A stretch of 64,000 nucleotides of DNA from the sequence record MK250019.1; one strand, given 5' to 3'. How positions within the stretch are numbered: position 1 is the first letter of the stretch; each line of letters opens with the position of its first letter. Positions 1 through 64,000 of this stretch are shown here, in pieces. Under the pieces are notes generated by a model, which had not been told where the DNA came from, ran no database searches, and worked only from the letters and a program-made list of their open reading frames with translations. The position numbers and the translations under genes were made by a program.

Positions 1-60
1 ATAGATATTTCATAATTAAGTTATATTTTTATAAAAACTTAATATTTTATCAATTTTCTA

Positions 61-564
61 TCAATTTAATTCAATTTTCTTCAGTTTTTCATATAAATTT
101 TGATAAAATTTTTCAACCAGTATAATATATCTTGAATTTCCATTTTCTTCTATAATTTCATTAAAATAATCAGAATATTTTTCAACAATTTGTTTTACAT
201 ATTCACTTTCATTATTTTTATAAATTACATATTGTGCATCAACTTCTTGTTTAGCATTTCTTGGACAATTAGTCTTTGTATAGTGTGAACATTCCCAATC
301 GATAATAGTTGCTTCATAATCATAATTATCACATTTATGATATTTTCCCATTTGTAAAAAATAATATTCTGGATGATGTTTATTATGAAATCTATGAAAT
401 TTCTGTAATGTTTTATATGGTAATATTAATTTAAGAAATGGTTTTTCCATATCATGAAATAGATATTTAAATTTCCAGCATTTTTGATTTAATGCAACCA
501 TATTAAATGAACACCAGTGTGCAAACCAATATTTAAATGAACTTCTTTCTGTTTTATCAAACAT
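61..564 (-). CDS. HD-like phosphohydrolase (DUF5662-like)
   Basis: Motifs HDMEK, HxxHNKHHPEY and IIDWEC match the DUF5662/HD pattern as I recall it. Confidence 0.55.
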   Translation of the reverse strand: MFDKTERSSFKYWFAHWCSFNMVALNQKCWKFKYLFHDMEKPFLKLILPYKTLQKFHRFHNKHHPEYYFLQMGKYHKCDNYDYEATIIDWECSHYTKTNCPRNAKQEVDAQYVIYKNNESEYVKQIVEKYSDYFNEIIEENGNSRYIILVEKFYQNLYEKLKKIELN

Positions 565-641
565 AGTTTTATATTTTATTTTTAAAAATTAAAAGGAAGA
601 TTCAAAATATTACAATATTAGAATCTTCCTTTTATTATAAG

Positions 642-1010
642 TTAATAAACATTTTCATTTGTTATATCAGATAATTTAGCATCTGTTACAACAATATAAA
701 TTTTAGAATTAATTTCTTGTTCTGGATCCTCTATGAAATCATATCTAATTACCTTATATGGAATTAAATTTGTTTGTGCTTCATTTGGACACCATATAAT
801 AGAATCTTGATTAGGAAGAGTATCAACATGGAAATCACAGATATGTATAATATCTGGTATATCATTATCTTCTGTTACTTTATATTTAATAATACATATA
901 TTTGTCTTATTTTGTAGACTTATATTATTATCAATAACTTCTTTTTCTATTTCTTCTTCCTGCTCTAATTCAGTTTTTTTATTATTAAATAGTTGTTTAA
1001 AAATATTCAT
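642..1010 (-). CDS. hypothetical protein
   Basis: 122-aa ATG-TAA ORF, co-oriented with neighbours and followed by a hairpin at about 592-633. Confidence 0.65.
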   Translation of the reverse strand: MNIFKQLFNNKKTELEQEEEIEKEVIDNNISLQNKTNICIIKYKVTEDNDIPDIIHICDFHVDTLPNQDSIIWCPNEAQTNLIPYKVIRYDFIEDPEQEINSKIYIVVTDAKLSDITNENVY

Positions 1011-1014
1011 TTAA

Positions 1015-1419
1015 TTAATCAACTGGTTCCCAAAGGATACTTTGTTTATTTTGATCTTCAATAATTTCCATAAGAGGTCTTGCATGTTTGAAGTCAAGAT
1101 TTGCTATAAATGAAACAATCTTATCCATTTCTTCAATAGGCATTCTATCATACTTCTGTTCAATATATTTAACCAAATCAATAAGCTTAATCTGATCATT
1201 ATTTGAATTCTTTAAAATAGTTGCATATGGAAGTGTATCAACAGTTTCATGGAAAAGTTGCATGAACTTATTTGTACATTTGATAAGTTTTTCATATGAC
1301 TTTGTTTCAGGTTCTGGCATATCTGAATCATCATCCATGACAATCATTTCTGGATCAATAGTATTATCTAATTTTGCAGACTTTACTTCTTCTGCTTCAA
1401 TGATTTTATCTTTACTCAT
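1015..1419 (-). CDS. hypothetical protein
   Basis: 134-aa ORF tightly packed with its neighbours. Confidence 0.65.
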   Translation of the reverse strand: MSKDKIIEAEEVKSAKLDNTIDPEMIVMDDDSDMPEPETKSYEKLIKCTNKFMQLFHETVDTLPYATILKNSNNDQIKLIDLVKYIEQKYDRMPIEEMDKIVSFIANLDFKHARPLMEIIEDQNKQSILWEPVD

Positions 1420-1433
1420 TTTCTTTATATTAT

Positions 1434-2883
1434 TTAGATTTTTGGTATATTAAAATTTGGGGTTGGTATATTAGGCGGCTGATAACTATTTGTTATACTT
1501 GATGGATTACTCATTTGATTTTTTAAATCATTCATGTTATAACGACTTTGCATATTATTCATTTGTTTTTCCATACGCTGATTTTCTTCTTTATTTTGTT
1601 TTTCTTGCTCTTCCATATTTTCTTTATAAACATCTAATATATCAAGAATTTCAAAAAAAGACATTTCTTTAATATCTTGAAAACTTAGNNNNNNNNNNNN
1701 NNNNNNNNNNNNNNNNNNNNNNNNNNNNNNNNNNNNNNNNNNNNNNNNNNNNNNNNNNNNNNNNNNNNNNNNNNNNNNNNNNNNNNNNNNNNNNNNNNNN
1801 NNNNNNNNNNNNNNNNNNNNNNNNNNNNNNNNNNNNNNNNNNNNNNNNNNNNNNNNNNNNNNNNNNNNNNNNNNNNNNNNNNNNNNNNNNNNNNNNNNNN
1901 NNNNNNNNNNNNNNNNNNNNNNNNNNNNNNNNNNNNNNNNNNNNNNNNNNNNNNNNNNNNNNNNNNNNNNNNNNNNNNNNNNNNNNNNNNNNNNNNNNNN
2001 NNNNNNNNNNNNNNNNNNNNNNNNNNNNNNNNNNNNNNNNNNNNNNNNNNNNNNNNNNNNNNNNNNNNNNNNNNNNNNNNNNNNNNNNNNNNNNNNNNNN
2101 NNNNNNNNNNNNNNNNNNNNNNNNNNNNNNNNNNNNNNNNNNNNNNNNNNNNNNNNNNNNNNNNNNNNNNNNNNNNNNNNNNNNNNNNNNNNNNNNNNNN
2201 NNNNNNNNNNNNNNNNNNNNNNNNNNNNNNNNNNNNNNNNNNNNNNNNNNNNNNNNNNNNNNNNNNNNNNNNNNNNNNNNNNNNNNNNNNNNNNNNNNNN
2301 NNNNNNNNNNNNNNNNNNNNNNNNNNNNNNNNNNNNNNNNNNNNNNNNNNNNNNNNNNNNNNNNNNNNNNNNNNNNNNNNNNNNNNNNNNNNNNNNNNNN
2401 NNNNNNNNNNNNNNNNNNNNNNNNNNNNNNNNNNNNNNNNNNNNNNNNNNNNNNNNNNNNNNNNNNNNNNNNNNNNNNNNNNNNNNNNNNNNNNNNNNNT
2501 GTTTCATCTGTCATAGACCAGTGTCTAATATCACCACCTGATGCTGCACGTACAAAAATTCGTGTTCCTTCTGGATAGAAAATACCACCCGTTGGAAGAG
2601 ACTCTAATGGTAATTCAAGAAATCCCATACCACTGTCATGAATTTCTTTCTTCAATTCATCCTGACGTATTGCATGTGCTTCTCTCATACTTGGTCGTGC
2701 TTTCGCATCTGCAACTTGCTCTGCAAAATGTTCCTGTGCTGTTTGTACATTTTCTACACTTGGTGCTTTCTTTGTGTTTGCTTTTGTCTTTCCTTGTTCA
2801 ATCTCTGCAAGATGTGCTGCACCTTCTGCTGTCTATGCATACTGTGCAAGAACATCTTCTACTGTATGTTTCTAATCTGACAT
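1434..2883 (-). CDS. putative baseplate hub / tail assembly protein(s), T4 gp26/gp51-like; middle lost in N gap, may be two genes
   Basis: With TAG=Q the 1669..2688 frame extends to ATG 2883. LESLPTGGIFYPEGTRIFVR resembles myophage gp26-like proteins. The end LSFQDIKEMSFFEILDILDVYKENMEEQ resembles gp51-like chaperone ends. Confidence 0.4.
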
Positions 2884-2954
2884 AATTTCGAAATTATTGT
2901 TTGTTTTATTTTATACTAAATTATTTAACTTTTGTTTACTTTATTTTATTAAGA

Positions 2955-5118
2955 CTAGTATTCCACTTTTCCTTCATATAGAGTTGATTGNNNNNNNNNN
3001 NNNNNNNNNNNNNNNNNNNNNNNNNNNNNNNNNNNNNNNNNNNNNNNNNNNNNNNNNNNNNNNNNNNNNNNNNNNNNNNNNNNNNNNNNNNNNNNNNNNN
3101 NNNNNNNNNNNNNNNNNNNNNNNNNNNNNNNNNNNNNNNNNNNNNNNNNNNNNNNNNNNNNNNNNNNNNNNNNNNNNNNNNNNNNNNNNNNNNNNNNNNN
3201 NNNNNNNNNNNNNNNNNNNNNNNNNNNNNNNNNNNNNNNNNNNNNNNNNNNNNNNNNNNNNNNNNNNNNNNNNNNNNNNNNNNNNNNNNNNNNNNNNNNN
3301 NNNNNNNNNNNNNNNNNNNNNNNNNNNNNNNNNNNNNNNNNNNNNNNNNNNNNNNNNNNNNNNNNNNNNNNNNNNNNNNNNNNNNNNNNNNNNNNNNNNN
3401 NNNNNNNNNNNNNNNNNNNNNNNNNNNNNNNNNNNNNNNNNNNNNNNNNNNNNNNNNNNNNNNNNNNNNNNNNNNNNNNNNNNNNNNNNNNNNNNNNNNN
3501 NNNNNNNNNNNNNNNNNNNNNNNNNNNNNNNNNNNNNNNNNNNNNNNNNNNNNNNNNNNNNNNNNNNNNNNNNCAAATAGATTTACAATACATATTATTT
3601 CTTATTTGTGGTTTAGGTGTATATTTACATTTCCAAAATGAACCTTCTATATCTTTATTATGTTTTGAATAATCGATTATATTAGTAAAACTTTCAATTG
3701 ACTCTATTGCATCAGTTTCACCATCACTTTCTAATAATCTTGTATTTGGAACATAATTATATGTAACTGCAACTTCATTATAAATAATCCATTTTGCTGC
3801 ATCATTNNNNNNNNNNNNNNNNNNNNNNNNNNNNNNNNTATTAGATAAATTATCATAAAACGCTTCAGAAACCAATGGAATCTCATTATTTTCTATTCTT
3901 CTCATAATGTCATCTGAAAGTTCAACTACATTATTTCCTTCACCATATACTGGATAATATACAATTTCTTTATTATCTGTATCTTCATATATTCTTACAT
4001 TGAAGTAATCAGAATTCGACTTATATTTTATAGCAATCTGATTTATTGGATCTTGATGGAATGTACTTGCATATATATTAGGATCTGTTGATGTAAGATT
4101 ATCTTCTGAAACTGTCGCAAAATTTACAATTAATGTTGGATCACTCAATATCTAATATTCTAATTTACGTTGTGTATTATCATTTGGTATTTTCCCATAA
4201 TATTGAATATTAGTTTTCTAAACATCATTTTTATCTGTAACAGTATTTTCTGTTCTGATTAATTCGCCATGTCCATATTTACTTTCTACTGATAAATTTA
4301 AATCACCATTTAATGACATATAATATGCAGATGGTACTAAAAATTCTATATATCTATCATAAAAACAACCATTCTGATATATTGGAGATTTATGCCATTT
4401 AACAACATTATGAAGAATCAAACATTCTTTAGGGNNNNNNNNNNNNNNNNNNNNNNNNNNNNNNNNNNNNAATGATAATTTTTCAACCTCAGTTTGTTTT
4501 GCATTGTTCTAATATGCAGACTATACTGCAGTTGGATTATCATTTGTAGTTGCAACATTATTATCATCTATCAATATATATTCTGTTTCGAATATAGGAT
4601 TATGATATTCATCATACATTTTATATGTATTACTATTAGGATACATTTTCTAAGAAGGTGTTAAATATCTTGCATTCGTTTTTACTTGTAATGTTATACC
4701 AGCTAATCTATCTAATGTAAAACCATATATAAAANNNNNNNNNNNNNNNNNNNNNNNNNNTTTACCACCTTTATGTTCTGTAAATGTATCAACATTATCT
4801 TTAATATTCAATAAAGATTCGTTACTATATACTTTACTACTATGTTTATCTATTACATGTTTATCTAATATTGAACTATCAACATTTAATGTATTTTGTT
4901 TTGTTAATCCAACAAATGTATATTCTGACATTGATTCATCTGGAAACTTAATAAAATACTAAGCATTAGAATATCTGTCATTATCTATATCCTATGGTTT
5001 TTCTGTATAATATACATTACCATCTTTACCTATATATACTGTATAATCTGTTGTTTTTTCATCAGGCGTATCATTTGCATCATACTAATTAGCTACATAT
5101 TCTAACATTATCTGATTA
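2955..5118 (-). CDS. large TAG-containing protein, probably structural; start lies in N gap
   Basis: Track ORFs 2955..4148, 4218..4421, 4650..4931 and the 3' part of 5085..5468 share one frame and are separated by TAG. Several N gaps interrupt it. Confidence 0.45.
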
Positions 5119-5290
5119 NNNNNNNNNNNNNNNNNNNNNNNNNNNNNNNNNNNNNNNNNNNNNNNNNNNNNNNNNNNNNNNNNNNNNNNNNNNNNNNNNN
5201 NNNNNNNNNNNNNNNNNNNNNNNNNNNNNNNNNNNNNNNNNNNNNNNNNNNNNNNNNNNNNNNNNNNNNNNNNNNNNNNNNNNNNNNNNN

Positions 5291-5972
5291 TTGTAGGACC
5301 TATAGACCATTTTTTCTGTTTATAATATTTCTTCAAATATTTAGATTTTGATGGGTCAAACATAACACCATCCATATTACTGATAGAAATATATGGATTA
5401 TCTGTTCTACCTATTAATCTAATTCCTGATTTATCTTCAATAATATCTAATGTTAAATTTGTATTCATAGTAAATTGATCTATATGTGCAGAGAATGATG
5501 AAAAGTCTTTTCTGACATCTGTTCCACCTGTAACTGCATAATATCCTTTTGGTTCATCAATATGCCATTTTAAATTATATATAGAATCACCATGTATAAT
5601 TGTATCAGACTATGCATATACAGTATCAATTTTTGTATGCATCTTTGTCTATGTAATTACCAAAGGATTATCTTTTAATGATTTTAATTCCTATGCTAAT
5701 TCACAATTCTGATTTTGTAAATCTTTTATATTCTGTACATAGATTTTTTTTGATACATATAAATTCTTTAATTTATTTTTGTAAATTTCCAATGAATCAT
5801 TATCATATATTACCAATGGTGGTTCAATTGATTTTGATTCATAATGTCTATACTTCATATAACATACACATGAAATCATTACAAATAAGATAATAACATA
5901 ATCTTTAAATGTTAATTTTCTATNNNNNNNNNNNNNNNNNNNNNNNNNGGTATCTAATATCTTGGTTATCAT
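5291..5972 (-). CDS. membrane-anchored coiled-coil protein (DUF6549-like / spanin-like), 3' end in N gap
   Basis: 5691..5972 reads through TAG in frame into 5085..5468. It has an N-terminal TM helix, a coiled coil and a KWSIGPT motif near the gap. Confidence 0.45.
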
Positions 5973-6255
5973 AATATTATAAATTATTTTTTAAATTCAT
6001 TAAAAATATTTCTCAAAAATGTAGACTTTTTCACAAAAGCCCAGTATAATAAATATCTTAGATGTTTAGGTTGAGATAGATATTATATATAATATGTAAA
6101 AAATTTAATTTTTAAGAAATAATTTTAAATATTTATTTTTGTTAAATATTATATATAATTTTTAATTAATATTCTTTTTAATTATTAATATTATTTAGAA
6201 TTTGTATAAATTAATATATAAATAATATTGATTATCAAATAGTTATAAATTATTT

Positions 6256-7800
6256 TTAGTGTCTATTAAAAATAATTTGTAAAAATGTAGACTTTTTTGA
6301 GAATANNNNNNNNNNNNNNNNNNNNNNNNNNNNNNNNNNNNNNNNNNNNNNNNNNNNNNNNNNNNNNNNNNNNNNNNNNNNNNNNNNNNNNNNNNNNNNN
6401 NNNNNNNNNNNNNNNNNNNNNNNNNNNNNNNNNNNNNNNNNNNNNNNNNNNNNNNNNNNNNNNNNNNNNNNNNNNNNNNNNNNNNNNNNNNNNNNNNNNN
6501 NNNNNNNNNNNNNNNNNNNNNNNNNNNNNNNNNNNNNNNNNNNNNNNNNNNNNNNNNNNNNNNNNNNNNNNNNNNNNNNNNNNNNNNNNNNNNNNNNNNN
6601 NNNNNNNNNNNNNNNNNNNNNNNNNNNNNNNNNNNNNNNNNNNNNNNNNNNNNNNNNNNNNNNNNNNNNNNNNNNNNNNNNNNNNNNNNNNNNNNNNNNN
6701 NNNNNNNNNNNNNNNNNNNNNNNNNNNNNNNNNNNNNNNNNNNNNNNNNNNNNNNNNNNNNNNNNNNNNNNNNNNNNNNNNNNNNNNNNNNNNNNNNNNN
6801 NNNNNNNNNNNNNNNNNNNNNNNNNNNNNNNNNNNNNNNNNNNNNNNNNNNNNNNNNNNNNNNNNNNNNNNNNNNNNNNNNNNNNNNNNNNNNNNNNNNN
6901 NNNNNNNNNNNNNNNNNNNNNNNNNNNNNNNNNNNNNNNNNNNNNNNNNNNNNNNNNNNNNNNNNNNNNNNNNNNNNNNNNNNNNNNNNNNNNNNNNNNN
7001 NNNNNNNNNNNNNNNNNNNNNNNNNNNNNNNNNNNNNNNNNNNNNNNNNNNNNNNNNNNNNNNNNNNNNNNNNNNNNNNNNNNNTTTGGAAATCTATAAA
7101 TTCTATCAGGATTGAGTTTCTTTCTTGTATTAATTAAAAGTTCTCGATCTTCTGGATGTTCATTTAAATGTCTTCCATAATCATAATAACAACCATAAAT
7201 ATATTGCATATGACCTATATTACATAAACCGCAATATTCTGTATGCAAACCATAATCATTTAGAAATGTTAAAATATTAATTGAACCCTGACGTCTAAAA
7301 GTATATGTAAAATCAAGCGGTGTTTTTCTTTCTTTAATAGGATTTACAATTTTCTTATTAAGACCGCGTGCTTTATAGATTTGANNNNNNNNNNNNNNNN
7401 NNNNNNNNNNNNNNNNNNNNNNNNNNNNNNNNNNNNNNNNNNNNNNNNNNNNNNNNNNNNNNNNNNNNNNNNCTTCACCTATAATAAAATTATCATCTAC
7501 AAATAAAGCTTCAAGAATATTAGGATTTGCCTTTACAAGTAATGATATAAATTTATTAAGTTCATACCATTTATTATCATTCTTTGAATCCGCGATTTCT
7601 TCTTTATATGTATTATAACCAAGAAGTTCTTTAATTGAGCAAATGTAAATTCCACCTGAATCTTTATCACTTTCTGGAGTATCTAGCCCATATGAAACCG
7701 AACCCCTGATATATTCAATAAGTAATCTTCCATCTTTTCTGATTTTATCAAATTCAGGAATTCCTACAGTCTCTGTTTTAAAATTCTTATATGATTTCAT
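6256..7800 (-). CDS. DNA polymerase beta-superfamily nucleotidyltransferase (PF10127/RlaP-like); C-terminus in N gap, true end uncertain
   Basis: YIRGSVSYGLDTPESDKDSGGIY is a GS..YG....SDxD motif; ANPNILEAL follows. Confidence 0.7.
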   Translation of the reverse strand: MKSYKNFKTETVGIPEFDKIRKDGRLLIEYIRGSVSYGLDTPESDKDSGGIYICSIKELLGYNTYKEEIADSKNDNKWYELNKFISLLVKANPNILEALFVDDNFIIGEXXXXXXXXXXXXXXXXXXXXXXXXXXXXXXQIYKARGLNKKIVNPIKERKTPLDFTYTFRRQGSINILTFLNDYGLHTEYCGLCNIGHMQYIYGCYYDYGRHLNEHPEDRELLINTRKKLNPDRIYRFPXXXXXXXXXXXXXXXXXXXXXXXXXXXXXXXXXXXXXXXXXXXXXXXXXXXXXXXXXXXXXXXXXXXXXXXXXXXXXXXXXXXXXXXXXXXXXXXXXXXXXXXXXXXXXXXXXXXXXXXXXXXXXXXXXXXXXXXXXXXXXXXXXXXXXXXXXXXXXXXXXXXXXXXXXXXXXXXXXXXXXXXXXXXXXXXXXXXXXXXXXXXXXXXXXXXXXXXXXXXXXXXXXXXXXXXXXXXXXXXXXXXXXXXXXXXXXXXXXXXXXFSKKSTFLQIIFNRH

Positions 7801-7811
7801 TTTTTATAATT

Positions 7812-8438
7812 TTATTTCTTTTCTCTATCTCTAACTGCTTTAAATAATGCGGTTGCCCATGTTTCAAGATCTGATGGATCAACTGGAATAATATCTCTTG
7901 TTAACCATTGTTCTTCTGGCATTCCTTCAATATTAATAAAATTATCATGCTTCAGATTTTTAACAACATCTTCTGAATGTGTAATAACAAGAATACCATA
8001 ATTATTTTTCAATATATCAGGAAATTTTTCATTCAGCATGTTACATACACCTGTTTGAACTTCACGAGACATTCCGATTTCTAATTCATCTATAACTATG
8101 AATTTATTTTTAGCATGTGATAACATACCATTCAAAAGATTTATAGTTGAATCAGACGTTGAGCACCAAGGAAGATCATGATTCATATCAGAAAGTGCAC
8201 TATATTCAGGTCTACTTTCCGTTCTTGTCTGCATAGAAACACTAATAACAGCTTTATTTGCAGGAATATCTTTTTTATTTGAGATATAAAAAGCCAACTG
8301 CTTTCTGATAAGAGATTTTCCTAATGCATTACCACCAGTTAAAATAGTTATTTTATCTACTGGAATACTATCACATATATCAAGTATATGATTTATATGC
8401 TTATTTAATGTTTCTTTTGATGTATCTTTATAATCCAT
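7812..8438 (-). CDS. small ABC-type/AAA P-loop ATPase
   Basis: Walker A TGGNALGKS, Walker B FIVIDELE and H-loop LVITHS. Confidence 0.7.
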   Translation of the reverse strand: MDYKDTSKETLNKHINHILDICDSIPVDKITILTGGNALGKSLIRKQLAFYISNKKDIPANKAVISVSMQTRTESRPEYSALSDMNHDLPWCSTSDSTINLLNGMLSHAKNKFIVIDELEIGMSREVQTGVCNMLNEKFPDILKNNYGILVITHSEDVVKNLKHDNFINIEGMPEEQWLTRDIIPVDPSDLETWATALFKAVRDREKK

Positions 8439-8449
8439 ATAATTATTTG

Positions 8450-8647
8450 TTAATCATCATTATTATCTTTATTAAAAAATTTTCTCAATACATTGAAATA
8501 ACAGTTAGTATCGATAAAATCTAATGCATCTTCATATTCTTTATCAGGTGTTGCTATTACTTCACATTCTCTACCACATTCTCTTTCAATAATTTCTTGA
8601 ATTGCTGTGGTTGGTTCTTCACCATTCATATAAATTACATACTTCAT
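8450..8647 (-). CDS. hypothetical protein
   Basis: 65-aa ORF in operon-like packing. Confidence 0.55.
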   Translation of the reverse strand: MKYVIYMNGEEPTTAIQEIIERECGRECEVIATPDKEYEDALDFIDTNCYFNVLRKFFNKDNNDD

Positions 8648-8665
8648 ATTTGTGATTATTTAGTT

Positions 8666-9265
8666 TTATTGAACATAAAGCAGAGTAATTCCATCACTAT
8701 GAATGTCTATAGATTTGAATGTCTTTCTAAATTCATTCATATCAAAACCGGTTGTTAATAGATGACAACCATTTTTTGTAGGAACACTCATACGTACTTT
8801 TCTAAGTACATATGTTGGCTGAAGATTATTAATTGTAGAAACTACATCATTATAATCATCTGAACCAATATCAATACCATCAAGATCTACAAGATATAGT
8901 TTATCATTACCATCTTGCTTTCCACATACGCCACATGCTGAATTAAGAGATTTTGACATATGTTTCCAATTACCCTTTCTGATTTCCTGTGTAATAAGAG
9001 AAATCTGTTCAAGCATAACAGATTGTGCATCAAGACAATTCATCTTAATATATGCACGTGCATTATGCATATTACACAATTCAATAATACGTTTTTCGAG
9101 TTTCTCATATTGTTCAATACTGAAAACATAAAAGCTTTCAATAGGAATTGAATATGCTTTCATTTCCGGATTTTCCTTCTTTCTCTTCAAAATTTGAATG
9201 AAATAAAATGAGCGTTCATTTTGAAACTCAAGATGATTCTTAATAAGTTCGAAATTGTTTACCAT
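8666..9265 (-). CDS. conserved phage protein, possible primase-polymerase (AEP-like) fold
   Basis: YLVDLD and VPTKNGCHLL resemble the DxD and T..G.H motifs of AEP-type enzymes. Confidence 0.45.
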   Translation of the reverse strand: MVNNFELIKNHLEFQNERSFYFIQILKRKKENPEMKAYSIPIESFYVFSIEQYEKLEKRIIELCNMHNARAYIKMNCLDAQSVMLEQISLITQEIRKGNWKHMSKSLNSACGVCGKQDGNDKLYLVDLDGIDIGSDDYNDVVSTINNLQPTYVLRKVRMSVPTKNGCHLLTTGFDMNEFRKTFKSIDIHSDGITLLYVQ

Positions 9266-9266
9266 A

Positions 9267-9557
9267 TTATTTTTTATATTTAGAAAGTTCTTCTTTTAAT
9301 CTGTTAATCTCATTTACCATATTATAGTATTCCTTATATGGTATAATTTTAAGTTTACCTTGATTTGACTTTGTTGTAAATTTCTCTGTTTCAAGTCTGA
9401 AATGACTATTCACACGTTCTGCTTCTGCTGATGCATCTCTCTCATTTTCATTTAAAAATAAGCGGACTTTTTTTACATCTGCAACAGCTGTACTTTGATA
9501 ATCGGTATCCCAATCATTATGAATGTAAGTATCGATTGCTACATATCCATATACCAT
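9267..9557 (-). CDS. hypothetical protein
   Basis: 96-aa ORF directly downstream of the promoter motif at 9596-9605. Confidence 0.6.
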   Translation of the reverse strand: MVYGYVAIDTYIHNDWDTDYQSTAVADVKKVRLFLNENERDASAEAERVNSHFRLETEKFTTKSNQGKLKIIPYKEYYNMVNEINRLKEELSKYKK

Positions 9558-9595
9558 ATTATTTCTTATTTAATTATTATTGTTATTAACTAATA

Positions 9596-9605
9596 CAAAG
9601 ATACA
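9596..9605 (-). promoter_or_regulatory. Bacteroidota-type -7 promoter element (TGTATCTTTG)
   Basis: Exact 10-mer, one of nine intergenic copies; contains the TAnnTTTG consensus. Confidence 0.75.
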
Positions 9606-9740
9606 TATTTTCCATGAAATAAAAAAAATAATATATATAAAAAATAAATATTTCTCCTGTATCGCATTATTTTTAACTTACCTTAATACTTTACTATATA
9701 AGATATTTGGATGCGATACAGAAGAAATATGATATGAAAT

Positions 9741-10052
9741 TTAAGATTCTATGTCATCATCGTCATCATCTACTTTAGATGTATCAACTAATTTGACATT
9801 ATCAGTATTCATAATTGCAATAGTTCGTGGTTCTCTAAAATTACGACCTTTATAATTTGAATCATATTCACAAATAACAGGTTCTGTATTTTTATCTCGT
9901 GTGAATCTATTAGGCATAAAACATGGATCAATTCGTACTTTACCTGATGGCATAAATCCAACTACAACTCCTACACGAGCCTCTGCATAACCTGGGTCAC
10001 CATATGCCACAAAATCTCCAATTTTAATTTCTCTATCTAAAATATCCTTCAT
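9741..10052 (-). CDS. hypothetical protein (SH3/KOW-like N-terminus)
   Basis: MKDILDREIKIGDFVAY is a common phage N-terminus. Confidence 0.6.
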   Translation of the reverse strand: MKDILDREIKIGDFVAYGDPGYAEARVGVVVGFMPSGKVRIDPCFMPNRFTRDKNTEPVICEYDSNYKGRNFREPRTIAIMNTDNVKLVDTSKVDDDDDDIES

Positions 10053-10183
10053 ATAAAAATAATTTAAAAAATATTAAAAAATACAAACAAACACTGTGCT
10101 TTTCCATATAATTAATGTTTGTTTGTATTAAATGTTTCTAATCTAAAAATATAAATAATATTAAATTTAAGGTAATAAGGTAT

Positions 10184-10546
10184 TTATGAAATTTCATATT
10201 TATATTCTACCGTAAACTCAGATAATTCATAATCATTATCTAGTTTATCCCAACAATAAGGATTATCTGCAAAATCATCTGCTAAATGATGTTTACAATA
10301 TGAATCTTTTAATGTTTCATTTGGAAGAATAATATAAATTCTTACATCATTTTCATCATCTGTATGTTGTACATACAAATATGAACCAGTTTCTTTATGC
10401 ATATAAAGAAGATTATTATACCATGATATATTATCACAATATACAAGTTCCTTTCGATTAATGATAATATTTGTACCTGCAGGATAATCATTACCATTAA
10501 TCAATGCTCTAAGTAACTTAGTTAATGTTATAGTATTCATAATCAA
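10184..10546 (-). CDS. hypothetical protein
   Basis: 120-aa ORF. Confidence 0.6.
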   Translation of the reverse strand: MIMNTITLTKLLRALINGNDYPAGTNIIINRKELVYCDNISWYNNLLYMHKETGSYLYVQHTDDENDVRIYIILPNETLKDSYCKHHLADDFADNPYCWDKLDNDYELSEFTVEYKYEIS

Positions 10547-10554
10547 TTATTATT

Positions 10555-10773
10555 TTAACAATATTCAGATGCTTCATGTTCAGCATTATCATAACCATCA
10601 TTATATGCTAAACAATAAATTTCAGAAACAATATTTGCTATTTTATCAATATCTGTTTCTTTAATTTTTAATTTAGATAACAATGGTAACATCTCTTTAT
10701 GAAACTTATCAGATGCCTCACATTTACCAAAGAAGTCGTCAGAACCAATATAATATGTTTTATTTTTATTCAT
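10555..10773 (-). CDS. hypothetical protein
   Basis: 72-aa ORF downstream of the promoter motif at 10804. Confidence 0.6.
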   Translation of the reverse strand: MNKNKTYYIGSDDFFGKCEASDKFHKEMLPLLSKLKIKETDIDKIANIVSEIYCLAYNDGYDNAEHEASEYC

Positions 10774-10803
10774 AATTTATTTTATCTTTATTAATTTACA
10801 TAA

Positions 10804-10813
10804 CAAAGATACA
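10804..10813 (-). promoter_or_regulatory. Bacteroidota-type -7 promoter element
   Basis: TGTATCTTTG on the minus strand, intergenic. Confidence 0.75.
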
Positions 10814-10835
10814 CATATTTTATGAAATAAAAAAA

Positions 10836-11048
10836 TTAAATGATAGAATCATCTTCATCTTGTTCAACTTTATATGTATATCTTGGGTCAAATGGTTCTG
10901 CATAATTAAGATCTACACACATTACATATATCATAATAAATGGAAATGGAATAATTAAACCGAGATAAAATAATATCTGTTGTAAACGGTAAATCAATAC
11001 ATCATTCCATTTGTACTTTTGTTTGTTCTTTGTTTTTATTAGCCTCAT
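10836..11048 (-). CDS. small membrane protein
   Basis: 70 aa with one hydrophobic segment; overlaps the next gene. Confidence 0.5.
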   Translation of the reverse strand: MRLIKTKNKQKYKWNDVLIYRLQQILFYLGLIIPFPFIMIYVMCVDLNYAEPFDPRYTYKVEQDEDDSII

Positions 11049-11352
11049 TTTCTTCTTTCATTTTTTTCATTGCTACAAATATATCACATAATGATGCAAG
11101 TTGATTTTCATGATCATGTTCAAATGATATAAATTCTCGACATTCCTTTTCCTTAATATCAGGAAACATATAAGATGGAATTTCTCCGCCTAATTGTCTA
11201 GAAAGTTCCCATTTCCCAGTTGAATTATTAAATATAGGAGTATCATAAAATACATGAAGTTTCCCGTATAGTTCTAATTCATCATGATATTTAGGATGTT
11301 CACCTCGTTCATCACGCGCTAAATAAATTGATAGAACTTTATTTTTACTCAT
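11002..11352 (-). CDS. hypothetical protein
   Basis: 116-aa ORF. Confidence 0.6.
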   Translation of the reverse strand: MSKNKVLSIYLARDERGEHPKYHDELELYGKLHVFYDTPIFNNSTGKWELSRQLGGEIPSYMFPDIKEKECREFISFEHDHENQLASLCDIFVAMKKMKEENEANKNKEQTKVQME

Positions 11353-11359
11353 AATTGTA

Positions 11360-11629
11360 TTATTTTAGTTTACGACCACAAATTGGACAATAATTGATAT
11401 TTAATTCAACATCAAAATCATAACTATATGCATTTGAATCATGATGCATTACTAATGTGTTTGTATCTATATTGATATACATAGTTGAATAATCATCAAT
11501 ATCACAAATTGTATCAAGTTGTGTTACATCTATATTATCAACCTTCTTATATTTTGGTAATCCTCTTCGACTATAACCATCAAATACTTCTTTAAGACCA
11601 ATCTTAGTCTTTTCACAATATTTACACAT
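11360..11629 (-). CDS. small zinc-binding protein
   Basis: N-terminal CKYC and C-terminal INYCPICGRKL. Confidence 0.65.
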   Translation of the reverse strand: MCKYCEKTKIGLKEVFDGYSRRGLPKYKKVDNIDVTQLDTICDIDDYSTMYINIDTNTLVMHHDSNAYSYDFDVELNINYCPICGRKLK

Positions 11630-11639
11630 TACTTATAAA

Positions 11640-12011
11640 TTATTTAGTCCAATTATTAATATATCCATATGTATTTCTACATACATTTGAATATTTCTCA
11701 TCTATATTTTTATGATGATTAATAAATTCATCTTCTGATAGAAATTCTGTTTCATACCAAAAATTACAATCATTTCCATCACTACACTGATAATGATGTT
11801 CAATCATATTTTTATCTGAATTCCATTTTAATGTATCACCATAATTATATAATGTTTTATTTGTTTTCTTTAAATAAGAAACAATTTCTTCCCATGTTTT
11901 GAAACCTTTTGTTTTCCAAAACATTTCTTCTTCTTTTTTCTGCTGAATCTTTACTTTCTCTTCTTCACGATCAAAAGATTCCTTAAGCTGTGATAAAATA
12001 ATATTATCCAT
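11640..12011 (-). CDS. hypothetical protein
   Basis: 123-aa ORF. Confidence 0.6.
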   Translation of the reverse strand: MDNIILSQLKESFDREEEKVKIQQKKEEEMFWKTKGFKTWEEIVSYLKKTNKTLYNYGDTLKWNSDKNMIEHHYQCSDGNDCNFWYETEFLSEDEFINHHKNIDEKYSNVCRNTYGYINNWTK

Positions 12012-12213
12012 TTGTTACATTTTTAGATTCAACAATAAAACCGTTTCCGATTTCTCTTGCAACACGAGATGCATACTCAATGTTATTATATACACCATAA
12101 TACCAGTTACCATCAGGACATTCCCTTGCAACTGTATATCTATAATCATTAATATATTCAGAAAATCTTGCAGGAAGATTCTTAATAATATGTCTTGGAT
12201 CAATATTTGCCAT
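12004..12213 (-). CDS. hypothetical protein
   Basis: 69-aa ORF downstream of the promoter motif at 12243. Confidence 0.55.
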   Translation of the reverse strand: MANIDPRHIIKNLPARFSEYINDYRYTVARECPDGNWYYGVYNNIEYASRVAREIGNGFIVESKNVTNG

Positions 12214-12242
12214 AATTTTATATTTTTAAATTTTTTATATTA

Positions 12243-12252
12243 CAAAGATACA
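12243..12252 (-). promoter_or_regulatory. Bacteroidota-type -7 promoter element
   Basis: TGTATCTTTG on the minus strand, intergenic. Confidence 0.75.
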
Positions 12253-12274
12253 CATTTGTTTTTAAATAAAAAAA

Positions 12275-13216
12275 TTATTCTGGAAAAACTTCTATATTTT
12301 TTAAATTCCTAAAATCTGATACATTATATTTTAATGTTAACTTAATCACATTTCCATATAATACGCAGTTACCTCTTGATATTTCTACATTTCTTGAACT
12401 TTGACAAAATATTCCAGCTCCATCATTATATCGTTCACATCTAATTAATCTTGCATGTTCACGTAATGCTTTATCAGAATATAAACAATTTACAGTATTA
12501 CCTAAATTATCTCTTAATATAAATGAGAAATAACCTAATCTTGTAATTGTGTTTACTGCTTCATTAAATTTATTAATCTGAAATTTAACATACTCATTTG
12601 ACATATCATAATGTTTGTATGCATCGGACAACGCTTTATTATATACATTTTGAAATGTATTTTGCTGTATAATATTATCTGTACATTTAATACTAATATT
12701 AAGAATTACTTTATTTCCATATATAACCGGTTCATCAACATCCAATTTATAATTATAACATTTTGTTGAAATATCTGTAAGTTTTTCTAATATATGATTA
12801 AATGAAATGTGTACACTTTCATTATTAGAACCTGTTACTTCATTATTTGCTATTAATGAAGAACCATTTATGGAAACAGTTGAACCATGATTATTAACAT
12901 ATTTGTTTAACTTATCAACTGAAACAATAACATTCAGCTTAATTGTTTTTGTTGATTCATTATATTCTATTTCTTTATATGACTTAATATAACCATTTGT
13001 GATCATTACAGTTTCATCTGTAAATAAGTCTTCTGTATTAATTGATGAACGTGATGATATATAAGTTCCATATGCATCTGCAAGAGCAAATCTCAATGCA
13101 GATAAAGTAGCTTCTTGCTTATTCTTACCAGTACCACAAGATTTTACCAAAACATCATTACAATAACAATTAATACATGTTATATAAAGAAATAAAAATA
13201 TAATGAATCGTTTCAT
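12275..13216 (-). CDS. exported protein with LPP20-like N-terminal domain
   Basis: Signal peptide MKRFIIFLFLYITCINCYC; SCGTGKNKQEATLSALRFAL is an LPP20-like motif. Confidence 0.55.
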   Translation of the reverse strand: MKRFIIFLFLYITCINCYCNDVLVKSCGTGKNKQEATLSALRFALADAYGTYISSRSSINTEDLFTDETVMITNGYIKSYKEIEYNESTKTIKLNVIVSVDKLNKYVNNHGSTVSINGSSLIANNEVTGSNNESVHISFNHILEKLTDISTKCYNYKLDVDEPVIYGNKVILNISIKCTDNIIQQNTFQNVYNKALSDAYKHYDMSNEYVKFQINKFNEAVNTITRLGYFSFILRDNLGNTVNCLYSDKALREHARLIRCERYNDGAGIFCQSSRNVEISRGNCVLYGNVIKLTLKYNVSDFRNLKNIEVFPE

Positions 13217-13220
13217 AACT

Positions 13221-13766
13221 TTACTTTTTTAATTTAATAAAAAATATATAAATATCAGAATTTTTAGCTGATACTTTCTTTAACATCTGCAAATGACTAA
13301 CTTCACCCATTGATGTTTGAACAATTTCATCTGTAAATGTATAATTATCAGAATTATGTGAATTTTCATTCATATTAACTGATGTTACTGCATCAATATC
13401 AGAATTATCACAATTGTTATCATCGTTAGAATCTTCTGTATAGAAATTTGATTCTGTATTTTCTATATTATATGTAGAATAAGATCTGTTTCTTGCTCCA
13501 CGTAAAAATTCAATAATAGATCTTGTTGCTTTTATATGTGCAATACGATCACAATATTCAGGATTTCTGTTATTTGCAATTTTAACGACTGATACCAAAA
13601 CAGGACCATTAGATGTTTTATATACAGAACAACCAGTTACATTATTTTCAACATATTCTGATACTACTTTATTTCGTAGTAAAATTTTATTCTTTTCAGA
13701 TAGAACTTGAGAAAAACTAAATGTAAAAGAAAATAAACAAATTAGAAATGATATAATATATTTCAT
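13221..13766 (-). CDS. exported protein
   Basis: Sec-type signal peptide MKYIISFLICLFSFTFSFSQ. Confidence 0.6.
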   Translation of the reverse strand: MKYIISFLICLFSFTFSFSQVLSEKNKILLRNKVVSEYVENNVTGCSVYKTSNGPVLVSVVKIANNRNPEYCDRIAHIKATRSIIEFLRGARNRSYSTYNIENTESNFYTEDSNDDNNCDNSDIDAVTSVNMNENSHNSDNYTFTDEIVQTSMGEVSHLQMLKKVSAKNSDIYIFFIKLKK

Positions 13767-13818
13767 AATCTTAATTATAATTAATGTTATACTATGTTTT
13801 ACTTAATTTTATTTAATG

Positions 13819-14496
13819 TTACTCATCATGATTAGCTTCCAAAGGAATTTCTACATTCTCTGATTTCTTCTTATCAGACTGATACTTATCAAGTTCATCC
13901 CATGCATCCATCATATCTCGCTCAAATTCTTTTTCTTTTTTAAGAAGCTGTCTATCCTGTGATTTAATATTACTGATAATATTCTCTTTATCATATTTTA
14001 CGCAAACTTCATACCGATACATTTGCTTATATCGATTATAATACTTCTGACACTTTATAACATTGATACCTTCTACAATACCCTTACATGCATTGACAAC
14101 CTGCTCACGTGTCTTATTGCTGATAGATGAACCATCATCTGTTTCAAGTTCATCATTATACATGTCAATACCATAACGAATATACAACTCCATCTTTTTA
14201 CGAAGATTAGCAGTTGCATGTGTTACTGCTTTATTATATGCAAACATCTCATTTCGAGATTCTGAAACACCATATGCACGGATTTCACCTGTTCCAGTTT
14301 CAAGAGACATTTGCATAATAGGAGAAATATCTTCTACACTATAACCATCTGATTGAGGACCATATTCCTCAATATACTTCTGCAATCTCTGATTCTCCAT
14401 ACGAAGATTGTGAATCTCTGTTGTATCCTTCTTACTAGCATATGTAGTAAGTGTAACAGCAAACATTGTAACTAATACAAAAATAAACTTTTTCAT
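13819..14496 (-). CDS. exported protein, LPP20-like
   Basis: Signal peptide; AYGVSESRNEMFAYNKAVTHATANL motif. Confidence 0.55.
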   Translation of the reverse strand: MKKFIFVLVTMFAVTLTTYASKKDTTEIHNLRMENQRLQKYIEEYGPQSDGYSVEDISPIMQMSLETGTGEIRAYGVSESRNEMFAYNKAVTHATANLRKKMELYIRYGIDMYNDELETDDGSSISNKTREQVVNACKGIVEGINVIKCQKYYNRYKQMYRYEVCVKYDKENIISNIKSQDRQLLKKEKEFERDMMDAWDELDKYQSDKKKSENVEIPLEANHDE

Positions 14497-14560
14497 AATT
14501 TTTAATAATTTTTAATTAATATTCTTAATATGCTTTTTTTATCTTAATTTATGTCTAACG

Positions 14561-14570
14561 CAAAGATACA
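14561..14570 (-). promoter_or_regulatory. Bacteroidota-type -7 promoter element
   Basis: TGTATCTTTG on the minus strand, upstream of the three exported-protein genes. Confidence 0.75.
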
Positions 14571-14640
14571 CCTAAAATTTTAAATAAAAAAATATATTCT
14601 ATATAAATTTAATATAAATAAGAAAAATATTTTTTGATAC

Positions 14641-15597
14641 ATGGAACGATTATATAATAATTTAATTAAATGTATATCAATATCAGTAAAGTAGGCAATA
14701 GAAGAATCGATAGGAACATTACAAATAGATAATAACATTGATAAAATTTATAATGATATAGAAAATCATATATATAAAAATAATAAAATAAACTATAATG
14801 ATTATAAAAATATTATATAGTTTAATGAACATGATAATTTATATATGTTAACATATAATGATATATGTAATATAAAGAATTTATAGATTATTATATGTGA
14901 AAATCCAGATATTATGTATACAGAAGCAGCAGCATTAATAGATAATAAAGAATATACAATTTTAGGTTCAGATGAAATTATATTAGCAACATTAATTATA
15001 TATAATCCAGATGAATTACGGTTCTTAAAGAATCATTTATATCATGAAATAAGACATTATTATGATACATTTAAACATATAAATTCATATAGCGGTTATG
15101 ATAGGGGTATTAATTATCTATTAAATAAAGAACAGAAAGATAATAAAACATATAATATTAATTTTTTGCAATTTAAAAAGATGTTAATGAATAATAATAT
15201 ACCATATCCTTTATTATAGCAAGCTATATTATCTCAATTATATTATCTAGATGAATCAGAAATTCGAGCACATACAGAAAATATGTTTGGTGAAATAGAT
15301 GAGTATTTTAAACATAATAATATAGTAAATAATTCTTTAGAAAATATATCAGAAACATATAATTTTTATAAATCAATAAAAGATGTTTTTACATATTACA
15401 AAGATAATTTATCAGAAACATATATTAACTGGTTAGTTAAAAATTTTGGTGATGATTTTTATGAAATATATTATGGTAAAATAGGACATCCTAAAAGTTT
15501 TAATTTTGTGTTTAAAAAAATTATTTATAATTGTAATAAGTTTTTTAAACATGCAGAGCAAATGAAAATATATTGTAAAAATAAGTATGAAAAGTAA
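14641..15597 (+). CDS. HExxH zinc-metallopeptidase-like protein (code 15)
   Basis: ATG 14641, track ORFs 14914..15219 and 15283..15597 are one frame with 4 TAG. It contains LYHEIRHYYD and a downstream ESEIRA. Confidence 0.65.
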
Positions 15598-15934
15598 TTC
15601 AATTATCATTGACTTTATAGGTGATGATTATATAGAATATTCAGATTTTTGGGAAAATACATATTAGAATTTATCTATAGATTCTCAAATATTATATGAT
15701 TCATTGCATAGTAATGTTATATACAATATATTTGATGAAATAAAATTATATATAAGAGAAAATATTGATCACCTTGATTTAACAATATATGATTATTATC
15801 TTTTACATTATTTGATTCCAGATAAAGAATCATTGAAGAAATATGTATTAAATAAAATGGAAAATATAACAGATAATGTTATTGATGATGTATTTAATAA
15901 AATAGAAGAACTTAAAAATAAACAAGAAAATTAA
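15587..15934 (+). CDS. hypothetical protein (code 15)
   Basis: ATG 15587 reads through one TAG into track ORF 15704..15934. Confidence 0.55.
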
Positions 15935-15989
15935 GCAATTTAATAATTAAGATATATAATAAAAAGTAATTTTTGATTAAATAAGATTT

Positions 15990-17906
15990 ATGACAACAAA
16001 GAAATTAACGATTGAACAGAAGTATAAAAGTATGACAGAAGTTGAACATATCCTCCAGAAATCTGGTATGTGGATCGGTTCAATTAATAAAGAAGATAAG
16101 AATTTATATGTTTATGACAATGATAATTGTAAGATGATTATGAAAACAGTCTCATATATTCCAGCGGTTTTAAAGTTAGTAGATGAGATTATTTCAAATT
16201 CAGTAGACGAATATAGAAGAATTGATAATTTAGGACTTACAAACCTTGATGTGAAAATTGATACAAACGGTTTTATTACTATTAGAGATAATGGTGGTAT
16301 TCCTGTTGTAAAACATAAAGAAGCTGGTATTTATGTACCTACCTTTTTGTTTGGTTCTCTGCGAACTTCATCAAATTATAATGATGATGATTCACGAGAT
16401 GGTGTAGGAACAAATGGTGTAGGTTCTGCTATTACAAACGTATGGTCAACACAATATGAAGTAAGTACAGCAGACGGAAAGAATTCATATCATCAAACAT
16501 GGTCTAATAATATGAATATAAATGATGATCTAGAAATAAAGAAATGTTCGAAGAAAGATCATTATACAGAAACAAAGTTTAAGTTAGATTTTAAGAGACT
16601 TCATGAAACAGTAGATACATGTTTCTCTGAAGATTTTATTAATATCATAGAGAAAAGATGTATTGATGCTGCTGCTGCAAATGTTGGATTAAATGTACAT
16701 TTTTCATATACAGATAATGACAAGGTTATCAGAGAATCAGAATGGCATTTCAAAACATTTGATGAATATATTGAATTATTTACTGATTATGTAGATACAG
16801 AACAAATGTTGAAATTCTCTGATTCTATTATGCAAGTATGGGTATTTCCTGATAATGGAATTAATGTCGGATTTGTAAATGGTGCTGAATGTTCAAGAGG
16901 AACACATATCAGAGCCGTTAGAAATGAGATTAACAATGCTATTTCTGCTTATCTTTTATCTAAAGAAAAGATTGACATTACACCAAAGAATGTAGATGGA
17001 AAGTATTCAATGTTCTGTACATTCCATGTTAATAATCCATCATATGATTCACAGACAAAGGAATGTTTGACAACTGTTGTTGAGAAATTCAGTAATGATT
17101 CCAAATATACATTTAAAGTTCCTGATGCATTTATTAAGAATGTATTAAAATCTGAGATTGTTGATATAGTAATTGATTGGTATAAGCAAAAATGTGAAGT
17201 TGAAGATCAGAAAACACTTCGAAAACTTAATAGACAAGCAAAGACTAAGATTAGAAATAACGATAAATTCATTGATGCAAATTCAAAACGAACAGCAGAT
17301 AGAGAACTTTGGATATTTGAGGGCGATTCTGCACGTGCAGGATTCAGAGGTGCTCGTGACCCACAAACACAAGCGGCATATATGTTGAGAGGTGTTATTT
17401 TGAATGTTATCGGATTACCGCCAACAAAAATTATGGCAAATAAAGAGTTATCTGATTTGTTTAATATTATCGGTTTACAATGGGGTGAACCAATCGATGT
17501 AAAGAAACTTAATTTCAGTAAATTAGTTATTGCAACAGATGCTGATTTTGATGGTAGTAAAATTGCTGGATTGCTTTTAACATTCTTTAATTTATGGCCA
17601 GAATTATTTGAAGCAGGAATTGTATGTAGAAGTATTACACATATTATTACTGCAACTAAAGGTAATGATGTACAAGGGTTCTTTACAATGGAAGACTTCA
17701 AAAAGAAAGAAGATAAATTAAAGGGTTATAAGATCACATATAATAAAGGTCTTGGTGGATTAACAGCAACAGAATATAAAGAGATGATGCGTAATCCTAT
17801 TTTACATTATTATACTAAAGATGATTTAGCAGATATGACTATTAAATCATGGTTTGGTAAAGGTATTGCAAAAACTCGTAAAGATATGCTTAAAAATGAA
17901 GTTTAA
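15990..17906 (+). CDS. type IIA DNA topoisomerase, ATPase+TOPRIM subunit (T4 gp39+gp60-like)
   Basis: GHKL motifs DEIISNSVDE, DNGGIP and GTNGVGS; TOPRIM motifs IFEGDSA, LRGVILN and ATDADFDG; YNKGLGG. Confidence 0.95.
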   Translation: MTTKKLTIEQKYKSMTEVEHILQKSGMWIGSINKEDKNLYVYDNDNCKMIMKTVSYIPAVLKLVDEIISNSVDEYRRIDNLGLTNLDVKIDTNGFITIRDNGGIPVVKHKEAGIYVPTFLFGSLRTSSNYNDDDSRDGVGTNGVGSAITNVWSTQYEVSTADGKNSYHQTWSNNMNINDDLEIKKCSKKDHYTETKFKLDFKRLHETVDTCFSEDFINIIEKRCIDAAAANVGLNVHFSYTDNDKVIRESEWHFKTFDEYIELFTDYVDTEQMLKFSDSIMQVWVFPDNGINVGFVNGAECSRGTHIRAVRNEINNAISAYLLSKEKIDITPKNVDGKYSMFCTFHVNNPSYDSQTKECLTTVVEKFSNDSKYTFKVPDAFIKNVLKSEIVDIVIDWYKQKCEVEDQKTLRKLNRQAKTKIRNNDKFIDANSKRTADRELWIFEGDSARAGFRGARDPQTQAAYMLRGVILNVIGLPPTKIMANKELSDLFNIIGLQWGEPIDVKKLNFSKLVIATDADFDGSKIAGLLLTFFNLWPELFEAGIVCRSITHIITATKGNDVQGFFTMEDFKKKEDKLKGYKITYNKGLGGLTATEYKEMMRNPILHYYTKDDLADMTIKSWFGKGIAKTRKDMLKNEV

Positions 17907-17974
17907 TAACAATATTGAAATTCCATATGTTAAATATAAAAAACATATGGAATTTTTAATTATAAAAATAAAAA

Positions 17975-17984
17975 TGTATCTTTG
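17975..17984 (+). promoter_or_regulatory. Bacteroidota-type -7 promoter element upstream of folD
   Basis: TGTATCTTTG, following a hairpin terminator at about 17920-17952. Confidence 0.75.
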
Positions 17985-18005
17985 TAAAAATAATTTAGGA
18001 ATAAA

Positions 18006-18881
18006 ATGAAGTTAATAGATGGAAAACAAGTATCTACGGAAATTAAACAAAATATAAAAGTAAAAGTAGATAATATTATTAAAAATGGTGGTAGACCACC
18101 ACATCTTGTTGCGATTCTTGTAGGACATGATGGTGGTTCTGAAACATATGTTAAAAATAAAGTTAAAGCATGTGAAACATGTGGATTTAAAAGTACAGTA
18201 TTGAGATTTGATTCAACTATTACAGAAGATGATTTACTTAATGAAATTCATAAATTAAATAATGATTCTGCAGTAGATGGTTTTATTGTACAACTTCCAT
18301 TACCTAAACATATATCAGAAGATAAGATAACAGAAGCAATTGATTATAAAAAAGATGTAGATGGTTTTCATCCAGTTAATGTAGGACGATTAAATATAGG
18401 ATTACCTTGTTTTATTTCTGCAACACCATATGGTATTATGGAATTGTTAAAATATTATAATATTGAAACAAAAGGTAAACATTGTGTTATTATCGGACGT
18501 AGTAATATAGTGGGAAAACCAATGTCTACATTAATGGTTCAGAAGAATTTTGGTGATGCAACAGTTACAGTTTGTCACAGTCATTCTGAAAATCTTAAAG
18601 ATATATGTAAACAGGCAGATATATTAATCGCTGCTGTTGGTAAACCAGAATTTGTGACAGCCGATATGGTAAAAGATAATGCAGTTGTTATTGATGTTGG
18701 TACAACAAGAATACCTGATAATAATAAGAAGTCAGGTTTCAGATTATGTGGAGATGTTAAATTTGATGAAGTATCACCAAAATGCAGTTATATAACACCT
18801 GTACCTGGTGGAGTAGGACCAATGACAATTTGTATGCTTATGAAAAATACGTTATTGGCAGCAAAGCATGAAATTTATTAA
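18006..18881 (+). CDS. folD: bifunctional methylenetetrahydrofolate dehydrogenase/cyclohydrolase
   Basis: [33 protein letters not shown] and [11 protein letters not shown] are hallmark FolD motifs. Confidence 0.97.
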
Positions 18882-18897
18882 TTAAAAATAATACATT

Positions 18898-19464
18898 ATG
18901 ACAATTATATTTTCAAATATGTTAGATTCTGATTGTCAGGTTCTTAGATGTACATGGCAAAATATATCTGATGTTAATATAGTAGAAATTACACCAGATA
19001 TGAATATAGATGAAGTAGAAACTTCTGTTAATAATGCAATTATAGCAGAAGATGATACTATTATATTTTTAGGTCATGGAACTGAATATGGTTTATTATT
19101 TCCTGATTTCTATAAAGGACTATATATTTTGCATGATGAAAATGTAAATTTAATTCATGCTAAAAATGTGATTTGTTGTTGGTGTCATGCATCTTCTTTT
19201 GTAAATAGACATAGTGATCATTTACATAATACATTTGCTACATCTATGTATATTTCAAATGAGCATGAAGCATATGATAATGCAATATATGATTATTCAC
19301 AGAATGATATTGATTTAAATGGTATACGTTTTTATGCAAATATAAATCAATTACTGATTGATAAAATACCGTTAGATCAATGGGTAATGATTTTAGGAGC
19401 AAAAATGGATATTGAAAATGAAATAGATGTTTTTAATAGACAAGGTCTATTTTATCAAGAATAA
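18898..19464 (+). CDS. hypothetical protein
   Basis: 188-aa ORF followed by a bidirectional hairpin at about 19470-19502. Confidence 0.65.
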   Translation: MTIIFSNMLDSDCQVLRCTWQNISDVNIVEITPDMNIDEVETSVNNAIIAEDDTIIFLGHGTEYGLLFPDFYKGLYILHDENVNLIHAKNVICCWCHASSFVNRHSDHLHNTFATSMYISNEHEAYDNAIYDYSQNDIDLNGIRFYANINQLLIDKIPLDQWVMILGAKMDIENEIDVFNRQGLFYQE

Positions 19465-19504
19465 AAAAATAAAGGATAAGAATTTTAATTCTTATCCTTT
19501 TTAA

Positions 19505-20965
19505 TTATACTAATTTTCCTTTTTGTATATCTTCTTTTATAATATTAAATACTTTTTCTGCAAATGTATCCAAATCTGATACAACACAACTATAATATGC
19601 ATCTTCATGATAACCAGAATATGTTCTGTCTGTATATGTAAATTCATATTCATCTGAAGCAGATAATGAAGTAAGATGGTTTAATGTATCTGTACTGTCT
19701 CTATCAGAACTTCCTGACTGCATATATACATGTATAAAACATTTACCATTTGAACTATTATAATATAAATCTTTAATAGCACCACTCCAGTCATTATAAT
19801 TACAATATATTTTCTTATCTGGATTATTTTCCAAAATTGTTTTTATCTATGATTTAAACCATTGGAAATAATTAGATGGATTTGTTTCCATCTTATATTT
19901 TAATAATGTTTTTTCACTATTAGCTGCATTTTCAGATTCATTACCATTTAATTTATATAAAATATATGGTTTAACAATATAAAGATAAACACCTTCACAT
20001 AATACTTTAAATAAATTAGGTTTTTCATTAAAATATGAATATGATGTTAATGAATACTTAAATAAGTTTGTCAATTCAAAATCTCTCTTAAAATCTCGTC
20101 TTCTTGCATCAGGTGCAAATGAAGCGGCTTCATATTCAACAAAACAATTATATGAATCTGGATCAATTTCAAGATTAAAATATTGATCATAACCGTCATA
20201 ACCTCTTCTGACATAACCTACATTTTTCCTAATAGCAAATAAATGTTTATCAGAAAAACCAGTTAACTTATTAAAATTAATTATATCATCTCTTAATAAA
20301 TCAACGAATTTAATAGCATCATTATGACATTTCTTTAATAAGCTATTAACATATGACTCAATATCACTTTGACATTTTTTATATACTTTATTATATTCGC
20401 TTACATATGAAGCTGATTTTACATCAAAATCATCATATAATGAAGTAGGTATATGTTGTATTAATGTTTCAAGTTTTGTAATATATTTTTTACTTACTTT
20501 ACTTCTTGTTGATGTTGTACGAGTTTTTCTAACAGATTTAACAATATCTGGTTCAGACTATACTACAGGTGTTGACTATATAGGTTTAGTATTAGATGTA
20601 ATACCCATATTTATATTATATAAGTCTTGTATTTCTGATATAGTTCCACCTAATTCTAATATTCTATGACCAAATAAATTGAATACCTTAATTTTATCCA
20701 TATCTCCTTCTGTTTTTGGACATGGTTTCTTCATAATAATAAGAGCTGCAACATATCTTTCAATTAAATCCTATTTTGTTAATTTCTTCATAGGTTTAAC
20801 GAATTCACATTCAGTCGCTTTATTTCTTGAACAAACAGATGCTACACTTAACCATAATTTTCTATCTAACGTCCTGTGATCTATTTTCTTTGCCATTTCA
20901 TTTAAAATATTTCTGACAGAATATGTAGATAGTTTTTTATTTATTGCTTTATCAAATAATGACAT
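19505..20965 (-). CDS. 486-aa protein (code 15) with an RYVAA-type domain
   Basis: Track ORFs 20771..20965, 19847..20074 and 19505..19834 are in frame. Manual translation between them shows only TAG interruptions. Confidence 0.7.
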
Positions 20966-21006
20966 AATAATATTATTCTTTTTTATAATATATTTATTAA
21001 AAATAA

Positions 21007-21765
21007 TTAACTATTAAAGACTGGTCTTATTGTGAATGCATAAAAACGTGGTTCCTATATTATATGTGGTACTTCACTTTCATATTTTATATCATTTGAA
21101 AAATATAAACTTTGTGCATATGCTTTAATGTTATTTCTATATGTATTCATATATTTAGGATCTGATGTATTATAAGAAGTCCAGTAATTACCGTATCCAT
21201 AACCAGAAAAACCTTCAGTAACACTTCCAGCAGCAGGTAAATATATAAATTCTTTATTACCTCGTTTTTTAGATGTTATTTTATAACCAGGTATTATATT
21301 ACCATTAGTATCACACCATTTCCAATTACAATATTTAATTAATTCTTCAAACTATTCCGGTGTTGGTATTTTATAATTTCCATTTGTTTCCTAATAAGCA
21401 GCATCATCTATATCTTCTAATTGGTAATGAACTTTATTCTTAGAATATTTTATAAATGTTTTATTATTTCCAGATGGATTAAATTTTGTATAATCTGTTT
21501 TAAATATACGCTTAGCATGTACTGGTTCTGTATATCCCCATTGATAGTAATTACCTGGATCTGTTTCAGTTTCTGCACCTAGATTTTTAGTACACCATAA
21601 TGTTCCAGAAGGTAAACCTAAATTTACAAATTTATAATTATTTGATATATTATCTATTATTGTAGTATTATCATCTAATATAATATCATCGTCTATATCA
21701 TCAAATAAACTTTCATATATTGCGGTTTTAATAGACTCTATTAATTTATTATATAATAATGACAT
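21007..21765 (-). CDS. protein with a Bacteroidota DLGLPSG-type domain (code 15)
   Basis: VNLGLPSGTLWCTKNLGA..GNYYQWG, IPTPEQFEELI, LPAAG, YWTS and a C-terminal TIRPV; 3 TAG read through. Confidence 0.75.
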
Positions 21766-21824
21766 AAAAATATAAAAACTTTTATTATTTATTTTATTAT
21801 AATATGTGATTAATTATATTGAAT

Positions 21825-22697
21825 ATGAAGAAAATATTTAAGTTAAATAATAATATTTGTGATCAGATACTTAATGAAGCACAAATACATTTTACTAAAA
21901 ATTGTTCAAACAGATGTCCTTTCTGTATTGATGCATTTAATAATGGTGTTGGAAATAAAAAACCAGATATAGATAAAATCTTTTTATCAGTATTAAATAT
22001 AAAAGATAAAATAGATGATATTGCAATATCAGGTGGTGAACCAATGCTTTATATTGATGAACTGTTACAATTAGTCAGAAATATAAAAAGATTTGCAAAA
22101 TTAAATGTTACTGTTATTACATCAATGCCTATTACATGCTGGACACATAAAGAAACATTTTTCGAAATAATAAAGATAATAGATCACCTTATTATTTCAC
22201 CACAACATTATGATCAGGAAATTGGCGATAAAATCAGAGGTTGTAATTCATTTTATAATAGAGAAAAATTATTCAATGAAATACCATATAAAAATAAAGT
22301 TTCATTAACTATTAATATTATAAAAGGTTATTTCAATGATAAACAAGATATTATAGATAATATAAAGTTTTTTGAAAAATTAGGTTATTCTAATTTCAAA
22401 TTAGCAGAAATATTTGAGCATGATGATCTTTATGTTTCTATTGAGGATTTATTAGGTTTTAAATTACCTTCTCCTTTTTCATATGGATGTTCAACAAAAC
22501 ATTTTGATTTATCTCCATATTTAGGATATAATTCAAATTCTGATTTTACTATTAAACGATGCTGTTTTTATAAGACTCATAAACAACATGCGTCTATTAA
22601 TGATTTATTGAAAATATTAATCAGACCATTTTTTGCAAAAAAATATTTTTTCTGTATTATATATGAAGATGGAAAAATTGTCAGAAGATGGTTCTAA
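21825..22697 (+). CDS. radical SAM enzyme
   Basis: CxxxCxxC motif (NCSNRCPFC) and ISGGEPML. Confidence 0.9.
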   Translation: MKKIFKLNNNICDQILNEAQIHFTKNCSNRCPFCIDAFNNGVGNKKPDIDKIFLSVLNIKDKIDDIAISGGEPMLYIDELLQLVRNIKRFAKLNVTVITSMPITCWTHKETFFEIIKIIDHLIISPQHYDQEIGDKIRGCNSFYNREKLFNEIPYKNKVSLTINIIKGYFNDKQDIIDNIKFFEKLGYSNFKLAEIFEHDDLYVSIEDLLGFKLPSPFSYGCSTKHFDLSPYLGYNSNSDFTIKRCCFYKTHKQHASINDLLKILIRPFFAKKYFFCIIYEDGKIVRRWF

Positions 22698-22718
22698 AAA
22701 TAAAATTAGTTAATAATT

Positions 22719-23181
22719 ATGGATGTTAGAAAAATATTAGATAATATTACCAAATATATAGGTGATTATATTGCATCACATGCAGATAGAAATGAACTAT
22801 TGAATAGTTATAATACTATAACAAAAATTGATAGTGCAATTAAAAATATTGATAGTACATTGGAAACAATAGATGATAATGAATTATCAGATCGATTAAA
22901 AGAATATAAACATAAGAAGGAAGAAGAAAAAGAAAAGATAATGGATGAATTACTGTATAAAGTATTACCTAAACCTTCTGTTATTGATATTAATGATTAT
23001 TCAACAGATGGAAGTAATTATTATACATTAAATAGTAAGGAAAAAAAATACACTAAATTTTAAAGAAGTAATTAAAGAAAAACCAAAAGAAAAACCAATA
23101 ACTACCAGAGATTATTATGAAACATATTCAGGTGGATGTGGAAATACATATGGTGGTTTTTCTCGTTCTGGAGGATGTTAA
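22719..23181 (+). CDS. coiled-coil protein; frame 0 stops at 23063, and a +1 shift at an A8 run extends it to a Gly/Cys-rich tail ending 23181
   Basis: A8 at 23041-23048. The +1 frame is open to TAA 23179-23181 and encodes ...YSGGCGNTYGGFSRSGGC. Confidence 0.5.
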
Positions 23182-23336
23182 ATAATAAATTAAATAAATT
23201 AATAAACTAATAAATTATGAAATTTTTATTTTTTATATTTTTTATGTACATTATTATAAAGTTATTTAATAACAATAATAATAATTCAAATTTAAGTTTA
23301 AATTAAATGAGTATACTATTTTAAATAAAGCACATT

Positions 23337-24272
23337 ATGACAAAAGATGATTTAATAAAGAAATTTCCTATACCACAATTTAGTAAGTTTCCTGATAACA
23401 AAATAAATGAATTAATAGATTTATGCCTTGATACAGCAAAATCATATCATCAGATAAATGAGATAATTTATAATTATATCAAATATAATTTTGCACATTC
23501 AACATATTTGATATATGAAAGTGATACAGTTGATGGAGAACTGTCAAAAGATGAATTTGAAAATAATTTCAATTATGAAAGTTTTAATGCATGGTATTAT
23601 GGATATTTGTCTAAAGATAATTATAATACATTGTTAAAGTATGGTGAATATTTAAATGGAAGAACAATAGATATTCCTACATATTCAATACAAGATTGGA
23701 TTAAAGATGTTGAAATTTATTTTAAGTTAACACATAAATCTCATAGAACATTATTTGATGCATGTAAACTTATTTCTGATATTGTATATAAAGATGTTTT
23801 TGATGAGAATTACCAAAGTCTTAGAACAAAGTATCATACTAAACAAACATTAATGCTTCAGGGATTGGGTATTCTGTTGAAACAGAATTCAATGTCGAAA
23901 GTAACAAATGAAAATAAAGAAAAGTTTTATAAAGAATTAATGAAATATTTCATGTATCCTAAATATTTTGGTTATATGAAAGAAAATTACAGATATTCAT
24001 TATCAAAGAAAAAACTTCCAAAGAAGACAAAGAAATTTTTACATAATCCTATGGTAAACAATATATCCGGTCGAAATAGATTTAATAAGATTAAACAGAA
24101 TCTTTTTTATAATCGTATATATTCTGATTATGGACCATATGGAGAATTTCTTAATATATTCAGAAACGCAGGAATATCAGATGAGATTGCAAGAAAAATT
24201 TGTCCTTGGAAAGAATCTGCTATGATTAATTTTGAGGATATGTCAGTTGTTGTAAATGGTATATATTATTAA
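23337..24272 (+). CDS. hypothetical protein
   Basis: 311-aa ATG-TAA ORF. Confidence 0.7.
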   Translation: MTKDDLIKKFPIPQFSKFPDNKINELIDLCLDTAKSYHQINEIIYNYIKYNFAHSTYLIYESDTVDGELSKDEFENNFNYESFNAWYYGYLSKDNYNTLLKYGEYLNGRTIDIPTYSIQDWIKDVEIYFKLTHKSHRTLFDACKLISDIVYKDVFDENYQSLRTKYHTKQTLMLQGLGILLKQNSMSKVTNENKEKFYKELMKYFMYPKYFGYMKENYRYSLSKKKLPKKTKKFLHNPMVNNISGRNRFNKIKQNLFYNRIYSDYGPYGEFLNIFRNAGISDEIARKICPWKESAMINFEDMSVVVNGIYY

Positions 24273-24273
24273 T

Positions 24274-25299
24274 ATGAATGATAATCAATAGATAAATGAT
24301 GATTATATAGTTTCTTTATTTTTTACAAGTAAAACAAATCCAAATAGAATAAGGAAAACAACATCATACATTATAGATAATAATGATGATATAAAAAATT
24401 ATCTTATAAATAGGTTTCCTGATTTCAGAAATGATTTTAAAGAAGTTTTACACAGAATAAAATATAACATAGAAGAAATACCAAAATGTCCTGTATGCGG
24501 TAAACCATTAAAGTATTATGGTCTTTCTTCTATGCTATATGGTAAAACATGTTCTAGGAAATGTCAATATGAATATATGAAAACAGAAGAGTTCCAAAGT
24601 AAAATGGATTATACATCATATATGAGTAATCCAGAAAACATTAAAAGAATACAAGAAAAAAGGAAACAGAAAATTGATGAAATAAAAGAAAAAACAAAAA
24701 GAACTCTTCTTGAACGATATGGTGATTCACACTATAATAATCGAAATAAATGTAGACAAACATGTTTAGAAAAATATGGTGTTTTTAATCCGGAAAAAGT
24801 AAAGAAAACGAATATAGAGAAATATGGTGTCGAAAAACCATTTATGTCATCTGATATACAAAATAAAGTTAGAGATAAAATAGATATTATTTTACAAAAA
24901 GCAAATAATACTAAACGTATAAATGGAACATTTAATTCATCAAATACAGAGAAAATTTCTAAAACATTATTAATCGAAAAATTTGGTGTGAATAATGTAA
25001 TTGAACAATATAAATCAGATTTATATCCATTTTATTGTGATTTCTATATTAAAAATTTAGATTTATATATTGAATGTAACTATCATTGGACACATGGTGG
25101 ACATATATTTAATAAAGATAATATAAATGATATTGAAAAATTAAATAAATGGAAGCAAAAGAATACAAAATTTTATAATAATGCTATAGAAGTATGGACT
25201 AAACGAGATCAATTAAAAATAAAAACAGCAAAAGATAATAATTTAAATTATAAAGCATTTTATTCATTAGACGAATTAAAACAATATTTAGAAATTTAA
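24274..25299 (+). CDS. free-standing homing-endonuclease-like protein (zinc ribbon + EKYG repeats + PD-(D/E)xK/Vsr-like domain)
   Basis: ATG 24274 reads through one TAG into the track ORF. Motifs CPVCGKP, CSRKC, repeated LEKYG/IEKYG and YCDFYIKNLDLYIECN..HGG. Confidence 0.75.
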
Positions 25300-25333
25300 T
25301 TATAAATATAAGAAATAAAATTTTAATTATTAA

Positions 25334-26758
25334 ATGAAAGTAACAACAAAGAAAGCTAAAGGTTTAGATGCACATATTATTAATGATAGTAATAAAAAAA
25401 TAGTAAGAACTATAACAGATTTTTTAAATACAGATTATAAAGATTATACAAAGTATGTAATTGCAACACGAGCATTACCTAGTTTACTAGACGGCTTTAA
25501 AGTAGGCGCAAGAAAAATTATGCATGCAGCTTTCCACGGAGGAATGAAAAACGGAAAGGAAATTAAGAATTTAAATCTTGTAGGTGATGTTTATAATTTA
25601 ACTCTGTACATGCATGGTGACGCTAGTTTAACAAACACTATATTCACCCTTGCAGCAGAATTTCGTGATAATCTTAATCCTATTACTATAACAGGTCAGC
25701 ATGGTTCATTACGAGATGAAAAAGCCGTTTCTGCTCCTCGTTATCTTTTCTGTAAGTTATCACCATATGCAAATTTATATAAAGCAGATGAGGATCTTTT
25801 GGAATATGTGTTTGATGAAGGTACATATCTTGAGCCTGTAAATTATTGGCCAATTATTCCTACTGTAATTACATCTAGATCAGAAGGTATGGCACCTGGT
25901 TATAAATTCAGTTCATTTTCATATAATCCTGTTGATGTTATTGATGCATGTATTGAAATGTTGAATACTGGTGATATTAAAGAAACTGTGATTAGACCAT
26001 ATGTTAGAGGTATTAGTGAAGATAGGTTTACATTTGATACAGACGTAAATAAATGGTTAAATTCTGGTGTGTATAAAGTAGATATTAAGAATGATATATT
26101 TCAGGTAACTGATTTGCCATATGATACAGGTTTTGATAAGTTTGAGAAACGTCTTAATGATATGGTTGAAAAAGGATTTCTTAAAGATTGGAAGAATTAT
26201 TCACAGGATGATAAGTTGAATTATTGGTTAATTTTCCCTAAGAAACAACTTGAGCGTGAGATGAAACCAGATCGAAAAGATAAACTTTTTAAGAAAATAG
26301 GACTATATACATATGTACCAGATGATTTGTTATATGTTCTTGATGAAAATAAGAAGGTAAAACATTTCATTAATAAAGAAGAACTTATAAAGTATTTTGT
26401 TAATATTCGTCTTAATAAGTATAATGATCGAAAAGATCGGTTAGTTACTGTTATGGAGAAACGATATGAAGATAACAACAATCTTTGTAGATTCATTGAA
26501 TTGGTTAATAATGGAGATTTGATTATTTCTAACAGAAAGAGAAAGGATGTTGTAGCAGATTTGAAGAAATATGATTTACCTGATTCTGTTTTACAAATTC
26601 AAATTTCTAAGTTAACTGATGAAGAGAAAAAAGAATTAATTAAGAAAAACAAAGAGATAGAAAAAGAGCTTAAGTATATTAAGAAAACAACCATAAAGGA
26701 TATGTATCTTGATGATTTGAGGAATTTAAGAAAGACTCTTGAAACTGAATTTTGTTAA
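25334..26758 (+). CDS. type IIA DNA topoisomerase, cleavage subunit (T4 gp52-like)
   Basis: RALPSLLDGFK..ARKI, YMHGDASL, G.HGS and catalytic SAPRY. Confidence 0.95.
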   Translation: MKVTTKKAKGLDAHIINDSNKKIVRTITDFLNTDYKDYTKYVIATRALPSLLDGFKVGARKIMHAAFHGGMKNGKEIKNLNLVGDVYNLTLYMHGDASLTNTIFTLAAEFRDNLNPITITGQHGSLRDEKAVSAPRYLFCKLSPYANLYKADEDLLEYVFDEGTYLEPVNYWPIIPTVITSRSEGMAPGYKFSSFSYNPVDVIDACIEMLNTGDIKETVIRPYVRGISEDRFTFDTDVNKWLNSGVYKVDIKNDIFQVTDLPYDTGFDKFEKRLNDMVEKGFLKDWKNYSQDDKLNYWLIFPKKQLEREMKPDRKDKLFKKIGLYTYVPDDLLYVLDENKKVKHFINKEELIKYFVNIRLNKYNDRKDRLVTVMEKRYEDNNNLCRFIELVNNGDLIISNRKRKDVVADLKKYDLPDSVLQIQISKLTDEEKKELIKKNKEIEKELKYIKKTTIKDMYLDDLRNLRKTLETEFC

Positions 26759-27561
26759 TGGAAAATTTATTTGATGACGATATTTTATTAAATGATGATA
26801 ATGATGTTACTTCAGTGTTTGGTGATACTGCGGTAACATCATTATCTAATTTAGTTAATGATAATTTGAATTATCTTAAATTCAATAGTTATATAAATAA
26901 TGATATTTATAAACGACATAATGCTTTTTATGCTTATATGGATTCATTTGAAGGCTATGGACAATATAAAAATTATTTTGACGTTGTGACATTTGATGTT
27001 AATAGACCTTATAGTATTTCATTGAATGTAAAGGGATTATTAGGTGAAAAATATCACTGTAGACATTATAAGAATTGTTTATTAGGTGTTATAGATACTA
27101 ATATAATTAAAGCTATACCACATATTACAAATATTAATATAGAACCTTTATATGATTTTTATGAAGTAAATGAAAAATGTACGAAATTTTTAATATTCAT
27201 GACATTATCAAAATATCGTGATAAAAATAAAAGTAATTTAATAGATGATGAATTTATTGAGAATATAAAAGAGTTTATATTAAATTTTAAAGATAATAAC
27301 ATATATTATGAATTAGTATTTGAAAATGTTGTATTTGAATTTGAATCAATTAAAAAACTTAATAATTTATTACCATCTAATATAAAAATTCAAATAACAG
27401 GAGATTGTAAAATACATCTACCAGATAATATTATTGCTAAATATAAACAAATTCAACAAGATATGCAAATTTCATTATTTGCTAATACATATCCAGACTT
27501 TGATGATTGTGATAATATTACATTTAATATATTTTCAGTACTTAAAGATTTGAGATATTAA
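26758..27561 (+). CDS. hypothetical protein with an acidic ENLFDDD leader
   Basis: ATG at 26758 overlaps the topoisomerase stop codon. Confidence 0.65.
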   Translation: MENLFDDDILLNDDNDVTSVFGDTAVTSLSNLVNDNLNYLKFNSYINNDIYKRHNAFYAYMDSFEGYGQYKNYFDVVTFDVNRPYSISLNVKGLLGEKYHCRHYKNCLLGVIDTNIIKAIPHITNINIEPLYDFYEVNEKCTKFLIFMTLSKYRDKNKSNLIDDEFIENIKEFILNFKDNNIYYELVFENVVFEFESIKKLNNLLPSNIKIQITGDCKIHLPDNIIAKYKQIQQDMQISLFANTYPDFDDCDNITFNIFSVLKDLRY

Positions 27562-27860
27562 AATAAAGAATTCGAATTAATATTATCATTGATAATTTCA
27601 TATGCATGAGAAATAAATGAATCAATATCAGAATCTTCTTTGAGAATAACTTTTGTTTGTAACATATCTAAATATCCTTTATTAATATTTTCATAAATAG
27701 GAATTTTATTTTTCTCAAAATCTTTATGAATAATAATATATGGACAAAAACTAAATTCAGATAAATATGATTCTTGATAACCAATGTTATGGAGTTTAGA
27801 TAATAGTTTATTTAAGTCAGATACATTATTAATATGAATATAGTATATTTTATAAAACAT
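27558..27860 (-). CDS. hypothetical protein
   Basis: 100-aa ORF. Confidence 0.55.
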   Translation of the reverse strand: MFYKIYYIHINNVSDLNKLLSKLHNIGYQESYLSEFSFCPYIIIHKDFEKNKIPIYENINKGYLDMLQTKVILKEDSDIDSFISHAYEIINDNINSNSLF

Positions 27861-27918
27861 TTTATTTAAATTATTTATAAATTATATAGTTAAATTAACG
27901 AAAAGATTATAAAAAGTA

Positions 27919-28269
27919 ATGAAAAAAGATAAAACTCGACAATTATATAATACATATACAGGAAAAGAGAAAATAGAATTATTTAATCGTTATTATGGGA
28001 AAATATATTTAGAACCGATTTCAGAAGATTCATATCAATTAATTGGTCCAGAAAATATTTATACATTTATGAGAGTTGGATTTAAGGATTTAGGTAAAGC
28101 TCGTACGGATTATACTAATATAGAGTTTATAGATCCAGATGGTGGTCCATATATTTCAGTTGGAAGTATTATAGGTACTCATAATGAAATTATAACAAAT
28201 ATTATATGTATTAAAGTAGAAAAAAAAGCCGTTTATATTATAGAAGTAAAAAAGGAAGATCATAAATAA
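27919..28269 (+). CDS. hypothetical protein
   Basis: 116 aa containing FIDPDGGPYI; ends in a hairpin at about 28250-28282. Confidence 0.6.
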   Translation: MKKDKTRQLYNTYTGKEKIELFNRYYGKIYLEPISEDSYQLIGPENIYTFMRVGFKDLGKARTDYTNIEFIDPDGGPYISVGSIIGTHNEIITNIICIKVEKKAVYIIEVKKEDHK

Positions 28270-28288
28270 TGATCTTCCTTTTATTATT

Positions 28289-29437
28289 TTAATCAAAAAT
28301 ATCATGAAAATGTTCTAATGTTTCATCTGTTAACCTAACAATTACACATGAATCAATTTTATTACCTATACTATATCTATCAGTATTTTCATTATTACAT
28401 TTACTAAGAATCTCAGAATTAATATTTTTATAGAAATAAAATGTTAATCCATTTTTTGTTAATTCATATACAGCATTATCATCATCTTTTTCTATATCGT
28501 TTAACGGATATATATTTTTCTGTAATAACCAAATTAAAAACGTAGGTATATTATATTCTTTTGAATTTTTACATAAATTTACTTGACGTTTCCAATTAAA
28601 ATAAACTATACCATATGGTTCATTTTTATCATCAATATAAAAACTATTATCTCTAATAACATTTAAAGTTCCTAGTTTTTTATAACGTGATTTTAAAAAT
28701 GATATACGTTTATTTATATCTTTTGTTTTAATAATAATATCTTTCTAGTTATTATCATCTTTTTCTTCATATATAACTTTACCTGTTAATTTAAGAATTC
28801 CTGTAAATGTTGATTCATTATAATTATATGGAATACCACATCCAGAAGGTGACTGATATGATAACATTATACCTTCATCTTCAGATAATAAAATCGTTTT
28901 ATATGTTGGATCATTTCTAAAACACTCTTGAACAATTTCAGGCATTGCAGGAAATATTTTATTAACCCAATTGTCATATTCATGTTCTAATTTTAAATAA
29001 CCACAATTTGCATATAACTCACTATCTTTAGGTGGTAATCCTCGTGTAAGTCCAAGTGATTCCTTTTCTTTACATTTACCATCATAAAATGATAAATTAT
29101 TAACAAATGCATAAGGACAATTTGATACTCTATATACATTAAATTTTTTCTTTTTTAATGCATCCATCATATCTTCTAATGCTTTATCTGGATATAAAGA
29201 ACCCTTTCTGCCTCTATGTACAAGAACCTCTTTGTTATTTATCTTTTCATATTTCCAACTACGTGGTTTATCGATACCGAGAAGATCTACCACAATTGGT
29301 TTTAAATCATTTTCTGCGAATCGAGCAGATAAATCAGTATCGATTGAACCTGTAGTTTCATCGGATAATATATCATCATCAAATAAATCTGAAAATGATT
29401 CAAATAATTTCAATAAATTATATATATTCTTTTTCAT
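28289..29437 (-). CDS. 382-aa protein (code 15) with an LFESFSDLFDDD leader
   Basis: Track ORF 28745..29437 continues through TAG to TAA at 28289. Confidence 0.7.
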
Positions 29438-29467
29438 ATTTTTAATTATTTTATTATGATATATTTA

Positions 29468-32400
29468 TTATGCAAGTACTAATAAGATAGGAGTTAATGT
29501 AGCTGATTTCCATGTTGCATAGAATGTAGTATCAGCAGTAATAGGAGATGAATTACCAGATGTATTACCAGATGTTGCAGTGGAGGATGTTGCCCAACCA
29601 TTAAATGTATAACCTGTTTTAACTGGTGTATATTTTGTAAAGCTAACAGTACTTTTATCATGAACAGTTTCTGTTTTATTTGATGTGTCACCATTTATAT
29701 TACCACCTTGAAGATTCCATGTTACAGTCCATCTTTGTTGCCATAATGCATAATATGTAATTGAACTATTTATTGTAGCAGAACTACCAACATAGTTTCC
29801 ACTAGGAGCAGCGCCCCATCCTTTAAAACTATAACCCGTACGTGTAGGATTATAATTTCCCAAATTAAATATTCCTTTTACATATGTAATATATGGACTT
29901 GATGAAGTATATGCTTTACCATTAACAGTTAATGTACCGTTATTTGGATTAAGAGTTACTTTATATCCAGAAATAGTTAATACTGCATATACAGTTATAT
30001 CTTTTGTTACCTATGTTGTTGATGTAGATAACAATACCCCGTTAGCAGGAAGCGTATACCAAGCCGCTGTATATCTTATAGTATCTCCACTATTTTTAAT
30101 TGGATTTGCAAATTCAGCAGGTGCTGTTAACTATTTATATTGTGTACCATGTGTAACACTAGATGTTTTATTTTGTGTTGTATTATCTTTCCAAATTGCA
30201 ATTGAAGCATTAGTATTTGCCCATGTTACCGTATATGTATTAGCTGAACTTGTATATATAGCATAAAAATTAAAAGTTGAGCTTGTTGTAGTTAATGTAT
30301 ATGGAAATGTAACTACATTACCATTTGTAGTTAAAGACCAACCTTTAAATTTATAAGTCGTTGTAGTATCTGCTGTTTTTGATGGACTTGATGAATATGC
30401 AGAAATAGAATCTCCATAATTTTTCTTTTCTGATTTCTATGTAGAACCATCACTAAAAGTACCACCGTTTGAATTCCAATATACAGTTTTTTGAGTAACT
30501 GTATACATTGCATTAAATTGTATAGCAGTTGTACCTAATGTAATACTTACAGGAAATTTTGTATAATATGTACTATTATAATACCATCCAAGAAATGTAT
30601 TACCTGTTTTACTAGGAGTATTTTTATAACCTATATCAGATGGCTAACATTTAATCGCTCCAGGATTATGATAATCATATATTGCATTACTTGTTGATGT
30701 TCCGCCTGATGCTGGTGAAAGTTGTCCACCCGTTGGATCCCAAGAAACTTTTACATAACCAGTAGAAGCTGTGCTCCAACGAGCATATAAATTTATATCA
30801 CCAGTTAATAAAGATCCACTTGTTACTGCAGTACCTGTTGTTGTTGTTGAATAGTTACCAAGGAATACATATTTTAAATTACTACCTTCCGTCCATATAG
30901 GTGTTTCATCTGGTTTTAATTTGGTATATGGTGTATCTTTACTAAATTTCTTTGTAATTGATTCATTACCAGTAGTTTTACTCCATTTTGCATATGTATT
31001 GTTTTTATGAAATGTCACTGTATATAATGTTGTATTACCTGTTTGTGATGCTGTTGCAGTATCTGAATAAGTACTATATTTTCCAGTAAATGTATATGTT
31101 CTATTTTTTGTACTTGACTATATATTTGGTATAATTGGGTTGTTACTACTAAAAGAGAATGCATGACTGGAAGATTCTCCTGAAATATAATATACTCCTG
31201 TAAATTTTGTTGAACTTGTTACATCAGTATTTGTAGGATTCGTACTTGTAGCACCGGATGTCCATGTTACATTAAATTTTTTTATTAATGTTGCGGTTAA
31301 AGTAGCAGAACCACCTTTATAGTCAAATGAAGTTGGACTTACTGAAACAGATAAGTTTGTACTTGTTGGATTTGATGCTTGTGTACCACTATTTCCCTAT
31401 CTTGTTAATGTAATAGTTTTTGATGCTGTTAAAAACTTACCATTTGAGTCTTTAACATCATGCTATCTTCCATTATATGTATGTTTTAAATTTTTAATAT
31501 CAACTTTAAAATTTGTATACTAATTATCTGTAGCTTTTGGTGTAGTTCCTAATGAATTTGCAGTAAAAGATGTTGGTGTAAATGTATACATGGCTGTAGT
31601 TAAATCATTAAATGACCATGTAACTGTTTCTGTTACTGTCTTATTTTCCATAGACGTATAAGTCCAGTCATAAGTACCTTTCAATGTACAGTCTGTTGCA
31701 GTTATAGTTTTACCAGATGCAGGAAAATGATAACCAGATTTATCTTTAGTATAGCTATATTCTGTTATTTTCAGATTAGAATATATAAATGCTTTTGATT
31801 CATTTGGACCATCTAATTTCTATGAAACTGATACTTCATTTGATGTTATACCATCATACGTTGTTTTGAACTTTATTGTTCTTGCTGAAGTAGATGCAGG
31901 AATTTTATATGATGTTCCTTTAGTTGATGAAACACCAGTTATTCCAGTTATTGTATATGTCTAATTAGCATTAACTGCTTCAGGACCTTGATTTGCATCA
32001 CTTCCACCACCAGATGTTGAACCAGATGTATACTAATAAACAACTTTATTTAATGTATACTTTCTCTATAATGTAAATGTTACAGTTCCTCCTGAACTAT
32101 ATACTGTTGTAGGACTTACAGATAATATTACGCTGGTGGTTTTCTTTGATTCTGGTGTTTTAATTGTCTTAGTGTTTGCTGCTTGCTTAACTGTAAAACT
32201 AGGATGTGTTAATGTAACTCCATCAATTGTTGTTTGTTTCTGTGTTGTACCTCCTGCTGCTATAGTTTTAACATCAGTGACACCAGATTCTGTAGTGCCT
32301 TTTGTTGTAGCACTTACTGTAGAAAAGGTTATATTTTCTGTTACATTTTCTGTTTCACCTGTATTATATGTTTTCCTGAAAGTTAATGTACCCGAACTTA

Positions 32401-32920
32401 TATTTCCTCCGCTTGCAGGAATTAAATTTGTAGTAATACTTGCATTATCTAATTTAGTTACATACTTATCACGTTTTGTTTGCGTTACAGTAACTGTTAT
32501 AGAATAGCTTCCAGTTTCATCTGTATATTGTGCAGTATCTGTATATGTTCTGTCAGATGTTGCATTATCACGTTTTCCAAAAGTAAATGTAAATCCATCT
32601 TCTTTATTTCCTGTTGTATTTACTCTACAATCAGATGCTATTCCGCTAAATGATGGTATCAAATAATGTTTTTCAGTAACATGTGATATAACAAATCCTT
32701 CTCTAACTGTATTAGTTCTTTCAACCCAACATTTACAGTTGACTGTTGTTCCACCTTCCCATGATATAGATGGTATTGTTTGAGGCTCTTTATGTGTAGT
32801 CCATTTTCCATATGAAACTGTTTTCTTTACATAGAAACGTCTGGAAGTTTTCTGACCTTCCCAACACACACGTTGTTTTTTCTATACATCAACCGCTTTA
32901 TTATTATTTTTTATAATCAT
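29468..32920 (-). CDS. 1150-aa Thr/Ser-rich beta-repeat protein with Listeria-Bacteroides (Flg_new/InlB B-like) repeats; probable virion adhesin or decoration protein (code 15)
   Basis: ATG 32920 and track ORFs 32066..32869, 30644..31018 and 29468..29863 are in one frame ending in TAG. Repeats include PTRTGYSFKGW, PVKTGYTFNGW and TKTGNTFLGWY. Confidence 0.8.
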
Positions 32921-32943
32921 GTTTATTAATAAATAATCAATTT

Positions 32944-33960
32944 TTAGAACTAATCTTTATAAGCATTGTATGTTGCTATAATATCTTTCAAATGAATAGT
33001 TGGGAATTTTTGTAGTTTTCTTAATATATTAATAAAATCTTCTTTACTACTCATATTAATACGATAACTACCATATCTTCCATATTGACGTGTATAAGTT
33101 TTATTATATATTTTACGTCCTAATATAATAGTTAATAATATGTCATCATTAAACTATAATTGTAAATCTTTTATATTTCTATTCTTCGCACATATAAATA
33201 AAGCTGCTAATCGTGCAACCATCTTATCTGCCTTTGTAATCTTATCAAAACCACTGAAATTTCTTGTATCTATACATTTATTCATACGGTCAATATCTTT
33301 CTGAACTACTTTATATACTTTTCCTGTACATGTTAATTCATCTGTAATTCTCTATGTATTAAATACTTGTTCAACAGATTCCATTAATACTTCACCTATC
33401 TATTTTTGATACTCATTAATATCAAAATATGTCTTATTATAAGATTCAATAAATTTATTAACTGGTGCAGTATAAGAAGAACTTTGATTAATACGTAAAA
33501 CTATTTTATCATTAACATCAGGAAATTTAACACACCATGCACGAAATTCTCTAGATTTATTTCTATATACTGCTTCGTATGGAATTATATAAATTTCAAA
33601 TGTGAAACTACCACCAATAACACATTTAAAATAACAACTGTTCGCCCTTTGAACTGATATATTACGTTGTTCATTATTAAACTAATCACAATCAATAGTA
33701 AAAGGAAGTTCGCTATGTTTCTGAACAGCATACATTATATCAGTAATAGTATCTAATACATTATTAACAAGATCGTATTTATTGATGAAATATTCATTTA
33801 CTTCATCTATATTATCACATTGTGCTAATGATGTAATTTTGACATTATCATTAATCATTTGAGAAACTTCCTATGTATCAGAATCTGTATCATCAACATA
33901 TATATCATTGAAATCATCATCAAATAAACTTTCGAGTAATTTCTTTATATTCTTATTCAT
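32944..33960 (-). CDS. 338-aa protein (code 15), absent from the ORF track
   Basis: Manual translation from ATG 33960 to TAA 32944 has only TAG interruptions. Leader KKLLESLFDDDFND. Confidence 0.75.
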
Positions 33961-34036
33961 ATAATAATTAAAATGTATTTTATTATTTATTTTTAGATAA
34001 TAATTCATGAAATATTTTTTTAATTAAAATATTATA

Positions 34037-34046
34037 TGTATCTTTG
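34037..34046 (+). promoter_or_regulatory. Bacteroidota-type -7 promoter element heading the unit that includes the TonB-dependent receptor
   Basis: TGTATCTTTG, intergenic. Confidence 0.75.
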
Positions 34047-34076
34047 AGTCACATAATAATTAATGAATAATATAAT

Positions 34077-34451
34077 ATGGTATTAAATATAGACGATTTT
34101 GAAGTATTGAAATTTTATGGGTATACAAGTCTAATACCTATAAATGCTCGTATTAATGAAGTGTCATCAATAGATGATAATCCTTGTGAACAGCTTCGTT
34201 ATAAAAAGTTAGAATCCTTTTATAATAAGGTAATTGAAAAAGCAAAGGAAAAATGTACAAATAAAAGTTTTCAGTATTGTCATTTTGAAGATAATAAATG
34301 TGTATTTTGTTTATCACATATTAAAACAGGTCATATTATCTATATAGGTAAATATGATTTTGAAATATCGATTGGTCTTGATTTTAAACAGCGTTTTGGT
34401 CCATCATATAATTTCTTATTTAATAAAGAATCATATAAGAATGAAGAGTAA
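34077..34451 (+). CDS. hypothetical protein
   Basis: 124-aa ORF. Confidence 0.6.
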   Translation: MVLNIDDFEVLKFYGYTSLIPINARINEVSSIDDNPCEQLRYKKLESFYNKVIEKAKEKCTNKSFQYCHFEDNKCVFCLSHIKTGHIIYIGKYDFEISIGLDFKQRFGPSYNFLFNKESYKNEE

Positions 34452-34581
34452 AAAATTTTTATCTAATTTAAATAATATAGAAACTTGCAAGAATTCATTG
34501 GTATTTCTTGCTATGGTATTTCTTATTATTTTAACATATGCAGGTATCATATGGTTTTCAGATTATTTGAATAATTATTAA
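34441..34581 (+). CDS. small membrane protein
   Basis: ATG 34441 (MKSKKF...) with one TM segment. Confidence 0.45.
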   Translation: MKSKKFLSNLNNIETCKNSLVFLAMVFLIILTYAGIIWFSDYLNNY

Positions 34582-34593
34582 AATTAAATACGT

Positions 34594-34926
34594 ATGGTTA
34601 TACATAAAGCAGAAAAATGTAATATTAATAATGTATCAGAGAATAAAATACATGATAGTACATCAGGTTATAATAGTTTAATTATATTTTTTATCATTAC
34701 TGTAATTACGGCAGTTGTATATGCAATAACAGTTTATCCTGCTGCATGTTCAAGAGAATCTGTAATTACAAATAAAGATACAGAAACAAAATTTAAAATG
34801 ATATTGAGAGACAAATATATTGATAATGTATTTCTTGAAAATATTAGTCAAAATTCATGGAATTCATTAGATGTATATGATTCAAATATGAAATCTCATA
34901 AAATTATTTGGAAAGAAGTAAAATAA
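34594..34926 (+). CDS. membrane protein
   Basis: 110 aa with one TM helix. Confidence 0.55.
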   Translation: MVIHKAEKCNINNVSENKIHDSTSGYNSLIIFFIITVITAVVYAITVYPAACSRESVITNKDTETKFKMILRDKYIDNVFLENISQNSWNSLDVYDSNMKSHKIIWKEVK

Positions 34927-34980
34927 TAAAGTAAAAAGAAAATATATTTAATAACTATTAATTTTAATAAAAAATAAAAA

Positions 34981-37050
34981 ATGAAGAATTTTATTTTGTG
35001 TTTGCTCATTTCATTTGTGAGCGTTTTTAATTCTTATGCAGACACTGTAACAGATACATTGACTGCATTGAAGTTGAAGGAAGTTACCGTAACTTCTTTG
35101 TATCGAAATAATGTACAGACTGGTAGTATGATTAATACATCTTCTATTAAGATGATGAATCATGGTCAGGGTACAGATTATGTACTTTCTACATTGCCTA
35201 ATATTTATGCATATAATGATAATGGTACGCAAATGGGTTATTGTTATTTCCGTATGCGTGGTATGGGTCAGGAACGTATGAATGTTACATTGGATGGAAT
35301 GCCTTGGAATGAAGCTGAAGATTTTGGTTGTTATTTCAGTAATTCTCCTGATCTTATGTCTAGTTTGCATTCTATTAAGGTAGAAAAAGGTGCATCAGTA
35401 ACTAATAACGGTACAGCTGCATATGCTGGTAATGTTTCTCTGGAATCAGTAGATTTGAGAAAAGATACAGATTCATGGTTTGATATTGGTTATGGTTCAT
35501 TTAATTCATCACGTGTAAGTGGCGTTTATAATATGGGATTGAAGAACCATTGGGGATTGCATGTTCGTGCAACATCACAGCAAACTGATGGCTATAAGGA
35601 AAATACATATAATAATTCAAAGTCAATTACACTTAAGACTGGTTATTTCTTTAATGATAAGCATTCGCTTGATTTCTTGACAATGACTGGTTATCATCGT
35701 AATGGTCAAGGTTTTATGGGTCTTACAGAAGATATGATTCCTAAGCATCCTACACCATTTAAGCAAATGAAGTCTGGTAATCGTCAGCAGGAAACAGATG
35801 ATTTCTTGACAACTTATAATAGATTTCAATACAAGGGAATTCTATCAGATAAGGTATTCTTGTCATCATCATTGTATTGGCAACATCAGACAGGTAATTA
35901 TCGTATTGGATGGGATGATCCTTCACGACCTACTGGAAGTGTATTGAATAATTATCATCTTAATTATAATCTTACAGGATTTAACACAGTAATTAAGTAT
36001 TATCCAGCTAATAATCTTTCACTTACAACTGGAGTAAATGCATATGTTTATCATAGACGTCATAAGGGATATGATATTGCAAACTCTGATAGTATTATTA
36101 CAGCATGGAAGAATCCAGGACTTACTCCTTATTATGATAATGCAGGAACAAAACCAGATGTAAATGTATTTGCAAATGTAAAGTATCAACCAATTAATAA
36201 GTTTACTATTGATGCTGCACTTCAATATCGTTATACATCACTTCATTATCGTGTAAATACACCAGCTATTGGTATTAATGGTGATTCTGATTTCAATCAT
36301 GACTGGAATTTTATGAATTACAGTTTTGGACTTACATATGATATTGATAAGTATTCAAAGGTATATGCACGTTATGCAGTCACAAACCGTGAGCCTTCCA
36401 GAACTGATATGTTCGGAGGTGAATATCGTACAGATGAATCTGAAATGAATACAAAGTCAGAGCGCGTACATGATGTTGAACTTGGTTATGAAATTCGTAA
36501 TAATAAGATTAATTTCAATATTAACGGTTTTTATATGAATTTTAGTAATGAACTTGTTGCAACAGGTGAACTTTCATCAATGAATGGTCTTCCTCTCCAT
36601 AAGCAGCATGATTCATATCGACTTGGTTTGGAACTTGCGATGGATTATAATCCTGTTAATACATTGCATCTTATTGCAAATGCTTCATGGTCAGAGAATA
36701 AGTTGAAGAACATTAATGGAAAGGAAATGAATCATACATTCTCACCATCATCTACATTGTTTGCTGAAGCAAATTATACAGTTAATAAGATTAAGTTCGG
36801 TGTAAATACAAATTTCCGTTCATCTATGTATATGGATATTTATAATAATCATCAGCTTAAGGAAAACCTTACACTTAATGCATATGTTAATGCACGAGTA
36901 TCAAAGATTGTAGAACTTAGTTTGAATCTTAATAATATTACGAATCGTTTGAATTTCTCTAACGGATCAGTTGATATTCCATCAGATACAGCATATTATT
37001 TGGTTGATTCACCATTTAATATGTTTGCGACAGCTAAGTTTCACTTTTAA
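34981..37050 (+). CDS. TonB-dependent outer membrane receptor, similar to Bacteroidota vitamin (thiamine-type) transporters
   Basis: Signal peptide, TonB-box-like LKEVTVT, plug GYCYFRMRG..RMNVTLDGMPWNEAED and SIKVEKG, barrel segments, and terminal Phe (ATAKFHF). Confidence 0.9.
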   Translation: MKNFILCLLISFVSVFNSYADTVTDTLTALKLKEVTVTSLYRNNVQTGSMINTSSIKMMNHGQGTDYVLSTLPNIYAYNDNGTQMGYCYFRMRGMGQERMNVTLDGMPWNEAEDFGCYFSNSPDLMSSLHSIKVEKGASVTNNGTAAYAGNVSLESVDLRKDTDSWFDIGYGSFNSSRVSGVYNMGLKNHWGLHVRATSQQTDGYKENTYNNSKSITLKTGYFFNDKHSLDFLTMTGYHRNGQGFMGLTEDMIPKHPTPFKQMKSGNRQQETDDFLTTYNRFQYKGILSDKVFLSSSLYWQHQTGNYRIGWDDPSRPTGSVLNNYHLNYNLTGFNTVIKYYPANNLSLTTGVNAYVYHRRHKGYDIANSDSIITAWKNPGLTPYYDNAGTKPDVNVFANVKYQPINKFTIDAALQYRYTSLHYRVNTPAIGINGDSDFNHDWNFMNYSFGLTYDIDKYSKVYARYAVTNREPSRTDMFGGEYRTDESEMNTKSERVHDVELGYEIRNNKINFNINGFYMNFSNELVATGELSSMNGLPLHKQHDSYRLGLELAMDYNPVNTLHLIANASWSENKLKNINGKEMNHTFSPSSTLFAEANYTVNKIKFGVNTNFRSSMYMDIYNNHQLKENLTLNAYVNARVSKIVELSLNLNNITNRLNFSNGSVDIPSDTAYYLVDSPFNMFATAKFHF

Positions 37051-37055
37051 ATAAA

Positions 37056-37094
37056 AATGGGTGATTAAATATTTCTGATATTTAATCACCCATT
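37056..37094. terminator. intrinsic terminator hairpin after the TBDR gene
   Basis: AATGGGTGATTAAATAT / ATATTTAATCACCCATT inverted repeat. Confidence 0.75.
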
Positions 37095-37174
37095 AATTAT
37101 TTCATATTTATCAATAATTATAAATTAATTATAAATAAGATAATGAAAATATAAAGAATGATTTATTTAGAAAA

Positions 37175-38452
37175 ATGAGTAAATGGAAATTAAATGAAAA
37201 TAGTATAAACGAATTTTTATGGACATGTGCAGGTGTTAATAAGAATATATTAAGATTATATCCGAGTGAATATGCAAAATATGCAGGTAGTGGAGGAACT
37301 ATTTTATTTACTGCTATGATGGCATTTATATCAGGTAGTTATGCAATGTTTTTTGTATTCAGTAATGCTATATTATCACTGATCTTTGGTATATTCTGGG
37401 CATTACTTATATTTAACCTTGACAGATTTATTGTTAATTCAATGCATACTGATGGTAAAGACACATTAAGTTGGAAAAAAATTCAAACGGCAATGCCACG
37501 TATAATTATGGCTATATTTTTAGGTATTGTTATTTCAACACCACTTGAAATGAAGATATTTAATGATAGAATAGAATCATAGTTACTAAAAGATAATATA
37601 GAACGAATAAATTCAGCAAAGAATGAATCATCAGATTATAAGACAATATCATTATTACAAGCAGAATAGAACCAATTGACAAAAGATCGAAAACAATTGG
37701 TAGATGATTTACAGAAAGCATAGAAAGAACTGAAGGAAGAAGCAGAAGGAAATGCATTATCTGGTATTGCAGGGCATGGAACTATATATAGAGATAAAGA
37801 AACATATGTTAATCAATGTAAACAATCATTATAGGAATGGGATCTTCTTCATAAAGAACGGTTGACAACTGTATAGAAACGTATTGATGAAGTTAATAAA
37901 CATATTGAAAAATTTGAAGGTAAAATAGACGGGTTAAGAGAAGATGGTTTCAGTGCAAGGTATGAAGCTTTTTCAAATCTTAAAGAAGCAAATAATTCAT
38001 TAGCGATGGTATCATTCATGATAACAATGTTATTCATTATTATAGAAGTTACACCTACATTTTTTAAACTTATTATGACATCAGGACCATATGAAGAACA
38101 TTTATAGATAGAAAATTATAAAATAACTGCATATGTTACTAAAGAGAAAAATGGTATTGATACAGAATTAAAAATAGATGATTATAATAATAAAGAAAAA
38201 TTAAAAGCTGTTATTAAACAAGATGAACCTATTATTGATGTAACAGATGTATCAGTAAAACCAATTGTATATTCGGCTATATAGCCGTTAACATTAGAAT
38301 CCGAGCAAGAACCTGAAGAAGTTCCATATATGAAGTCTAATACATCTATTATAACAACACCTGTTGCAACAAAGAAATTAGAATTTAAGAAAAATGAGAA
38401 AGGACAAATTATGTTAGATTTCTCATCAAGACCTAAAAAATTAAATAAATGA
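37175..38452 (+). CDS. DUF4407-like membrane protein (code 15)
   Basis: LWTCAG, KYAGSGGTILFTA, FNLDRFIV and PLEMKIF. Read-through of several TAG gives 425 aa with a coiled coil and a second TM, ending TGA 38452. Confidence 0.8.
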
Positions 38453-38515
38453 AATAAAAATAATATCCATTAAGAAAAAAAACTTAGTGGATATTTTTTT
38501 ATATAAAGAATTATA

Positions 38516-38525
38516 TGTATCTTTG
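38516..38525 (+). promoter_or_regulatory. Bacteroidota-type -7 promoter element
   Basis: TGTATCTTTG, intergenic. Confidence 0.75.
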
Positions 38526-38561
38526 TATTGTAATTAAATAACAATTTAAATAATAAAGAAT

Positions 38562-39569
38562 ATGAGTGAATTAATGTTTAAGAGTAAGAATGTAACACCA
38601 CAGTTGAATACTTATGTTATTAAGGTAACAGGTAAGTATAATGATCATCTACCATGGGAAACAAATATTATTAATGTAGAGGCAGATCGCATGAATAATT
38701 TTGTGTTGTTATTTCTTGCATATGTTGGTAACAGAAATTGGCAGCATAAATGGAAGAATTCTACATTCGGCGAGAATTTTAAGAAGGGACCACTGCAGAC
38801 ATATCTAGGTGCTTTTACCGAAGATACACATTATCCATGTATGGACCTTATGTGGAATGATGTTGTTTCAGTCAACATTAATTATGTTAATAATAACGGT
38901 ACATACATTTTGTGTGAACTGCCTGATGTAGAAGAATTGTATGATACTGAGGAGGATTTCCTTAAGGAACTTAAGTCACAGTTTGATGAATTTAATAAGA
39001 ATGATCCTCGTGATGTTTATGAAGATGAAGGAATTGAGATTGTTGATTCATATGAGCTTGAGCTTGTAAGAAATGTTCTTCGTTCTACTGGTAAGTGGGA
39101 TAATGATGAAATTGATAATCTGTTTTGGGTTGATCGTGAGATTGGTTTTAGTTCATTGGTTGCACGTACTTCTACAGATGAAAATATTCTTAAAGTATGT
39201 AAGCAGGAACATGCTAAGAGTGCAACAGGTGTTGAGTATAATGGATTTAAACCAGAAACACTCGAAAAGATTAAGACCGCTATTAGTGGAACAAATCTTC
39301 CAGAGGAAACTAAGACATTTGTAATTGACATTTGTTCTAAGTATAATTCAAAGAATATGTTGAGTGAATCTGAGAAGGAAGATCTTAAGAATATCATGGA
39401 AACATATAATTTGGTAAATTATTCATATGGATGGATTGGCCCAGATGGTTGGAGTGGTATTTACCTTGAGCATGTGATAGATCCAGAGATGATTGATTTC
39501 GATGATTATTCAGAGAATTCAGTTATTAAGTATGAGGGTGAAACATATATTATTCATGAAGGAGATTAA
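38562..39569 (+). CDS. hypothetical acidic protein
   Basis: 335-aa ORF. Confidence 0.7.
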   Translation: MSELMFKSKNVTPQLNTYVIKVTGKYNDHLPWETNIINVEADRMNNFVLLFLAYVGNRNWQHKWKNSTFGENFKKGPLQTYLGAFTEDTHYPCMDLMWNDVVSVNINYVNNNGTYILCELPDVEELYDTEEDFLKELKSQFDEFNKNDPRDVYEDEGIEIVDSYELELVRNVLRSTGKWDNDEIDNLFWVDREIGFSSLVARTSTDENILKVCKQEHAKSATGVEYNGFKPETLEKIKTAISGTNLPEETKTFVIDICSKYNSKNMLSESEKEDLKNIMETYNLVNYSYGWIGPDGWSGIYLEHVIDPEMIDFDDYSENSVIKYEGETYIIHEGD

Positions 39570-39572
39570 TTT

Positions 39573-39995
39573 ATGTTAATTATTCTATCAATAGTATTAA
39601 TTATTGTAGGATTATTTCTTGGAATTTTAATAGGTACTTTAGGATCATTTGGTGATTCTGAAATACCTATTAAAGAAGATAAAATAATCAAGAGATGTTT
39701 GTTATTTAATATAGCATCTCGGTGTGATAAAATTATACTTGTATGTTGTACACCATTCGGATGGTTAGGAATTCTTTTATTATTTGTATGTTGTTTTGTA
39801 TTTCAACATATTATAGGAATTATGTTTATTAGTCCTTTACCTATGATGGAATTTCTTAATACATTTGAAGACAAAATATATAGTTTTGCACTACTATATT
39901 TAGTACCTATGTTTGGTGGTTATTTTATAGGTTATAATTATATGAATAATTTTATTAAACGAATAGAAAAAGAAGAACATGAAGAAAGGAACTAA
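39573..39995 (+). CDS. membrane protein
   Basis: Three hydrophobic segments. Confidence 0.6.
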   Translation: MLIILSIVLIIVGLFLGILIGTLGSFGDSEIPIKEDKIIKRCLLFNIASRCDKIILVCCTPFGWLGILLLFVCCFVFQHIIGIMFISPLPMMEFLNTFEDKIYSFALLYLVPMFGGYFIGYNYMNNFIKRIEKEEHEERN

Positions 39996-40473
39996 ATTTT
40001 ATGTTATATTAGGTTATAATACAGAAACAGAAGCCTGGTATGGATATGTAGAAAATTCTTTTTCTATGGGTGCAGATAAAAATAGAATTAGAACATTTTC
40101 TACATGTAGAGCAGATTATCCTTGGAAAGATAGATCATTTTCAGAGAGAAAACGAATAGCGAAAGCATATTTGAAGAAACATGGTTATAGATGTAATTAT
40201 GCTCGTGATTATATTATAGATGCAAAGATGAATCCTAATTCACCAAATCAATGGATTTATTTTTATTTGCGAGATATTGTAGACAATCTTAATAAAAAAC
40301 ATTATAATAATTGTTATTGGAAAGTATATAGAGTAAATTCTAAGTTTTGTCCTATTAATGTAAATATGAATGAATATTACAAAACATTAGTAAATAAGAA
40401 ATTTAGGAAGTCTCTTGACAAATTTCAATTAAGAAATCAAGAATTTTCTGTAAAGGAAGTTTCAAAAGATTAA
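39979..40473 (+). CDS. hypothetical basic protein
   Basis: 164-aa ORF. Confidence 0.6.
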   Translation: MKKGTKFYVILGYNTETEAWYGYVENSFSMGADKNRIRTFSTCRADYPWKDRSFSERKRIAKAYLKKHGYRCNYARDYIIDAKMNPNSPNQWIYFYLRDIVDNLNKKHYNNCYWKVYRVNSKFCPINVNMNEYYKTLVNKKFRKSLDKFQLRNQEFSVKEVSKD

Positions 40474-40481
40474 AAATATAT

Positions 40482-40734
40482 CGGTACGGCTCTAAAGGAG
40501 AGAGCATCATTTATGATTAATGATGACGAAGATTTGTTCGTAAGTTAATCTTTACTAAGAGAATATACAATATTTAGTTATATAGAAGTAATTTAATTGT
40601 TATAATGCGAATACAATTTTATATGAAACTATATATGTCATTTATGAGATTATAGTGAAGAATAGCATTTACAGTAACTATAATAAGATGATATAAACAA
40701 TATAACTTCTGTGGTTCGATTCCACACGTACTGA
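40482..40734 (+). ncRNA. tRNA-like RNA with a ~175-nt insertion in the anticodon arm
   Basis: Acceptor CGGTACG/CGTACTG, D stem GCTC/GAGC, stem ATCAT/ATGAT and T arm TGTGG-TTCGATT-CCACA. Confidence 0.6.
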
Positions 40735-40753
40735 CTAATAAACATATAACATT

Positions 40754-40972
40754 ATGAAAGAAGAAATTAAATTCTTAGGTAAAACACCAAGAGAAATTGC
40801 AGAACGTTACTTCAATAAATCATATGAAGGTAAAGAACGATATGATATTTTAGTTGAAGGCTTTATTGAGGGATTTAATTATCTATTTCCTCATTATGAT
40901 ATAGCTAATACTTTGGTTGAAACATTTGAACGAATTAAAGAATTAGAAAATAAAGATAAAAAAGATTCATAA
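40754..40972 (+). CDS. hypothetical protein
   Basis: 72-aa ORF between the RNA elements. Confidence 0.55.
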   Translation: MKEEIKFLGKTPREIAERYFNKSYEGKERYDILVEGFIEGFNYLFPHYDIANTLVETFERIKELENKDKKDS

Positions 40973-40997
40973 TTATTTTTTTATTTGAAATAAAATA

Positions 40998-41007
40998 TGT
41001 ATCTTTG
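40998..41007 (+). promoter_or_regulatory. Bacteroidota-type -7 promoter element heading an ORF-free RNA unit
   Basis: TGTATCTTTG with no credible ORF for the following 1.1 kb. Confidence 0.7.
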
Positions 41008-41223
41008 TATTGTAAATAATGAACACCTATAAGTGTTAAGTAACATAAGGATGGAAATCTTATGGTTCGTAAGTAGTAATATCGAATAGTCCGCATAATA
41101 GGAACATGTCATTATTTTAACATTTATATAAGAATATACTACATGTCTTATATGAGCGTCAGGAGTATTGTAACAGAGTCGACGTATTTACATTTTTAGA
41201 GGCGCAGTTTTTAAATCTGACTA

Positions 41224-41257
41224 TTCTACGTAAAGTAGTGTTCTATGTAAAGTAGTG
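41224..41257 (+). repeat. tandem 17-nt repeat TTCTA(C/T)GTAAAGTAGTG x2
   Basis: 41224-41240 and 41241-41257 differ at one base. Confidence 0.8.
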
Positions 41258-41339
41258 AAGTGCAAGATACGGCGTCAGTACAAGTCTATATAATAAGTTG
41301 CAAATAAAAATAGAAACTGTTAAAATTCGTATCTAATTT

Positions 41340-41511
41340 GTCTGTATTTCACAATGGTTAATGAGGTACATGAAAAGTGATTTGGAAGAATCATTATAAA
41401 CATATTATGATTAAGATAACGTTCAACTAAGCTATATAATAATAGTAAGTACAGCGCTGAAAATATATGTTTATATGTATTGCGGTTGTGGTTCGATTCC
41501 ACATACAGACA
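41340..41511 (+). ncRNA. tRNA-like RNA with a ~103-nt insertion in the anticodon loop
   Basis: Perfect 7-bp acceptor GTCTGTA/TACAGAC, D loop with TGG, stem GTACAT/ATGTAT and the same 17-nt T arm as 40710-40726. Confidence 0.7.
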
Positions 41512-41515
41512 CGAC

Positions 41516-42025
41516 TTATATTAATGATGAAAAGTCTGCAATTAACAAAATATAAAAACATCTTAATGTACTGTTGATTATATGTTTTAATTTTGTTAAC
41601 TAAGAGATTCTTGTAAATTATAAAAATTTACAAATCGAGGGGAACGCATAACGGCAATTATGTTAGTACTTGGCGTTTAATGAAATGAATATGTATATTT
41701 GCCGATGTGCATATGAGTGACATTAAATGATAAAATTATAATAGTGTAGCGGTTCGCACGCCCGTTGGTAAAACGGGAAGGGTTTATGTTTGAAAGCATA
41801 TTAGGGGTTCGACTCCCGCTTATAAACAATTAAATTACATAATGTTCTCACGAAGAGCGAGCATCGGAAGGTGAGCAATTTAGAAAGATGTTTAAGAGTG
41901 ATCATATTAAATTGATTTCTAACAGAAATACGGTGACGTAGGAGCTGAAAAAGAACAAACGTATGGTAATGTTAGCATTATGTATTTAAAAAATATTAGT
42001 CCTCACAGACTTTACATTTTTTATA
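41516..42025 (+). ncRNA. candidate ~500-nt structured RNA
   Basis: Closing helix AAAGTCTG (41531-38)/CAGACTTT (42006-13). Internal helices include TTAACAAAAT/ATTTTGTTAA and TACATAATG/CATTATGTA. No ORF. Confidence 0.5.
41735..41827 (+). tRNA. atypical tRNA-Tyr-like (GTA) domain with a long variable arm
   Basis: D arm GTGT-AGCGGTTC-GCAC, anticodon arm CCCGT-TGGTAAA-ACGGG and T loop TTCGACT. Deviations: G33, only 3 bp in the T stem and a mismatched 1-72 pair. Confidence 0.45.
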
Positions 42026-42050
42026 ACTTTAAAATTTTGAATTTAATATT

Positions 42051-42085
42051 AAATCCGATGCTTGTAATAAGTATCGGATTTTTTT
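42051..42085 (+). terminator. intrinsic terminator closing the RNA unit
   Basis: AAATCCGATGCTT-GTAAT-AAGTATCGGATTT followed by a T run. Confidence 0.8.
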
Positions 42086-42100
42086 AATTCATAAAAAATA

Positions 42101-42110
42101 TGTATCTTTG
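42101..42110 (+). promoter_or_regulatory. Bacteroidota-type -7 promoter element upstream of nadR-pnuC
   Basis: TGTATCTTTG, intergenic. Confidence 0.75.
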
Positions 42111-42140
42111 TAATATATTAAATAATAATTAAATAATTAA

Positions 42141-43301
42141 ATGATTAAGAATATAGGAATTTGTTTTGGCGGTTATTGTCCTATGCATCAGGGACATCTT
42201 GATCTTATAATGAAAGCAAAGAAAGAAAATGATATTTGTTATGTGGTTGTTTGTGGTTATACAGATGAACCACGAGGTAATGAATTAGGTCTTAATATTA
42301 ATAATAGAAAAAGACTTATTAAAGAGTTTTTTAAAAATGATGAACTTATTCGAGTTCTTACTGTAAATGATACAGAATTAGGTATTGATGAAAGTATGTC
42401 TGAACATAATTGGAAAGTATGGACAGATTATGTAAAATATCAAATTACAGATGATCTTTTGGGTGGAGGTCCGACATTTCCATTTAGTCCTGATGAAAGG
42501 ATTGAAGCGCATGAATTGAAACTTACATTCTATGTTGGTGAAAAGTTCTATGTTGAATCATTGAATAAATTAAATATTAATGCAGTGTTAGTTGGTTACG
42601 ATGAGAATTCTCCATCTAATAGAAGTAATGATATATCAGCAACATATATTAGACAAAATCCTCAATATTATTGGGATAAGATTGTATCAACATTTAAACC
42701 TGCATTAACAAAGAAAATTCTTGTATTAGGTACAGCATCAGAAGGGAAATCAACACTTGTTAAAGATATTGGTAATTATTTTAATATACCATATACAACA
42801 GAATTCGGTAGGGATTATATGGAGAAACATTGTATGTTAGATCCTGATATTACTGTAAATGATTTTGTTGAATTCCTTATTGGACAGAGACAATATTATT
42901 TTGATGCTTTGAATGATAAAGGAAATAAGGGCGTTATCATTTCAGATACTGATAATCTCGTTACACTTATGTATGCAAAAGCATATGTATCTGATAATAA
43001 TATGCAAATTACTGAAGATGAATATAACAATATATTGAAACCACTTGCAAAATCATTACAAACAGGTGTTTCATGGGATGTAATTTATCTTATCAAACCG
43101 CATAATAAATTTGTTGATGATGGAACACGTTACATGAATCAATCTTCAATAGATGAGAGAATGAAGAATTATAAAATTCTTTTATCATTACTTGAAGAGT
43201 TCGGTTTACTTGATAAAGTAATTGAATTGAATGGTTCTTATATGGATCATTTTAATTATGTTAAGGATTATATCACAAAATTATATGATAAAGAAAATTA
43301 A
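42141..43301 (+). CDS. nadR: NadR-type bifunctional NMN adenylyltransferase / ribosylnicotinamide kinase (no HTH)
   Basis: FGGYCPMHQGH (HxGH), ISATYIR, P-loop GTASEGKSTL, EFGRDY and SDTD. Confidence 0.9.
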   Translation: MIKNIGICFGGYCPMHQGHLDLIMKAKKENDICYVVVCGYTDEPRGNELGLNINNRKRLIKEFFKNDELIRVLTVNDTELGIDESMSEHNWKVWTDYVKYQITDDLLGGGPTFPFSPDERIEAHELKLTFYVGEKFYVESLNKLNINAVLVGYDENSPSNRSNDISATYIRQNPQYYWDKIVSTFKPALTKKILVLGTASEGKSTLVKDIGNYFNIPYTTEFGRDYMEKHCMLDPDITVNDFVEFLIGQRQYYFDALNDKGNKGVIISDTDNLVTLMYAKAYVSDNNMQITEDEYNNILKPLAKSLQTGVSWDVIYLIKPHNKFVDDGTRYMNQSSIDERMKNYKILLSLLEEFGLLDKVIELNGSYMDHFNYVKDYITKLYDKEN

Positions 43302-43950
43302 TAATATATTATATTCAGAGTTTATAGAAGGAAGAAATATTAATGAACATTTGTTTATGCTCATTGGTATTTTCCTTCAATTAATTGCATGGTATATAAC
43401 TAAAGATTCATTGATTTCTTTAATATCAGGTGTAACTGGTATTATATCTGTTATATTATGTTCACAAAGAAAGATTTCATTTTATTTCTTCGGCTTTATA
43501 CAATTAGGAACATATATGTATCTTGCATGGCAGCAAAGATTTTATGGTGAATTAATAGAGAATATATTTTACATTATTACTATGTTAATAGGTATTGTAG
43601 TATGGTTAAAAAATTATAATACTGAAGAACAAATAGTAGAATCTAAAAGACTTTCTGATAGGTTATTCTATATAATATGTAGTATAATGGTGTTTATCTG
43701 TGTATTATTTGGTTATTATATGAAATACTTTACAGATAATACACAACCATTTATGGATTCATTTTCAACAGTACCTGCATTTATAGCACAGACATTGTTA
43801 ATGTTACGATATAGAGAACAATGGATATTCTGGATTATAATTGATGTTGTTTCTATATTCATGTGGATGTTTGCTGATAATTGGATAATGGTTATTCAAT
43901 TTATATTTTGGACAATGAATTGCATATATGGTTATAGAAAATGGAAATAA
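43285..43950 (+). CDS. pnuC: PnuC-family nicotinamide riboside transporter
   Basis: Multi-TM protein with ATG 43285 overlapping the nadR end. Motifs PFMDSFST, AQTLLMLRYREQWIFWIIIDVVSI and YGYRKW. Confidence 0.9.
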   Translation: MIKKINNILYSEFIEGRNINEHLFMLIGIFLQLIAWYITKDSLISLISGVTGIISVILCSQRKISFYFFGFIQLGTYMYLAWQQRFYGELIENIFYIITMLIGIVVWLKNYNTEEQIVESKRLSDRLFYIICSIMVFICVLFGYYMKYFTDNTQPFMDSFSTVPAFIAQTLLMLRYREQWIFWIIIDVVSIFMWMFADNWIMVIQFIFWTMNCIYGYRKWK

Positions 43951-43965
43951 TAAAAATAAAATAAT

Positions 43966-44211
43966 ATGACATTTGTTATTATAGTAATAGTTATTTGCTT
44001 AACTGTATATGGTATTATGGCATCTAAACATAATGCAGAAGAAAGTAAAGCATTTTGGGGTGATCATTCAGATTCATCTGATGTTAAGAAATTAAAGTCA
44101 AGAATGAAACTTTTGATTGATAGAGTAGATTTACTTGAGGAACGAATTAATAAGTTAGATGGACAGAGTTTAAAATCAAGAATTGATAGAAAAACATTTA
44201 ATAGCAATTAA
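43966..44211 (+). CDS. small membrane-anchored coiled-coil protein
   Basis: N-terminal TM helix, then a coiled coil. Confidence 0.55.
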   Translation: MTFVIIVIVICLTVYGIMASKHNAEESKAFWGDHSDSSDVKKLKSRMKLLIDRVDLLEERINKLDGQSLKSRIDRKTFNSN

Positions 44212-44214
44212 TAT

Positions 44215-44682
44215 ATGAAAGCAGAAAGAACAAATTTTGAAGTTTTTGATTGGATGAAAGAACATCAAAAAGAGTATAATTATAGTGATGAATTTATTAA
44301 TGCATATAAGGACTGTTATTTTTTGAAACGTCTCGAAGGAAAAGTATTTAAAGGTGAATTTTGTGGATATAAAGTAACACCTGATAATTCAGATAAATCT
44401 TATTTTGTAGAAGAAGGAATTAGAGGATGTGAACGAGGATTTTTTACTGTACTTGATAATAAACTTATTAAACTTGAATTTGATTCAGTACAGGATGAAT
44501 TGTGGTTTAGTAATAAGTATAAGAAAAATGAGAATTCAATTATAGAAAAGTATATCAATCCTAAATTGAAATATCTTACAGAATTCTTGAAACTTGAAAC
44601 ACTTACAGATAATGAAAGAATGATGATTAATGATCATATTCAATCATTAGAGTTTATTATTAATTCACTTTATAAAATTTAA
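44215..44682 (+). CDS. hypothetical protein
   Basis: 155-aa ORF. Confidence 0.6.
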   Translation: MKAERTNFEVFDWMKEHQKEYNYSDEFINAYKDCYFLKRLEGKVFKGEFCGYKVTPDNSDKSYFVEEGIRGCERGFFTVLDNKLIKLEFDSVQDELWFSNKYKKNENSIIEKYINPKLKYLTEFLKLETLTDNERMMINDHIQSLEFIINSLYKI

Positions 44683-44880
44683 TTTTATTTAATATGAGTT
44701 TTCTTACATATTTTTTAATTGCTTATGGTATTATTTCAACCATTTCTATTTGTGTATTTGCATATGAAATAAAACATGCACGTAATATTGATTCTAATGC
44801 ATGTTTTTTAAGAGGTGATATATCAAAAGATGCATTTAATAATAAAACAAAGTAATTAATATATTAAAATTATAAGATTC

Positions 44881-45642
44881 ATGGCGTATATAGATAAAAC
44901 CTATATAGTTGATTATCAGCAGTTTAAAGAAGTTCGAGACTGGTGTAAAGGTAAGATTGTTGAACTTCCTAATGGCCTTAAATATCATGCAGAGAATTTT
45001 TTGAATGATAAAGATATGTCAGAAGAGTATTTCAATAATTGGAAGAATGAAATTATTGAAAATCGAATGAGGACTTATGGAGAGACATATGAAAAAGCAT
45101 ATAAAAATGCAGAAATTCCATTATGGAATACACCATATTACTTTGATATATGGCTTATAAAGAATTGTCCTATACAATTTATACAGGATCGACTTAAATA
45201 TCAATATGATGATGAATATGAGCAGATTAAAAATGGGACATCATCATATGATACATATAAGAGAAATGGTCTTGGAAAGAATTTTCATTATAAAGTAATT
45301 CGCAAACCAAATTGGAACCCACGTTATAAATTCACTTATGTTGATCGACTCGGTAATGATAAGTGTTATAAGGAAAATCAAAAACCGTGGTGGCTTATCA
45401 CTATTGAAGATACTAAAACAGTAAATCCAATTTCATGGTGGGTAAATACTGAACATAATTATTGGACATGTTCAGAAGAAGGACTTCCATTTAATAGTAA
45501 TATGCTGGATATAAAGAGGAAGAATCTTAATATTCATGCTATCATCAGAATGATTAAGAAATGGGATTTACCTACCGGCTCACAAGTTAAGGTATTAAAT
45601 AGATATTTCAATTACGGTTGGATTATTAATATTAAAAAATAA
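44881..45642 (+). CDS. hypothetical protein
   Basis: 253-aa ORF followed by a hairpin at about 45647-45685. Confidence 0.65.
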   Translation: MAYIDKTYIVDYQQFKEVRDWCKGKIVELPNGLKYHAENFLNDKDMSEEYFNNWKNEIIENRMRTYGETYEKAYKNAEIPLWNTPYYFDIWLIKNCPIQFIQDRLKYQYDDEYEQIKNGTSSYDTYKRNGLGKNFHYKVIRKPNWNPRYKFTYVDRLGNDKCYKENQKPWWLITIEDTKTVNPISWWVNTEHNYWTCSEEGLPFNSNMLDIKRKNLNIHAIIRMIKKWDLPTGSQVKVLNRYFNYGWIINIKK

Positions 45643-45721
45643 AATTAGAAGGATGTTATTTAGACGGTTAAATAACATCCTTCTTTTATTATAAATATAA
45701 AAATAGGATTAATACTTATAT

Positions 45722-46771
45722 ATGAATAAACAAATCAAGCAATTGTTAGAAAATTTATTTGATGATTATGATGACTTAATATAGGATGATAATGATAATA
45801 TTGAAAAAGATTCCATAGGTAAGAAAATAACTGATGAAGATATAAAGAAAAAAGTAAAAGAATGGTTGCGTTATAATATTGCATCAAGTCCAGAAAATAA
45901 TAATATAGATAGAAATCTTACTTTTGAATATATTGATGACATACTTTATTGTAATTTACATTTTAATGGTTATATGACAGTATTTATGAGTGAAATACCT
46001 GATTATGTAAAGATTAATAAAATTACATGTAAAGATATTAAATTTAATAGTTTATATAATTTACCGAAGGAAATAGATGGAGATATGCTTATAGATGGTT
46101 ATAATCATACGAAATTAATTGGTAATTTCCCCGAAAAAATAGGTTGTTTAAAGATATGGAATTCAAAAATAAAATCATTGGAAGGACTCAATGATAATTG
46201 TGGTTCTATTGAATCATTAGAGATTGAGGCATGCAATAATTTCCAATATTTTATGGGTATTCCAGAAAATGTAGGACGTGTTTCTATACAAGAATGTAAT
46301 AAACTTCAAAATTTAATAGGATTACCAGAATCTGTTGATGATATAGAGTTAACAGATTTAAGGAAATTTTCAAGTTTAGAAGGATGTCCAAAAGAGTTAA
46401 AAGGAGATTTACGTATAACAGATTGTAAAAAATTATTATCATTAAAATATATTTCATCTTTAATCATAGGAGATTGTTCTGTTACGTATACAGGTATAGA
46501 ACATCTTGATATGGCTGAATCAAATACAAGAGTTATAGGAGACTTTAATGTTTCTAATAATAAGTTAGTTGATTTAAGTAATGGACCAGAAGATGTAAGA
46601 GGTAATTATGATTGTGCATATAACTCAAAATTGACATGTTTAAATGCGCAAGATACACTTATGTCTGGATATAAGAAAACATTTGATTGTACGAAAAATC
46701 GAAGACTAAAAACATTATAGGGATTACCTATAATGATTAAAGGAGATATAATAGTAAATACAGATTTATAA
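45722..46771 (+). CDS. leucine-rich-repeat-like protein, paralog 1 (code 15)
   Basis: ATG 45722 to TAA 46771 with 2 TAG. Repeats SLEGLN, NLIGLP and SLEGCP; leader LLENLFDDYDD. Confidence 0.75.
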
Positions 46772-46854
46772 AAATTAAATACGTCATACAAATAATATAT
46801 ATGTTATAAGTAAACTATTTGATAAATATAAAAATTATATTAAACAATTTATAT

Positions 46855-47901
46855 ATGAATAAACTTATTAGAAAATTATTAGAAAATCTATTTGATGATT
46901 ATGACGATATAATATAGAATGATAATGATGATATTGGAGATGATCTTATAGCTAAAAAGTTAAAAGAGGAAGAGTAGTAGAAAGTAAAAGAATGGCTTTG
47001 TAATAATATCTCAACTAACAAATATGAAGTGTTTCTTAATAATATAGATAAATACGTTACATTTGAATATATTGACGGTATACTTTATTGCAATTTAGAG
47101 TTTATTGATTCTATAACAAAATTTAAAAGTCCAATACCAGATTATGTAAAGATTAATAAAATTAAAGGTCACGGTCACATTACATTTAAGAGTTCATATA
47201 ATTTACCAAAAGAAATAGAAGGAACTATGTGTATAAAAAGTAATGAGACAAAAATTATTGGTCCTTTCCCACAAAAAATTAAAGTCTTATGTATAAAGTG
47301 CCCAAAATTAAAGTCATTAAAAGGCCTTAATGATAATTGTGTTTCTATTGGTAAATTATATATAGATAATAGTTTGAATTTACAAGATTTAACAGGTTTA
47401 CCAGATTCTGTCAACTATTTATAGTTGACTTATTGCAATTTTCCAAATTTAAAAGGATGTCCAAAACAATTAAATGTTTTAAACATACAAGAATGTAATA
47501 AACTTGAAAACCTTATAGGATGTCCAGAAACTATTGAAAAAATAGATTTGTTAAATTTAGAAAATTTTTCAAGTTTAGAAGGATGTCCAAAACAATTAGA
47601 TGGATTGGATATATGTGGTTGTGAAAAATTAAAATCATTAAAATATATTTCTCCTTTAATAGGGAAAGGTGGATTAGGTGTTTCACGCTCAGGCTTAGTT
47701 GATTTAAGTAATGGTCCAAAAGAGATAGAAGGTAATTATTATTGCAATACTAATCCAAATTTGAAACGTTTAAATGCACAAGATACAGTTATGACGGGAC
47801 ATGAGACTGCATTTCATTGTTATAATAATGATAGCTTAAAAAGATTAAAGGGATTACCTAAGATGAAATACAAAGATATAAAAATAAAGACTGATTTATA
47901 A
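46855..47901 (+). CDS. leucine-rich-repeat-like protein, paralog 2 (code 15)
   Basis: ATG 46855; merges track ORFs 47029..47424 and 47425..47901 via TAG. Same leader and repeats as paralog 1. Confidence 0.75.
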
Positions 47902-47969
47902 AAAGAAAATGAGGAATTAAACATATTTGAAGTGTTTAATTCCTCATTATTATTTTGTTAATATATTAA

Positions 47970-48770
47970 TTACTTTCCATAGTGGATGTAATCAATAAGT
48001 GCATTTGTATCAAGATTAGACTCAATTGCCTCCTGATCGTTAACTTCCTTAAGAGCTGCAATAACAGCCTTAAGCAGCTTACTACGACGAGCAAGAAGGT
48101 CTGCACGCTGCTTCTGTGACCACTCACCAGTAAAACGCTGATGTGTATAATCACCAACCTCAACTGTCTTCTTACACTGAACAACTGCAGCACGATAGTT
48201 TGCAGGAATATTAGCAGGGTCGATATTAGGATCTCGAAGAATTTCCTCTGTTGTTTCTGTTGTACGAGAAACACCCTTTACAAGTTCATTCTCAAGAATC
48301 TCACGATTACCATATTCTGCATTATTTGTAGGTTTCCAAATCTCAGAATCTGAATAAACGGGAATTCTCTCATACATTGTTACGAGTTCTTTTGAGGTAA
48401 GAATACTCTTAAGACGCATAAGATCAAGAGCTGTCAACTCACCGAATGAATGACCATCTACAACAAGCTCAACCTTACGAGCACCCATAGAGTTTGTAGC
48501 CTCAACAGAGAATACCTCATTAAGATAATTTGTTGCAATATTCTTAAACCAATCAAGCTGTTCTGATACAGTTGTCTGAACTGCTGTTACACCCTTCTTT
48601 GTAGGATCATCTGGATAACCCTCACGTGGGATATATGTCTTCTTCTCTCCGCGGAATGCACCCTGTGCATTCTTAAAATACTGTGCATACTCATTTACCT
48701 CTTTTGCATACACTGATGCAGAATGATCGACCTTTGCAAGGACGACATTCATCTTTTCTACTTTTGCCAT
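47970..48770 (-). CDS. conserved helical phage protein, function unknown
   Basis: 266-aa ORF with codon bias of a highly expressed gene. Confidence 0.75.
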   Translation of the reverse strand: MAKVEKMNVVLAKVDHSASVYAKEVNEYAQYFKNAQGAFRGEKKTYIPREGYPDDPTKKGVTAVQTTVSEQLDWFKNIATNYLNEVFSVEATNSMGARKVELVVDGHSFGELTALDLMRLKSILTSKELVTMYERIPVYSDSEIWKPTNNAEYGNREILENELVKGVSRTTETTEEILRDPNIDPANIPANYRAAVVQCKKTVEVGDYTHQRFTGEWSQKQRADLLARRSKLLKAVIAALKEVNDQEAIESNLDTNALIDYIHYGK

Positions 48771-48902
48771 AATTTACTAAAATTAAACGTTAATGTTAAA
48801 ACTAAATTTATTATATATACGTGTGTTATAGAGAAAAGTCTAATTATAAATAGAATAAAATGATATTTTCATATATAAGAAATATAAATAAACGAAAATC
48901 AT

Positions 48903-49427
48903 ATGATAACAGTAAATAAGTCTATAGATATAAATAAGGAATCATATCCGAAATGTCCATACAGTAAAGAATTATGTGATCCAAATATATTGTTTAATGA
49001 ATATTCTATTAATAAGAAAGATAAATGTATATCATGTAAATATTGGAGATCTAATTATGATTATATAGTGAATAAACATTTAGAAGATGTAAAGAAGGAT
49101 CCTAATTCAAATTATAATATTATTGTTAATGAAGTAAACAGAGATGGTGGAAAGTATATAAAATTTGATAATGATGATATTGGGTTTTTGATTTGTGCGA
49201 CATCTACAATAGAAGATTATTACTATATGTATATGGATAAAGACAGAAATATTAAAATGTCGTCATGTGTCGGCGGATATGAAATTATAGAATCTCCAGA
49301 AACAATACAAAATCTCTCCGTATTGAGTTATATTCGTAAACATGATAAAATGTATATCAAAGAAAAAATAATGCGATACATAAAGAATTTGAAATATGAT
49401 AAAGTAATAACTAATATATTTTATTAA
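48903..49427 (+). CDS. hypothetical protein
   Basis: 174-aa ORF. Confidence 0.6.
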   Translation: MITVNKSIDINKESYPKCPYSKELCDPNILFNEYSINKKDKCISCKYWRSNYDYIVNKHLEDVKKDPNSNYNIIVNEVNRDGGKYIKFDNDDIGFLICATSTIEDYYYMYMDKDRNIKMSSCVGGYEIIESPETIQNLSVLSYIRKHDKMYIKEKIMRYIKNLKYDKVITNIFY

Positions 49428-49504
49428 TAAATATTTAAATGATTAAATATAAGTTTTATATTTAAATAAATATAACAAATAAAAATATATTTTTAATTGT
49501 AAAG

Positions 49505-49951
49505 ATGAAAGTTAAAGATAAGAAAGCATTATATGAATCCATCATGATGAATGTATCAAAGATGGTTAAGAAAGCCATAAATGAATATGGTGACGGTATT
49601 GATGCAGAAGATGAAATCGTTGATGACGAACCAATGGATGATGATATTACTGTATATGTTCCATTGGTTGGTTGTGAGTGTAAATGTATTCTTTGTAATG
49701 ATGAGGATGGAAATTCATATTATGAGGTTCATGATGATAATGATGATTATGTATGTGAAGTTCATGATGATGTTGATCCAGAGGATGAAGATGCATTGGT
49801 TTCTGCTATTGAAGATAATTATCAGTGGGAAACACAGTCTGGTGATTATGAGGATGTAGATCCATTGGGACCTTCAGATGATGATGAAGATTCTGATGAT
49901 ATGGATGATGCATTTGATGATTATGAGGATGAAGAAGATTATGATGTTTAA
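49505..49951 (+). CDS. very acidic protein with a KKALYESIM leader
   Basis: 148 aa, D/E-rich. Confidence 0.7.
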   Translation: MKVKDKKALYESIMMNVSKMVKKAINEYGDGIDAEDEIVDDEPMDDDITVYVPLVGCECKCILCNDEDGNSYYEVHDDNDDYVCEVHDDVDPEDEDALVSAIEDNYQWETQSGDYEDVDPLGPSDDDEDSDDMDDAFDDYEDEEDYDV

Positions 49952-49955
49952 ATAA

Positions 49956-50315
49956 ATGAAACGGATTATTAATATAAGACCTTTATCAGAAGAAACTATG
50001 CGAAAATCTTTTGGTGCTTCAATGGAAGATAAGTTGAGGGAATTGAAAGATGAGATTAAAGACAGCAGGTTATTGGAAGATACATTGGCATTTCCTATTG
50101 GGCGTGAAGTTTATGTTGATCCGACCGCTGGTATGCGGTATAAGATGTTGGGTGGACATTTGTCATATGCCGGTATGAGTCTCAATCAGTTGGATTAGCA
50201 GTTGTATTCTGATTTGGTTTCCGGTAGACAAACTGTTGATGCAGTATTAGATACCTGGAAAAATAAAAGGGTTAAAAAAATTAACTTTTCTTCAGGAAAA
50301 ATGAAGAAAAAGTAA
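49956..50315 (+). CDS. hypothetical protein (code 15)
   Basis: Track ORF 49956..50198 reads through TAG to TAA 50315. Confidence 0.6.
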
Positions 50316-50498
50316 ATAAAAATGAGAATATTTAATGTAGAAATTAAATATTCTCATTTTTATTTTATTAATATGCACTAAAACGTTCACGATTCATTTG
50401 ATTATAAAAATATATAAAAGTACCATCTATGGCACCACGTATACATGCATTACTATAATATTCTGCTTCATTTGTTAATGAAAGTGTATGGATTCCTG

Positions 50499-51020
50499 TT
50501 AAATCATCAATAACTTTAAATAATACTGTTTTTTATTAAAAATATCATCATTATTTTCCATATAATCAGGCAATGCTATAATAGCTATGCAGTTAGTAAC
50601 ATCAATAAATTTACCTATTAATTCTCCATCTTTATCATAAATTGAACCACATGTATTTCCATCATATTTCTTTTCAAATCCATATGAGTCAAATTTTTCA
50701 TCTAAATATTCTCCTACAAAAACACCATTAGTTACATTAAGTTTTAAATTCATTATATTATTTCCCCACCAATCAGTATCATATTGATGATTTAATATTT
50801 CCTTATCATCTAATAACCCTTTCATTTTATTAAAAAATACATCATTAGGTATTGTCGAGTAATTAAAACGTAAAACCTATTTCTTAAACTAGTTTGATGC
50901 TTGTATTAATGACTATGATTCATTAAGCTTATTCTTTACTGCTTTAGAAACCGATTTCATTATAGATTCATAAAGTACTTTCTTTTGATTTCTATTCATA
51001 TTGATTTTTTTAATTTTCAT
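50499..51020 (-). CDS. protein with a KKVLYESIM leader (code 15)
   Basis: ATG 51020 is in frame with 50499..50825 through 2 TAG. Confidence 0.65.
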
Positions 51021-51076
51021 TTATATATTTATACTAAAAACATAATTATAGAAATCCTATAACCTTATTTACATAA

Positions 51077-51553
51077 TCAGAATAATGCATCACATTTATT
51101 CTCTTTTATCGGACACCAATTTTCATAATCCCATTTGAAAAAATCTGTGCAAACGAGATTATTGTTTAATATTGATTTTGCTGTATCAACATTATAATCT
51201 ATATTAAGTTTAGATAACATTTCTAATATTCGTTCATGTGTTTCAATGACATTATCTTGAATTAGTTCTGTTCCGTATGTATGTTCTAATGCTTGTTGCC
51301 ATGTTGAACCATGTTGTATCTTATTATATATTATATAGATAACGAAATTTCCATTTCCGAATGAAGGCTCTAAGAAATTTGATTCTGTATTATTCCACTG
51401 TTCTTCTGAAACTTTATCAGACATACGCTTAACTAATTCAAACGGAGTGAAAAACTCATTTGAACCACCTGAACCCTTTCTTCTGGAAACTCGCTCTTCC
51501 GTTGCATAACTATCTAAACTCAAAAACTATTCTATATCAAAACTACTATTCAT
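51077..51553 (-). CDS. stand-alone N-terminal half of an amino-DNA methyltransferase (motifs X and I only)
   Basis: NEFFTPFELVKRM and SAM-binding FLEPSFGNGNF; no NPPY motif. ATG 51553 with one TAG. Confidence 0.8.
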
Positions 51554-51625
51554 ATTAATTATATAACAGCATATAAATTTTGTTTTATTTATTATAAAAA
51601 TAAGTTAAACCCTAATTTTCATTTT

Positions 51626-51720
51626 AATGGTTTTTACGATGTTAAGGATTTTCTTGAGATGAAAAATGAAGATATAATTAAGATGAATTAGTGAAAGAAA
51701 TTTGATGTTATATTGAGTAA
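51626..51720 (+). repeat. inverted repeat A, left copy (95 bp, 94/95 identical to the reverse complement of 54392-54486)
   Basis: Direct base comparison. The single mismatch at 51692 makes TGA in place of GGA. Confidence 0.95.
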
Positions 51721-52573
51721 TGCCCCATATGATAATGGATTACATGAAAAATTTGAAGCAAAATATTTTGATATATGTGATGGATAGATTTGTTGGGTAA
51801 GTCCATTAAGCTTTTTATTGGGTAAAAAACAAAAAACAAAGATAACACATTAGTTAGATAAGTATATTTGTGATATAGAACAGATAAATGGAAATGAACA
51901 TTTTGATGCAAATATCGGAGGAAATATGGGTATCGTATTCTGTGATATGGCTGATGAACATAATGAGCATTATGTTAAGTTTGATGGTAAACAATATAAC
52001 AAATGTGAAGAAATAACGCCATATAGTGATAATGAAACAATGAAATATATTATCAATACAATATTAACAAAATGTAAGGAAGATTGTCTAGATAAACATT
52101 GTAAATTAACAGAGAAAATATTGCCTAATGATGGTCGAAATAGATATTTAGAAAATAATCCTAATAAAAATTGGTTTATAATACAATTACCATTAATCAG
52201 AGGAGGAAAAAAAGAATTGGATTATTCATCGTTGTTTACGAAAACAATGAATGATAAAATTAGAACATACAATGAGTTTGAACAACCGGGAAAACATTTA
52301 ATGTATTTTGCATTTAATACATCAGAAGAAGCAGTTAATTTCAAAAAATATTGTATGTCTGATATATGTAGATTGATGCTGTATTATTTCAAACCTAATT
52401 TAAGTTTAGGTAAAGGTGAATTAAAGTATATACCTTGGTTCAATTTTACTGATTCTATGTTTGATGGTTCTGCAACAAACGTTAACGAAAATATATACAA
52501 ATATTTTAATTTTGGAGAAAAAGAAAAAACAGAAATTAGATCAGTTATATCTGATTATTATGGTATATGGTAA
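51695..52573 (+). other. silent cassette 1: MTase catalytic segment (NAPY) + alternative TRD
   Basis: Open in code 15 (KKFDVILSNAPY...ISDYYGIW) and collinear with the C-terminus of 53491-57774. It is preceded by an in-frame TGA and has no upstream start. Confidence 0.8.
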
Positions 52574-52574
52574 T

Positions 52575-52609
52575 AAGAAAGGTTAGGAAATTAATCCTAA
52601 CCTTTTCTT
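52575..52609. terminator. bidirectional hairpin between cassette 1 and tail cassette A
   Basis: AAGAAAGGTTAGGA / TCCTAACCTTTTCTT. Confidence 0.7.
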
Positions 52610-52683
52610 ATATTGTAATAATCCGGTAAAAGTTCTTCAATATGTTTACGTATTTCATCAGAGATATTATATTTGTTAAATAA
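52591..52683 (-). pseudogene. 30-aa C-terminal tail cassette A (LFNKYNISDEIRKHIEELLPDYYNIRKGQD)
   Basis: Close paralog of the last 30 aa of cassette 2; no start codon. Confidence 0.7.
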
Positions 52684-52704
52684 GTTTCTTATTTAACAAA
52701 TATA
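52668..52704. repeat. perfect 17-bp-arm palindrome joining two tail cassettes head-to-head
   Basis: TATATTTGTTAAATAAG-TTT-CTTATTTAACAAATATA. Confidence 0.9.
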
Positions 52705-52802
52705 TTCCTGAAATGGAGGATGGAATAACTCGTAATAATATAATAAAACATATTCAACATATATTACCTGATTATTATAATATAAGAAATAATGAAAACT
52801 AA
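52689..52802 (+). pseudogene. 37-aa C-terminal tail cassette B (LFNKYIPEMEDGITRNNIIKHIQHILPDYYNIRNNEN)
   Basis: Paralogous tail with no start; followed by a hairpin at 52787-52815. Confidence 0.7.
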
Positions 52803-52823
52803 TTGTTTTCATTATTTGAATTT

Positions 52824-52842
52824 CTATTAATCATAATAGACG
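52824..52842 (+). repeat. inverted repeat B, left copy (19 bp CTATTAATCATAATAGACG; partner 54143-54161)
   Basis: Exact match, with internal dyad CTATTA-ATCA-TAATAG. Confidence 0.9.
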
Positions 52843-53494
52843 CTATATAATTTATGATGGTAAAGAATATAATAAATGTAGTGAAATAAGTTCTACTAGC
52901 AATGATAGTTTATTATAGAACTTTAAAAATATAATAACATCGATATGTAATAAAGATAATTTAGAAAAACATATGAGAGCTATACCAGATGATCCTCATT
53001 TAAAGAAATATTGGTATAATAATTAGAATGTAGATGAATATTGTATAAAAGTTGATTTAATAAGAGGACACGAAAATAAAAAAACAGGTTAGCATAAAGA
53101 TGATTTTTATACAATAATTTCTAATAATGAAAAAACAATATTATCATCAATAGGAAATTTTAAAGATTTAATTAAAAAGAAAAATAATTTAAATAAGAGA
53201 TTAATAAATTTCTATATTCCATCTATTAATTTAAATATTACAAATAATATTATAAATTATTTAAAAACAGATTTTTGTAGAGCAGGACTATTATTCCAAA
53301 AAATTAATACAAATATGTATCCAAATGTTTTTATTTATATTCCATGGTTTGATTTTTCTAATAATATATTTAGTAAAACACCATCAGAAATAGATGATTA
53401 TTTATTTACTAAATATAATATATCAAATGAAATAAGAAAACATATTGAAAAATTACTTCCGGATTATTATAATATAAGAAAAGGTAGAGATTAA
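52826..53494 (+). other. silent cassette 2: alternative TRD (222 aa)
   Basis: Open in code 15 from repeat B (INHNRRYIIYDGKEYNKC...LLPDYYNIRKGRD), in the same frame register as the main gene at repeat B. No start codon at its 5' end. Confidence 0.85.
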
Positions 53495-56400
53495 TTCTCT
53501 ACCTTTATATTTTTATATTTGCTTATATCTAAATTATAATAATTTGGTAATATCTATAATATATGATTTACAATATCTTGAGAAATATGATATTTTTTAA
53601 ATAAGTATAAATCTATATTTTCAACGGTATTATTGAATATATTATCCGAAAAATTGAAATATGGTATAAATCTACATTCACCCCCTCCTAATTCACATGA
53701 ATTTTGAATTAAATATAAACATATTCTACAAAAGTATGTTTCCGTATAATTAATCAGATTAATTATAAATTGTTTATTATTAGATGGAATATAATATTTA
53801 AGAAATATATTTCCTTTAGAATCTATTTTATTTTTTATATCTTTATATAAATATGGTGTTAACATATTTCTTGAAAGAATTCCAAAATTTATATGTTTTG
53901 TATTAGAATCAGTACCATTATATCTATTTAATCTTAAAATCCACCAATTATCATCAGGATTATGTTCTACAGGTGCATTTCCAAATTCATGAACATCAGG
54001 AATTCTTTTTACATGCATCTATAAATTATCTTTTAAATATAATGGTTGAACAATAGATTTAAATTTCATAAGTAATTCATCATTTGAATAACGAGAAATT
54101 TCTTCACATTTATTATATTTCTTTCCATCGAATAATATATAACGTCTATTATGATTAATAGGATCATTTTCCTTAAACATCTAAATAGCCATTACACCAC
54201 CAATATTAGCGTCAAAAAATTCATTACCATTTATAGATTCTATATCACTATAATCCCATGTATCTACATGTTTAACAATATCTTTCTTTTGCTGCTTACC
54301 TAATAACCATGTACTAGGCTATACAGTACAAATTTCACTTCCTATTTCAAAATATTTTGCTAACATCTTATTAGCCAAATTATATGGTGGGTTACTCAAT
54401 ATAACATCAAATTTCTTTCCCTAATTCATCTTAATTATATCTTCATTTTTCATCTCAAGAAAATCCTTAACATCGTAAAAACCATTTCCGTCAATGTCAT
54501 TTATCTTCATAATTATACTTTCCGGAAGCTATAAAGTCTTTAAAATCTTTCTAATAAAATTAATAGTCAATTCACTACTTGGAACTATCTTACATTTCTT
54601 ACAAACTTCAATTCCATAATCATTATATAACTATATAAAGAATTCACATACCTTTTCATTCACCAATAAAATACTATCCGCATTCTATACATCTTCACGA
54701 CTCAACTTCTTTACCATCTTACTAGTCAAACTAACAGGCGTTATAACTTCACTCTTATCTAATTTACCTAACTTACTAATAGCATTCTATACTCTCTATA
54801 TCGCAGAAATATTCTTATCATCCAATAAACACTTCAACTGATATATCAACATATTAATCTACATTATTTCCGCATCATTCATACGGCTAATAATATCAGA
54901 TAACTCATCAACATCAATCTTAAAATCCTTAGCAATCTGTTCACACTCTGAATCACTACATACCAATTCTATATAATTCATTATATCCTCAGGAATGTTA
55001 TTCATACAGATACAACTATACAAAACAGACTTTAACATAGTCGTAAACTTCTTTTTCATAGTCTCTAATTCTGCCTTATCCTTCTTATCAGCTTTACTAA
55101 CATTTCCAGACTTTTCCTATGCTTTATCTACAGCAGAATCAAATCCCTTATCATCAACAGGTAATTCATCACTTCCTTCTTTCTGTTCTAACTTTGTCTA
55201 ATTCAATAATCCTTCAGACCATCTCTAAATATATTTCATATTATCTAAATTATCCAAAAAAGAATTAAACTATTTCAAATCAATAGAATCTTCAATACTT
55301 CTTTCACGATTATACTTAACATATTGTTTCAATAAATCATCTGCTGTAATCTCATGAATTCCATTCAATATATGCTTTCCATTAGTATCATATACACTGT
55401 CTACATATGTAGGAACCTGTTCAATACTTTTATTGATAAGCTCCTTAACTTCTTCAATATTATGTTTCTTCGCTTTATCTGCACCACACTATGAAACAGC
55501 AGAATTTACCATCATATTATACATTCGATCAACCTTAAAATCAATCAAATATACATTAGCCTTCCTACAAATTTTCTGTTTCTGTTCAACACCATTTTCA
55601 TCTGTATAAGTAGCATTACCTACATTTCTTGTACATAATCTGAATATTGCCTGATCATATTCCTATGGTGAAGCTGTATCTTTCATATAAAACATTGCAT
55701 CCCATAAAGGAACACTAACACCTGTTAAAAATCTGTTTACTGTAATAGTTAAAGATCTCTTTCCTTTATTCTCTAAACTCCATAATGCCTGATTTAATGA
55801 TGTAGAATCAGTCGCTTCAGGATCTAATTTTCTTGCATCTTTATCTTTTGCAGTTCTTCTTTCTGTCGCTACAATAATCTTTCTATATTCATCTGATTCA
55901 GGATCATCATCGATAATATTCTTATCAATTAATAACTTTTTCAACACATGACAATCATCAATATGTGGAAGAACCATTATAATATGCTTAAATATTTCAC
56001 CTTCCTTAATTCTTTTCTAATCTAAGAAACCTGGCATTTTATGATTATTCGCACCGAATATAGATTCCATTAATTCTGTAACAGCAGATTCATTTTCAAA
56101 CTTATCATTTGAATTTTTAAATAAAAATGATAATGATGTATTAATATCCTTATTTTTACTTAATACTTTTCTACATTCCTTTGTTAAATTCATACCGAAT
56201 TTAATCATATTAGGAATACCAAAATAAGGAGATTTACTTTCATCAAAATTATCATCATTAATATGCTCATCTACCCATTTATCACGCGCATCAATCATAT
56301 CAGAGAATCCAACATTAGAAATGATTTCCTTATTCTTATAAATTTCAGAAAATTCTCCGCTTGCTAATATATAATATGGTGTACCAGAACACTGTAATGT

Positions 56401-57774
56401 ATACTTATGCTTTATTTCATCAACAGCTTTAGATATACGATCAACATCTTCAGCTTCTTTCTTTGCTTCTTTTAATTCTGTACTATTAGCTTCATATTTG
56501 TTTTTTGCTAAACCTACAGCAGTTCCATATACATTTGAATGTGAACCATAATGAGTTTCATCTATAATAATCATATCTAATGGATATTCATCATTATATA
56601 AGAATTTATGTTTATCTTTAATTACATTTGCATCAAATCCTTTCTTACCGGCAAGATCCTGTAAAGTTGCAAATACAATTACAGTTTTACCTTCATCTAT
56701 ATACTGTTTTATCTTATTAGGATTTTCTTTCTTTACTTCTTCATATACACCCTTTTGGTTTTTCTTTGATATAGTTAAACTTCCATCTGACGGTAATTCA
56801 ATAAATACAAAATTATCCAAGAAATCTTCATGGTTAATATCATCTTTCCATGCAGCTCTTACATCCGCTTTCGCAGAGGTAACTAATACATATTTAATAT
56901 CAGGTGCTTCTTTAATAATTTCATAACAACAATGGGTCTTTCCAAATCTCATAACAGCACTTAACAATAAATCTGTACATCCTCTCTTCATTGCATCAAT
57001 AGCTTTGTTAATTGCATCCTGCTGTAATGGAGTATTTTCATATGTATCAGCTGCACCATATTCATGATGTGTAGTTTCCTAATGAGTTTCTAAATCATAT
57101 AGTTTACCTACATTCTTACCTTCTTTAATATCATTTTTAATTTCTGTTATAATATCAGTAATAATCTTTTCATTTAATTCTGATGATGTATCCTTTATTT
57201 TCATATCTTTATATTTCATAAAGAATTCAGATGATACATGAATATTTTCAATACCATCTTCTTTCGCTAATCTCTTAAATTCATCAAAATCAAATTTATT
57301 TGCAGGATCTTTTAAATTAGAATAACCATAACTACGTGTACGCGCATGAACATTAAAATCCATAAAGAAAACTTTATGCATTGCATTATCTAACTATGTA
57401 GCAGTCCACCATCCTATTAATTTAGCATCACTATAATACTTCTGCCATTGTTTAACACGCTATTCAGCACCCTGAACGGTATAACCGATCTTAATGGCAT
57501 TAGGCGCATATTTTGTAATAAACGCATAAATAATAGGTGTATTAGTCTGTAACAATTCTTCTTTAGAAAATGTCTGTCCTTTATGAATTTTATCCAATTC
57601 AGACTACATACCTAAATGATTCTGATAATCATTATTTAATATATCATCAGAATCATTGTCTGTATCAGATTCATCATTAGTCTAATCATTATTCTAATTT
57701 AATTCATCCTATTTCTATCTGATACTTTCATCAAAATTATTTGACATATCTTCATTTAATGATATAATATCCAT
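53491..57774 (-). CDS. 1427-aa fusion: GIY-YIG/T5orf172-like nuclease, SF2 helicase, N6-adenine MTase and TRD (Type ISP-like order; code 15)
   Basis: Five track ORFs share one frame. By manual translation there are 26 in-frame TAG and no TAA/TGA. Motifs IYAF..IKIGYT, AVMRFGKT, IIDETHYG, CSGTPY, FLTGVSVP and SNPPY. Confidence 0.9.
54143..54161 (-). repeat. inverted repeat B, right copy (inside the main gene)
   Basis: Reverse complement of 52824-52842. Confidence 0.9.
54392..54486 (-). repeat. inverted repeat A, right copy (inside the main gene, just before NPPY)
   Basis: Reverse complement of 51626-51720 with one mismatch. Confidence 0.95.
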
Positions 57775-57812
57775 ATATGTCTATATAAGTTTAACTATAT
57801 AACTCTTCATAT

Positions 57813-58280
57813 TTAAAGGAATATTTTTACAATATCACATGCTAATCCTTCTCTATCTTCAACAGAAATATAATTATAAATGATATAATTAAACATTACA
57901 CTTTTAGAGTATTCTTTCTTTTTCTTACTCTTATACATCATCAAATCATAAACCTGATTTTCATTCAGATAATCATCAATAAGCCAATCCACAACATTAT
58001 CTATATCATCTTTCTTAAGAAAAGTAACAATAATATCAAAATATGTTCCGTTAAACTCAATAGCCCTATTCGCAAATGAACTAAATCTTCCAAAATTCTT
58101 TTTCCTATAATCTTCAATAGATAAAGCTCCTTCACCTGTTAATATCCTACCTGCAACATATCTTCTAATAGCCTTACTGGAATCTTTAATAAGCTTGCAC
58201 ATCGTTGAACCATCATCATTGGTATCTATAAGTTTCTGAACCCTCTTAAAATCCTTATTCTCAACTTCTGTATAAATCAT
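57813..58280 (-). CDS. hypothetical protein with an RYVAG-type domain
   Basis: 155 aa containing KAIRRYVAGRIL. Confidence 0.65.
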   Translation of the reverse strand: MIYTEVENKDFKRVQKLIDTNDDGSTMCKLIKDSSKAIRRYVAGRILTGEGALSIEDYRKKNFGRFSSFANRAIEFNGTYFDIIVTFLKKDDIDNVVDWLIDDYLNENQVYDLMMYKSKKKKEYSKSVMFNYIIYNYISVEDREGLACDIVKIFL

Positions 58281-58429
58281 AATTATAAAATCTTTATTAG
58301 TTAAACAAAAATTAGCATATGAAAATTCATATTATTTATTAATAGAATTTTATATGTCTAATATATCATTATTTTATATAATATAATAATTAAAAAGTCA
58401 ATATATAAATAAAGAAAAATATTTTATAT

Positions 58430-59407
58430 ATGATAAAGAAACATCCAATTTTACATGGCGCATGTATTGATAATTTTCATAAATTATATAATGCAGATTT
58501 ATATGAATAGTATGGTATATTAAATTATGAAGATCCGACATTTCGTTTAAAAATTGAAGTAATTGCTACAGAAATATATAATACTACAAAAAATGCAACT
58601 AAACCATATTATAAAGAATTTTATGTAAAAAATGTATATAACTTTATATGGAAATTAAATATTGTCGTAGATTCAACATTTAATTTTTTATCAGTATTTA
58701 CTCCTGAAGTTGAATTTAAATATAATTATTAGAATCATATAGTTGAACATGCAGCAATATTTATAAATCCATTAAAATTTTATAATATAGATTCTCTTGT
58801 ATCTGCAATATTTCATGAAATAAAACATATATTTGATCATACAATAACAATTACAAATGATATTCAATAGAAAGAAGTATTATTTAGAGATTATTTGGTA
58901 CAAGAATATTAGTTATACGATAAACCAGAAATAACATTCACATCATATAATAAAAATTTAATACAAAATAATGAAAGTTCTATTATGGAATATTTTAGTT
59001 CTTTTATTGATTATGTTGCATCTTCAGAATGGACAGCATATTTAGAAAATATCGATAATAGTTATAAACATGAATTAAATAATGTTAAAAGAATAAAATT
59101 TTTAAAAGAGAAATATCCATATATACAAATTAAAAAGTTTATATATTTCAATATTCAATCAGGTAATTACTTATTAATATATTATAATATTGAAAATTAT
59201 ATTAATGATATATTAGAATTAAATTTAAATATTATAAATAAAAAATATCAGCGAAATTTTAAAGATATATATGGTGTGAATACTATACAGCAAGTATTAA
59301 AAATATATTTAAAAAGAATTCAAAAAGTAAAAATACGAGCAAAGAAAATATTTAATAATGTATATAAAAATTCATATTTAGAAAAAACAATAAAGAGTGA
59401 ATAGTAA
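58430..59407 (+). CDS. HExxH zinc-metallopeptidase-like protein, similar to 14641-15597 (code 15)
   Basis: ATG 58430 to TAA 59407 through TAG codons. IFHEIKHIFD and a downstream SSEWTAY. Confidence 0.65.
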
Positions 59408-59433
59408 CCCAAATACTATTCACTCTTTTCATA

Positions 59434-61338
59434 TTATAGTTTCTCTATAATTTTATCTCTCTCTTCTTTCGTTATTATAATAACAAATTCCTTATTAGAA
59501 CCAAAATGAGATCTGTTTGTCAATGTTTCTTTAATATATGGAACATATTTAGTAATCAAATCATCTGTCACAAATAAATATTTCTCACAATCATAATTCT
59601 TCAAACAAATATCTATCCAACCATCACAATCCCTATTAACAGACTCAACACCAGGCCAATTCTCAATATTCCCATATGGTGAACATGTCAATAAACACTG
59701 ATACTTACCTGTATTCGCACAACAATCAGCAATATCTAAATCACATGTAACATTACATAATAAATCAGAATCAATAACAGGTTTCAAAAATTCATATATT
59801 TCCTTACTTTCCTTTACACTCGATTCACATAAATCTCTACCTATATATGATTTACAACATGCTAATGTTCCTATCATTCTACCACTATATCCGGAAAACG
59901 GATCAAATATTGTATCAAACTCATTAAGATATTTCTTTATAAGATATTTTGCAAGATCAGGTTTAAAATAAGTAACTGTCTGAAACATCCTTGATGCATT
60001 CAATCCTATTCCATAAATAAAATCAGGAACATAACATTCATCAATAAAATGTTTCCTTCCTTCTGATTTATACCAATCTGCAAATTTCAATCTGTTAACA
60101 AGAAGTTTCCTAAATAATTCCTTATCTGACTTAATTTTATTCCATCCTTCATATGGTGATATACTGTTATCAATATGTGCATATATAATAGACTTATGAA
60201 ACTTCTTTATAATTTTAGAAGGTGTTCGCAAATCTCTATCTTTTGATTTAATATATTCAAATTCTTTAATACATTCTTCATCAGTAACAGGATGTACAGT
60301 AGAAGGTGGAAAATATATATCCTGAATCTTTTCAAACTCTCTGTCTAAATACTTATCAACAACTTCATTACAATGTGCTGTCGTGCAATTCGCGCTCTTA
60401 CATAAATTATCTTCTGTCTCTTCTTCACCGTTTACAATAACCGGTTTATATTTAGGTTTACTTAATAATTCAGAAATATTAGTATATTTGTTAACCGATT
60501 TCTCTTTCTCTTTCTTCTTTTCTTCAGGTTTATCTTCTTTTTTAGCCTCTTTATGTTTAGTCTCTTTAACTTTCTTTTGTTCTTTAACTGGAAATGCTTC
60601 TTGAATACTGGTTTCTACTAAATCCTGTTTTTCAATGATTTCATTTATATTATCATCAACAGTATATTTAACTAACAAAACAGGTTTATATTTAAAACGC
60701 GGTGCTTTACTGGCACAACTTGTAGAACAATATTTCGTATACAATTTTGTATTCTTTCCAATCCAAATAACAGGTTTTCCGCAAACAGGGCATTTAGGTT
60801 TCTCATAAACACCTTTCCTTATTCGCTGAACAGTCTCAAGAATAGAAGATGAATCATCAAATCTATTATTCAAATAATCTAATATAATAGGATTATCTAT
60901 AAGTTCAACATACTTGTCATATATAATATGATTAATAACAACATAATCATTCATATATTCAGAATTATCTATAGACTTCTGCCATTCCTTAAATCTATCA
61001 TCTCGATGTTCTGCAATTTTAAAACTGTCTTTATATTGTTCTCTACATAATGAATTATACTTTGACTTACATATAGATGAATCACATGTTTCTTTATAAC
61101 CGTTTCCTATTCTTCCACTCCATCTTGCTTTTTTACCACAAAACTTACATGTTACAACAGAATGCAAATCATGAATAACATAATATAACCTCTCTAATAT
61201 ATCTTCATGATGTGTTAAAAAATCTGTGAAATCATAAACTTCTTTATTTACATCTTCATTATTTTTAACTATATAAATTAACTGTCTTAAACTTATTTCT
61301 TTATTATTATATTGTTTTAAATAATCATTTAATTGCAT
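59434..61338 (-). CDS. zinc-ribbon DNA-binding modules fused to a C-terminal amino-DNA methyltransferase
   Basis: CKFCGK and CPVCGKP modules; motif I IFDPFSGYSGR; motif IV-like LTCSPYGNIE. Confidence 0.75.
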   Translation of the reverse strand: MQLNDYLKQYNNKEISLRQLIYIVKNNEDVNKEVYDFTDFLTHHEDILERLYYVIHDLHSVVTCKFCGKKARWSGRIGNGYKETCDSSICKSKYNSLCREQYKDSFKIAEHRDDRFKEWQKSIDNSEYMNDYVVINHIIYDKYVELIDNPIILDYLNNRFDDSSSILETVQRIRKGVYEKPKCPVCGKPVIWIGKNTKLYTKYCSTSCASKAPRFKYKPVLLVKYTVDDNINEIIEKQDLVETSIQEAFPVKEQKKVKETKHKEAKKEDKPEEKKKEKEKSVNKYTNISELLSKPKYKPVIVNGEEETEDNLCKSANCTTAHCNEVVDKYLDREFEKIQDIYFPPSTVHPVTDEECIKEFEYIKSKDRDLRTPSKIIKKFHKSIIYAHIDNSISPYEGWNKIKSDKELFRKLLVNRLKFADWYKSEGRKHFIDECYVPDFIYGIGLNASRMFQTVTYFKPDLAKYLIKKYLNEFDTIFDPFSGYSGRMIGTLACCKSYIGRDLCESSVKESKEIYEFLKPVIDSDLLCNVTCDLDIADCCANTGKYQCLLTCSPYGNIENWPGVESVNRDCDGWIDICLKNYDCEKYLFVTDDLITKYVPYIKETLTNRSHFGSNKEFVIIITKEERDKIIEKL

Positions 61339-61370
61339 AATAATACTTTATTATTTCTAATAATATTTAT

Positions 61371-62231
61371 ATGTTAAAAAAACTCATTTGTTTTATAATA
61401 TTAATGGATTTGTTTTCAAAGACTTTCATATTAAACATATATATAATATATGAAACAAAATTTATAAAAAATAGAGTTCTTGCATTAGATTTAAATCCAA
61501 ATTATATTGGATGGTCTATAGTTGATTGGAAATCTGAGAGTGAATTTGATGTTATTAAATCAGGTGTTTATTCAATTAAAAAATTGAATGACATAGATTT
61601 TGGTTTAAAAAATAAAGGATATAGTTCAGAATCTAATGAAAGAAAATATATTTCTGTTAAAAGAAATTATGAGACTTTACAAATTGTAAAGAATATAGTG
61701 AATAAATCTATATATTACAAATGCCAGATTATATCTATTGAAGATTTAAATATTAAATCAAGTGATAAAGAATTAGGTAAACGATTTAATAAGTTAGTAA
61801 ATAATTCATGGTGTAGAAATGCATTTGTGAATAATTTAACTAAAAGATGTAATATTCATAATATTAAATTATTGAAAGTGAAACCTGAATATTCTAGTTT
61901 TATAGGAAATTTCTTATATAGAAGTTTAAATTTACCGGATATGATATTAGCTTCAATAGAAATAGGAAGACGCGGATATGAGTTTTATAATCAATATATA
62001 AGTAAAGTAAAAGAAATTAAAAAGAATATAGTAAGACCGAATTTAAGTATATTTCAAAAGTTGTATCTTAAGTCGTTGGAAGAATTTAATTTACAGCCGA
62101 TATACAAGGATTTGATTGAATTATATTACTTCTTCAAAAAGTCGAAACTTAAATATCGACTTTCTATAGATTCATTCAATCTATAGTTTTCTAGCTTTTA
62201 TTCGAATACAAGTTTAATTGTATTTATATAA
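61371..62231 (+). mobile_element. tnpB: N-terminally truncated TnpB-like (IS200/IS605) RuvC protein
   Basis: RuvC-I LALDLNP, RuvC-II ISIEDL, VKPEYSS and RuvC-III DMILASIEIGRRG. TAG read-through extends it to 62231. No REC/WED region and no zinc finger. Confidence 0.65.
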
Positions 62232-62308
62232 ATTATAATGTTTATAATTTATTATAATAAAAGTATTTAAGGCAATTTAATAATTTATTACGATACCATG
62301 AAGATTTA

Positions 62309-63925
62309 TTGGATATATTAAAGAAGAAAACTTCTTTTTTAGATGAACATAATCCTTCTAATTCGGAACGTGTATATTGCTGGTATAATAATATAACAGA
62401 AATTCAGAAATGCCCTCATTGCGGTAAATCCAGAAAATTTCATAAATTTACATATGGATATTTTCCTACATGTGGTTCAAAAGAATGTCGTGCAAAATCC
62501 GTTGTATATGGAAATAAGTTTAATCATAATTTTGTAGAAATACAAAAGAAAATGAGAGAAACATATGCAAAAAACCATAATGGTTATACGCATAATATGC
62601 AAGATCCAGAATTTAAAAAGAAGTTTTTTGATGAGTTTAAAAAGAAACATAATGGTATATCATGTGGTGCTCAGACAGAATTAGCAAAACAAAACAGAGA
62701 GAAAACAACATTAGAAAAATATGGTTGTAAATATGCTTTATCATCTAAAGATGTAAGAGATAAAATATATGAAAAATATGGTGATGATGCAAAAATTAAA
62801 TTTGCAAAAATCGCTACTGATACACGGAAAGAAAATACATTAAATAACATTATTAAAAAGATTGAAGAATTAAATTATACATATATTTCAAATAATAATA
62901 ATTTATTTAAAATTAAATGTAATAAATGTGGACATATAAATGAAATTACAAGACAAGCAATAAACTATTACTATAGGAATAGTAATCATATATATTGTAA
63001 TAAGTGTGAATATAAAGAATTAACATATAGGAGTAATTTTGAAAAAGATGTTGTTAAAGAAATAGGAAATATTATAAAAGAAACTAACTATTCTATTATA
63101 ACAAATAAACATATTTATAATGGTAAAGAACATTTTGAAGTTGATATATTGATTCCTGAATTAAATTTAGCAATAGACTGNNNNNNNNNNNNNNNNNNNN
63201 NNNNNNNNNNNNNNNNNNNNNNNNNNNNNNNNNNNNNNNNNNNNNNNNNNNNNNNNNNNNNNNNNNNNNNNNNNNNNNNNNNNNNNNNNNNNNNNNNNNA
63301 TGATATTTATAAGAAAGACATTATATTAAGTCGTTTATCTAGTAAATTAAAATTAAATAAACATATATATGCAAGAAAATGTTTAATTAAAGAATTGACT
63401 CCTAAATTATATAGAGATTTCTGTAATGAAAATCATTTACATGGATCTGTTAATGCTTCAATAAAAGTAGGATTATTTTTTAATGATGAGTTAGTTGAAG
63501 TCGTAGGTTTAGGGAAATCTCGTAAATTAATTGGTAATAATAAAGATGAAGTTTCATATGAATTATTACGTTTATGTACAAAGAAATATATTAACGTTAT
63601 AGGTGGGTTTTCTAAATTAATGAATTATGTTATTAATAAGTTTAATATAAATTCCATATATAGTTATGCAGATTTATCATGGATAGATTTAAAAGGAACA
63701 TCATACATTAATAGTGGATTTTATATAGATAAAGTTATTGATAATGAATATTGGTGGGTTGTAAACAATATAAGAGAGAATCGATTGAATTATACAAAGA
63801 GTAAATTGGTATCATTAGGGTATGATAAGCATTTAACAGAAATTGAAATAATGCATTCTTTAAAGTATTATAGAATATTTGGTCCTGGAAATTTAAAATT
63901 TATATATAAAAAGAAAAGTCTCTAA
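62309..63925 (+). CDS. homing-endonuclease-like protein (zinc ribbon, EKYG repeats, PD-(D/E)xK, hef-like C-terminal domain); short N gap
   Basis: CPHCGK, LEKYG, EVDILIPELNLAI; C-terminal YARKC..NENHLHG..ELLRLCT..GGFSKL..SYADL. Confidence 0.75.
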   Translation: MDILKKKTSFLDEHNPSNSERVYCWYNNITEIQKCPHCGKSRKFHKFTYGYFPTCGSKECRAKSVVYGNKFNHNFVEIQKKMRETYAKNHNGYTHNMQDPEFKKKFFDEFKKKHNGISCGAQTELAKQNREKTTLEKYGCKYALSSKDVRDKIYEKYGDDAKIKFAKIATDTRKENTLNNIIKKIEELNYTYISNNNNLFKIKCNKCGHINEITRQAINYYYRNSNHIYCNKCEYKELTYRSNFEKDVVKEIGNIIKETNYSIITNKHIYNGKEHFEVDILIPELNLAIDXXXXXXXXXXXXXXXXXXXXXXXXXXXXXXXXXXXXXXXXXDIYKKDIILSRLSSKLKLNKHIYARKCLIKELTPKLYRDFCNENHLHGSVNASIKVGLFFNDELVEVVGLGKSRKLIGNNKDEVSYELLRLCTKKYINVIGGFSKLMNYVINKFNINSIYSYADLSWIDLKGTSYINSGFYIDKVIDNEYWWVVNNIRENRLNYTKSKLVSLGYDKHLTEIEIMHSLKYYRIFGPGNLKFIYKKKSL

Positions 63926-63946
63926 GAAACCAATCTTAGAGACTTT
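63915..63946. terminator. hairpin terminator
   Basis: AAAGTCTCTAAG / CTTAGAGACTTT. Confidence 0.7.
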
Positions 63947-64000
63947 ATTATATAATATTGTTTTGATAAAATTATCAAAGTCCAGCAACGTCAACACAGA

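What the first reader, a model, noticed from the sequence alone, without database searches (positions are those of the whole stretch)
34981..43950. Possible complete NAD-precursor import and rebuild route: TBDR, PnuC, NadR
Seen: TBDR, nadR and pnuC lie within 9 kb, all TAG-free and behind the same promoter motif; nadR and pnuC overlap. Known: PnuC imports nicotinamide riboside, and NadR converts it to NMN and then NAD. Several anti-phage systems (Thoeris, SIR2-domain systems) deplete NAD, and phage NAD-reconstitution pathways have been described that use other enzymes. Inference: this phage could refill NAD from outside the cell across both membranes, which would be a distinct counter-defence route.
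Basis: partly seen in the sequence, partly recalled or inferred. Interest (0 to 1): 0.7.

Follow-up and report, generated by a model that had tools for sequence, protein, structure and literature searches.

The report
Megaphage outer-membrane gate for NAD salvage
The Prevotella megaphage Lak-A2 carries the known phage NAD-rebuilding pair (PnuC importer plus NadR enzyme), and its outer-membrane TonB-dependent transporter stays next to that pair in distantly related giant phages and some bacteria, so it is probably the previously unrecognised outer-membrane step of this NAD-precursor route.

Summary
The window is Prevotella phage Lak-A2 (MK250019.1, 100% identity). A complete TonB-dependent transporter (TBDR, 34981-37050), an HTH-less NadR (42141-43301) and PnuC (43285-43950, overlapping nadR) are all free of in-frame TAG in a TAG-recoded genome. 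They lie in two units headed by the same host-type promoter class.

In 18 of 20 IMG/VR loci, and in all 19 GenBank phage genomes with a full-length homologue, NadR and PnuC follow the TBDR. Among 16 non-redundant loci these are the only gene families shared by nearly all. Two gene orders occur. In one 735-kb phage the TBDR sits inside a PncB-NadE-TBDR-PnuC-NadR-PncA island. Several Bacteroidota genomes have NrtR-TBDR-PnuC-NadR operons.

The PnuC+NadR pair as a phage counter-defence was published in August 2026 as NARP3, for enterobacterial phages, so that part is not new. I found no paper that links the TBDR to it; the Lak authors' table calls it an iron-complex receptor. No ligand, NAD rescue or anti-defence effect has been tested for Lak.

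Verdict: a new three-part variant of a known kind. Confidence that the TBDR belongs to the NAD route is about 0.7.

The parts
34007..34048 (+). Promoter of the TBDR unit: a T-run followed by the -7-type element at 34036-34048 (2 mismatches to ATGTATCTTTGTA).
   Evidence: It has the same architecture as the seven other copies in the window. The first ATG lies 28 nt downstream.
34077..34926 (+). Small TAG-free ORFs upstream of the TBDR in the same unit: 34077-34451 (124 aa), 34354-34581 (75 aa) and 34594-34926 (110 aa). The 110-aa ORF has one hydrophobic helix. Function unknown.
   Evidence: They have no Pfam or NCBIfam hits and are not conserved next to the TBDR in other phages.
34981..37050 (+). 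TonB-dependent outer-membrane transporter, 689 aa, the only one in the 541-kb genome. It has a signal peptide ending near SYA|DT, a TonB box LKEVTVTS, a plug, a modelled beta-barrel and a C-terminal ...KFHF.
   Evidence: Pfam Plug + barrel. Sequence features. AlphaFold model pLDDT 82.9, pTM 0.83. Foldseek TM 0.80/0.84 to PqqU/YncD and FecA. Single copy and no TonB_C in the genome. dN/dS 0.13 against the Lak-B type.
37056..37094 (+). Intrinsic-terminator-like hairpin (18-bp stem) closing the TBDR unit.
   Evidence: A 3,002-nt contig from a pig-gut RNA library lies on 34086-37056 and stops here.
42051..42112 (+). Terminator-like hairpin of the preceding tRNA stretch (42051-42081), followed by the nadR promoter, which is an exact ATGTATCTTTGTA at 42100-42112.
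42141..43301 (+). NadR-type bifunctional enzyme without an HTH domain: NMN adenylyltransferase plus ribosylnicotinamide kinase, 386 aa.
   Evidence: PDB 6GYE (L. lactis NadR) matches at 7.9e-50 over residues 3-376. Invariant GxxxPxHxGH, ISATxIR, Walker A GxxSxGKS, DTD and DGxR columns. dN/dS 0.17.
43285..43950 (+). PnuC nicotinamide-riboside transporter, 221 aa from M19 (the longest ORF starts at 43231). It overlaps the end of nadR by 17 nt.
   Evidence: PDB 4QTN matches at 2.2e-25, and the WxxWxxxD motif is present as QWIFWIIID. Start chosen by homology to Lak-B and to the 222-codon gene in the Lak-A1 table. dN/dS 0.18.

Best explanation
Lak-A2 encodes a three-step route that takes an NAD precursor from outside the cell and turns it into NAD inside an infected Prevotella.

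- Step 1 (inferred from gene linkage). The phage TBDR is exported by Sec, inserted into the host outer membrane and energised by the host TonB-ExbBD. It concentrates nicotinamide riboside, or NMN or NAD that periplasmic host nucleotidases trim to NR, into the periplasm.
- Step 2 (inferred from family membership). PnuC lets NR cross the inner membrane by facilitated diffusion.
- Step 3 (inferred from intact motifs). NadR traps NR by phosphorylating it to NMN in its kinase domain, then adenylates NMN to NAD in its NMNAT domain.

All three genes are readable in the standard code and sit behind host-type promoters. They can therefore be made early, before the phage switches TAG to an amino acid.

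The PnuC+NadR pair is a distant relative of the published NARP3 system. The TBDR is an added outer-membrane component. It is probably needed because Bacteroidota take up scarce vitamins through TonB-dependent transporters rather than through open porins.

The pay-off is a maintained NAD pool during a long megaphage infection, including when host NADase defences deplete it.
For: Identity and integrity of the parts.

Linkage in phages:
- TBDR homologues at 60%, 47% and 42% identity lie on phage-like contigs next to NadR and PnuC, in three different gene neighbourhoods.
- 18 of 20 IMG/VR loci have TBDR, then NadR, then PnuC on one strand, most of them contiguous.
- Among 16 non-redundant loci only TBDR (16), PnuC (16) and NadR (15) are shared by nearly all. 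The next family reaches 9.
- In 50,697 GenBank phage records, full-length homologues occur only in 15 Lak genomes and four genomes of 634-735 kb, and all of these have the pair adjacent. NadR alone occurs in 377 records.
- Two gene orders exist: TBDR-NadR-PnuC and TBDR-PnuC-NadR.
- The Lak-type NadR is only 22-27% identical to the NadRs of the other group, although the TBDR trees interleave. The linkage therefore survived a change of partner genes.
- The TBDR sits in wider NAD islands: PncB..NadE-TBDR..PnuC-NadR..PncA in LR756501, NUDIX-TBDR-PnuC-NadR in LR756502, and NadE 2.3 kb downstream in L008.

Linkage in bacteria:
- NrtR-TBDR-PnuC-NadR in two genomes.
- TBDR-PnuC-NadR in a Barnesiella MAG, and NrtR-ADP-ribosylglycohydrolase-TBDR-NadR in a Bacteroidaceae MAG.
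- Three further genomes in a phylum-wide sample.

Other support:
- Purifying selection on all three genes, dN/dS 0.13-0.18.
- An RNA-library contig spans the TBDR unit from promoter to terminator.
- A PnuC+NadR pair has been shown experimentally to import NR, rebuild NAD and rescue phages from Sir2-HerA and DSR1 (PMC13464706).
Against: - Nothing here measures transport, NAD levels or plaquing.
- The TBDR ligand is not identified. PDB relatives are 12-16% identical siderophore, PQQ and citrate transporters, and KEGG-style annotation calls it an iron-complex receptor.
- In Lak itself the TBDR is 5 kb from nadR, in a separate transcription unit, with a recoded gene, three unknown ORFs and a tRNA stretch between them.
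- Four bacterial homologues (L009, L010, L012, L013) and 25 longer paralogues have no NAD gene next to them.
- Many of the phage loci belong to related lineages, so they are not all independent events.
- NR (255 Da) is small enough to pass many porins, so the need for a TBDR is an argument, not a result.
- The RNA evidence is from assembled contigs, which cannot prove a transcript.
Confidence: 0.7

Rival explanations
1. The transport-and-salvage mechanism is the same, but its main benefit is supply rather than counter-defence. It would keep NAD available for a very large, slow replication programme (NAD-dependent DNA ligase, redox metabolism), whether or not the host has NADase defences.
For: - Lak-A2 encodes an NAD-dependent ligase and a Nampt.
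- Huge phages carry whole NAD islands that include PncB, NadE and PncA.
- A 2024 survey reads such genes as independent NAD supply (PMC11662467).
- Bacterial versions sit under NrtR as ordinary salvage operons.
Against: - NARP3 shows that the same pair does neutralise Sir2-HerA and DSR1.
- The two purposes do not exclude each other, and no data here separate them.
Confidence: 0.4
2. The TBDR takes up NMN or NAD, molecules too large or too scarce for porins, rather than NR. Host periplasmic nucleotidases would convert them to NR for PnuC, as in Haemophilus.
For: - TBDRs usually serve larger or scarce ligands.
- NUDIX and metallophosphatase genes lie next to the module in some loci (L008, L059).
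- The family-specific plug motif is acidic (NE.ED), which would suit a cationic pyridinium of any of the three molecules (inference).
Against: - No periplasmic nucleotidase was found in the Lak units.
- A precedent exists for a TBDR importing a 330-Da cofactor: PqqU, the best structural match by TM-score.
Confidence: 0.3
3. The TBDR is unrelated to NAD, for example an iron-complex receptor as automatically annotated. It would lie near nadR-pnuC only through inherited synteny of related phages.
For: - The K02014 annotation in the Lak-A1 table.
- A 5-kb separation and separate promoters in Lak.
- The closest solved structures are siderophore receptors.
- Some bacterial homologues lack NAD neighbours.
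Against: - Linkage persists across different flanks and across two gene orders.
- It persists with two distant NadR/PnuC types.
- It also holds in bacterial NrtR operons.
- No iron-uptake genes are adjacent in any locus examined.
Confidence: 0.07
4. The module is a thiamine system of the Bacteroides OMthi-PnuT type, not an NAD system.
For: - In Bacteroides, a TBDR (OMthi) is encoded near a Pnu-family transporter for thiamine (PMC5613172, PMC6977713).
- The Lak PnuC motif ends in D, as in PnuT, rather than N as in N. mucosa PnuC.
Against: - The partner enzyme is NadR with intact NMNAT and RNK motifs, and it overlaps pnuC. It is not a thiamine pyrophosphokinase.
- No TPP riboswitch or any Rfam hit lies in 33000-47000.
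- Neighbours elsewhere are NadE, PncA, PncB and NrtR.
- PnuC scores above the NR-transporter equivalog cut-off.
Confidence: 0.03
5. The phage TBDR changes the cell surface, for superinfection exclusion or as a decoy, rather than transporting a nutrient.
For: TBDRs are common phage receptors, and phages do manipulate them. Foldseek hits include FhuA complexes with T5 Llp and pb5.
Against: - The TonB box, the plug and the family-wide plug motif are conserved under purifying selection, as expected for a working transporter.
- This idea gives no reason for the strict linkage to NadR/PnuC.
Confidence: 0.03

Closest known systems
NARP3 (phage PnuC-like Bas30_87 + HTH-less NadR-like Bas30_86; Sci Adv 2026, PMC13464706)
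   Same: - A phage-borne, operonic pair of a PnuC-family transporter and a NadR enzyme that lacks the HTH domain.
- The predicted chemistry is the same: NR to NMN to NAD.
- In NARP3 the anti-defence effect was shown experimentally.
   Different: - NARP3 is described as a two-gene system of Enterobacteriaceae phages, and the paper makes no mention of an outer-membrane step.
- The Lak NadR is only about 24% identical to the T5-like phage NadRs.
- The Lak-type modules carry a conserved TonB-dependent transporter and occur in megaphages of 540-735 kb.
- Function in Lak is untested.
Bacteroides thetaiotaomicron thiamine uptake: OMthi (TBDR) + PnuT (PMC5613172, PMC6977713)
   Same: [quoted passage not shown] By my recollection, uptake is followed by trapping through a kinase (thiamine pyrophosphokinase); the papers were not read for this point.
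   Different: - The vitamin and trapping enzyme differ (thiamine, against NR with NadR).
- No riboswitch is present here.
- This module is phage-encoded.
Haemophilus influenzae NAD/NR uptake (OmpP2 porin, periplasmic NadN/e(P4), PnuC, NadR). Established knowledge; partly in PMC4081464, which was listed but not read.
   Same: A complete route from the external pyridine nucleotide to NAD across two membranes, ending in PnuC and NadR.
   Different: The outer-membrane step there is a porin plus periplasmic nucleotidases, not an energised TBDR. It is chromosomal, not viral.
Bacterial NrtR-TBDR-PnuC-NadR operons found here (L049, L050, L011, L015, L061, L062, L084)
   Same: The TBDR family is homologous (30-39% identity to Lak), has the same partners, and is of Bacteroidota origin. 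The TBDRs of the 634-735 kb phages group with L049 and L050.
   Different: - The gene order is TBDR-PnuC-NadR.
- The NadR and PnuC are of a type only 22-27% identical to Lak's.
- They are regulated by NrtR.
- They are rare: 5 of 401 sampled genomes of the phylum.
- I found no paper describing them.
PqqU/YncD, the TonB-dependent importer of the cofactor PQQ (PDB 9C4O, 6V81)
   Same: The best structural match by TM-score (0.80/0.84). It is a precedent for a TBDR that imports a small redox cofactor.
   Different: 16% sequence identity, and no shared ligand can be inferred.

Membership tests
NARP3-type phage NAD reconstitution (PnuC + NadR) | PnuC-family nicotinamide-riboside transporter | tested here: met
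   PF04973 3.4e-44; TIGR01528 136.9 bits against a cut-off of 42.45; PDB 4QTN 2.2e-25; WxxWxxxD motif present.
NARP3-type phage NAD reconstitution (PnuC + NadR) | NadR-like enzyme with NMNAT and RNK domains but no HTH domain | tested here: met
   CTP_transf_like + AAA_28. It aligns to PRK08099 from model position 64 only. HxGH, ISATxIR, Walker A and DTD motifs are invariant.
NARP3-type phage NAD reconstitution (PnuC + NadR) | The two genes form one operon on a phage genome | tested here: met
   Overlap of 17 nt (71 nt by the longest ORF), one promoter at 42100, in the complete phage genome MK250019.1.
NARP3-type phage NAD reconstitution (PnuC + NadR) | NR import, NR-to-NAD conversion and rescue from NADase defences | not testable with these tools
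   This needs uptake, enzyme and plaque assays. It has been shown only for Bas30_86/87.
NARP3-type phage NAD reconstitution (PnuC + NadR) | Close sequence kinship with Bas30_86/87 | tested here: inconclusive
   T5-like Salmonella and Escherichia phage NadRs are about 24% identical over 88% of the query. They are homologous but distant, and no joint tree was built.
TonB-dependent transporter (classical, about 22-strand barrel with plug) | Signal peptide, TonB box, plug domain, beta-barrel, C-terminal aromatic residue | tested here: met
   N-terminal hydrophobic leader; LKEVTVTS conserved across the family; Pfam Plug + barrel; AF2 model pTM 0.83 with full-length Foldseek matches (E to 4e-42); ends in F.
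TonB-dependent transporter (classical, about 22-strand barrel with plug) | A TonB-ExbBD energiser is available | tested here: inconclusive
   No TonB_C domain was found in the 541-kb phage genome, so the host system would have to serve. ExbB and ExbD were not searched, and no host genome was examined.
SusC-type TBDR (as phage TBDRs were labelled in PMC9723777) | N-terminal carboxypeptidase-regulatory-like domain, about 1000 aa, adjacent SusD lipoprotein | tested here: not met
   The protein is 689 aa with only Plug and barrel domains. Its neighbours are small unknown ORFs and DUF4407.
Iron-complex (siderophore) receptor, KEGG K02014, as in the Lak-A1 table | Kinship with characterised siderophore receptors, or iron-uptake gene context | tested here: not met
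   Best PDB sequence hit 2.6e-15 over the C-terminal barrel only. NCBIfam hits are far below cut-offs (35 against 800 bits). No iron genes lie in any of about 40 loci, whereas NAD genes do.
OMthi-PnuT thiamine uptake | TPP riboswitch and thiamine-specific partner genes | tested here: not met
   No Rfam hit in 33000-47000 at E<=0.1, and the partner is NadR.
NrtR regulon (bacterial NAD salvage control) | Adjacent Nudix + winged-helix NrtR regulator | tested here: not met
   It is present in the bacterial loci L011, L049 and L050. None is called among the ORFs of the Lak units, and only a plain NUDIX lies in LR756502.

The most novel reading that the evidence does not exclude
This TBDR family is a previously unrecognised class of TonB-dependent transporter dedicated to pyridine nucleosides or nucleotides (NR, NMN or NAD). 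Megaphages of Bacteroidota acquired it at least twice. They install their own energised outer-membrane gate in the host envelope, making a three-component, two-membrane version of NARP3 that lets them outrun NAD-depleting defences on precursors scavenged from the gut lumen.
Probability: 0.4. Interest if true: 0.8.

Novelty: new variant of a known kind. Interest (0 to 1): 0.62.

Why it matters
If the link holds, it does three things.
- It gives a substrate class, NAD precursors, to an uncharacterised TonB-dependent transporter family. It also reveals a rare NrtR-controlled outer-membrane step in bacterial NR salvage.
- It extends the newly described NARP3 counter-defence from a two-gene enterobacterial system to a three-gene, two-membrane system in the largest known gut phages. 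This shows how the same strategy is adapted to an envelope that relies on TonB-dependent uptake.
- It is a clear case of a virus encoding a complete outer-membrane nutrient transporter that must be assembled by host machinery during infection.

It also corrects an automatic annotation (iron-complex or SusC receptor, read as carbohydrate uptake) that has been carried in megaphage papers. The hypothesis can be tested directly with expression in Bacteroides and labelled NR, NMN and NAD.

Tried and rejected
- **Single-protein scan of bacterial genomes.** Scanning with the TBDR alone found nothing. An alignment was needed.
- **Rfam scan of 33000-47000.** It gave no hit at E<=0.1, so there is no riboswitch. 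It did not even recover the tRNA-Tyr that ARAGORN calls.
- **PDB sequence and fold searches.** They confirm the fold but cannot name a ligand.
- **Radical SAM gene as a fourth component: rejected.**
  - It follows pnuC in 9 related phage loci.
  - In Lak-A2 its homologue lies 13 kb away, at 21819-22697.
  - It is unrelated to the glycyl-radical activase that precedes the TBDR in four bacterial loci.
- **Small ORFs and genes lying between the TBDR and NadR as components: not supported.** T4_Y16D, YAcAr and the Lak ORFs at 34077-34926 and 38562-40473 are not conserved across loci.
- **Longer Bacteroidota TBDRs (700-830 aa, 33-40% identical to L049).** These have M28 peptidase, SET-domain or EPSP-synthase neighbours and no NAD genes. 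They are treated as paralogues outside the NAD-linked group.
- **ARAGORN with introns on 40400-42200.** It gave mutually inconsistent calls and the region was left unresolved.
- **Closest relatives of the Lak-type NadR.** The search returned only unnamed metagenome proteins, so its bacterial source stays open.
- **PnuC tree.** The script stopped on a labelling error and I did not repeat it.
- **Literature searches.** Searches for a phage-encoded or NAD-linked TonB-dependent transporter found nothing that makes the link. Supplementary files of the 2024 NAD-jumbo-phage paper are not held.
- **Not run.** No complex prediction was run, because no protein-protein contact is claimed.

Full report
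**What the window is.** The stretch 34981-43950 is 100% identical to Prevotella phage Lak-A2 (MK250019.1, 541,299 bp, circular, human faeces, Bangladesh). It is 98% identical to Lak-A1 and Lak-C1, and about 80% identical to the nine Lak-B genomes. The window has about 27% G+C. It shows the TAG recoding known for Lak phages: reading TAG as a residue joins fragments into ORFs of 1439, 1150 and 1007 aa with 27, 13 and 12 in-frame TAGs. The N runs at 1689-7472 and 63181-63299 were left alone.

**The observation.**
- *The TBDR.* 34981-37050 encodes a 689-aa TonB-dependent transporter with Plug and barrel domains.
  - It has a hydrophobic leader, a TonB box (LKEVTVTS) and a C-terminal Phe.
  - An AlphaFold model built on 18 homologues has pLDDT 82.9 and pTM 0.83. 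It matches solved transporters over their full length; the best TM-scores, 0.80/0.84, are to the PQQ importer PqqU/YncD.
- *NadR.* 42141-43301 encodes a 386-aa NadR without the HTH domain. It is most like Lactococcus lactis NadR (6GYE, 7.9e-50). The motifs of both the adenylyltransferase and the kinase domain are invariant in an alignment with seven relatives.
- *PnuC.* PnuC scores above the curated cut-off of the NR-transporter model and carries the WxxWxxxD ligand motif. Its homologous start is M19 at 43285. That gives 221 aa, matching the 222-codon gene in the Lak-A1 table, and a 17-nt overlap with nadR.
- *TAG-free.* All three genes have no in-frame TAG and end in TAA. The gene between them (DUF4407, 37175-38452) has seven TAGs.

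**Transcription units.**
- The 'same promoter motif' is real but general. It is a T-run followed by ATGTATCTTTGTA, and it contains the Bacteroidetes -7 element TAnnTTTG.
- It occurs eight times in the window, each 20-40 nt before an ATG or before the tRNA stretch.
- One copy, with 2 mismatches, lies at 34036. It heads a unit of three small ORFs plus the TBDR, and that unit ends at a strong hairpin at 37056-37094.
- An exact copy at 42100, just after another hairpin at 42051-42081, heads nadR-pnuC.
- The two units are therefore separate and lie 5 kb apart. They share a promoter class that the host RNA polymerase can presumably read (inference).
- In a pig-gut RNA library, one 3,002-nt contig of a 95%-identical relative lies on 34086-37056, from just behind the promoter to the first base of the terminator. 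DUF4407 is on a separate contig. This fits a discrete TBDR transcript, but assembled contigs cannot prove one.

**Is the TBDR tied to nadR-pnuC? Evidence from phages.**
- The 120 best TBDR homologues listed, all at least 41% identical, are almost all unnamed metagenome proteins.
- Three of them, at 60%, 47% and 42% identity, lie on phage-like contigs with quite different neighbours. These include topoisomerase and IF3, T4-type RNA ligase and DnaJ, and NUDIX and metallophosphatase. Each has NadR and PnuC within 0-3 genes. In one the three genes are contiguous.
- Of 20 IMG/VR viral loci with a homologue, 18 have NadR and then PnuC downstream on the same strand, mostly within 15 bp to 1.3 kb. The two exceptions are a truncated TBDR followed by PnuC, and a contig end.
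- Clustering every ORF of 16 non-redundant loci shows only three families present in nearly all: TBDR 16, PnuC 16 and NadR 15. The next family reaches 9.
- In 50,697 GenBank phage records, full-length homologues exist only in the 15 Lak genomes and in four genomes of 634-735 kb (LR745206, LR756501/3, LR756502). NadR-like genes occur in 377 records from many host groups.
- In the three fetched of those four giant genomes the order is TBDR-PnuC-NadR. LR756502 adds a NUDIX gene in front. In LR756501 the TBDR lies inside PncB..NadE-TBDR..PnuC-NadR..PncA.

**Evidence from bacteria.**
- An alignment-based scan found homologues at 36-39% identity in Bacteroidaceae and Barnesiella MAGs.
  - One has overlapping TBDR-PnuC-NadR genes.
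  - One has NrtR-ADP-ribosylglycohydrolase-TBDR-NadR.
  - Four have no NAD gene nearby and sit between dnaA and tgt, next to small porin-like genes.
- In samples of 301 genomes of the order and 401 of the phylum, the NAD-linked arrangement appeared in a handful of genomes.
  - Two carry NrtR-TBDR-PnuC-NadR, and one carries PnuC, a kinase-only NadR and the TBDR.
  - Twenty-five longer TBDRs with unrelated neighbours look like paralogues.

**Trees.**
- The TBDRs of Lak and its relatives form one clade (support 99). Its sister is the Bacteroidaceae/Barnesiella group.
- The TBDRs of the 634-735 kb phages group with the NrtR-operon bacteria. This implies at least two acquisitions.
- The Lak-type NadR is separated by a very long branch from all NadRs of the bacterial operons and of the giant LR phages, at 22-27% identity.
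- The two trees contain incompatible well-supported splits. Long branches call for caution. The simplest reading is that the TBDR became joined to two different NadR/PnuC pairs, which argues for function rather than inherited synteny.
- All three Lak genes are under purifying selection: dN/dS is 0.13, 0.17 and 0.18 against the Lak-B type.

**What is already known.**
- The Lak papers mention pnuC. Their supplementary table lists the three genes singly, with the TBDR as an 'iron complex outer membrane receptor'.
- A 2024 survey of 'NAD-jumbo phages' counts pnuC and nadR but does not mention TonB.
- A marine megaphage paper noted a 'SusC' TBDR in its own phage and in LR745206, and read it as carbohydrate uptake.
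- In August 2026 the PnuC + HTH-less NadR pair of an Escherichia phage was named NARP3. It was shown to import NR, rebuild NAD and rescue phages from Sir2-HerA and DSR1. That paper has no word on an outer-membrane step, Bacteroidota or megaphages.
- I found no paper linking a TonB-dependent transporter to NAD salvage in bacteria or in phages.
- The nearest architectural precedent is the OMthi-PnuT thiamine system of Bacteroides.

**Mechanism proposed.**
- Shown by sequence: the parts are complete, intact, conserved and linked.
- Inferred:
  - The TBDR is made early and inserted in the host outer membrane.
  - It is driven by host TonB, because none is encoded by the phage.
  - It concentrates NR, or NMN or NAD, into the periplasm.
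  - PnuC passes NR inward, and NadR traps it as NMN and makes NAD.
- Lak-A2 also has a Nampt elsewhere in the genome (PDB Nampt 6e-138). With the NMNAT domain of NadR this would also recycle nicotinamide, the NARP2 chemistry.
- Whether the selective benefit is counter-defence or plain supply cannot be settled here. A family-wide acidic plug motif (N110, E113, D114) is a candidate ligand site (inference).

**Verdict.** The import-and-rebuild module is well supported by comparative genomics. The counter-defence idea for PnuC+NadR is already published. The TBDR as a third, outer-membrane component is, as far as I could find, new. I file this as a new variant of a known kind, with interest 0.62.

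Noticed in passing
window 37175-38452 (+): A DUF4407 membrane-protein gene with 7 in-frame TAGs and a TGA stop sits between two TAG-free, promoter-headed units. It has its own terminator-like hairpin (38462-38495) and no copy of the promoter motif. Standard-code and recoded genes therefore alternate at a scale of about 1 kb.
   Followed up: partly
window 40480-42050 (+): A 1.6-kb stretch with almost no ORFs lies behind an exact promoter copy (40997). It holds tRNA-Tyr (41735-41827) and two further T-arm-like GGTTCGATTCCAC sequences near 40712 and 41489. ARAGORN in intron mode gives inconsistent calls, including one with a 327-nt intron and anticodon TTA, and Rfam finds nothing. These may be intron-containing or fragmented tRNAs.
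   Followed up: partly
window 21819-22697 (+): A radical SAM protein (Fer4_12 + Radical_SAM, called pflA in the Lak-A1 table) has homologues at 40-44% identity that lie immediately downstream of pnuC in 9 related phage loci. A radical SAM gene also follows NadR in LR745206. Its family is unclear, with weak hits to NrdG-, viperin- and QueE-like models.
   Followed up: partly
MK250019.1 about 128.9-130.5 kb (L055 1417-2997, -), outside the window: Lak-A2 encodes a 526-aa TAG-free nicotinamide phosphoribosyltransferase (Nampt/NadV). Together with the NMNAT domain of NadR it would give the NARP2-type nicotinamide-to-NAD route. No NadE or PncA was found in this genome.
   Followed up: yes
MK250019.1 254891-255442 (L056), outside the window: An NAD-dependent DNA ligase adenylation domain lies in a 703-aa open frame. 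This makes the phage itself an NAD consumer.
   Followed up: no
L058 (LR756501.1 416510-438513, reverse complement) 7085-15513: The 735-kb phage has an NAD island: PncB (7085-8260), NadE (9043-9978), TBDR (9992-12037), PnuC (12813-13382), NadR (13486-14466) and an isochorismatase/PncA-like gene (14839-15513).
   Followed up: yes
L049 6291-10738 and L050 6213-10530 (bacterial chromosomes G032, G035): Bacteroidota chromosomes carry NrtR-TBDR-PnuC-NadR operons. L011 adds an ADP-ribosylglycohydrolase. I found no description of an outer-membrane step in bacterial NR salvage in the papers searched.
   Followed up: partly
window 53491-57810 (-): A 1439-aa ORF is readable only with TAG as a residue (27 TAGs). 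It has a short match to a phage DNA methyltransferase family at residues 1108-1176. ORFs 29468-32920 (1150 aa, 13 TAGs) and 2949-5972 (1007 aa, 12 TAGs, interrupted by N runs) are similar cases without annotation.
   Followed up: no
window 45722-46771 (+): A 349-aa ORF with 2 in-frame TAGs has weak leucine-rich-repeat matches (EndoS LRR, and EspK/GogB-type LRR models at 1e-5, far below cut-offs). This is probably just an LRR protein.
   Followed up: no
window 15990-17906 and 25334-26758 (+): TAG-free topoisomerase II large and small subunit genes (PHROG 543 at 8e-155, PHROG 551 at 4e-106) lie in the same standard-code, promoter-headed class as the NAD genes.
   Followed up: no

What the first reader, a model, noticed from the sequence alone, without database searches (positions are those of the whole stretch)
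41340..41511. Second interrupted tRNA-like RNA sharing an identical T arm
Seen: a near-canonical cloverleaf with a perfect 7-bp acceptor. Its anticodon loop is replaced by 103 nt containing GTGATT/AATCAT and an 11-bp TATAAACATAT/ATATGTTTATA helix. The 17-nt T arm TGTGGTTCGATTCCACA is identical to that of 40482-40734, although the acceptor stems differ. Inference: the two belong to one RNA family with a conserved elbow and variable anticodon-domain cargo.
Basis: partly seen in the sequence, partly recalled or inferred. Interest (0 to 1): 0.7.

Follow-up and report, generated by a model that had tools for sequence, protein, structure and literature searches.

The report
Non-decoding tRNA-like RNA in Lak megaphage
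This is a real, evolutionarily conserved tRNA-shaped RNA gene of the gut megaphage Lak-A2 that has no usable anticodon loop and sits inside a 1-kb operon of structured non-coding RNAs, so it most likely serves as a tRNA-like processing or stability module rather than as a decoding tRNA with an intron.

Summary
The window is Prevotella phage Lak-A2 (100% to MK250019.1). The described anatomy is present at 41340-41511: a 7-bp acceptor stem, a D arm, a canonical T arm and a 7-bp anticodon-like stem, with 103 nt where the anticodon loop should be.

The Lak-B orthologue keeps this frame. Eight stem pairs changed on both sides and still pair, so the fold is under selection. Lak-B has only 28 nt in the loop and no shared anticodon. 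About 75 nt of the Lak-A insert, including the 11-bp helix, are therefore lineage-specific.

No known splicing route fits:
- Rfam reports no group I intron.
- The phage encodes neither EndA nor RtcB.
- RNA-library contigs carry the unspliced form.

The element lies in an all-non-coding unit: promoter at about 41000, an abundant structured RNA, this element, a spacer RNA, a tRNA-Tyr-like element, another structured RNA, then a terminator at 42051-42081. It shares the C74 3' signature found in 30 of 31 Lak tRNA genes.

My best reading is a non-decoding tRNA-like module matured by tRNA-processing enzymes. The "one family with 40482-40734" claim holds only loosely. Devoto et al. 2019 described related "enigmatic" tRNA introns in Lak phages, but not this locus.

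The parts
41340..41346 (+). Acceptor stem, 5' strand (GTCTGTA)
   Evidence: Pairs perfectly with 41504-41510. In Lak-B, 4 of the 7 pairs changed on both sides and all still pair.
41349..41364 (+). D arm (TCAC / AATGGTTA / ATGA)
   Evidence: The D loop is identical in Lak-A2 and Lak-B. The stem keeps 3 of 4 pairs in each lineage. The Rfam tRNA model aligns it in Lak-B.
41365..41371 (+). Anticodon-like stem, 5' strand (GGTACAT)
   Evidence: Forms a 7-bp helix with 41475-41481. All cells pair in all 9 sequences, with one compensatory pair and one wobble change.
41372..41474 (+). 103-nt insert in place of an anticodon loop. It contains the hairpin GTGATT/AATCAT (41377-41394) and the 10-11-bp helix 41395-41405 with 41465-41475.
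   Evidence: Sequence and minimum-free-energy fold. Lak-B has 28 nt here, with a different hairpin and a shared TGGAAGAA motif. The insert is single copy in the genome. A-type variants change the long helix only to G-U wobble pairs.
41475..41481 (+). Anticodon-like stem, 3' strand (ATGTATT)
41482..41486 (+). Variable loop (GCGGT)
   Evidence: TTGCGGT is identical in Lak-A and Lak-B.
41487..41503 (+). T arm (TGTGG TTCGATT CCACA)
   Evidence: Canonical T loop. In Lak-B it reads GA(C)GGG TTCGAGT CCCTC: three pairs changed on both sides, with one bulged C. It is identical to the T arm at 40710-40726.
41504..41512 (+). Acceptor stem 3' strand (TACAGAC), discriminator A41511 and C41512 (position 74)
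   Evidence: 30 of 31 Lak-A2 tRNA(-like) genes have C at position 74 and none encodes CCA. This element shares that signature.
40974..41016 (+). Promoter-like repeat; its core ATGTATCTTTGTA (40997-41009) contains TAnnTTTG
   Evidence: 7 copies in the window against 0.55 expected, and at least 42 copies in the Lak-A2 genome. RNA contigs branch at 40973-40977 and at 41015-41017.
41015..41336 (+). Upstream structured RNA ('U-RNA'); its last hairpin ends 3 nt before the element
   Evidence: 56 predicted pairs, 10 of them compensatory. Depth is 500-1100 in one metatranscriptome against 20-90 in the flanks, over 40963-41264.
41735..41827 (+). Third tRNA-like element in the same unit: tRNA-Tyr-like, with a long variable arm and G at position 33
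   Evidence: ARAGORN. Rfam scores 18.6-23.1 bits, below threshold. Stems are kept by compensatory change, and the anticodon is GTA in Lak-A against ATA in Lak-B.
42051..42088 (+). Intrinsic terminator that closes the non-coding unit
   Evidence: 14-bp stem followed by a T run.

Best explanation
The element is a tRNA-derived, tRNA-shaped RNA that no longer decodes.

It is transcribed as an internal part of a roughly 1.05-kb all-non-coding transcript. In order, the unit contains:
- a promoter element at about 41000;
- the abundant U-RNA;
- this element;
- a structured spacer RNA;
- a tRNA-Tyr-like element;
- another structured RNA;
- a terminator at 42051-42081.

Its intact acceptor stem, elbow and 3' A73-C74 signature make it a substrate for the enzymes that mature real tRNAs. 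These are RNase P at 41339/41340, 3' trimming, and CCA addition by the phage or host enzyme.

Cutting it out would separate the flanking non-coding RNAs, as in 'tRNA punctuation'. It would also release a stable L-shaped RNA whose anticodon side carries a lineage-variable extension.

Shown here:
- the anatomy;
- conservation of the fold by compensatory change;
- absence of a conserved anticodon;
- the operon context;
- the shared 3' signature.

Inferred:
- transcription of this segment;
- the cleavages;
- CCA addition;
- any role for the released RNA.
For: Fold under selection:
- Between Lak-A/C and Lak-B, which are about 75% identical in this region, 8 stem pairs changed on both sides and still pair. 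That is 4 of 7 acceptor pairs, 3 T-stem pairs and 1 anticodon-like-stem pair.
- 95% of stem cells pair, 0 of 500 shuffles reach this, and shifted partners give almost no pairing.
- The D loop, variable loop and T-loop core are nearly invariant.

tRNA-like but not a tRNA:
- The Rfam tRNA model aligns the Lak-B copy end to end at 22.5 bits, below the 29-bit threshold, with the anticodon arm replaced by a 32-nt insert.
- The A2 copy gets no tRNA match.

No decoding function is conserved:
- The loop is 103 nt in Lak-A against 28 nt in Lak-B.
- No excision geometry yields the same anticodon in both lineages.

Context:
- A promoter repeat lies at 40997 and a terminator at 42051.
- All four intervening segments have covariation-supported structure.
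- The structured neighbours end or begin within a few nucleotides of the tRNA-like elements.
- The unit is expressed: the upstream RNA is 10-30 times deeper than its flanks in one metatranscriptome.

Shared maturation signature:
- 30 of 31 Lak-A2 tRNA(-like) genes have C74, against roughly 13% C in the genome, and none encodes CCA.
- This element (ACGA), its Lak-B orthologue (ACTC) and 40482-40734 (ACTA) all share the C74 signature.
- The phage encodes a CCA-adding enzyme.
Against: - No read-level RNA data were available. Depth over the element itself is at background in the RNA libraries, which may contain DNA. Its transcription, ends and CCA tail are therefore not shown.
- The abundant upstream RNA appears to end near 41265-41280, not at 41339. 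The idea that the tRNA-like element defines that RNA's 3' end is therefore not supported by the contig depths.
- Only two lineages exist, so each compensatory pair is effectively a single event.
- The majority Lak-B variant has an A-C mismatch in the T stem.
- A processing-only role does not explain why a 7-bp anticodon-like stem and a TGGAAGAA motif are kept in both lineages.
Confidence: 0.5

Rival explanations
1. It is a true tRNA gene (Phe-GAA or Ile-UAU) interrupted by an intron of the undescribed kind reported for other Lak tRNAs. The insert is removed and the halves are ligated to give a decoding tRNA.
For: - Devoto et al. 2019 report four oversized Lak tRNAs with inserts at the anticodon loop, and intron-less alleles exist for some of them.
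- The insert here begins with a hairpin of 6 bp and a 6-nt loop followed by a long closing helix, which loosely resembles those introns.
- Removing 100 nt can leave a canonical 7-nt loop: anticodon TAT, GAT or GAA in Lak-A2, and GAA, AAA or AAT in Lak-B.
- The phage has several Rnl2-type RNA ligase genes.
Against: - The shorter Lak-B allele is not a canonical tRNA. It still has 28 nt in the loop.
- No single splice geometry gives the same anticodon in both lineages. In AT-rich sequence, loops with U33 and a purine at 37 arise easily by chance.
- Rfam finds no group I intron, and 103 nt or 28 nt is too short for one.
- The phage encodes no EndA and no RtcB.
- The insert has no nested T-arm minihelix and lacks the (T)ACA start and AAATTAAA linker of the published introns.
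- RNA-library contigs from two runs span the element unspliced, and no joint removes the insert. Contigs can, however, miss rare forms.
Confidence: 0.12
2. It is a stand-alone effector RNA: a tRNA mimic whose anticodon-side extension binds a phage or host factor. Candidates are a tRNA-targeting defence nuclease, a modification enzyme, an aminoacyl-tRNA synthetase or the ribosome. The tRNA frame would serve as a stabilising scaffold for that extension.
For: - Selection keeps the 7-bp anticodon-like stem as well as the acceptor and T arms.
- Both lineages keep a hairpin plus the motif TGGAAGAA in the loop.
- The Lak-A2 genome has further oversized tRNA-framed elements with large inserts, of 226 and 236 nt, in its main tRNA cluster.
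- Within each lineage the T arms of elements 1 and 2 resemble each other more than they resemble their orthologues. That would fit a shared lineage-specific partner.
Against: - No partner has been identified. The neighbouring genes are NAD salvage (NadR-like, PnuC) and a TonB-dependent receptor, not RNA-related.
- The extension differs almost completely between lineages, and the A-lineage hairpin shows no true covariation.
- The insert matches no known RNA family.
Confidence: 0.25
3. It is a decaying tRNA pseudogene with no function, kept only by chance or by linkage.
For: - It has no canonical anticodon loop.
- tRNA finders score it below threshold.
- Some Lak-B variants have a bulge and a mismatch in the T stem.
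- The loop has undergone a large lineage-specific indel.
Against: - Eight double, pair-preserving substitutions occurred in the stems while the flanking sequence diverged by about 25%.
- No stem-breaking change is seen among seven distinct A-type variants.
- The element keeps the C74 signature.
- It lies inside a conserved, expressed non-coding operon.
Confidence: 0.06

Closest known systems
Lak megaphage tRNAs with 'enigmatic introns' (Devoto et al. 2019, PMC6784885, Table S6)
   Same: - Same phage clade.
- Oversized tRNA-framed genes with an insert at the anticodon loop.
- The insert starts with a short hairpin followed by a long closing helix.
- The splicing mechanism is unknown.
   Different: - This locus is absent from the A1 and A2 rows of their tRNA table and is not among their introns.
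- The published inserts carry a nested acceptor-plus-T-arm minihelix and sit after position 37 of a clearly assignable tRNA. Their intron-less alleles are canonical tRNAs.
- Here there is no nested T arm, no assignable anticodon, and the short allele in Lak-B is still non-canonical.
tRNA-like processing signals: mitochondrial tRNA punctuation, MALAT1 mascRNA, MHV68 vtRNA-miRNA units (from general knowledge)
   Same: A tRNA-shaped element with no decoding role lies inside a longer transcript, next to other functional RNAs, and could be cut out by RNase P and RNase Z.
   Different: Those cases are eukaryotic or organellar. No cleavage has been shown here, and the element carries a large anticodon-side extension.
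Phage T4 stable RNAs C and D (species 1 and 2) in the T4 tRNA cluster (recalled from memory, not checked here)
   Same: Phage-encoded stable RNAs of unknown function, co-transcribed with tRNAs and matured by tRNA-processing enzymes.
   Different: No sequence or structure comparison was made here. The T4 RNAs are not known to have a full D-arm and T-arm elbow with an inserted domain.
tmRNA tRNA-like domain
   Same: An acceptor stem plus a T arm closes a large inserted domain.
   Different: - tmRNA has no D stem and no anticodon-like stem.
- It has a G3-U70 pair and a tag reading frame. Neither is present here.
- ARAGORN and Rfam call a genuine tmRNA elsewhere in Lak-A2.
Bacterial Y RNAs (YrlA; Chen et al. 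2014, PMC4201824)
   Same: Non-coding RNAs that mimic the tRNA elbow and acceptor and carry a second module in the anticodon direction.
   Different: - In YrlA the RNA ends lie on the Ro-binding stem and the acceptor is capped by a loop. Here the ends are at the acceptor.
- The phage has no Ro/TROVE gene.
- Rfam gives no match.
Engineered tRNA scaffolds for RNA expression (Ponchon and Dardel; recalled from memory)
   Same: An RNA inserted at the anticodon stem of a tRNA frame is processed and stabilised like a tRNA.
   Different: That system is man-made. Here the inserted part has no shown function.

Membership tests
Canonical tRNA (Rfam RF00005) | 7-bp acceptor stem, D arm, and T arm with a TTCRA loop | tested here: met
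   Sequence and covariation. The Rfam tRNA model aligns these arms in the Lak-B copy.
Canonical tRNA (Rfam RF00005) | 5-bp anticodon stem closing a 7-nt loop with U33 and a conserved anticodon | tested here: not met
   A 7-bp stem encloses 103 nt in Lak-A and 28 nt in Lak-B. No anticodon is shared under any single excision geometry.
Canonical tRNA (Rfam RF00005) | Score at or above the family's gathering threshold (29 bits) | tested here: not met
   The A2 copy gets no match even at E <= 10. The Lak-B copy scores 22.5 bits. ARAGORN calls the A2 copy only at -ps80.
Bacterial tRNA gene with a group I intron | Insert with the group I catalytic core (typically 200 nt or more), detectable with Rfam Intron_gpI | tested here: not met
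   The inserts are 103 nt and 28 nt. No Intron_gpI match in the window or in the Lak tRNA clusters.
Archaeal/eukaryal protein-spliced tRNA intron (bulge-helix-bulge) | Splicing endonuclease (EndA) and RtcB-type ligase available | tested here: not met
   PF01974 and PF01139 are absent from Lak-A2 and Lak-B2, while the control genomes gave matches. The host genome was not examined; B. thetaiotaomicron matched RtcB in the control set.
Archaeal/eukaryal protein-spliced tRNA intron (bulge-helix-bulge) | Bulge-helix-bulge motif at the exon-intron junctions | tested here: inconclusive
   Inspected by eye only. A 4-bp TGAA/TTTA helix can be drawn, but it competes with the 11-bp helix and has no counterpart in Lak-B.
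Lak 'enigmatic' tRNA introns (Devoto 2019) | Insert after position 37 consisting of a hairpin, an A-rich linker and a nested acceptor-plus-T-arm minihelix | tested here: not met
   A 5' hairpin is present (41377-41394). There is no linker, and no T arm next to the closing helix.
Lak 'enigmatic' tRNA introns (Devoto 2019) | The allele without the insert is a canonical tRNA | tested here: not met
   The Lak-B allele lacks about 75 nt of the insert but still has a 28-nt loop and scores below the tRNA threshold.
tmRNA | tRNA-like domain with G3-U70, a tag reading frame, and a match to tmRNA models | tested here: not met
   Pair 3:70 is C-G. ARAGORN in tmRNA mode and Rfam give no match for this element. 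A genuine tmRNA lies at about 142.6 kb in Lak-A2.
YrlA / bacterial Y RNA | Ro60 (TROVE) partner, with the RNA ends on the Ro-binding stem | tested here: not met
   The phage has no TROVE gene. The ends here are at the acceptor stem.
tRNA-like processing module (substrate of RNase P / RNase Z / CCA-adding enzyme) | Intact acceptor stem and T arm, and a 3' context like that of real tRNAs in the same genome | tested here: met
   Acceptor and T arm are conserved. The A73-C74 signature is shared with 30 of 31 Lak tRNA genes.
tRNA-like processing module (substrate of RNase P / RNase Z / CCA-adding enzyme) | Observed cleavage at the 5' and 3' ends and a non-templated CCA tail | not testable with these tools
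   Only assembled contigs of RNA runs were available. Contigs cannot show RNA ends.

The most novel reading that the evidence does not exclude
Lak megaphages run a 'tRNA-punctuated' operon made only of non-coding RNAs. In it, non-decoding tRNA-shaped elements serve two purposes: they act as cut sites that release several structured RNAs, one of them highly abundant, and they act as natural tRNA scaffolds carrying lineage-specific RNA extensions. That would be a natural bacterial-virus counterpart of mitochondrial punctuation and of engineered tRNA scaffolds, alongside further oversized tRNA-framed RNAs elsewhere in the genome.
Probability: 0.35. Interest if true: 0.72.

Novelty: new variant of a known kind. 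Interest (0 to 1): 0.55.

Why it matters
Lak phages are the largest phages of the human and animal gut. They recode TAG and carry about 35 tRNA genes, some with unexplained inserts.

This locus shows that part of that repertoire is not tRNA genes waiting to be spliced. It is selected, non-decoding tRNA-shaped RNA embedded among other structured RNAs.

If these elements are processing or scaffold modules, three things follow:
- They give a concrete, testable explanation for some of the 'enigmatic introns' and 'pseudo-tRNAs' of huge phages.
- They point to an abundant, uncharacterised phage RNA next door.
- They caution against counting such loci as decoding capacity in phage tRNA censuses.

Tried and rejected
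**tRNA and RNA-family finders**
- ARAGORN in default and intron mode makes no call for this element. It does so only at -ps80, with a 100-nt 'intron' at a non-canonical position 30/31.
- Rfam at the gathering threshold and at E <= 10 reports nothing for this element or for 40482-40734.
- No group I intron is reported in any Lak tRNA cluster.

**Search for a third lineage**
- More distant Lak-like phages, found through the NadR-like neighbour (42-50% identity), have no T-loop, no tRNA-like element and no homologous non-coding block upstream.
- Exact-pattern scans of IMG/VR and JGI metagenomes with three conserved motifs returned only A-type and B-type copies plus chance hits.

**Tests of specific readings**
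- Insert as a repeated or mobile element: rejected, because it is single copy.
- Coding reading: the minus-strand ORF 41320-41502 (60 aa) is rejected, because C1-type variants carry a 1-nt deletion inside it.
- tmRNA or Y-RNA reading: rejected.

**Splicing evidence**
- Contigs from four RNA libraries show no joint that removes the insert, but they cannot exclude a rare spliced form.

**Technical limits**
- The MAFFT alignment of A-type and B-type copies misaligned the 3' half. It was replaced by a model-guided alignment.
Regions were fetched by handle instead.

Full report
**Source and prior knowledge**

The window is 100% identical to Prevotella phage Lak-A2 (MK250019.1; window position = genome position minus 447865). 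It is 97-98% identical to Lak-A1 and Lak-C1. Lak-B genomes match this region at about 75%.

Devoto et al. [quoted passage not shown] For Lak-A2 they list four: Tyr-GTA, Gly-TCC, Thr-TGT and Phe-GAA. None of these lies in the window. Their position-sorted tRNA table has no Lak-A1 or Lak-A2 entry at this locus. The general phenomenon is therefore published, but this element is not.

**The observation**

- The acceptor stem is GTCTGTA/TACAGAC.
- The D arm has the loop AATGGTTA.
- The T arm is TGTGG-TTCGATT-CCACA.
- A 7-bp anticodon-like helix, GGTACAT/ATGTATT, encloses exactly 103 nt.
- The insert contains the GTGATT/AATCAT hairpin and the TATAAACATAT/ATATGTTTATA helix.

Both helices appear in the minimum-free-energy fold (z = -2.0).

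The 17-nt T arm is identical to that of 40482-40734 in A2 and C1. It differs by one T-loop base in A1 and in most other A-type variants.

Standard finders do not call the element. ARAGORN finds only the tRNA-Tyr-like gene at 41735-41827, even in intron mode. Rfam gives nothing at the gathering threshold or at E <= 10.

**Comparative evidence**

Lak-B has an orthologue of 98 nt (L003 1722-1819). Against A2:
- Four of the seven acceptor pairs changed on both sides and all still pair.
- One anticodon-like-stem pair changed on both sides and another changed to a wobble pair.
- Three T-stem pairs changed on both sides if one C is bulged. That is also how the Rfam tRNA model aligns the T stem.

A covariance model built from the Lak-B copy finds every A-type copy end to end at about 40 bits (E about 2e-5), above any ordinary Lak tRNA. 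On the resulting alignment of nine distinct sequences:
- 95.2% of stem cells pair.
- Eight pairs carry double changes.
- No shuffle out of 500 reaches this.
- Shifting the partners by 1-3 columns removes most of the pairing (21-61% of cells against 95%) and nearly all the double changes.

Two caveats apply. There are only two lineages, and the alignment was fitted to the model. Even so, the RNA fold is clearly under selection, which argues against a dead pseudogene.

**The loop**

Lak-B has 28 nt where Lak-A has 103 nt. The Lak-B loop is a different hairpin (TTGATAT/ATATCAA) followed by TGGAAGAA. That 8-mer also occurs in the Lak-A insert.

The 11-bp helix and its 57-nt interior are absent from Lak-B. 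They are single copy in the genome. Among A-type variants they change only to G-U wobble pairs.

I enumerated every way of removing one block so as to leave a 7-nt loop. Many give a loop with U33 and a purine at position 37, which is expected in AT-rich sequence. No single geometry gives the same anticodon in both lineages.

The Rfam tRNA model aligns the Lak-B copy over all 71 positions at 22.5 bits, with the anticodon arm replaced by an insert. The element was therefore already non-canonical before the A and B lineages split, and the extra hairpin in Lak-A is a later addition.

**Splicing**

No known mechanism fits.
- Rfam finds no group I intron here or in the Lak tRNA clusters.
- The inserts are too short for a group I intron.
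- Lak-A2 and Lak-B2 have no splicing endonuclease and no RtcB.
- They do have a CCA-adding enzyme and several Rnl2-type RNA ligases.

I laid the contigs of four RNA libraries on 39000-43500. Contigs from two runs span the whole element without a gap, and no joint removes the insert. This does not exclude a rare spliced form. Depth over the element is at background, so its own expression is not demonstrated.

**Context**

The motif ATGTATCTTTGTA contains the Bacteroidetes-type TAnnTTTG box (the consensus is from general knowledge). It occurs 7 times in the window against 0.55 expected. As part of a roughly 50-nt repeat it occurs at least 42 times in the Lak-A2 genome, including beside tRNA clusters. 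Copies lie at 40997 and at 42100.

A strong terminator lies at 42051-42081.

No ORF of 60 aa or more on the + strand lies between 40997 and 42051. Nearly the whole stretch is conserved between Lak-A and Lak-B. It contains, in order:
- a structured RNA with 10 compensatory pairs, which is 10-30 times deeper than its flanks in one metatranscriptome;
- the element under study;
- a spacer RNA with 8 compensatory pairs;
- the tRNA-Tyr-like element, whose stems also covary and whose 'anticodon' differs between lineages;
- another structured RNA with 7 compensatory pairs.

The structured neighbours end or begin within a few nucleotides of the tRNA-like elements.

Flanking genes are a NadR-like enzyme and PnuC downstream. 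Upstream lie hypothetical proteins, a DUF4407 protein and a TonB-dependent receptor.

**A shared 3' signature**

I examined the 31 Lak-A2 tRNA(-like) genes that have an intact T arm and a 7-bp acceptor stem. Thirty have C at position 74 and none has CCA, in a genome with about 13% C. This element, its Lak-B orthologue and 40482-40734 all share the C74 signature.

This feature is not needed for folding. It therefore suggests that these elements enter the same 3'-end maturation route as real Lak tRNAs.

**Interpretation**

The best-supported reading is a tRNA-derived, non-decoding, tRNA-shaped RNA inside a non-coding operon. It would be recognised by RNase P, 3'-processing enzymes and the CCA-adding enzyme. 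It would then act as a punctuation and stability module, possibly carrying an effector extension (confidence about 0.5).

The contig depths do not support the specific idea that it defines the 3' end of the abundant upstream RNA, because depth falls near 41265-41280. The rivals are:
- a stand-alone tRNA mimic or decoy (0.25, and not exclusive of the main reading);
- a tRNA with an intron of a new kind (0.12);
- a pseudogene (0.06).

**The 'family' claim**

Element 40482-40734 also has a covarying 7-bp acceptor stem (two double changes) and a T arm. However:
- The element-2 model does not find it.
- In Lak-A it folds with a D arm, a complete hairpin with the 7-nt loop UAUGAUU, and a domain of about 170 nt in the variable-region position.
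- Its 5' third is unrelated in Lak-B, while its 3' two-thirds is a conserved structured domain.

In Lak-A both T stems are TGTGG/CCACA. In Lak-B both have a GGG/CCC core with two weak outer positions. This points to concerted evolution or a shared lineage-specific constraint.

Lak-A2 also has further oversized tRNA-framed elements in its main tRNA cluster, of 236 nt at 414503-414740 and 226 nt at 415864-416092. The shared feature is thus an architecture, not a demonstrable homologous family.

**Novelty**

This is a new variant of a known kind. tRNA-like RNAs, and Lak's oversized tRNAs, are already known. A conserved anticodon-less tRNA-like module embedded in an all-non-coding operon of a megaphage does not appear in the papers searched.

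Noticed in passing
window 41015-41336: A structured non-coding RNA lies directly upstream of the element. It has 56 predicted pairs, 10 of them compensatory between Lak-A and Lak-B. In one metatranscriptome its depth is 500-1100 over 40963-41264, against 20-90 in the flanks. It matches no Rfam family. One RNA-run contig replaces 41016-41311 with 23 other letters, which suggests a variant that lacks most of this RNA.
   Followed up: partly
window 40482-40734: The first 'interrupted tRNA-like' element is 253 nt. It has a covarying acceptor stem and a T arm. In Lak-A it also has a D arm, a hairpin with a 7-nt loop, and a domain of about 170 nt in the variable-region position. It starts 9 nt after the stop codon of the 164-aa ORF. 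Its Lak-B orthologue is 278 nt, has an unrelated 5' third and a weak T stem.
   Followed up: partly
window 41735-41827: A tRNA-Tyr-like element with a long variable arm, G instead of U at position 33, and a mismatched first acceptor pair. Its anticodon is GTA in Lak-A but ATA in Lak-B, while the anticodon and variable stems covary. It scores below the Rfam tRNA threshold (18.6-23.1 bits).
   Followed up: partly
window 41512-41734 and 41837-41990: Two more conserved structured RNA segments lie in the same transcription unit, with 8 and 7 compensatory pairs. The second is closed by a 9-bp helix, TACATAATG/CATTATGTA, that starts 10 nt after the tRNA-Tyr-like element.
   Followed up: partly
window 8420, 9594, 12241, 17974, 38515, 40997, 42100: A promoter-like repeat of about 50 nt with the core ATGTATCTTTGTA (contains TAnnTTTG). 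It has 7 copies in the window against 0.55 expected and at least 42 in the Lak-A2 genome, several of them beside tRNA clusters.
   Followed up: partly
Lak-A2 genome (loci L006-L011): 30 of 31 tRNA(-like) genes have C at position 74, and none encodes CCA: position 75 is A, T or G. This looks like a genome-wide 3'-end rule. The phage encodes its own CCA-adding enzyme at about 316.3 kb.
   Followed up: partly
L010 (Lak-A2 414503-414740 and 415864-416092, minus strand): Two further oversized tRNA-framed elements, of 236 and 226 nt, each with a 7-bp acceptor stem, a D arm and a T arm. ARAGORN and Rfam do not call them, and they are not in the published tRNA tables as far as those could be read.
   Followed up: no
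window 34981-37050 and 42141-43950: The phage carries a TonB-dependent receptor gene (Plug plus beta-barrel domains) and an NAD-salvage pair: a NadR-like NMN adenylyltransferase/kinase and a PnuC transporter.
   Followed up: no
window 40742-40946: The 72-aa ORF at 40754-40972 lies in a block of about 205 nt that is absent from all Lak-B genomes. It has no family match.
   Followed up: no
L008 8604-8998 (Lak-A2 about 142.6 kb): A genuine tmRNA gene (Rfam 58.2 bits; ARAGORN tag DDEIDFRMAA*), with two CTA suppressor tRNAs nearby.
   Followed up: no
window 1689-7472 and 63181-63299: Ten runs of N, 2671 bases in all.
   Followed up: no

What the first reader, a model, noticed from the sequence alone, without database searches (positions are those of the whole stretch)
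41516..42085. Candidate ~500-nt large structured RNA with an embedded tRNA-Tyr-like domain
Seen: it starts just after the previous RNA, is closed by an end-to-end helix, contains many perfect helices in AT-rich sequence, embeds a deviant GTA-anticodon cloverleaf (41735-41827) and ends at a strong terminator. Known: large ornate phage-associated ncRNAs such as GOLLD and ROOL occur beside tRNA genes. Inference: this is a member of such a class or a new one. I cannot assign it to a known family.
Basis: partly seen in the sequence, partly recalled or inferred. Interest (0 to 1): 0.7.

Follow-up and report, generated by a model that had tools for sequence, protein, structure and literature searches.

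The report
Modular structured RNA of Lak megaphage
The interval is a real, conserved, non-coding structured RNA of the gut megaphage Lak, built from three separately folding modules (one shaped like a transfer RNA), belonging to no catalogued RNA family and of unknown function.

Summary
The window is Prevotella phage Lak-A2. Positions 41516-42085 are the 3' half of a 1.17-kb ORF-free gap. A Lak promoter-like motif lies at 40993-41009 and an intrinsic terminator at 42051-42085.

The structure is real. The fold z-score is -4.2. The conserved part (41513-41984) is 470-473 nt in every Lak A, B and C variant, although A and B share only about 74% identity. Of 74 proposed base pairs in 15 helices, 99.4% of cells are paired. 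23 pairs show changes on both sides, against 1-5 in slid controls.

It is not one RNA closed end to end. I found no convincing covarying helix linking modules. The three modules are:
- a five-way junction with kissing loops (41519-41727);
- a deviant tRNA-like cloverleaf (41735-41827);
- a 150-nt domain with invariant loops (41836-41984).

Rfam gives no GOLLD, ROOL, RNase P, tmRNA or group I match. The cloverleaf fails the tRNA threshold and lacks U33, and its "anticodon" differs between clades.

Two more RNAs ending in tRNA-like modules lie just upstream. My best guess, at moderate confidence, is that the tRNA-like modules are handles for host tRNA-processing enzymes, which cut a polycistronic transcript into stable RNAs. 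Their function is unknown.

The parts
40993..41009 (+). Promoter-like motif of the RNA operon. It contains TATCTTTG, which fits the Bacteroidota -7 element TAnnTTTG.
   Evidence: Read from the sequence. It is invariant in the A and B clades. The core TGTATCTTTG occurs 55 times in the 541-kb Lak-A1 genome, where I estimate about 2 by chance from base composition. The same motif stands before nadR at 42096-42112. The consensus itself is from my own knowledge.
41014..41511 (+). Upstream RNA ('the previous RNA'). It has an optional 5' domain (41016-41265), a leader hairpin (41266-71 with 41328-33) and a tRNA-like module (41340-41511) whose 'anticodon' arm is greatly expanded.
   Evidence: The acceptor GTCTGTA/TACAGAC becomes GGTTATG/CATAACC in the B clade, four compensatory pairs. 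RNAalifold finds 11 pairs with double changes in the 5' part. Variant L034 lacks 41016-41265. In B4 the module scores 22.5 bits against Rfam tRNA, below the 29-bit cutoff.
41513..41734 (+). 5' module (L2), a five-way junction. Closing helix 41521-26 with 41721-26. Hairpins 41542-51/41590-99, 41611-19/41625-33, 41646-51/41658-63 and 41694-99/41704-09. The loops of the last two kiss (41653-56 with 41700-03). The joining strands are conserved (AUGAAAAG, AAGAGAUU).
   Evidence: z = -3.27. Each of helices 1-5 has 1-2 pairs with double changes. The kissing pair G41653-C41703 becomes U-A in the B clade. The hairpin 41611-33 is present in B4 with a compensated sequence, GTAACTA/TAGTTAC, read from the alignment.
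41735..41827 (+). tRNA-like cloverleaf. It has a 6-bp A-U acceptor, a D-arm with GG, a 5-6-bp 'anticodon' stem capped by UGGUAAA (A clade) or UGAUAAA (B clade), a long variable arm, and a T-arm with a canonical loop but only 3 G-C pairs.
   Evidence: ARAGORN calls it. The anticodon-like stem has 3 pairs, and the variable arm 3 pairs, with double changes. Rfam tRNA gives no hit in A2 and 23.1 bits, below 29, in B4.
41836..41984 (+). 3' module (D3). Closing helix 41836-44 with 41976-84. Helix 41861-66 with 41931-37. Long hairpin 41880-85/41917-22 plus 41890-95/41907-12, with invariant 11-nt loop RAGUGAUCAUA. Hairpin 41954-57/41970-73 with invariant 12-nt loop AACGUAUGGUAA. Invariant strands at 41846-60, 41867-78 and 41938-47.
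   Evidence: z = -3.02. Helices 12, 13 and 15 have 4, 3 and 3 pairs with double changes. The closing helix is kept in B by a G-C to A-U change and a one-pair deletion on both strands. Covariance model R1 finds one copy per Lak genome and nothing elsewhere.
41985..42050 (+). Unconserved spacer.
   Evidence: It cannot be aligned between the A and B clades, and part of it is deleted in L034.
42051..42085 (+). Intrinsic terminator: a 14-pair hairpin and a T-run.
   Evidence: The B clade has a different hairpin plus T-run at the equivalent place. In run X1 a contig ends at 42059 and depth falls to about 0-1 until 42270.
40482..40734 (+). A third RNA ending in a tRNA-like module, just upstream ('Unit 0'). 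Acceptor 40482-88 with 40727-33, T-arm 40710-26. It shares the motifs UUAAUGAUGA and CUAAGAGA with the 5' module, and GUUCGUAAGU with the upstream RNA.
   Evidence: The B4 homologue has the acceptor CAGTATATA/TATATACTG, which is compensatory.

Best explanation
Positions 41513-42085 are the distal part of a Lak-megaphage non-coding RNA operon of about 1.07 kb. It runs from the promoter-like motif at 40993-41009 to the terminator at 42051-42085. The transcript is a string of independently folding RNA modules:
- optional 5' domain;
- leader hairpin;
- tRNA-like module (41340-41511);
- five-way-junction module L2;
- tRNA-like cloverleaf;
- module D3.

Shown: the region is non-coding, is under purifying selection, and functions on the + strand. 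At least 15 helices are kept by compensatory change. The cloverleaf is a tRNA mimic and not a normal decoding tRNA.

Inferred: the tRNA-like modules present the acceptor/T-arm 'top half' and the D-loop/T-loop elbow. These are what RNase P, RNase Z or 3' exonucleases, and the CCA-adding enzyme recognise. The modules would therefore act as built-in processing and stabilising handles ('tRNA punctuation'). They would cut the primary transcript at about 41339/41340, 41511/41512, 41734/41735 and 41827/41828, releasing L2 (about 220 nt) and D3 (150-260 nt) as stable structured RNAs.

L2 and D3 have invariant loops and junction strands, so they are the likely effectors, probably binding a protein or another RNA. 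Their target is unknown.
For: - Identity: the region is 100% identical to Lak-A2, 96-97% to Lak-A1 and C1, and 74% to nine Lak-B genomes. Published genome-wide identity between A and B is 61-65% (PMC6784885). The spacer after 41984 cannot be aligned.
- Length is fixed at 470-473 nt in 15 distinct variants.
- Covariation: 74 pairs, 99.4% paired; 23 pairs with double changes against 1-5 when the 3' partners are slid; 0 of 500 shuffles reach the observed score.
- Strand: G-U pairs occur in several helices. They would be A-C mismatches on the other strand, so the + strand is the RNA. This agrees with the promoter and terminator.
- No ORF.
- Modules fold on their own, and no covarying helix between modules stands out.
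- Three consecutive units each end in a T-arm plus acceptor, and the acceptors of the two upstream units covary.
- Short A/U-rich linkers of 8-10 nt flank the cloverleaf in both clades.
- In run X1, contigs break at about 41530 and at 42059. Contig depths are 51 (40903-41534) and 13.8 (41528-42059), against 5.5-6.7 over the flanking genes. This fits differential accumulation on either side of the tRNA-like module and an end at the terminator.
Against: - No read-level mapping of 5' or 3' ends was available. Only assembled contigs could be laid, and these cannot show ends or levels reliably. X1 is only guessed to be RNA.
- One X1 contig spans all three modules (41528-42059), so unprocessed RNA, or DNA, exists.
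- The acceptor, D-stem and T-stem of the cloverleaf never vary, so covariation neither supports nor tests them.
- The acceptor is six A-U pairs, the T-stem has three pairs, and no CCA is encoded. Recognition by processing enzymes is an assumption.
- Almost all covariation reflects a single A-versus-B split, plus a few changes within the A clade. The number of independent events is small.
- Some helices were picked by scanning this same alignment.
Confidence: 0.45

Rival explanations
1. One large ornate RNA, in the manner of GOLLD or ROOL. The roughly 470-570 nt would act as a single folded particle, and the tRNA-like domain would be an integral structural or recruiting element, not a cleavage signal.
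For: The whole stretch has a fixed length of 470-473 nt in every variant. A single X1 contig covers 41528-42059. The 'anticodon' arm ends in G(G/A)UAA, which could fold like a GNRA loop and make tertiary contacts (my inference). From my own knowledge, GOLLD and ROOL occur in phages near tRNA genes.
Against: There is no Rfam match to GOLLD or ROOL, even at E up to 10. The terminal helix is absent from the B clade and from L034. No convincing covarying helix links the modules. Each module has its own closing helix.
Confidence: 0.25
2. A working but unusual tRNA-Tyr gene with a structured leader and trailer. For example, it could be a variant that escapes host anticodon nucleases or other defences that target tRNA-Tyr.
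For: ARAGORN calls tRNA-Tyr in all clades. It has the class II architecture with a covarying variable arm, GG in the D-loop and a canonical T-loop. From my own knowledge, phage tRNAs with altered anticodon loops that evade host nucleases are known.
Against: - Position 33 is G, not the near-universal U.
- The anticodon is GTA in the A/C clade but ATA in the B clade.
- The T-stem has 3 pairs, positions 1-72 are A-A, and the discriminator is C.
- It scores below the Rfam tRNA cutoff.
- It does not appear in the part of the published tRNAscan list that I read.
- Lak carries a separate tRNA-Tyr(GTA) elsewhere.
- This reading would not explain the conserved flanking modules.
Confidence: 0.1
3. A cis-regulatory leader (riboswitch or attenuator) that controls read-through of the terminator at 42051-42085 into the nadR-pnuC genes downstream.
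For: It lies directly upstream of NadR (42141-43301) and PnuC (43231-43950), with a terminator between. From my own knowledge, NAD-related riboswitches are known upstream of pnuC.
Against: nadR has its own copy of the promoter-like motif after the terminator. The 66 nt between module D3 and the terminator are not conserved and are partly deleted in L034. No Rfam riboswitch matches. More distant phages with the same nadR gene lack the RNA. X1 depth is about 0 between the terminator and nadR.
Confidence: 0.05

Closest known systems
Stable RNAs of the phage T4 tRNA operon (species 1 and 2, rnaC/rnaD), and 'tRNA punctuation' generally (MALAT1-mascRNA, mitochondrial transcripts). From my own knowledge.
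   Same: Phage-encoded stable RNAs of unknown function, co-transcribed with tRNA-shaped elements. The tRNA shape is thought to direct cleavage by RNase P or RNase Z, and that cleavage defines the ends.
   Different: Here the tRNA-shaped elements are themselves not normal tRNAs. The flanking RNAs are larger (about 150-330 nt) and elaborately folded. There is no sequence or Rfam relationship. Processing has not been shown.
GOLLD (Rfam) and ROOL (Rfam) large ornate RNAs
   Same: Large structured ncRNAs found in or near phages, often beside tRNA genes, with unknown function.
   Different: No covariance-model match at any threshold tried. This RNA is modular, with no conserved global closing helix. 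It is known only from Lak A/B/C megaphages.
'Enigmatic introns' of Lak tRNAs (Devoto et al. 2019, PMC6784885)
   Same: Same phage. These 80-140-nt inserts also carry an acceptor-like helix plus a T-arm and have no Rfam hit. The 5' flank and closing helix of module D3 match the ends of the tRNA-Tyr intron at 15 of 16 positions (ATTAAAYTACATAATG, with the partner strand TTATGTA).
   Different: Those elements sit inside anticodon loops of otherwise normal tRNAs and are nearly identical between the A and B clades. The RNA here is free-standing, has its own promoter and terminator, and has diverged 26% between clades.
Bacterial Y RNAs (YrlA), tmRNA, and the tRNA-like structures of plant RNA viruses. 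From my own knowledge.
   Same: Non-decoding RNAs that embed a tRNA-like acceptor/T-arm/D-arm module to engage the tRNA machinery.
   Different: No Rfam match. In YrlA the RNA ends lie in the Ro-binding stem and not in the acceptor. tmRNA needs G3-U70 and a tag reading frame, which are absent here: a frame proposed at low stringency is not open in the B clade. Viral tRNA-like structures are 3'-terminal and become aminoacylated.

Membership tests
GOLLD / ROOL | Match to the family covariance model (conserved core helices and pseudoknots) | tested here: not met
   Rfam 15 cmscan gave 0 hits at gathering thresholds over the whole window. No GOLLD or ROOL hit appeared at E up to 10 over 40700-42400, or at E up to 5 on the Lak-B4 copy.
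tRNA (RF00005), functional tRNA-Tyr | Score at or above the Rfam gathering cutoff of 29 bits | tested here: not met
   A2 copy: no tRNA hit at E up to 10. B4 copy: 23.1 bits, E = 0.065. Only ARAGORN calls it.
tRNA (RF00005), functional tRNA-Tyr | U33 and an anticodon conserved among orthologues | tested here: not met
   The loop is UGGUAAA in the A/C clade and UGAUAAA in the B clade. Position 33 is G, and the anticodon is GTA or ATA.
tRNA (RF00005), functional tRNA-Tyr | Seven-pair acceptor, five-pair T-stem and A73 discriminator (a bacterial TyrRS identity element, from my own knowledge) | tested here: not met
   Positions 1-72 are A-A and the other six acceptor pairs are all A-U. The T-stem has 3 G-C pairs and two mismatches, and position 64 varies among G, U and C without pairing. 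The discriminator is C.
tRNA (RF00005), functional tRNA-Tyr | Cloverleaf arms supported by covariation | tested here: inconclusive
   The anticodon-like stem and the variable arm each have 3 pairs with double changes. The acceptor, D-stem and T-stem never vary.
tmRNA | tRNA-like domain with G3-U70, a conserved tag reading frame, and a model match | tested here: not met
   ARAGORN at default settings finds none. A permuted tmRNA appears only at a lowered threshold, and its 'tag' frame is not open in the B clade. Rfam matches only a bare T-loop, at 10.5 bits against a cutoff of 47.
Group I intron (considered for the upstream RNA, 41016-41265) | Flanking exons, a terminal G, and a match to the core model | tested here: not met
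   No Rfam hit. The domain starts within a few nt of the inferred transcription start, so there is no 5' exon. The natural deletion in L034 has AA/AA borders, with no terminal G.
RNase P RNA, riboswitches (including NAD+ classes), known ribozymes | Match to any Rfam 15 model | tested here: not met
   All listed matches are short, far below the cutoffs and not conserved.
tRNA-punctuated stable phage RNAs (T4 species 1/2 type) | Ends generated by RNase P or RNase Z at tRNA-like elements, and accumulation as discrete stable RNAs | not testable with these tools
   Only assembled contigs of public runs could be laid. They cannot show ends.

The most novel reading that the evidence does not exclude
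Lak megaphages encode a previously undescribed class of tRNA-punctuated ncRNA operon. Degenerate tRNA shells (acceptor plus T-arm) would serve as portable processing and stabilising cassettes for new structured RNA modules. Those modules are the five-way junction with kissing loops and the 150-nt domain with invariant loops. The same shell logic may underlie the 'enigmatic introns' of Lak tRNAs. The modules would be new functional RNAs: protein-binding, host-RNA-mimicking or catalytic.
Probability: 0.35. Interest if true: 0.8.

Novelty: new variant of a known kind. Interest (0 to 1): 0.6.

Why it matters
Lak phages are among the largest known phages of the human and animal gut. Their discoverers noted large, highly expressed intergenic regions and puzzling tRNA introns, but did not characterise them.

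This work gives one such region a concrete anatomy:
- three covariation-supported RNA modules with exact borders;
- two further tRNA-like-ended RNAs just upstream;
- a sequence link to the tRNA-Tyr intron element.

That makes two questions testable: what these abundant RNAs do, and whether a megaphage uses tRNA mimicry to process and stabilise its own regulatory RNAs. The five-way-junction module and the 3' module are also candidates for new Rfam families and for structure determination.

Tried and rejected
- Group I intron in the upstream RNA. I first saw P1, P7 and J8/7-like motifs by eye. I rejected the idea because there is no Rfam hit, no 5' exon, and the L034 deletion borders lack a terminal G.
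- tRNA-Sup(TTA) with a 327-nt intron, from ARAGORN -i at 41089-41512. The stems are poor. The covarying acceptor starts at 41340 instead.
- Permuted tmRNA from ARAGORN at low stringency. The tag frame is not conserved.
- ARAGORN's tRNA-Ile(GAT) for the B4 copy of the upstream tRNA-like module. Its anticodon stem is mismatched, and an extended-arm fold fits both clades better.
- RNAalifold's helix 41843-48/41952-57 in module D3. It gave way to the hairpin 41954-57/41970-73, which has three compensatory pairs.
- Wider homologues. Six pattern scans of viral, metagenome and genome collections, a protein-anchored search and covariance model R1 found only Lak A/C-type and B-type copies. The other hits (L005, L006, L008, L066-L071) were chance matches or ordinary tRNA arrays.
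- Paralogues inside the Lak-A1 genome. There are none for module D3, whose motifs are single-copy.
- Expression and end mapping. Only Logan contigs were available, no splice-like joint lay within the interval, and depth is only suggestive.
- No whole genome was held for the window.

Full report
**Source and setting**

The window is Prevotella phage Lak-A2. Positions 40950-42150 are 100% identical to MK250019.1, 96-97% to Lak-A1 and Lak-C1, and about 74% to nine baboon Lak-B genomes. The finding lies in a 1.17-kb gap without ORFs, 40973-42140. All neighbouring genes are on the + strand. The gap stays closed to translation when TAG is read as glutamine, the code used by Lak (PMC6784885).

A motif containing TATCTTTG stands at 40993-41009 and again at 42096-42112 before the next gene. 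It fits the Bacteroidota -7 promoter element, which I know from memory. Its core occurs 55 times in Lak-A1, where I estimate about 2 by chance. A 14-pair hairpin with a T-run lies at 42051-42085. Downstream are NadR and PnuC.

Devoto et al. reported that Lak genomes have unusually large regions, up to about 1.5 kb, with no predicted proteins or tRNAs. [quoted passage not shown] This gap is such a region.

**Checking the observation**

The interval folds better than shuffled controls: z = -4.24, with 0 of 100 shuffles as good. ARAGORN calls a 93-nt tRNA-Tyr(GTA) at 41735-41827. The interval does begin just after another RNA, because a perfect T-arm plus acceptor strand ends at 41511. The terminator is real.

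The end-to-end helix does not hold up. Its 3' strand (42007-14) lies in a spacer that cannot be aligned between clades. That strand is deleted in the A-type variant L034 and has no counterpart in the B clade. Conservation stops at 41984.

**Comparative evidence**

I collected 15 distinct copies of 41513-41984:
- from GenBank Lak genomes;
- from IMG/VR;
- from metagenome contigs.

All are 470-473 nt long, although the A and B clades share only about 74% identity. Genome-wide identity between A and B is 61-65%, so this non-coding stretch is better conserved than the genome average.

RNAalifold predicts 92 pairs, 27 of them with compensatory change. I then listed every stem that pairs in all 15 sequences and combined the best of these with helices seen by folding. 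On the resulting 74-pair, 15-helix structure:
- 99.4% of cells are standard pairs;
- 23 pairs show changes on both sides;
- sliding the 3' partners by 1-3 columns leaves 32-45% paired and 1-5 such pairs;
- no shuffle out of 500 reaches the observed covariation score.

Three caveats apply. Most changes trace to the single A/B split, with a few more inside the A clade (for example U-A to A-U at 41765/41773, and the changes in L034). Some helices were chosen on this same alignment. Two further helices are misaligned by MAFFT in the B clade, so I judged them by eye or after re-alignment. G-U pairs in several helices show that the + strand is the RNA.

**Anatomy: three modules**

*1. The 5' module (L2), 41513-41734, z = -3.27.* It is a five-way junction.
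- A closing helix joins 41521-26 to 41721-26. Its G-C pair becomes A-U in the B clade.
- There are four hairpins.
- The loops of the hairpins at 41646-63 and 41694-41709 are complementary (GGCA with UGCC). This pairing covaries, becoming UGCA with UGCA in B, which argues for a kissing-loop contact.
- The joining strands are conserved.

*2. The cloverleaf, 41735-41827.*
- The anticodon-like stem and the long variable arm covary strongly.
- The acceptor (six A-U pairs), the D-stem and the three-pair T-stem never vary.
- It is not an ordinary tRNA. Position 33 is G. The 'anticodon' is GTA in the A/C clade but ATA in the B clade. Positions 1-72 are A-A. The discriminator is C.
- Rfam's tRNA model gives no hit for the A2 copy and 23.1 bits (cutoff 29) for B4.
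- The stem can extend to six pairs, leaving a G(G/A)UAA pentaloop that might fold like a GNRA loop. This is my inference.
- Alone it does not fold better than shuffles (z = -0.04).

*3. The 3' module (D3), 41836-41984, z = -3.02.*
- A 9-pair closing helix is kept in B by one compensatory change and a one-pair deletion on both strands.
- An internal helix (41861-66 with 41931-37) has four compensatory pairs.
- A long hairpin carries an invariant 11-nt loop.
- A small hairpin carries an invariant 12-nt loop.
- Several junction strands are invariant.
- The invariant CUCAC/GUGAG (41847-51 with 41871-75) would form a pseudoknot with the internal helix if both exist. It is untested because it never varies.

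No convincing covarying helix links the modules. They are joined by A/U-rich linkers of 8-10 nt.

**The neighbourhood shows the same design**

The upstream RNA (41014-41511) ends in a tRNA-like module. Its acceptor shows four compensatory pairs between clades. Its 'anticodon' arm is expanded by about 100 nt in the A clade and about 28 nt in B. Its 5' domain also has covarying helices. That domain is entirely absent (41016-41265) in variant L034, where the promoter runs straight into the leader hairpin.

A third unit at 40482-40734 again has a perfect T-arm and a covarying acceptor. It shares short motifs with the other two units. Only these three T-loop motifs occur in the 64-kb window.

**What it is not**

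Rfam 15 gives nothing at gathering thresholds in the whole window. In sensitive mode it gives nothing credible on the A2 or B4 copies. That excludes membership of GOLLD, ROOL, RNase P RNA, tmRNA, group I introns, and known riboswitches and ribozymes as currently modelled.

A covariance model of the 3' module finds exactly one copy per Lak A/B/C genome. It finds none in four more distant Lak-like contigs that share the nadR gene, and none in the other fetched loci searched with it. The family therefore appears confined to this phage lineage in the collections I could search.

**Expression**

Only assembled contigs of public runs could be laid, and they cannot prove ends or levels.

Run X1 is from a 2019 study and only guessed to be RNA. 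In it:
- one contig covers 40903-41534 at depth 51;
- the next covers 41528-42059 at depth 13.8;
- contigs over the flanking genes have depths of 5.5-6.7;
- depth is about 0-1 between 42060 and 42270.

Uniform DNA would not give this pattern. It fits an RNA unit that ends at the terminator, with a change in abundance close to the 3' end of the upstream tRNA-like module. It also shows that molecules spanning all three modules exist. No splice-like joint falls inside the interval.

**Mechanism**

What is shown: a conserved, + strand, multi-module structured ncRNA with a non-decoding tRNA mimic.

What I infer, at roughly 45%: the tRNA-like modules act as handles for host tRNA-maturation enzymes. 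These would cut the polycistronic transcript into stable pieces, as proposed for the stable RNAs of the phage T4 tRNA operon and for MALAT1-mascRNA (both from my own knowledge). The released five-way-junction and 3' modules would be the effectors.

The rivals are:
- a single ornate RNA in which the tRNA mimic is structural or recruits a factor (about 25%);
- a working but odd tRNA-Tyr, for example one that resists host nucleases (about 10%);
- a leader regulating nadR-pnuC (about 5%).

**A lead**

The 5' flank and closing helix of the 3' module match the ends of the Lak tRNA-Tyr 'intron' element at 15 of 16 positions, and the partner strand matches as well. I put the chance of this at roughly 0.02 for the comparisons made. 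The ends of that intron are identical in A1 and B4, although the surrounding tRNA exons differ. This suggests a shared origin for these acceptor-closed elements.

**Verdict**

The structured RNA is real and undescribed, but it is modular and not one closed large RNA. It belongs to no known family, and its function is unknown.

Noticed in passing
window 40482-40734: A third RNA of about 250 nt is closed by a tRNA-like acceptor (CGGTACG/CGTACTG) with a perfect T-arm (40710-26). It lies between two ORFs. The acceptor covaries in Lak-B4 (CAGTATATA/TATATACTG). ARAGORN and Rfam do not call it.
   Followed up: partly
window 41016-41265 (and about 41291-41312): The 250-nt 5' domain of the upstream RNA is entirely missing in metagenome variant L034 (UMGV01073250.1), where the promoter abuts the leader hairpin. 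A 22-nt piece is also missing in L030. The RNA operon gains and loses whole modules.
   Followed up: partly
window 40754-40972: A 72-aa ORF with no Pfam match separates the first tRNA-like-ended RNA from the operon promoter in the A clade. In Lak-B4 this ORF is absent, and the RNA's 3' end abuts the promoter.
   Followed up: no
window 40993-41009 and 42096-42112; Lak-A1 genome: The motif AAATATGTATCTTTGTA is a repeated promoter-like element. Its core TGTATCTTTG occurs 55 times in Lak-A1. It explains the many short secondary BLAST matches and the 'goes back' joints in the laid contigs.
   Followed up: partly
Lak-A1 genome (loci L036-L063): 19 of the 39 T-loop motifs (GTTCGANTC) lie outside ARAGORN-called tRNAs. 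Many are in ORF-free gaps or inside the tRNA 'introns'. Non-canonical tRNA-like elements are common in this phage.
   Followed up: partly
L072:256-471 (Lak-B4) and Lak-A1 about 499980-500150: The tRNA-Tyr(GTA) 'intron' has identical ends in the A and B clades, although the tRNA exons around it differ. This looks like a mobile or strongly constrained element. Its ends resemble the 5' flank and closing helix of the 3' module at window 41830-41844 and 41976-84.
   Followed up: partly
window 2001-4000 and 6001-8000: These stretches are extremely A+T-rich (GC 13-14%), against about 25-30% in the rest of the window.
   Followed up: no
window 42141-43950: A NadR-like gene (cytidylyltransferase plus AAA_28 domains) overlaps a PnuC NMN-transporter gene. 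Together they form a phage-borne NAD-salvage pair directly downstream of the RNA operon.
   Followed up: partly

Follow-up and report, generated by a model that had tools for sequence, protein, structure and literature searches.

Prevotella phage Lak-A2 carries an invertible multi-cassette locus for the predicted target-recognition domain of a nuclease-helicase-methyltransferase

Programmed inversions of DNA-recognition modules

Gene-altering programmed inversions are known in bacteria for Type II/IIG restriction-modification (R-M) enzymes, BREX PglX, and DISARM-like helicase-methyltransferase (MTase) fusions, in which inverted repeats inside the coding sequence swap the specificity-determining part of a single large MTase-containing polypeptide, and fusions with SNF2-type helicases are among the targets (Milman et al. 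2023, PMC9881135). These loci are in bacterial chromosomes and usually have a recombinase gene beside them. In the invertible hsdS loci of Type I R-M systems (Streptococcus pneumoniae SpnD39III/ivr, Bacteroides fragilis, and Mycoplasma), silent 5'-truncated target-recognition domain (TRD) cassettes face the expressed gene, and several nested repeat pairs give rise to several specificities from one locus. Inversions of spnIII can occur without any known site-specific recombinase (PMC6620402). In phages, switching by inversion is known for tail fibers, and the phage Mu G segment, the P1 C segment, and the p15B multiple-inversion system probably use Gin/Cin/Min serine invertases acting at short gix-type sites with an enhancer.

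Here, we analyzed a 64,000-nt window of the 541-kb genome of the lytic, uncultivated gut megaphage Prevotella phage Lak-A2 (GenBank accession number MK250019.1). Like the bacterial single-chain enzymes, a large enzyme gene in this window has inverted repeats inside its coding sequence that flank alternative endings, but the carrier is a lytic phage whose whole genome has no tyrosine or serine recombinase. In contrast to the hsdS loci, in which a separate S subunit with two TRDs is shuffled, one TRD of a single-chain enzyme is exchanged here, together with half of the catalytic domain when the outer repeat pair is used. No description of this locus was found in the Lak papers, and no description of a phage-borne invertible MTase or TRD was found in the literature searched.

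Anatomy of the locus and predicted domains of the enzyme

Lak-A2 reads TAG as Gln, which is the published code for Lak phages. Under genetic code table 11, the gene falls into short open reading frames (ORFs), whereas reading TAG as Gln restores a 1439-aa frame. Gln is about 5-fold enriched at alignment columns aligned to TAG, although some of the relatives in that alignment are themselves recoded. All elements described in the original prediction, in which the minus-strand gene is faced by two open plus-strand alternatives of its C terminus and inversion at either of two repeat pairs would fuse a cassette in frame, are present (Table 1). The conserved blocks (DGKxYNKC, IP[WY]F[DN]F[ST], and [PS][DN]YY) and divergent TRD cores are also present as described. 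However, three corrections are needed. First, the single mismatch within the first 95 nt of the outer repeat (IR-A) makes an in-frame TGA in cassette 1 of Lak-A2, where sister strains have GGA. Second, cassette 1 carries catalytic motif IV onwards and not only a TRD. Third, another inverted repeat and two tail remnants lie between the cassettes.

Table 1. Features of the invertible locus of Lak-A2, with positions given in the 64,000-nt window
Position	Strand	Feature	Remarks
53491-57810	-	Expressed gene, 1439 aa	27 in-frame TAG read as Gln; T5orf172 nuclease-like domain, ResIII/SF2 helicase, gamma-class N6-adenine MTase (NPPY), TRD3
54379-54486	-	IR-A arm inside the expressed gene	Residues about 1109-1144, just before and across motif IV; 108 nt, 95% complementary to its partner
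51626-51733	+	IR-A arm that opens cassette 1	Homology has a sharp outer edge at 51626; first 95 nt 94/95 identical (66 exact, one mismatch, 28 exact)
51626-52573	+	Cassette 1	MTase motif IV (NAPY) onwards plus TRD1; no start of its own upstream of IR-A; expressed ending in isomers L019 and L040 and in L041 and L043
51692-51694	+	In-frame TGA inside IR-A of cassette 1	Private to Lak-A2; a crossover upstream of it would carry a stop into the expressed gene
52577-52606	+	Terminator-like hairpin	Directly after cassette 1
52574-52823		Spacer	Two C-terminal tail remnants (minus strand, 52579-52683; plus strand, 52735-52804)
52579-52683 / 53402-53506		Third inverted repeat	105 nt, 81%; first tail remnant against the tail of cassette 2
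52824-52887	+	IR-B arm that opens cassette 2	64 nt, 83% complementary to its partner; 19-nt exact core at 52824-52842
54098-54161	-	IR-B arm in the expressed gene	Predicted MTase/TRD domain boundary (DGKxYNKC block); core at 54143-54161
52826-53494	+	Cassette 2	TRD2 only, 223 codons; also the only cassette in Lak-C1
53480-53506		Two-way terminator-like hairpin	Shared by cassette 2 and the expressed gene
53491-54097	-	TRD3	Ending in use in Lak-A2; in the silent slot in isomer L040
51077-51553		Divergently encoded 158-aa protein	Looks like the missing N-terminal half of an MTase; stops where the cassettes begin

The longest exact inverted match in the locus is 66 nt, against a maximum of 24 nt in 100 dinucleotide shuffles, and the only three long inverted repeats in 55.5 kb of the window all lie in this locus. 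The core of the inner repeat (IR-B), which contains the dyad CTATTA-ATCA-TAATAG, is alone within chance range, and its reality rests on register and on the isomers described below. Both cassettes are open only if TAG is read as Gln, with 293 and 223 codons free of TAA and TGA against a shuffle maximum of 153. In total, three terminator-like hairpins were found, against 0.6 expected. The cassettes appear to be promoter-less, but a promoter scan was not informative (27 found against 34 expected).

The expressed protein matches a curated Type IIG restriction-methyltransferase profile (PADLOC PDLC03626; E value, 3.9e-83; residues 91-1118), and a ResIII helicase domain was identified at residues 259-437 (E value, 6.6e-8). 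Its N-terminal domain is homologous (39% identity; E value, 6e-35) to a relative's T5orf172 domain, which belongs to the GIY-YIG superfamily. The domain order, nuclease, SF2 motor, gamma-class N6-adenine MTase, and TRD, resembles that ascribed to the Type ISP enzymes LlaGI and LlaBIII, but those enzymes probably carry an Mrr/PD-(D/E)xK nuclease, and no PD-(D/E)xK hit was found here. A sequence search against solved structures gave no hit, and Pfam, NCBIfam, and PADLOC searches with the cassettes alone gave nothing above noise. The AlphaFold2 (AF2) model of the swapped part had a pLDDT of 91.4, and Foldseek returned CamA, M.BseCI, M.TaqI, and PglX (E values, 5e-9 to 1e-6), as well as HsdM, which indicates that the variable part is the second half of a gamma-class N6-adenine MTase plus a TaqI/CamA-like TRD. 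The N and the second P of NPPY are invariant in the family. However, motif I is atypical, being NEKVCEF in Lak-A2 where relatives have NEKxGEF, and methylation activity is therefore not certain.

Inversion isomers in public assemblies

Public assemblies hold exact inversion isomers of the locus. Inverting the window in silico at IR-A reproduced contig L040 with 99.47% identity over 3769 nt and no gaps, and inverting at IR-A and then at IR-B reproduced contig L019 with 99.48% identity over 3843 nt and no gaps, whereas the native order gave broken alignments to both. The helicase joined through IR-A to cassette 1 is a called protein of 1421 to 1425 aa in at least four contigs. Among helicases that are 99 to 100% identical over their first 1100 residues, five end in TRD3 (s3-TRD3) and four in TRD1 (s1-TRD1). 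Three of the four arrangements allowed by the two nested repeat pairs exist in near-identical genomes. Cassette 2 has not been seen in the expressed position, and it has been seen only rejoined to the other constant part in the silent slot. An assembly artifact was considered and rejected, since the IR-B core is shorter than any assembly k and all four IR-A junction types occur in MEGAHIT contigs with k of 119 to 141, which exceeds the repeat length.

The architecture recurs with other repeat sequences in Lak-C1 and in contigs L011, L012, L041, and L043, although Lak-A1 and several relatives do without the system. Two other IMG/VR records carried no cassettes, and exact-pattern scans of IMG/VR for the IR-B core and for an IR-A stretch gave no hits. 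Logan contigs from wastewater and other metagenomes, which cannot show switching, had lower summed contig depth, alternative TRDs attached at 54098, and a variant lacking cassette 1, and one opposite-strand joint (53365/54053) fitted no repeat.

Mechanism and possible role of the inversions

The interpretation of the locus as a phage-borne switch was largely supported. We consider the most likely explanation, with a probability of roughly 0.62, to be a multi-cassette invertible locus in which recombination between inverted repeats inside the coding sequence flips the intervening DNA and joins the constant nuclease-helicase-MTase N-terminal part in frame to one of three TRD-bearing C-terminal modules, each with its own terminator-like hairpin. 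In this explanation, the inversion is inferred to be driven by homology, using the RecA/UvsX-type system of the phage or that of the host, and not by a dedicated invertase. The original prediction had recognized no recombinase in the window and had proposed action in trans or homologous recombination. Consistent with this, the complete Lak-A2 genome has no PF00589 or PF00239 domain but does have a RecA-family (RecA/UvsX) homolog. In addition, the IR-B arms in contigs L015 and L016 are mosaics of the two arm types, and extensive homologous recombination in Lak phages was reported by Devoto et al. However, the 19-nt IR-B core is short for RecA-type recombination and has an internal dyad, as a recombinase site might, and some inversions in Lak-A2 would give a truncated enzyme because of the TGA in cassette 1. 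We further infer that inversion recurs often enough to give mixed populations, for which contigs ending exactly at the IR-B core or 55 nt into the arm are only suggestive, and that each TRD gives a different methylated, and perhaps restricted, DNA motif. The phage may thereby hedge against the varied restriction systems of Prevotella hosts or against competing DNA.

It is possible, though less likely, that the inversions are made by a site-specific recombinase acting in trans, either a Prevotella invertase or an unrecognized phage enzyme, which would cut at the dyad core of IR-B and at a site within IR-A. In L019, the IR-B exchange falls within the 19-nt core, because the arm variants stay linked to their TRDs, and Bacteroidales invertases, including those of the Mpi family, act in trans on many loci. 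Conversely, the mosaic arms show exchange end points outside the core, and no sequence shared between IR-A and IR-B, or between the repeats of different lineages, was seen on inspection of the arms, although this was not a formal motif search. A PF00239 resolvase gene lies about 3.7 kb from the locus in contigs L019 and L027 to L030 and is also present in Lak-C1 and Lak-A1, but it is absent from Lak-A2, L026, and L031 to L033. Its catalytic domain is at the C-terminal end (residues 59-192 of 201), unlike the N-terminal catalytic domain of Hin/Gin/Cin-type invertases, and its best solved matches are ISC1926/IS607-family TnpA proteins. It was therefore rejected as the invertase.

A more doubtful explanation is that the cassettes are leftovers of past horizontal replacement of the 3' end of the gene and that the isomers reflect rare, incidental recombination with no selected role for switching. 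The C-terminal region is a mosaic hot spot among relatives, with break points at 54425, 54305, 54094, and 54018, and tail remnants lie in the spacer. Contigs L003 and L045 carry cassettes in direct orientation, which cannot switch reversibly, and cassette 1 of Lak-A2 carries a stop codon. However, the cassette frames stay open far longer than chance allows in DNA of 25% GC, IR-A is kept at 95 to 100% identity while the adjoining homologous sequence is about 70% identical, the same inverted layout recurs in diverged lineages, and three isomers differ by at most 0.5% in sequence.

It is unlikely that the silent slot is in fact expressed from the ATG inside IR-A and that its product (motif IV to TRD) combines with the 158-aa protein into a split modification-only MTase, so that each inversion, driven by the phage's own replication-coupled recombination with no invertase, would swap TRDs with the restriction-competent nuclease-helicase-MTase: although that protein has FFTP, LEPSFGNGNF, GTEL, and NLVCTDFF blocks read here as gamma-MTase motifs X and I to III, aligns by hhalign to the motif X-I region of the family (E value, 2e-4), and is encoded head-to-head with the slot ORF in contigs L013 to L016, L019, L040, L041, and L043, the hhalign probability is only 46%, there is no Pfam or PDB sequence hit, the small gene is equally conserved in relatives without cassettes, the TRD-only cassettes of Lak-C1 and L012 could not complement it, and the Lak-A2 slot ORF is broken by the TGA.

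Switching of DNA-recognition modules by inversion is known as a bacterial bet-hedging device for R-M systems, and here a lytic megaphage applies it to its own nuclease-helicase-methylase, apparently without a dedicated invertase. The locus also explains recurrent assembly breaks in Lak genomes and offers a natural set of exchangeable TRDs on a constant scaffold. If each module gives a different motif, then one phage lineage produces progeny with different epigenetic marks or different restriction targets, which would change how phage-host R-M arms races are viewed in the gut.

Genetic code and anatomy of the locus

The locus lies in the genome of Prevotella phage Lak-A2 (GenBank accession number MK250019.1), a 541,299-bp circular MAG from human faeces in Bangladesh, and the window has a G+C content of about 25%. 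Under translation table 11, the region breaks into short ORFs, whereas reading TAG as Gln gives a single long minus-strand frame. Consistent with this, Devoto et al. inferred code 15 (TAG to Gln) for all Lak phages, and public gene calls of sister contigs translate only with TAG read as Gln. In addition, Gln makes up 15% of the residues that relatives place opposite these TAG codons, against a background of 2.8%. The code is therefore shown by the genome and not assumed. No suppressor tRNA lies in the window. It contains a tRNA-Tyr (GTA) that is longer than usual, and Lak tRNAs with introns are mentioned by Devoto et al.

All of the elements in the original prediction, which described an expressed minus-strand gene faced by two start-less but open plus-strand cassettes beginning at inverted repeats, are present. 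IR-A has a sharp outer edge and decays to about 70% inward. Its longest exact inverted match (66 nt) far exceeds the maximum of 24 nt in shuffled sequences, and the only three long inverted repeats in 55.5 kb of the window all lie in this locus. The stop-free frames of the two cassettes also exceed the maximum of 153 codons in 300 shuffles, and each cassette contains in-frame TAG codons, like the expressed gene. The three endings share the DGKxYNKC, IPWF(D/N)F, and (D/N)YY blocks around cores that are 37 to 40% identical. Terminator-like hairpins follow cassette 1 and sit between cassette 2 and the expressed gene.

Three corrections to the original prediction are required. The single IR-A mismatch creates an in-frame TGA in cassette 1, where sister strains with 99% identity have GGA. 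Cassette 1 includes catalytic motif IV (NAPY) onwards, so it is more than a TRD. Finally, a third inverted repeat and two tail remnants lie in the spacer.

Coordinates of the features of the Lak-A2 locus and of related sequences (window positions unless a contig is named)
Feature	Position	Strand	Description
Expressed gene	53491-57810	minus	1439 aa, 27 in-frame TAG
IR-A	51626-51733 / 54379-54486		108 nt, 95% complementary; 66 exact, one mismatch, then 28 exact
IR-B	52824-52887 / 54098-54161		64 nt, 83% complementary; exact 19-nt core with a 6-4-6 dyad
Cassette 1	51695-52573		293 codons free of TAA/TGA, three in-frame TAG
In-frame TGA of cassette 1	51692-4		At the single IR-A mismatch
Cassette 2	52826-53494		223 codons free of TAA/TGA, three in-frame TAG
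Third inverted repeat	52579-52683 / 53402-53506		105 nt, 81%; between a tail remnant and the tail of cassette 2
Small conserved gene	51077-51553	minus	158 aa, head-to-head with the cassette slot
Joint in contigs of two wastewater runs	51600 / 52819		6 other letters in between; shorter side 31 nt, depth 12.9
Region compared with Lak-A1 (L036, MK250015.1)	51134-57506
Region variable between strains	61371-63954; L027:6133-9833		Between the 634-aa gene and the Gp23-like capsid gene
tRNA-Tyr (GTA)	41735-41827		93 nt
Runs of N	1689-7472 and 63181-63299		Ten runs, 2671 bases in all
Double-inversion isomer	L019:8458-12300
TRD1 in other contigs	L017:2-880; also L010, L012, L018
Cassettes in direct orientation	L003:11548-12624; L045:1-2164

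Predicted enzyme encoded by the long gene

A Pfam search identified ResIII at residues 259 to 437 of the protein, and the PADLOC model "Type IIG restriction enzyme-methyltransferase" matches residues 91 to 1118 with an E value of 3.9e-83. Residues 70 to 260 are 39% identical (E value of 6e-35) to the part of the relative P0234 that carries a T5orf172 (GIY-YIG superfamily) hit above the Pfam cutoff. An AlphaFold2 model of residues 985 to 1439 has a mean pLDDT of 91.4, and the best Foldseek matches to that model are CamA, M.BseCI, M.TaqI, BREX PglX/BrxX, and HsdM, all of which are gamma-class N6-adenine DNA methyltransferases and most of which carry a C-terminal TRD. In the family alignment, N and the second P of NPPY are invariant. 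However, motif I is atypical, being NEKVCEF here and NEKxGEF in relatives, and activity is therefore inferred and not certain. By the secondary structure of the model, IR-A is inferred to cover the helix and strand leading into NPPY, and IR-B is inferred to lie where the Rossmann domain ends and the TRD begins.

The conserved 158-aa gene next to the cassette slot has FFTP, LEPSFGNGNF, GTEL, and NLVCTDFF blocks that look like MTase motifs X and I to III, and it stops where the cassettes begin. However, an hhalign comparison with the motif X-I region of the family gives an E value of 2e-4 with a probability of only 46%, no Pfam or PDB hits were found, and the gene is also present in relatives without cassettes.

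Inversion isomers and related loci

A search with cassette 2 retrieved a 320-aa ORF (P0042) on a 434,515-bp scaffold (L019), which consists of the expressed IR-A-to-IR-B segment of the window joined to TRD2 and lies in the slot where the window has cassette 1. The long gene of L019 ends in cassette 1. Inverting the window in silico at IR-A and then at IR-B reproduces L019 with 99.48% identity over 3843 nt and no gap, whereas the native order gives broken alignments. A second scaffold (L040, 3777 nt) spans the whole locus and equals the single IR-A inversion with 99.47% identity over 3769 nt and no gap. The contigs L013 to L016 show the window's order on the cassette-1 side, and the full-length proteins P0348, P0350, P0352, and P0358 carry the window's ending. 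Among proteins with 99 to 100% identity to the Lak-A2 protein (P0001) over their first 1100 residues, five end in that of the window (s3-TRD3) and four in that of cassette 1 (s1-TRD1). Three of the four possible arrangements therefore exist, differing by at most 0.5% in sequence, while the fourth, with TRD2 expressed, was not found. The TRD2 tail of L019 differs from that of the window at two residues, one of which matches the tail remnant of the third inverted repeat, and this may be a conversion patch.

These isomers are not assembly artefacts. The 19-nt core of IR-B is shorter than any assembler's k, so the L019 and L040 junctions need real reads. For IR-A, each junction type occurs in MEGAHIT contigs whose k exceeds the repeat, namely, flank-A-s1 in L014 (k of 141), helicase-A-s3 in L030 (k of 141), helicase-A-s1 and flank-A-s3 in L041 (k of 119), and helicase-A-s1 in L043 (k of 127). 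Switching within one population is not shown. The MEGAHIT contig L014 ends on the last base of the exact core, three SPAdes scaffolds end exactly 55 nt into the cassette-2 arm, and several large scaffolds end in IR-A. These breaks fit mixed junctions but could also come from coexisting strains.

The C-terminal region is a diversity hot spot, and relatives that are 91 to 97% identical upstream diverge at window position 54425, 54305, 54094, 54046, or 54018. No cassette is present in the relatives L001, L004, and L005, one is present in Lak-C1, L012, L043, and the more distant L011, and two or more are present in Lak-A2, L019, L040, L041, and L045. Contigs in two wastewater runs represent a variant without cassette 1. 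Lak-A1, which is 98 to 99% identical in the flanks, lacks the whole nuclease-helicase-MTase gene and both cassettes, and only about 300 nt of the 5' end remain. The inverted repeats always sit at block A or block B, but their sequence and length differ (60 nt at 93%, 79 nt at 89%, 157 nt at 87%, and 143 nt at 87%). L003 and L045 carry extra cassettes in direct orientation relative to the expressed gene or to each other, where recombination would delete rather than invert. In addition, chimeric ORFs (P0044 and P0045) show exchange at further conserved blocks. TRD1 is 99% identical at the DNA level in contigs whose other parts are only 76 to 94% identical, and one of them, a pig-gut contig, has HK97-type capsid, portal, and TerL genes next to it, which suggests recent horizontal movement of TRD modules.

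Inversion mechanism and possible function

The complete Lak-A2 record has no tyrosine recombinase and no serine recombinase, but it does encode a RecA-family protein. The resolvase gene next to the locus in some sister strains is an IS607-type transposase and is absent from Lak-A2. In the variable region where it lies, some strains carry the IS607-type TnpA (201 aa) plus a 449-aa ORF and a REase_MTES_1575-like gene, whereas Lak-A2 has a 286-aa ORF and a longer MTES_1575-like gene instead. In L019, the IR-B exchange lies within the 19-nt core. In L015 and L016, however, the arm next to the spacer is a patchwork of the two arm types, which is the signature of heteroduplex repair and not of conservative site-specific exchange. 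Within one genome, IR-A is kept near-identical while the neighboring homologous sequence is about 70% identical, which is interpreted as concerted evolution. Lak phages are known for extensive homologous recombination (Devoto et al.), and recombinase-independent inversion is documented for the pneumococcal spnIII locus (PMC6620402). Homology-driven inversion is therefore favored, although a trans-acting invertase remains a live alternative.

Programmed inversions of Type II/IIG enzymes, of PglX, and of DISARM-like helicase fusions have been described in bacteria (PMC9881135), inverting hsdS loci are well known, and phage-borne inversions of tail-fiber genes are classical. However, no report of an invertible MTase or TRD locus in a phage was found in the library searched, and none was found in the Lak papers in term searches of Devoto et al. 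and Crisci et al.

Because of the TGA in cassette 1 of Lak-A2, crossovers in the first 66 nt of IR-A would give a truncated protein in this genome. Two readings of the function fit the data, and nothing in the present results decides between them. The enzyme may mark phage DNA with a variable motif to escape the varied R-M systems of Prevotella, or alternatively, it may be a Type ISP-like restriction enzyme aimed at host or rival DNA, with self-protection by its own methylation.
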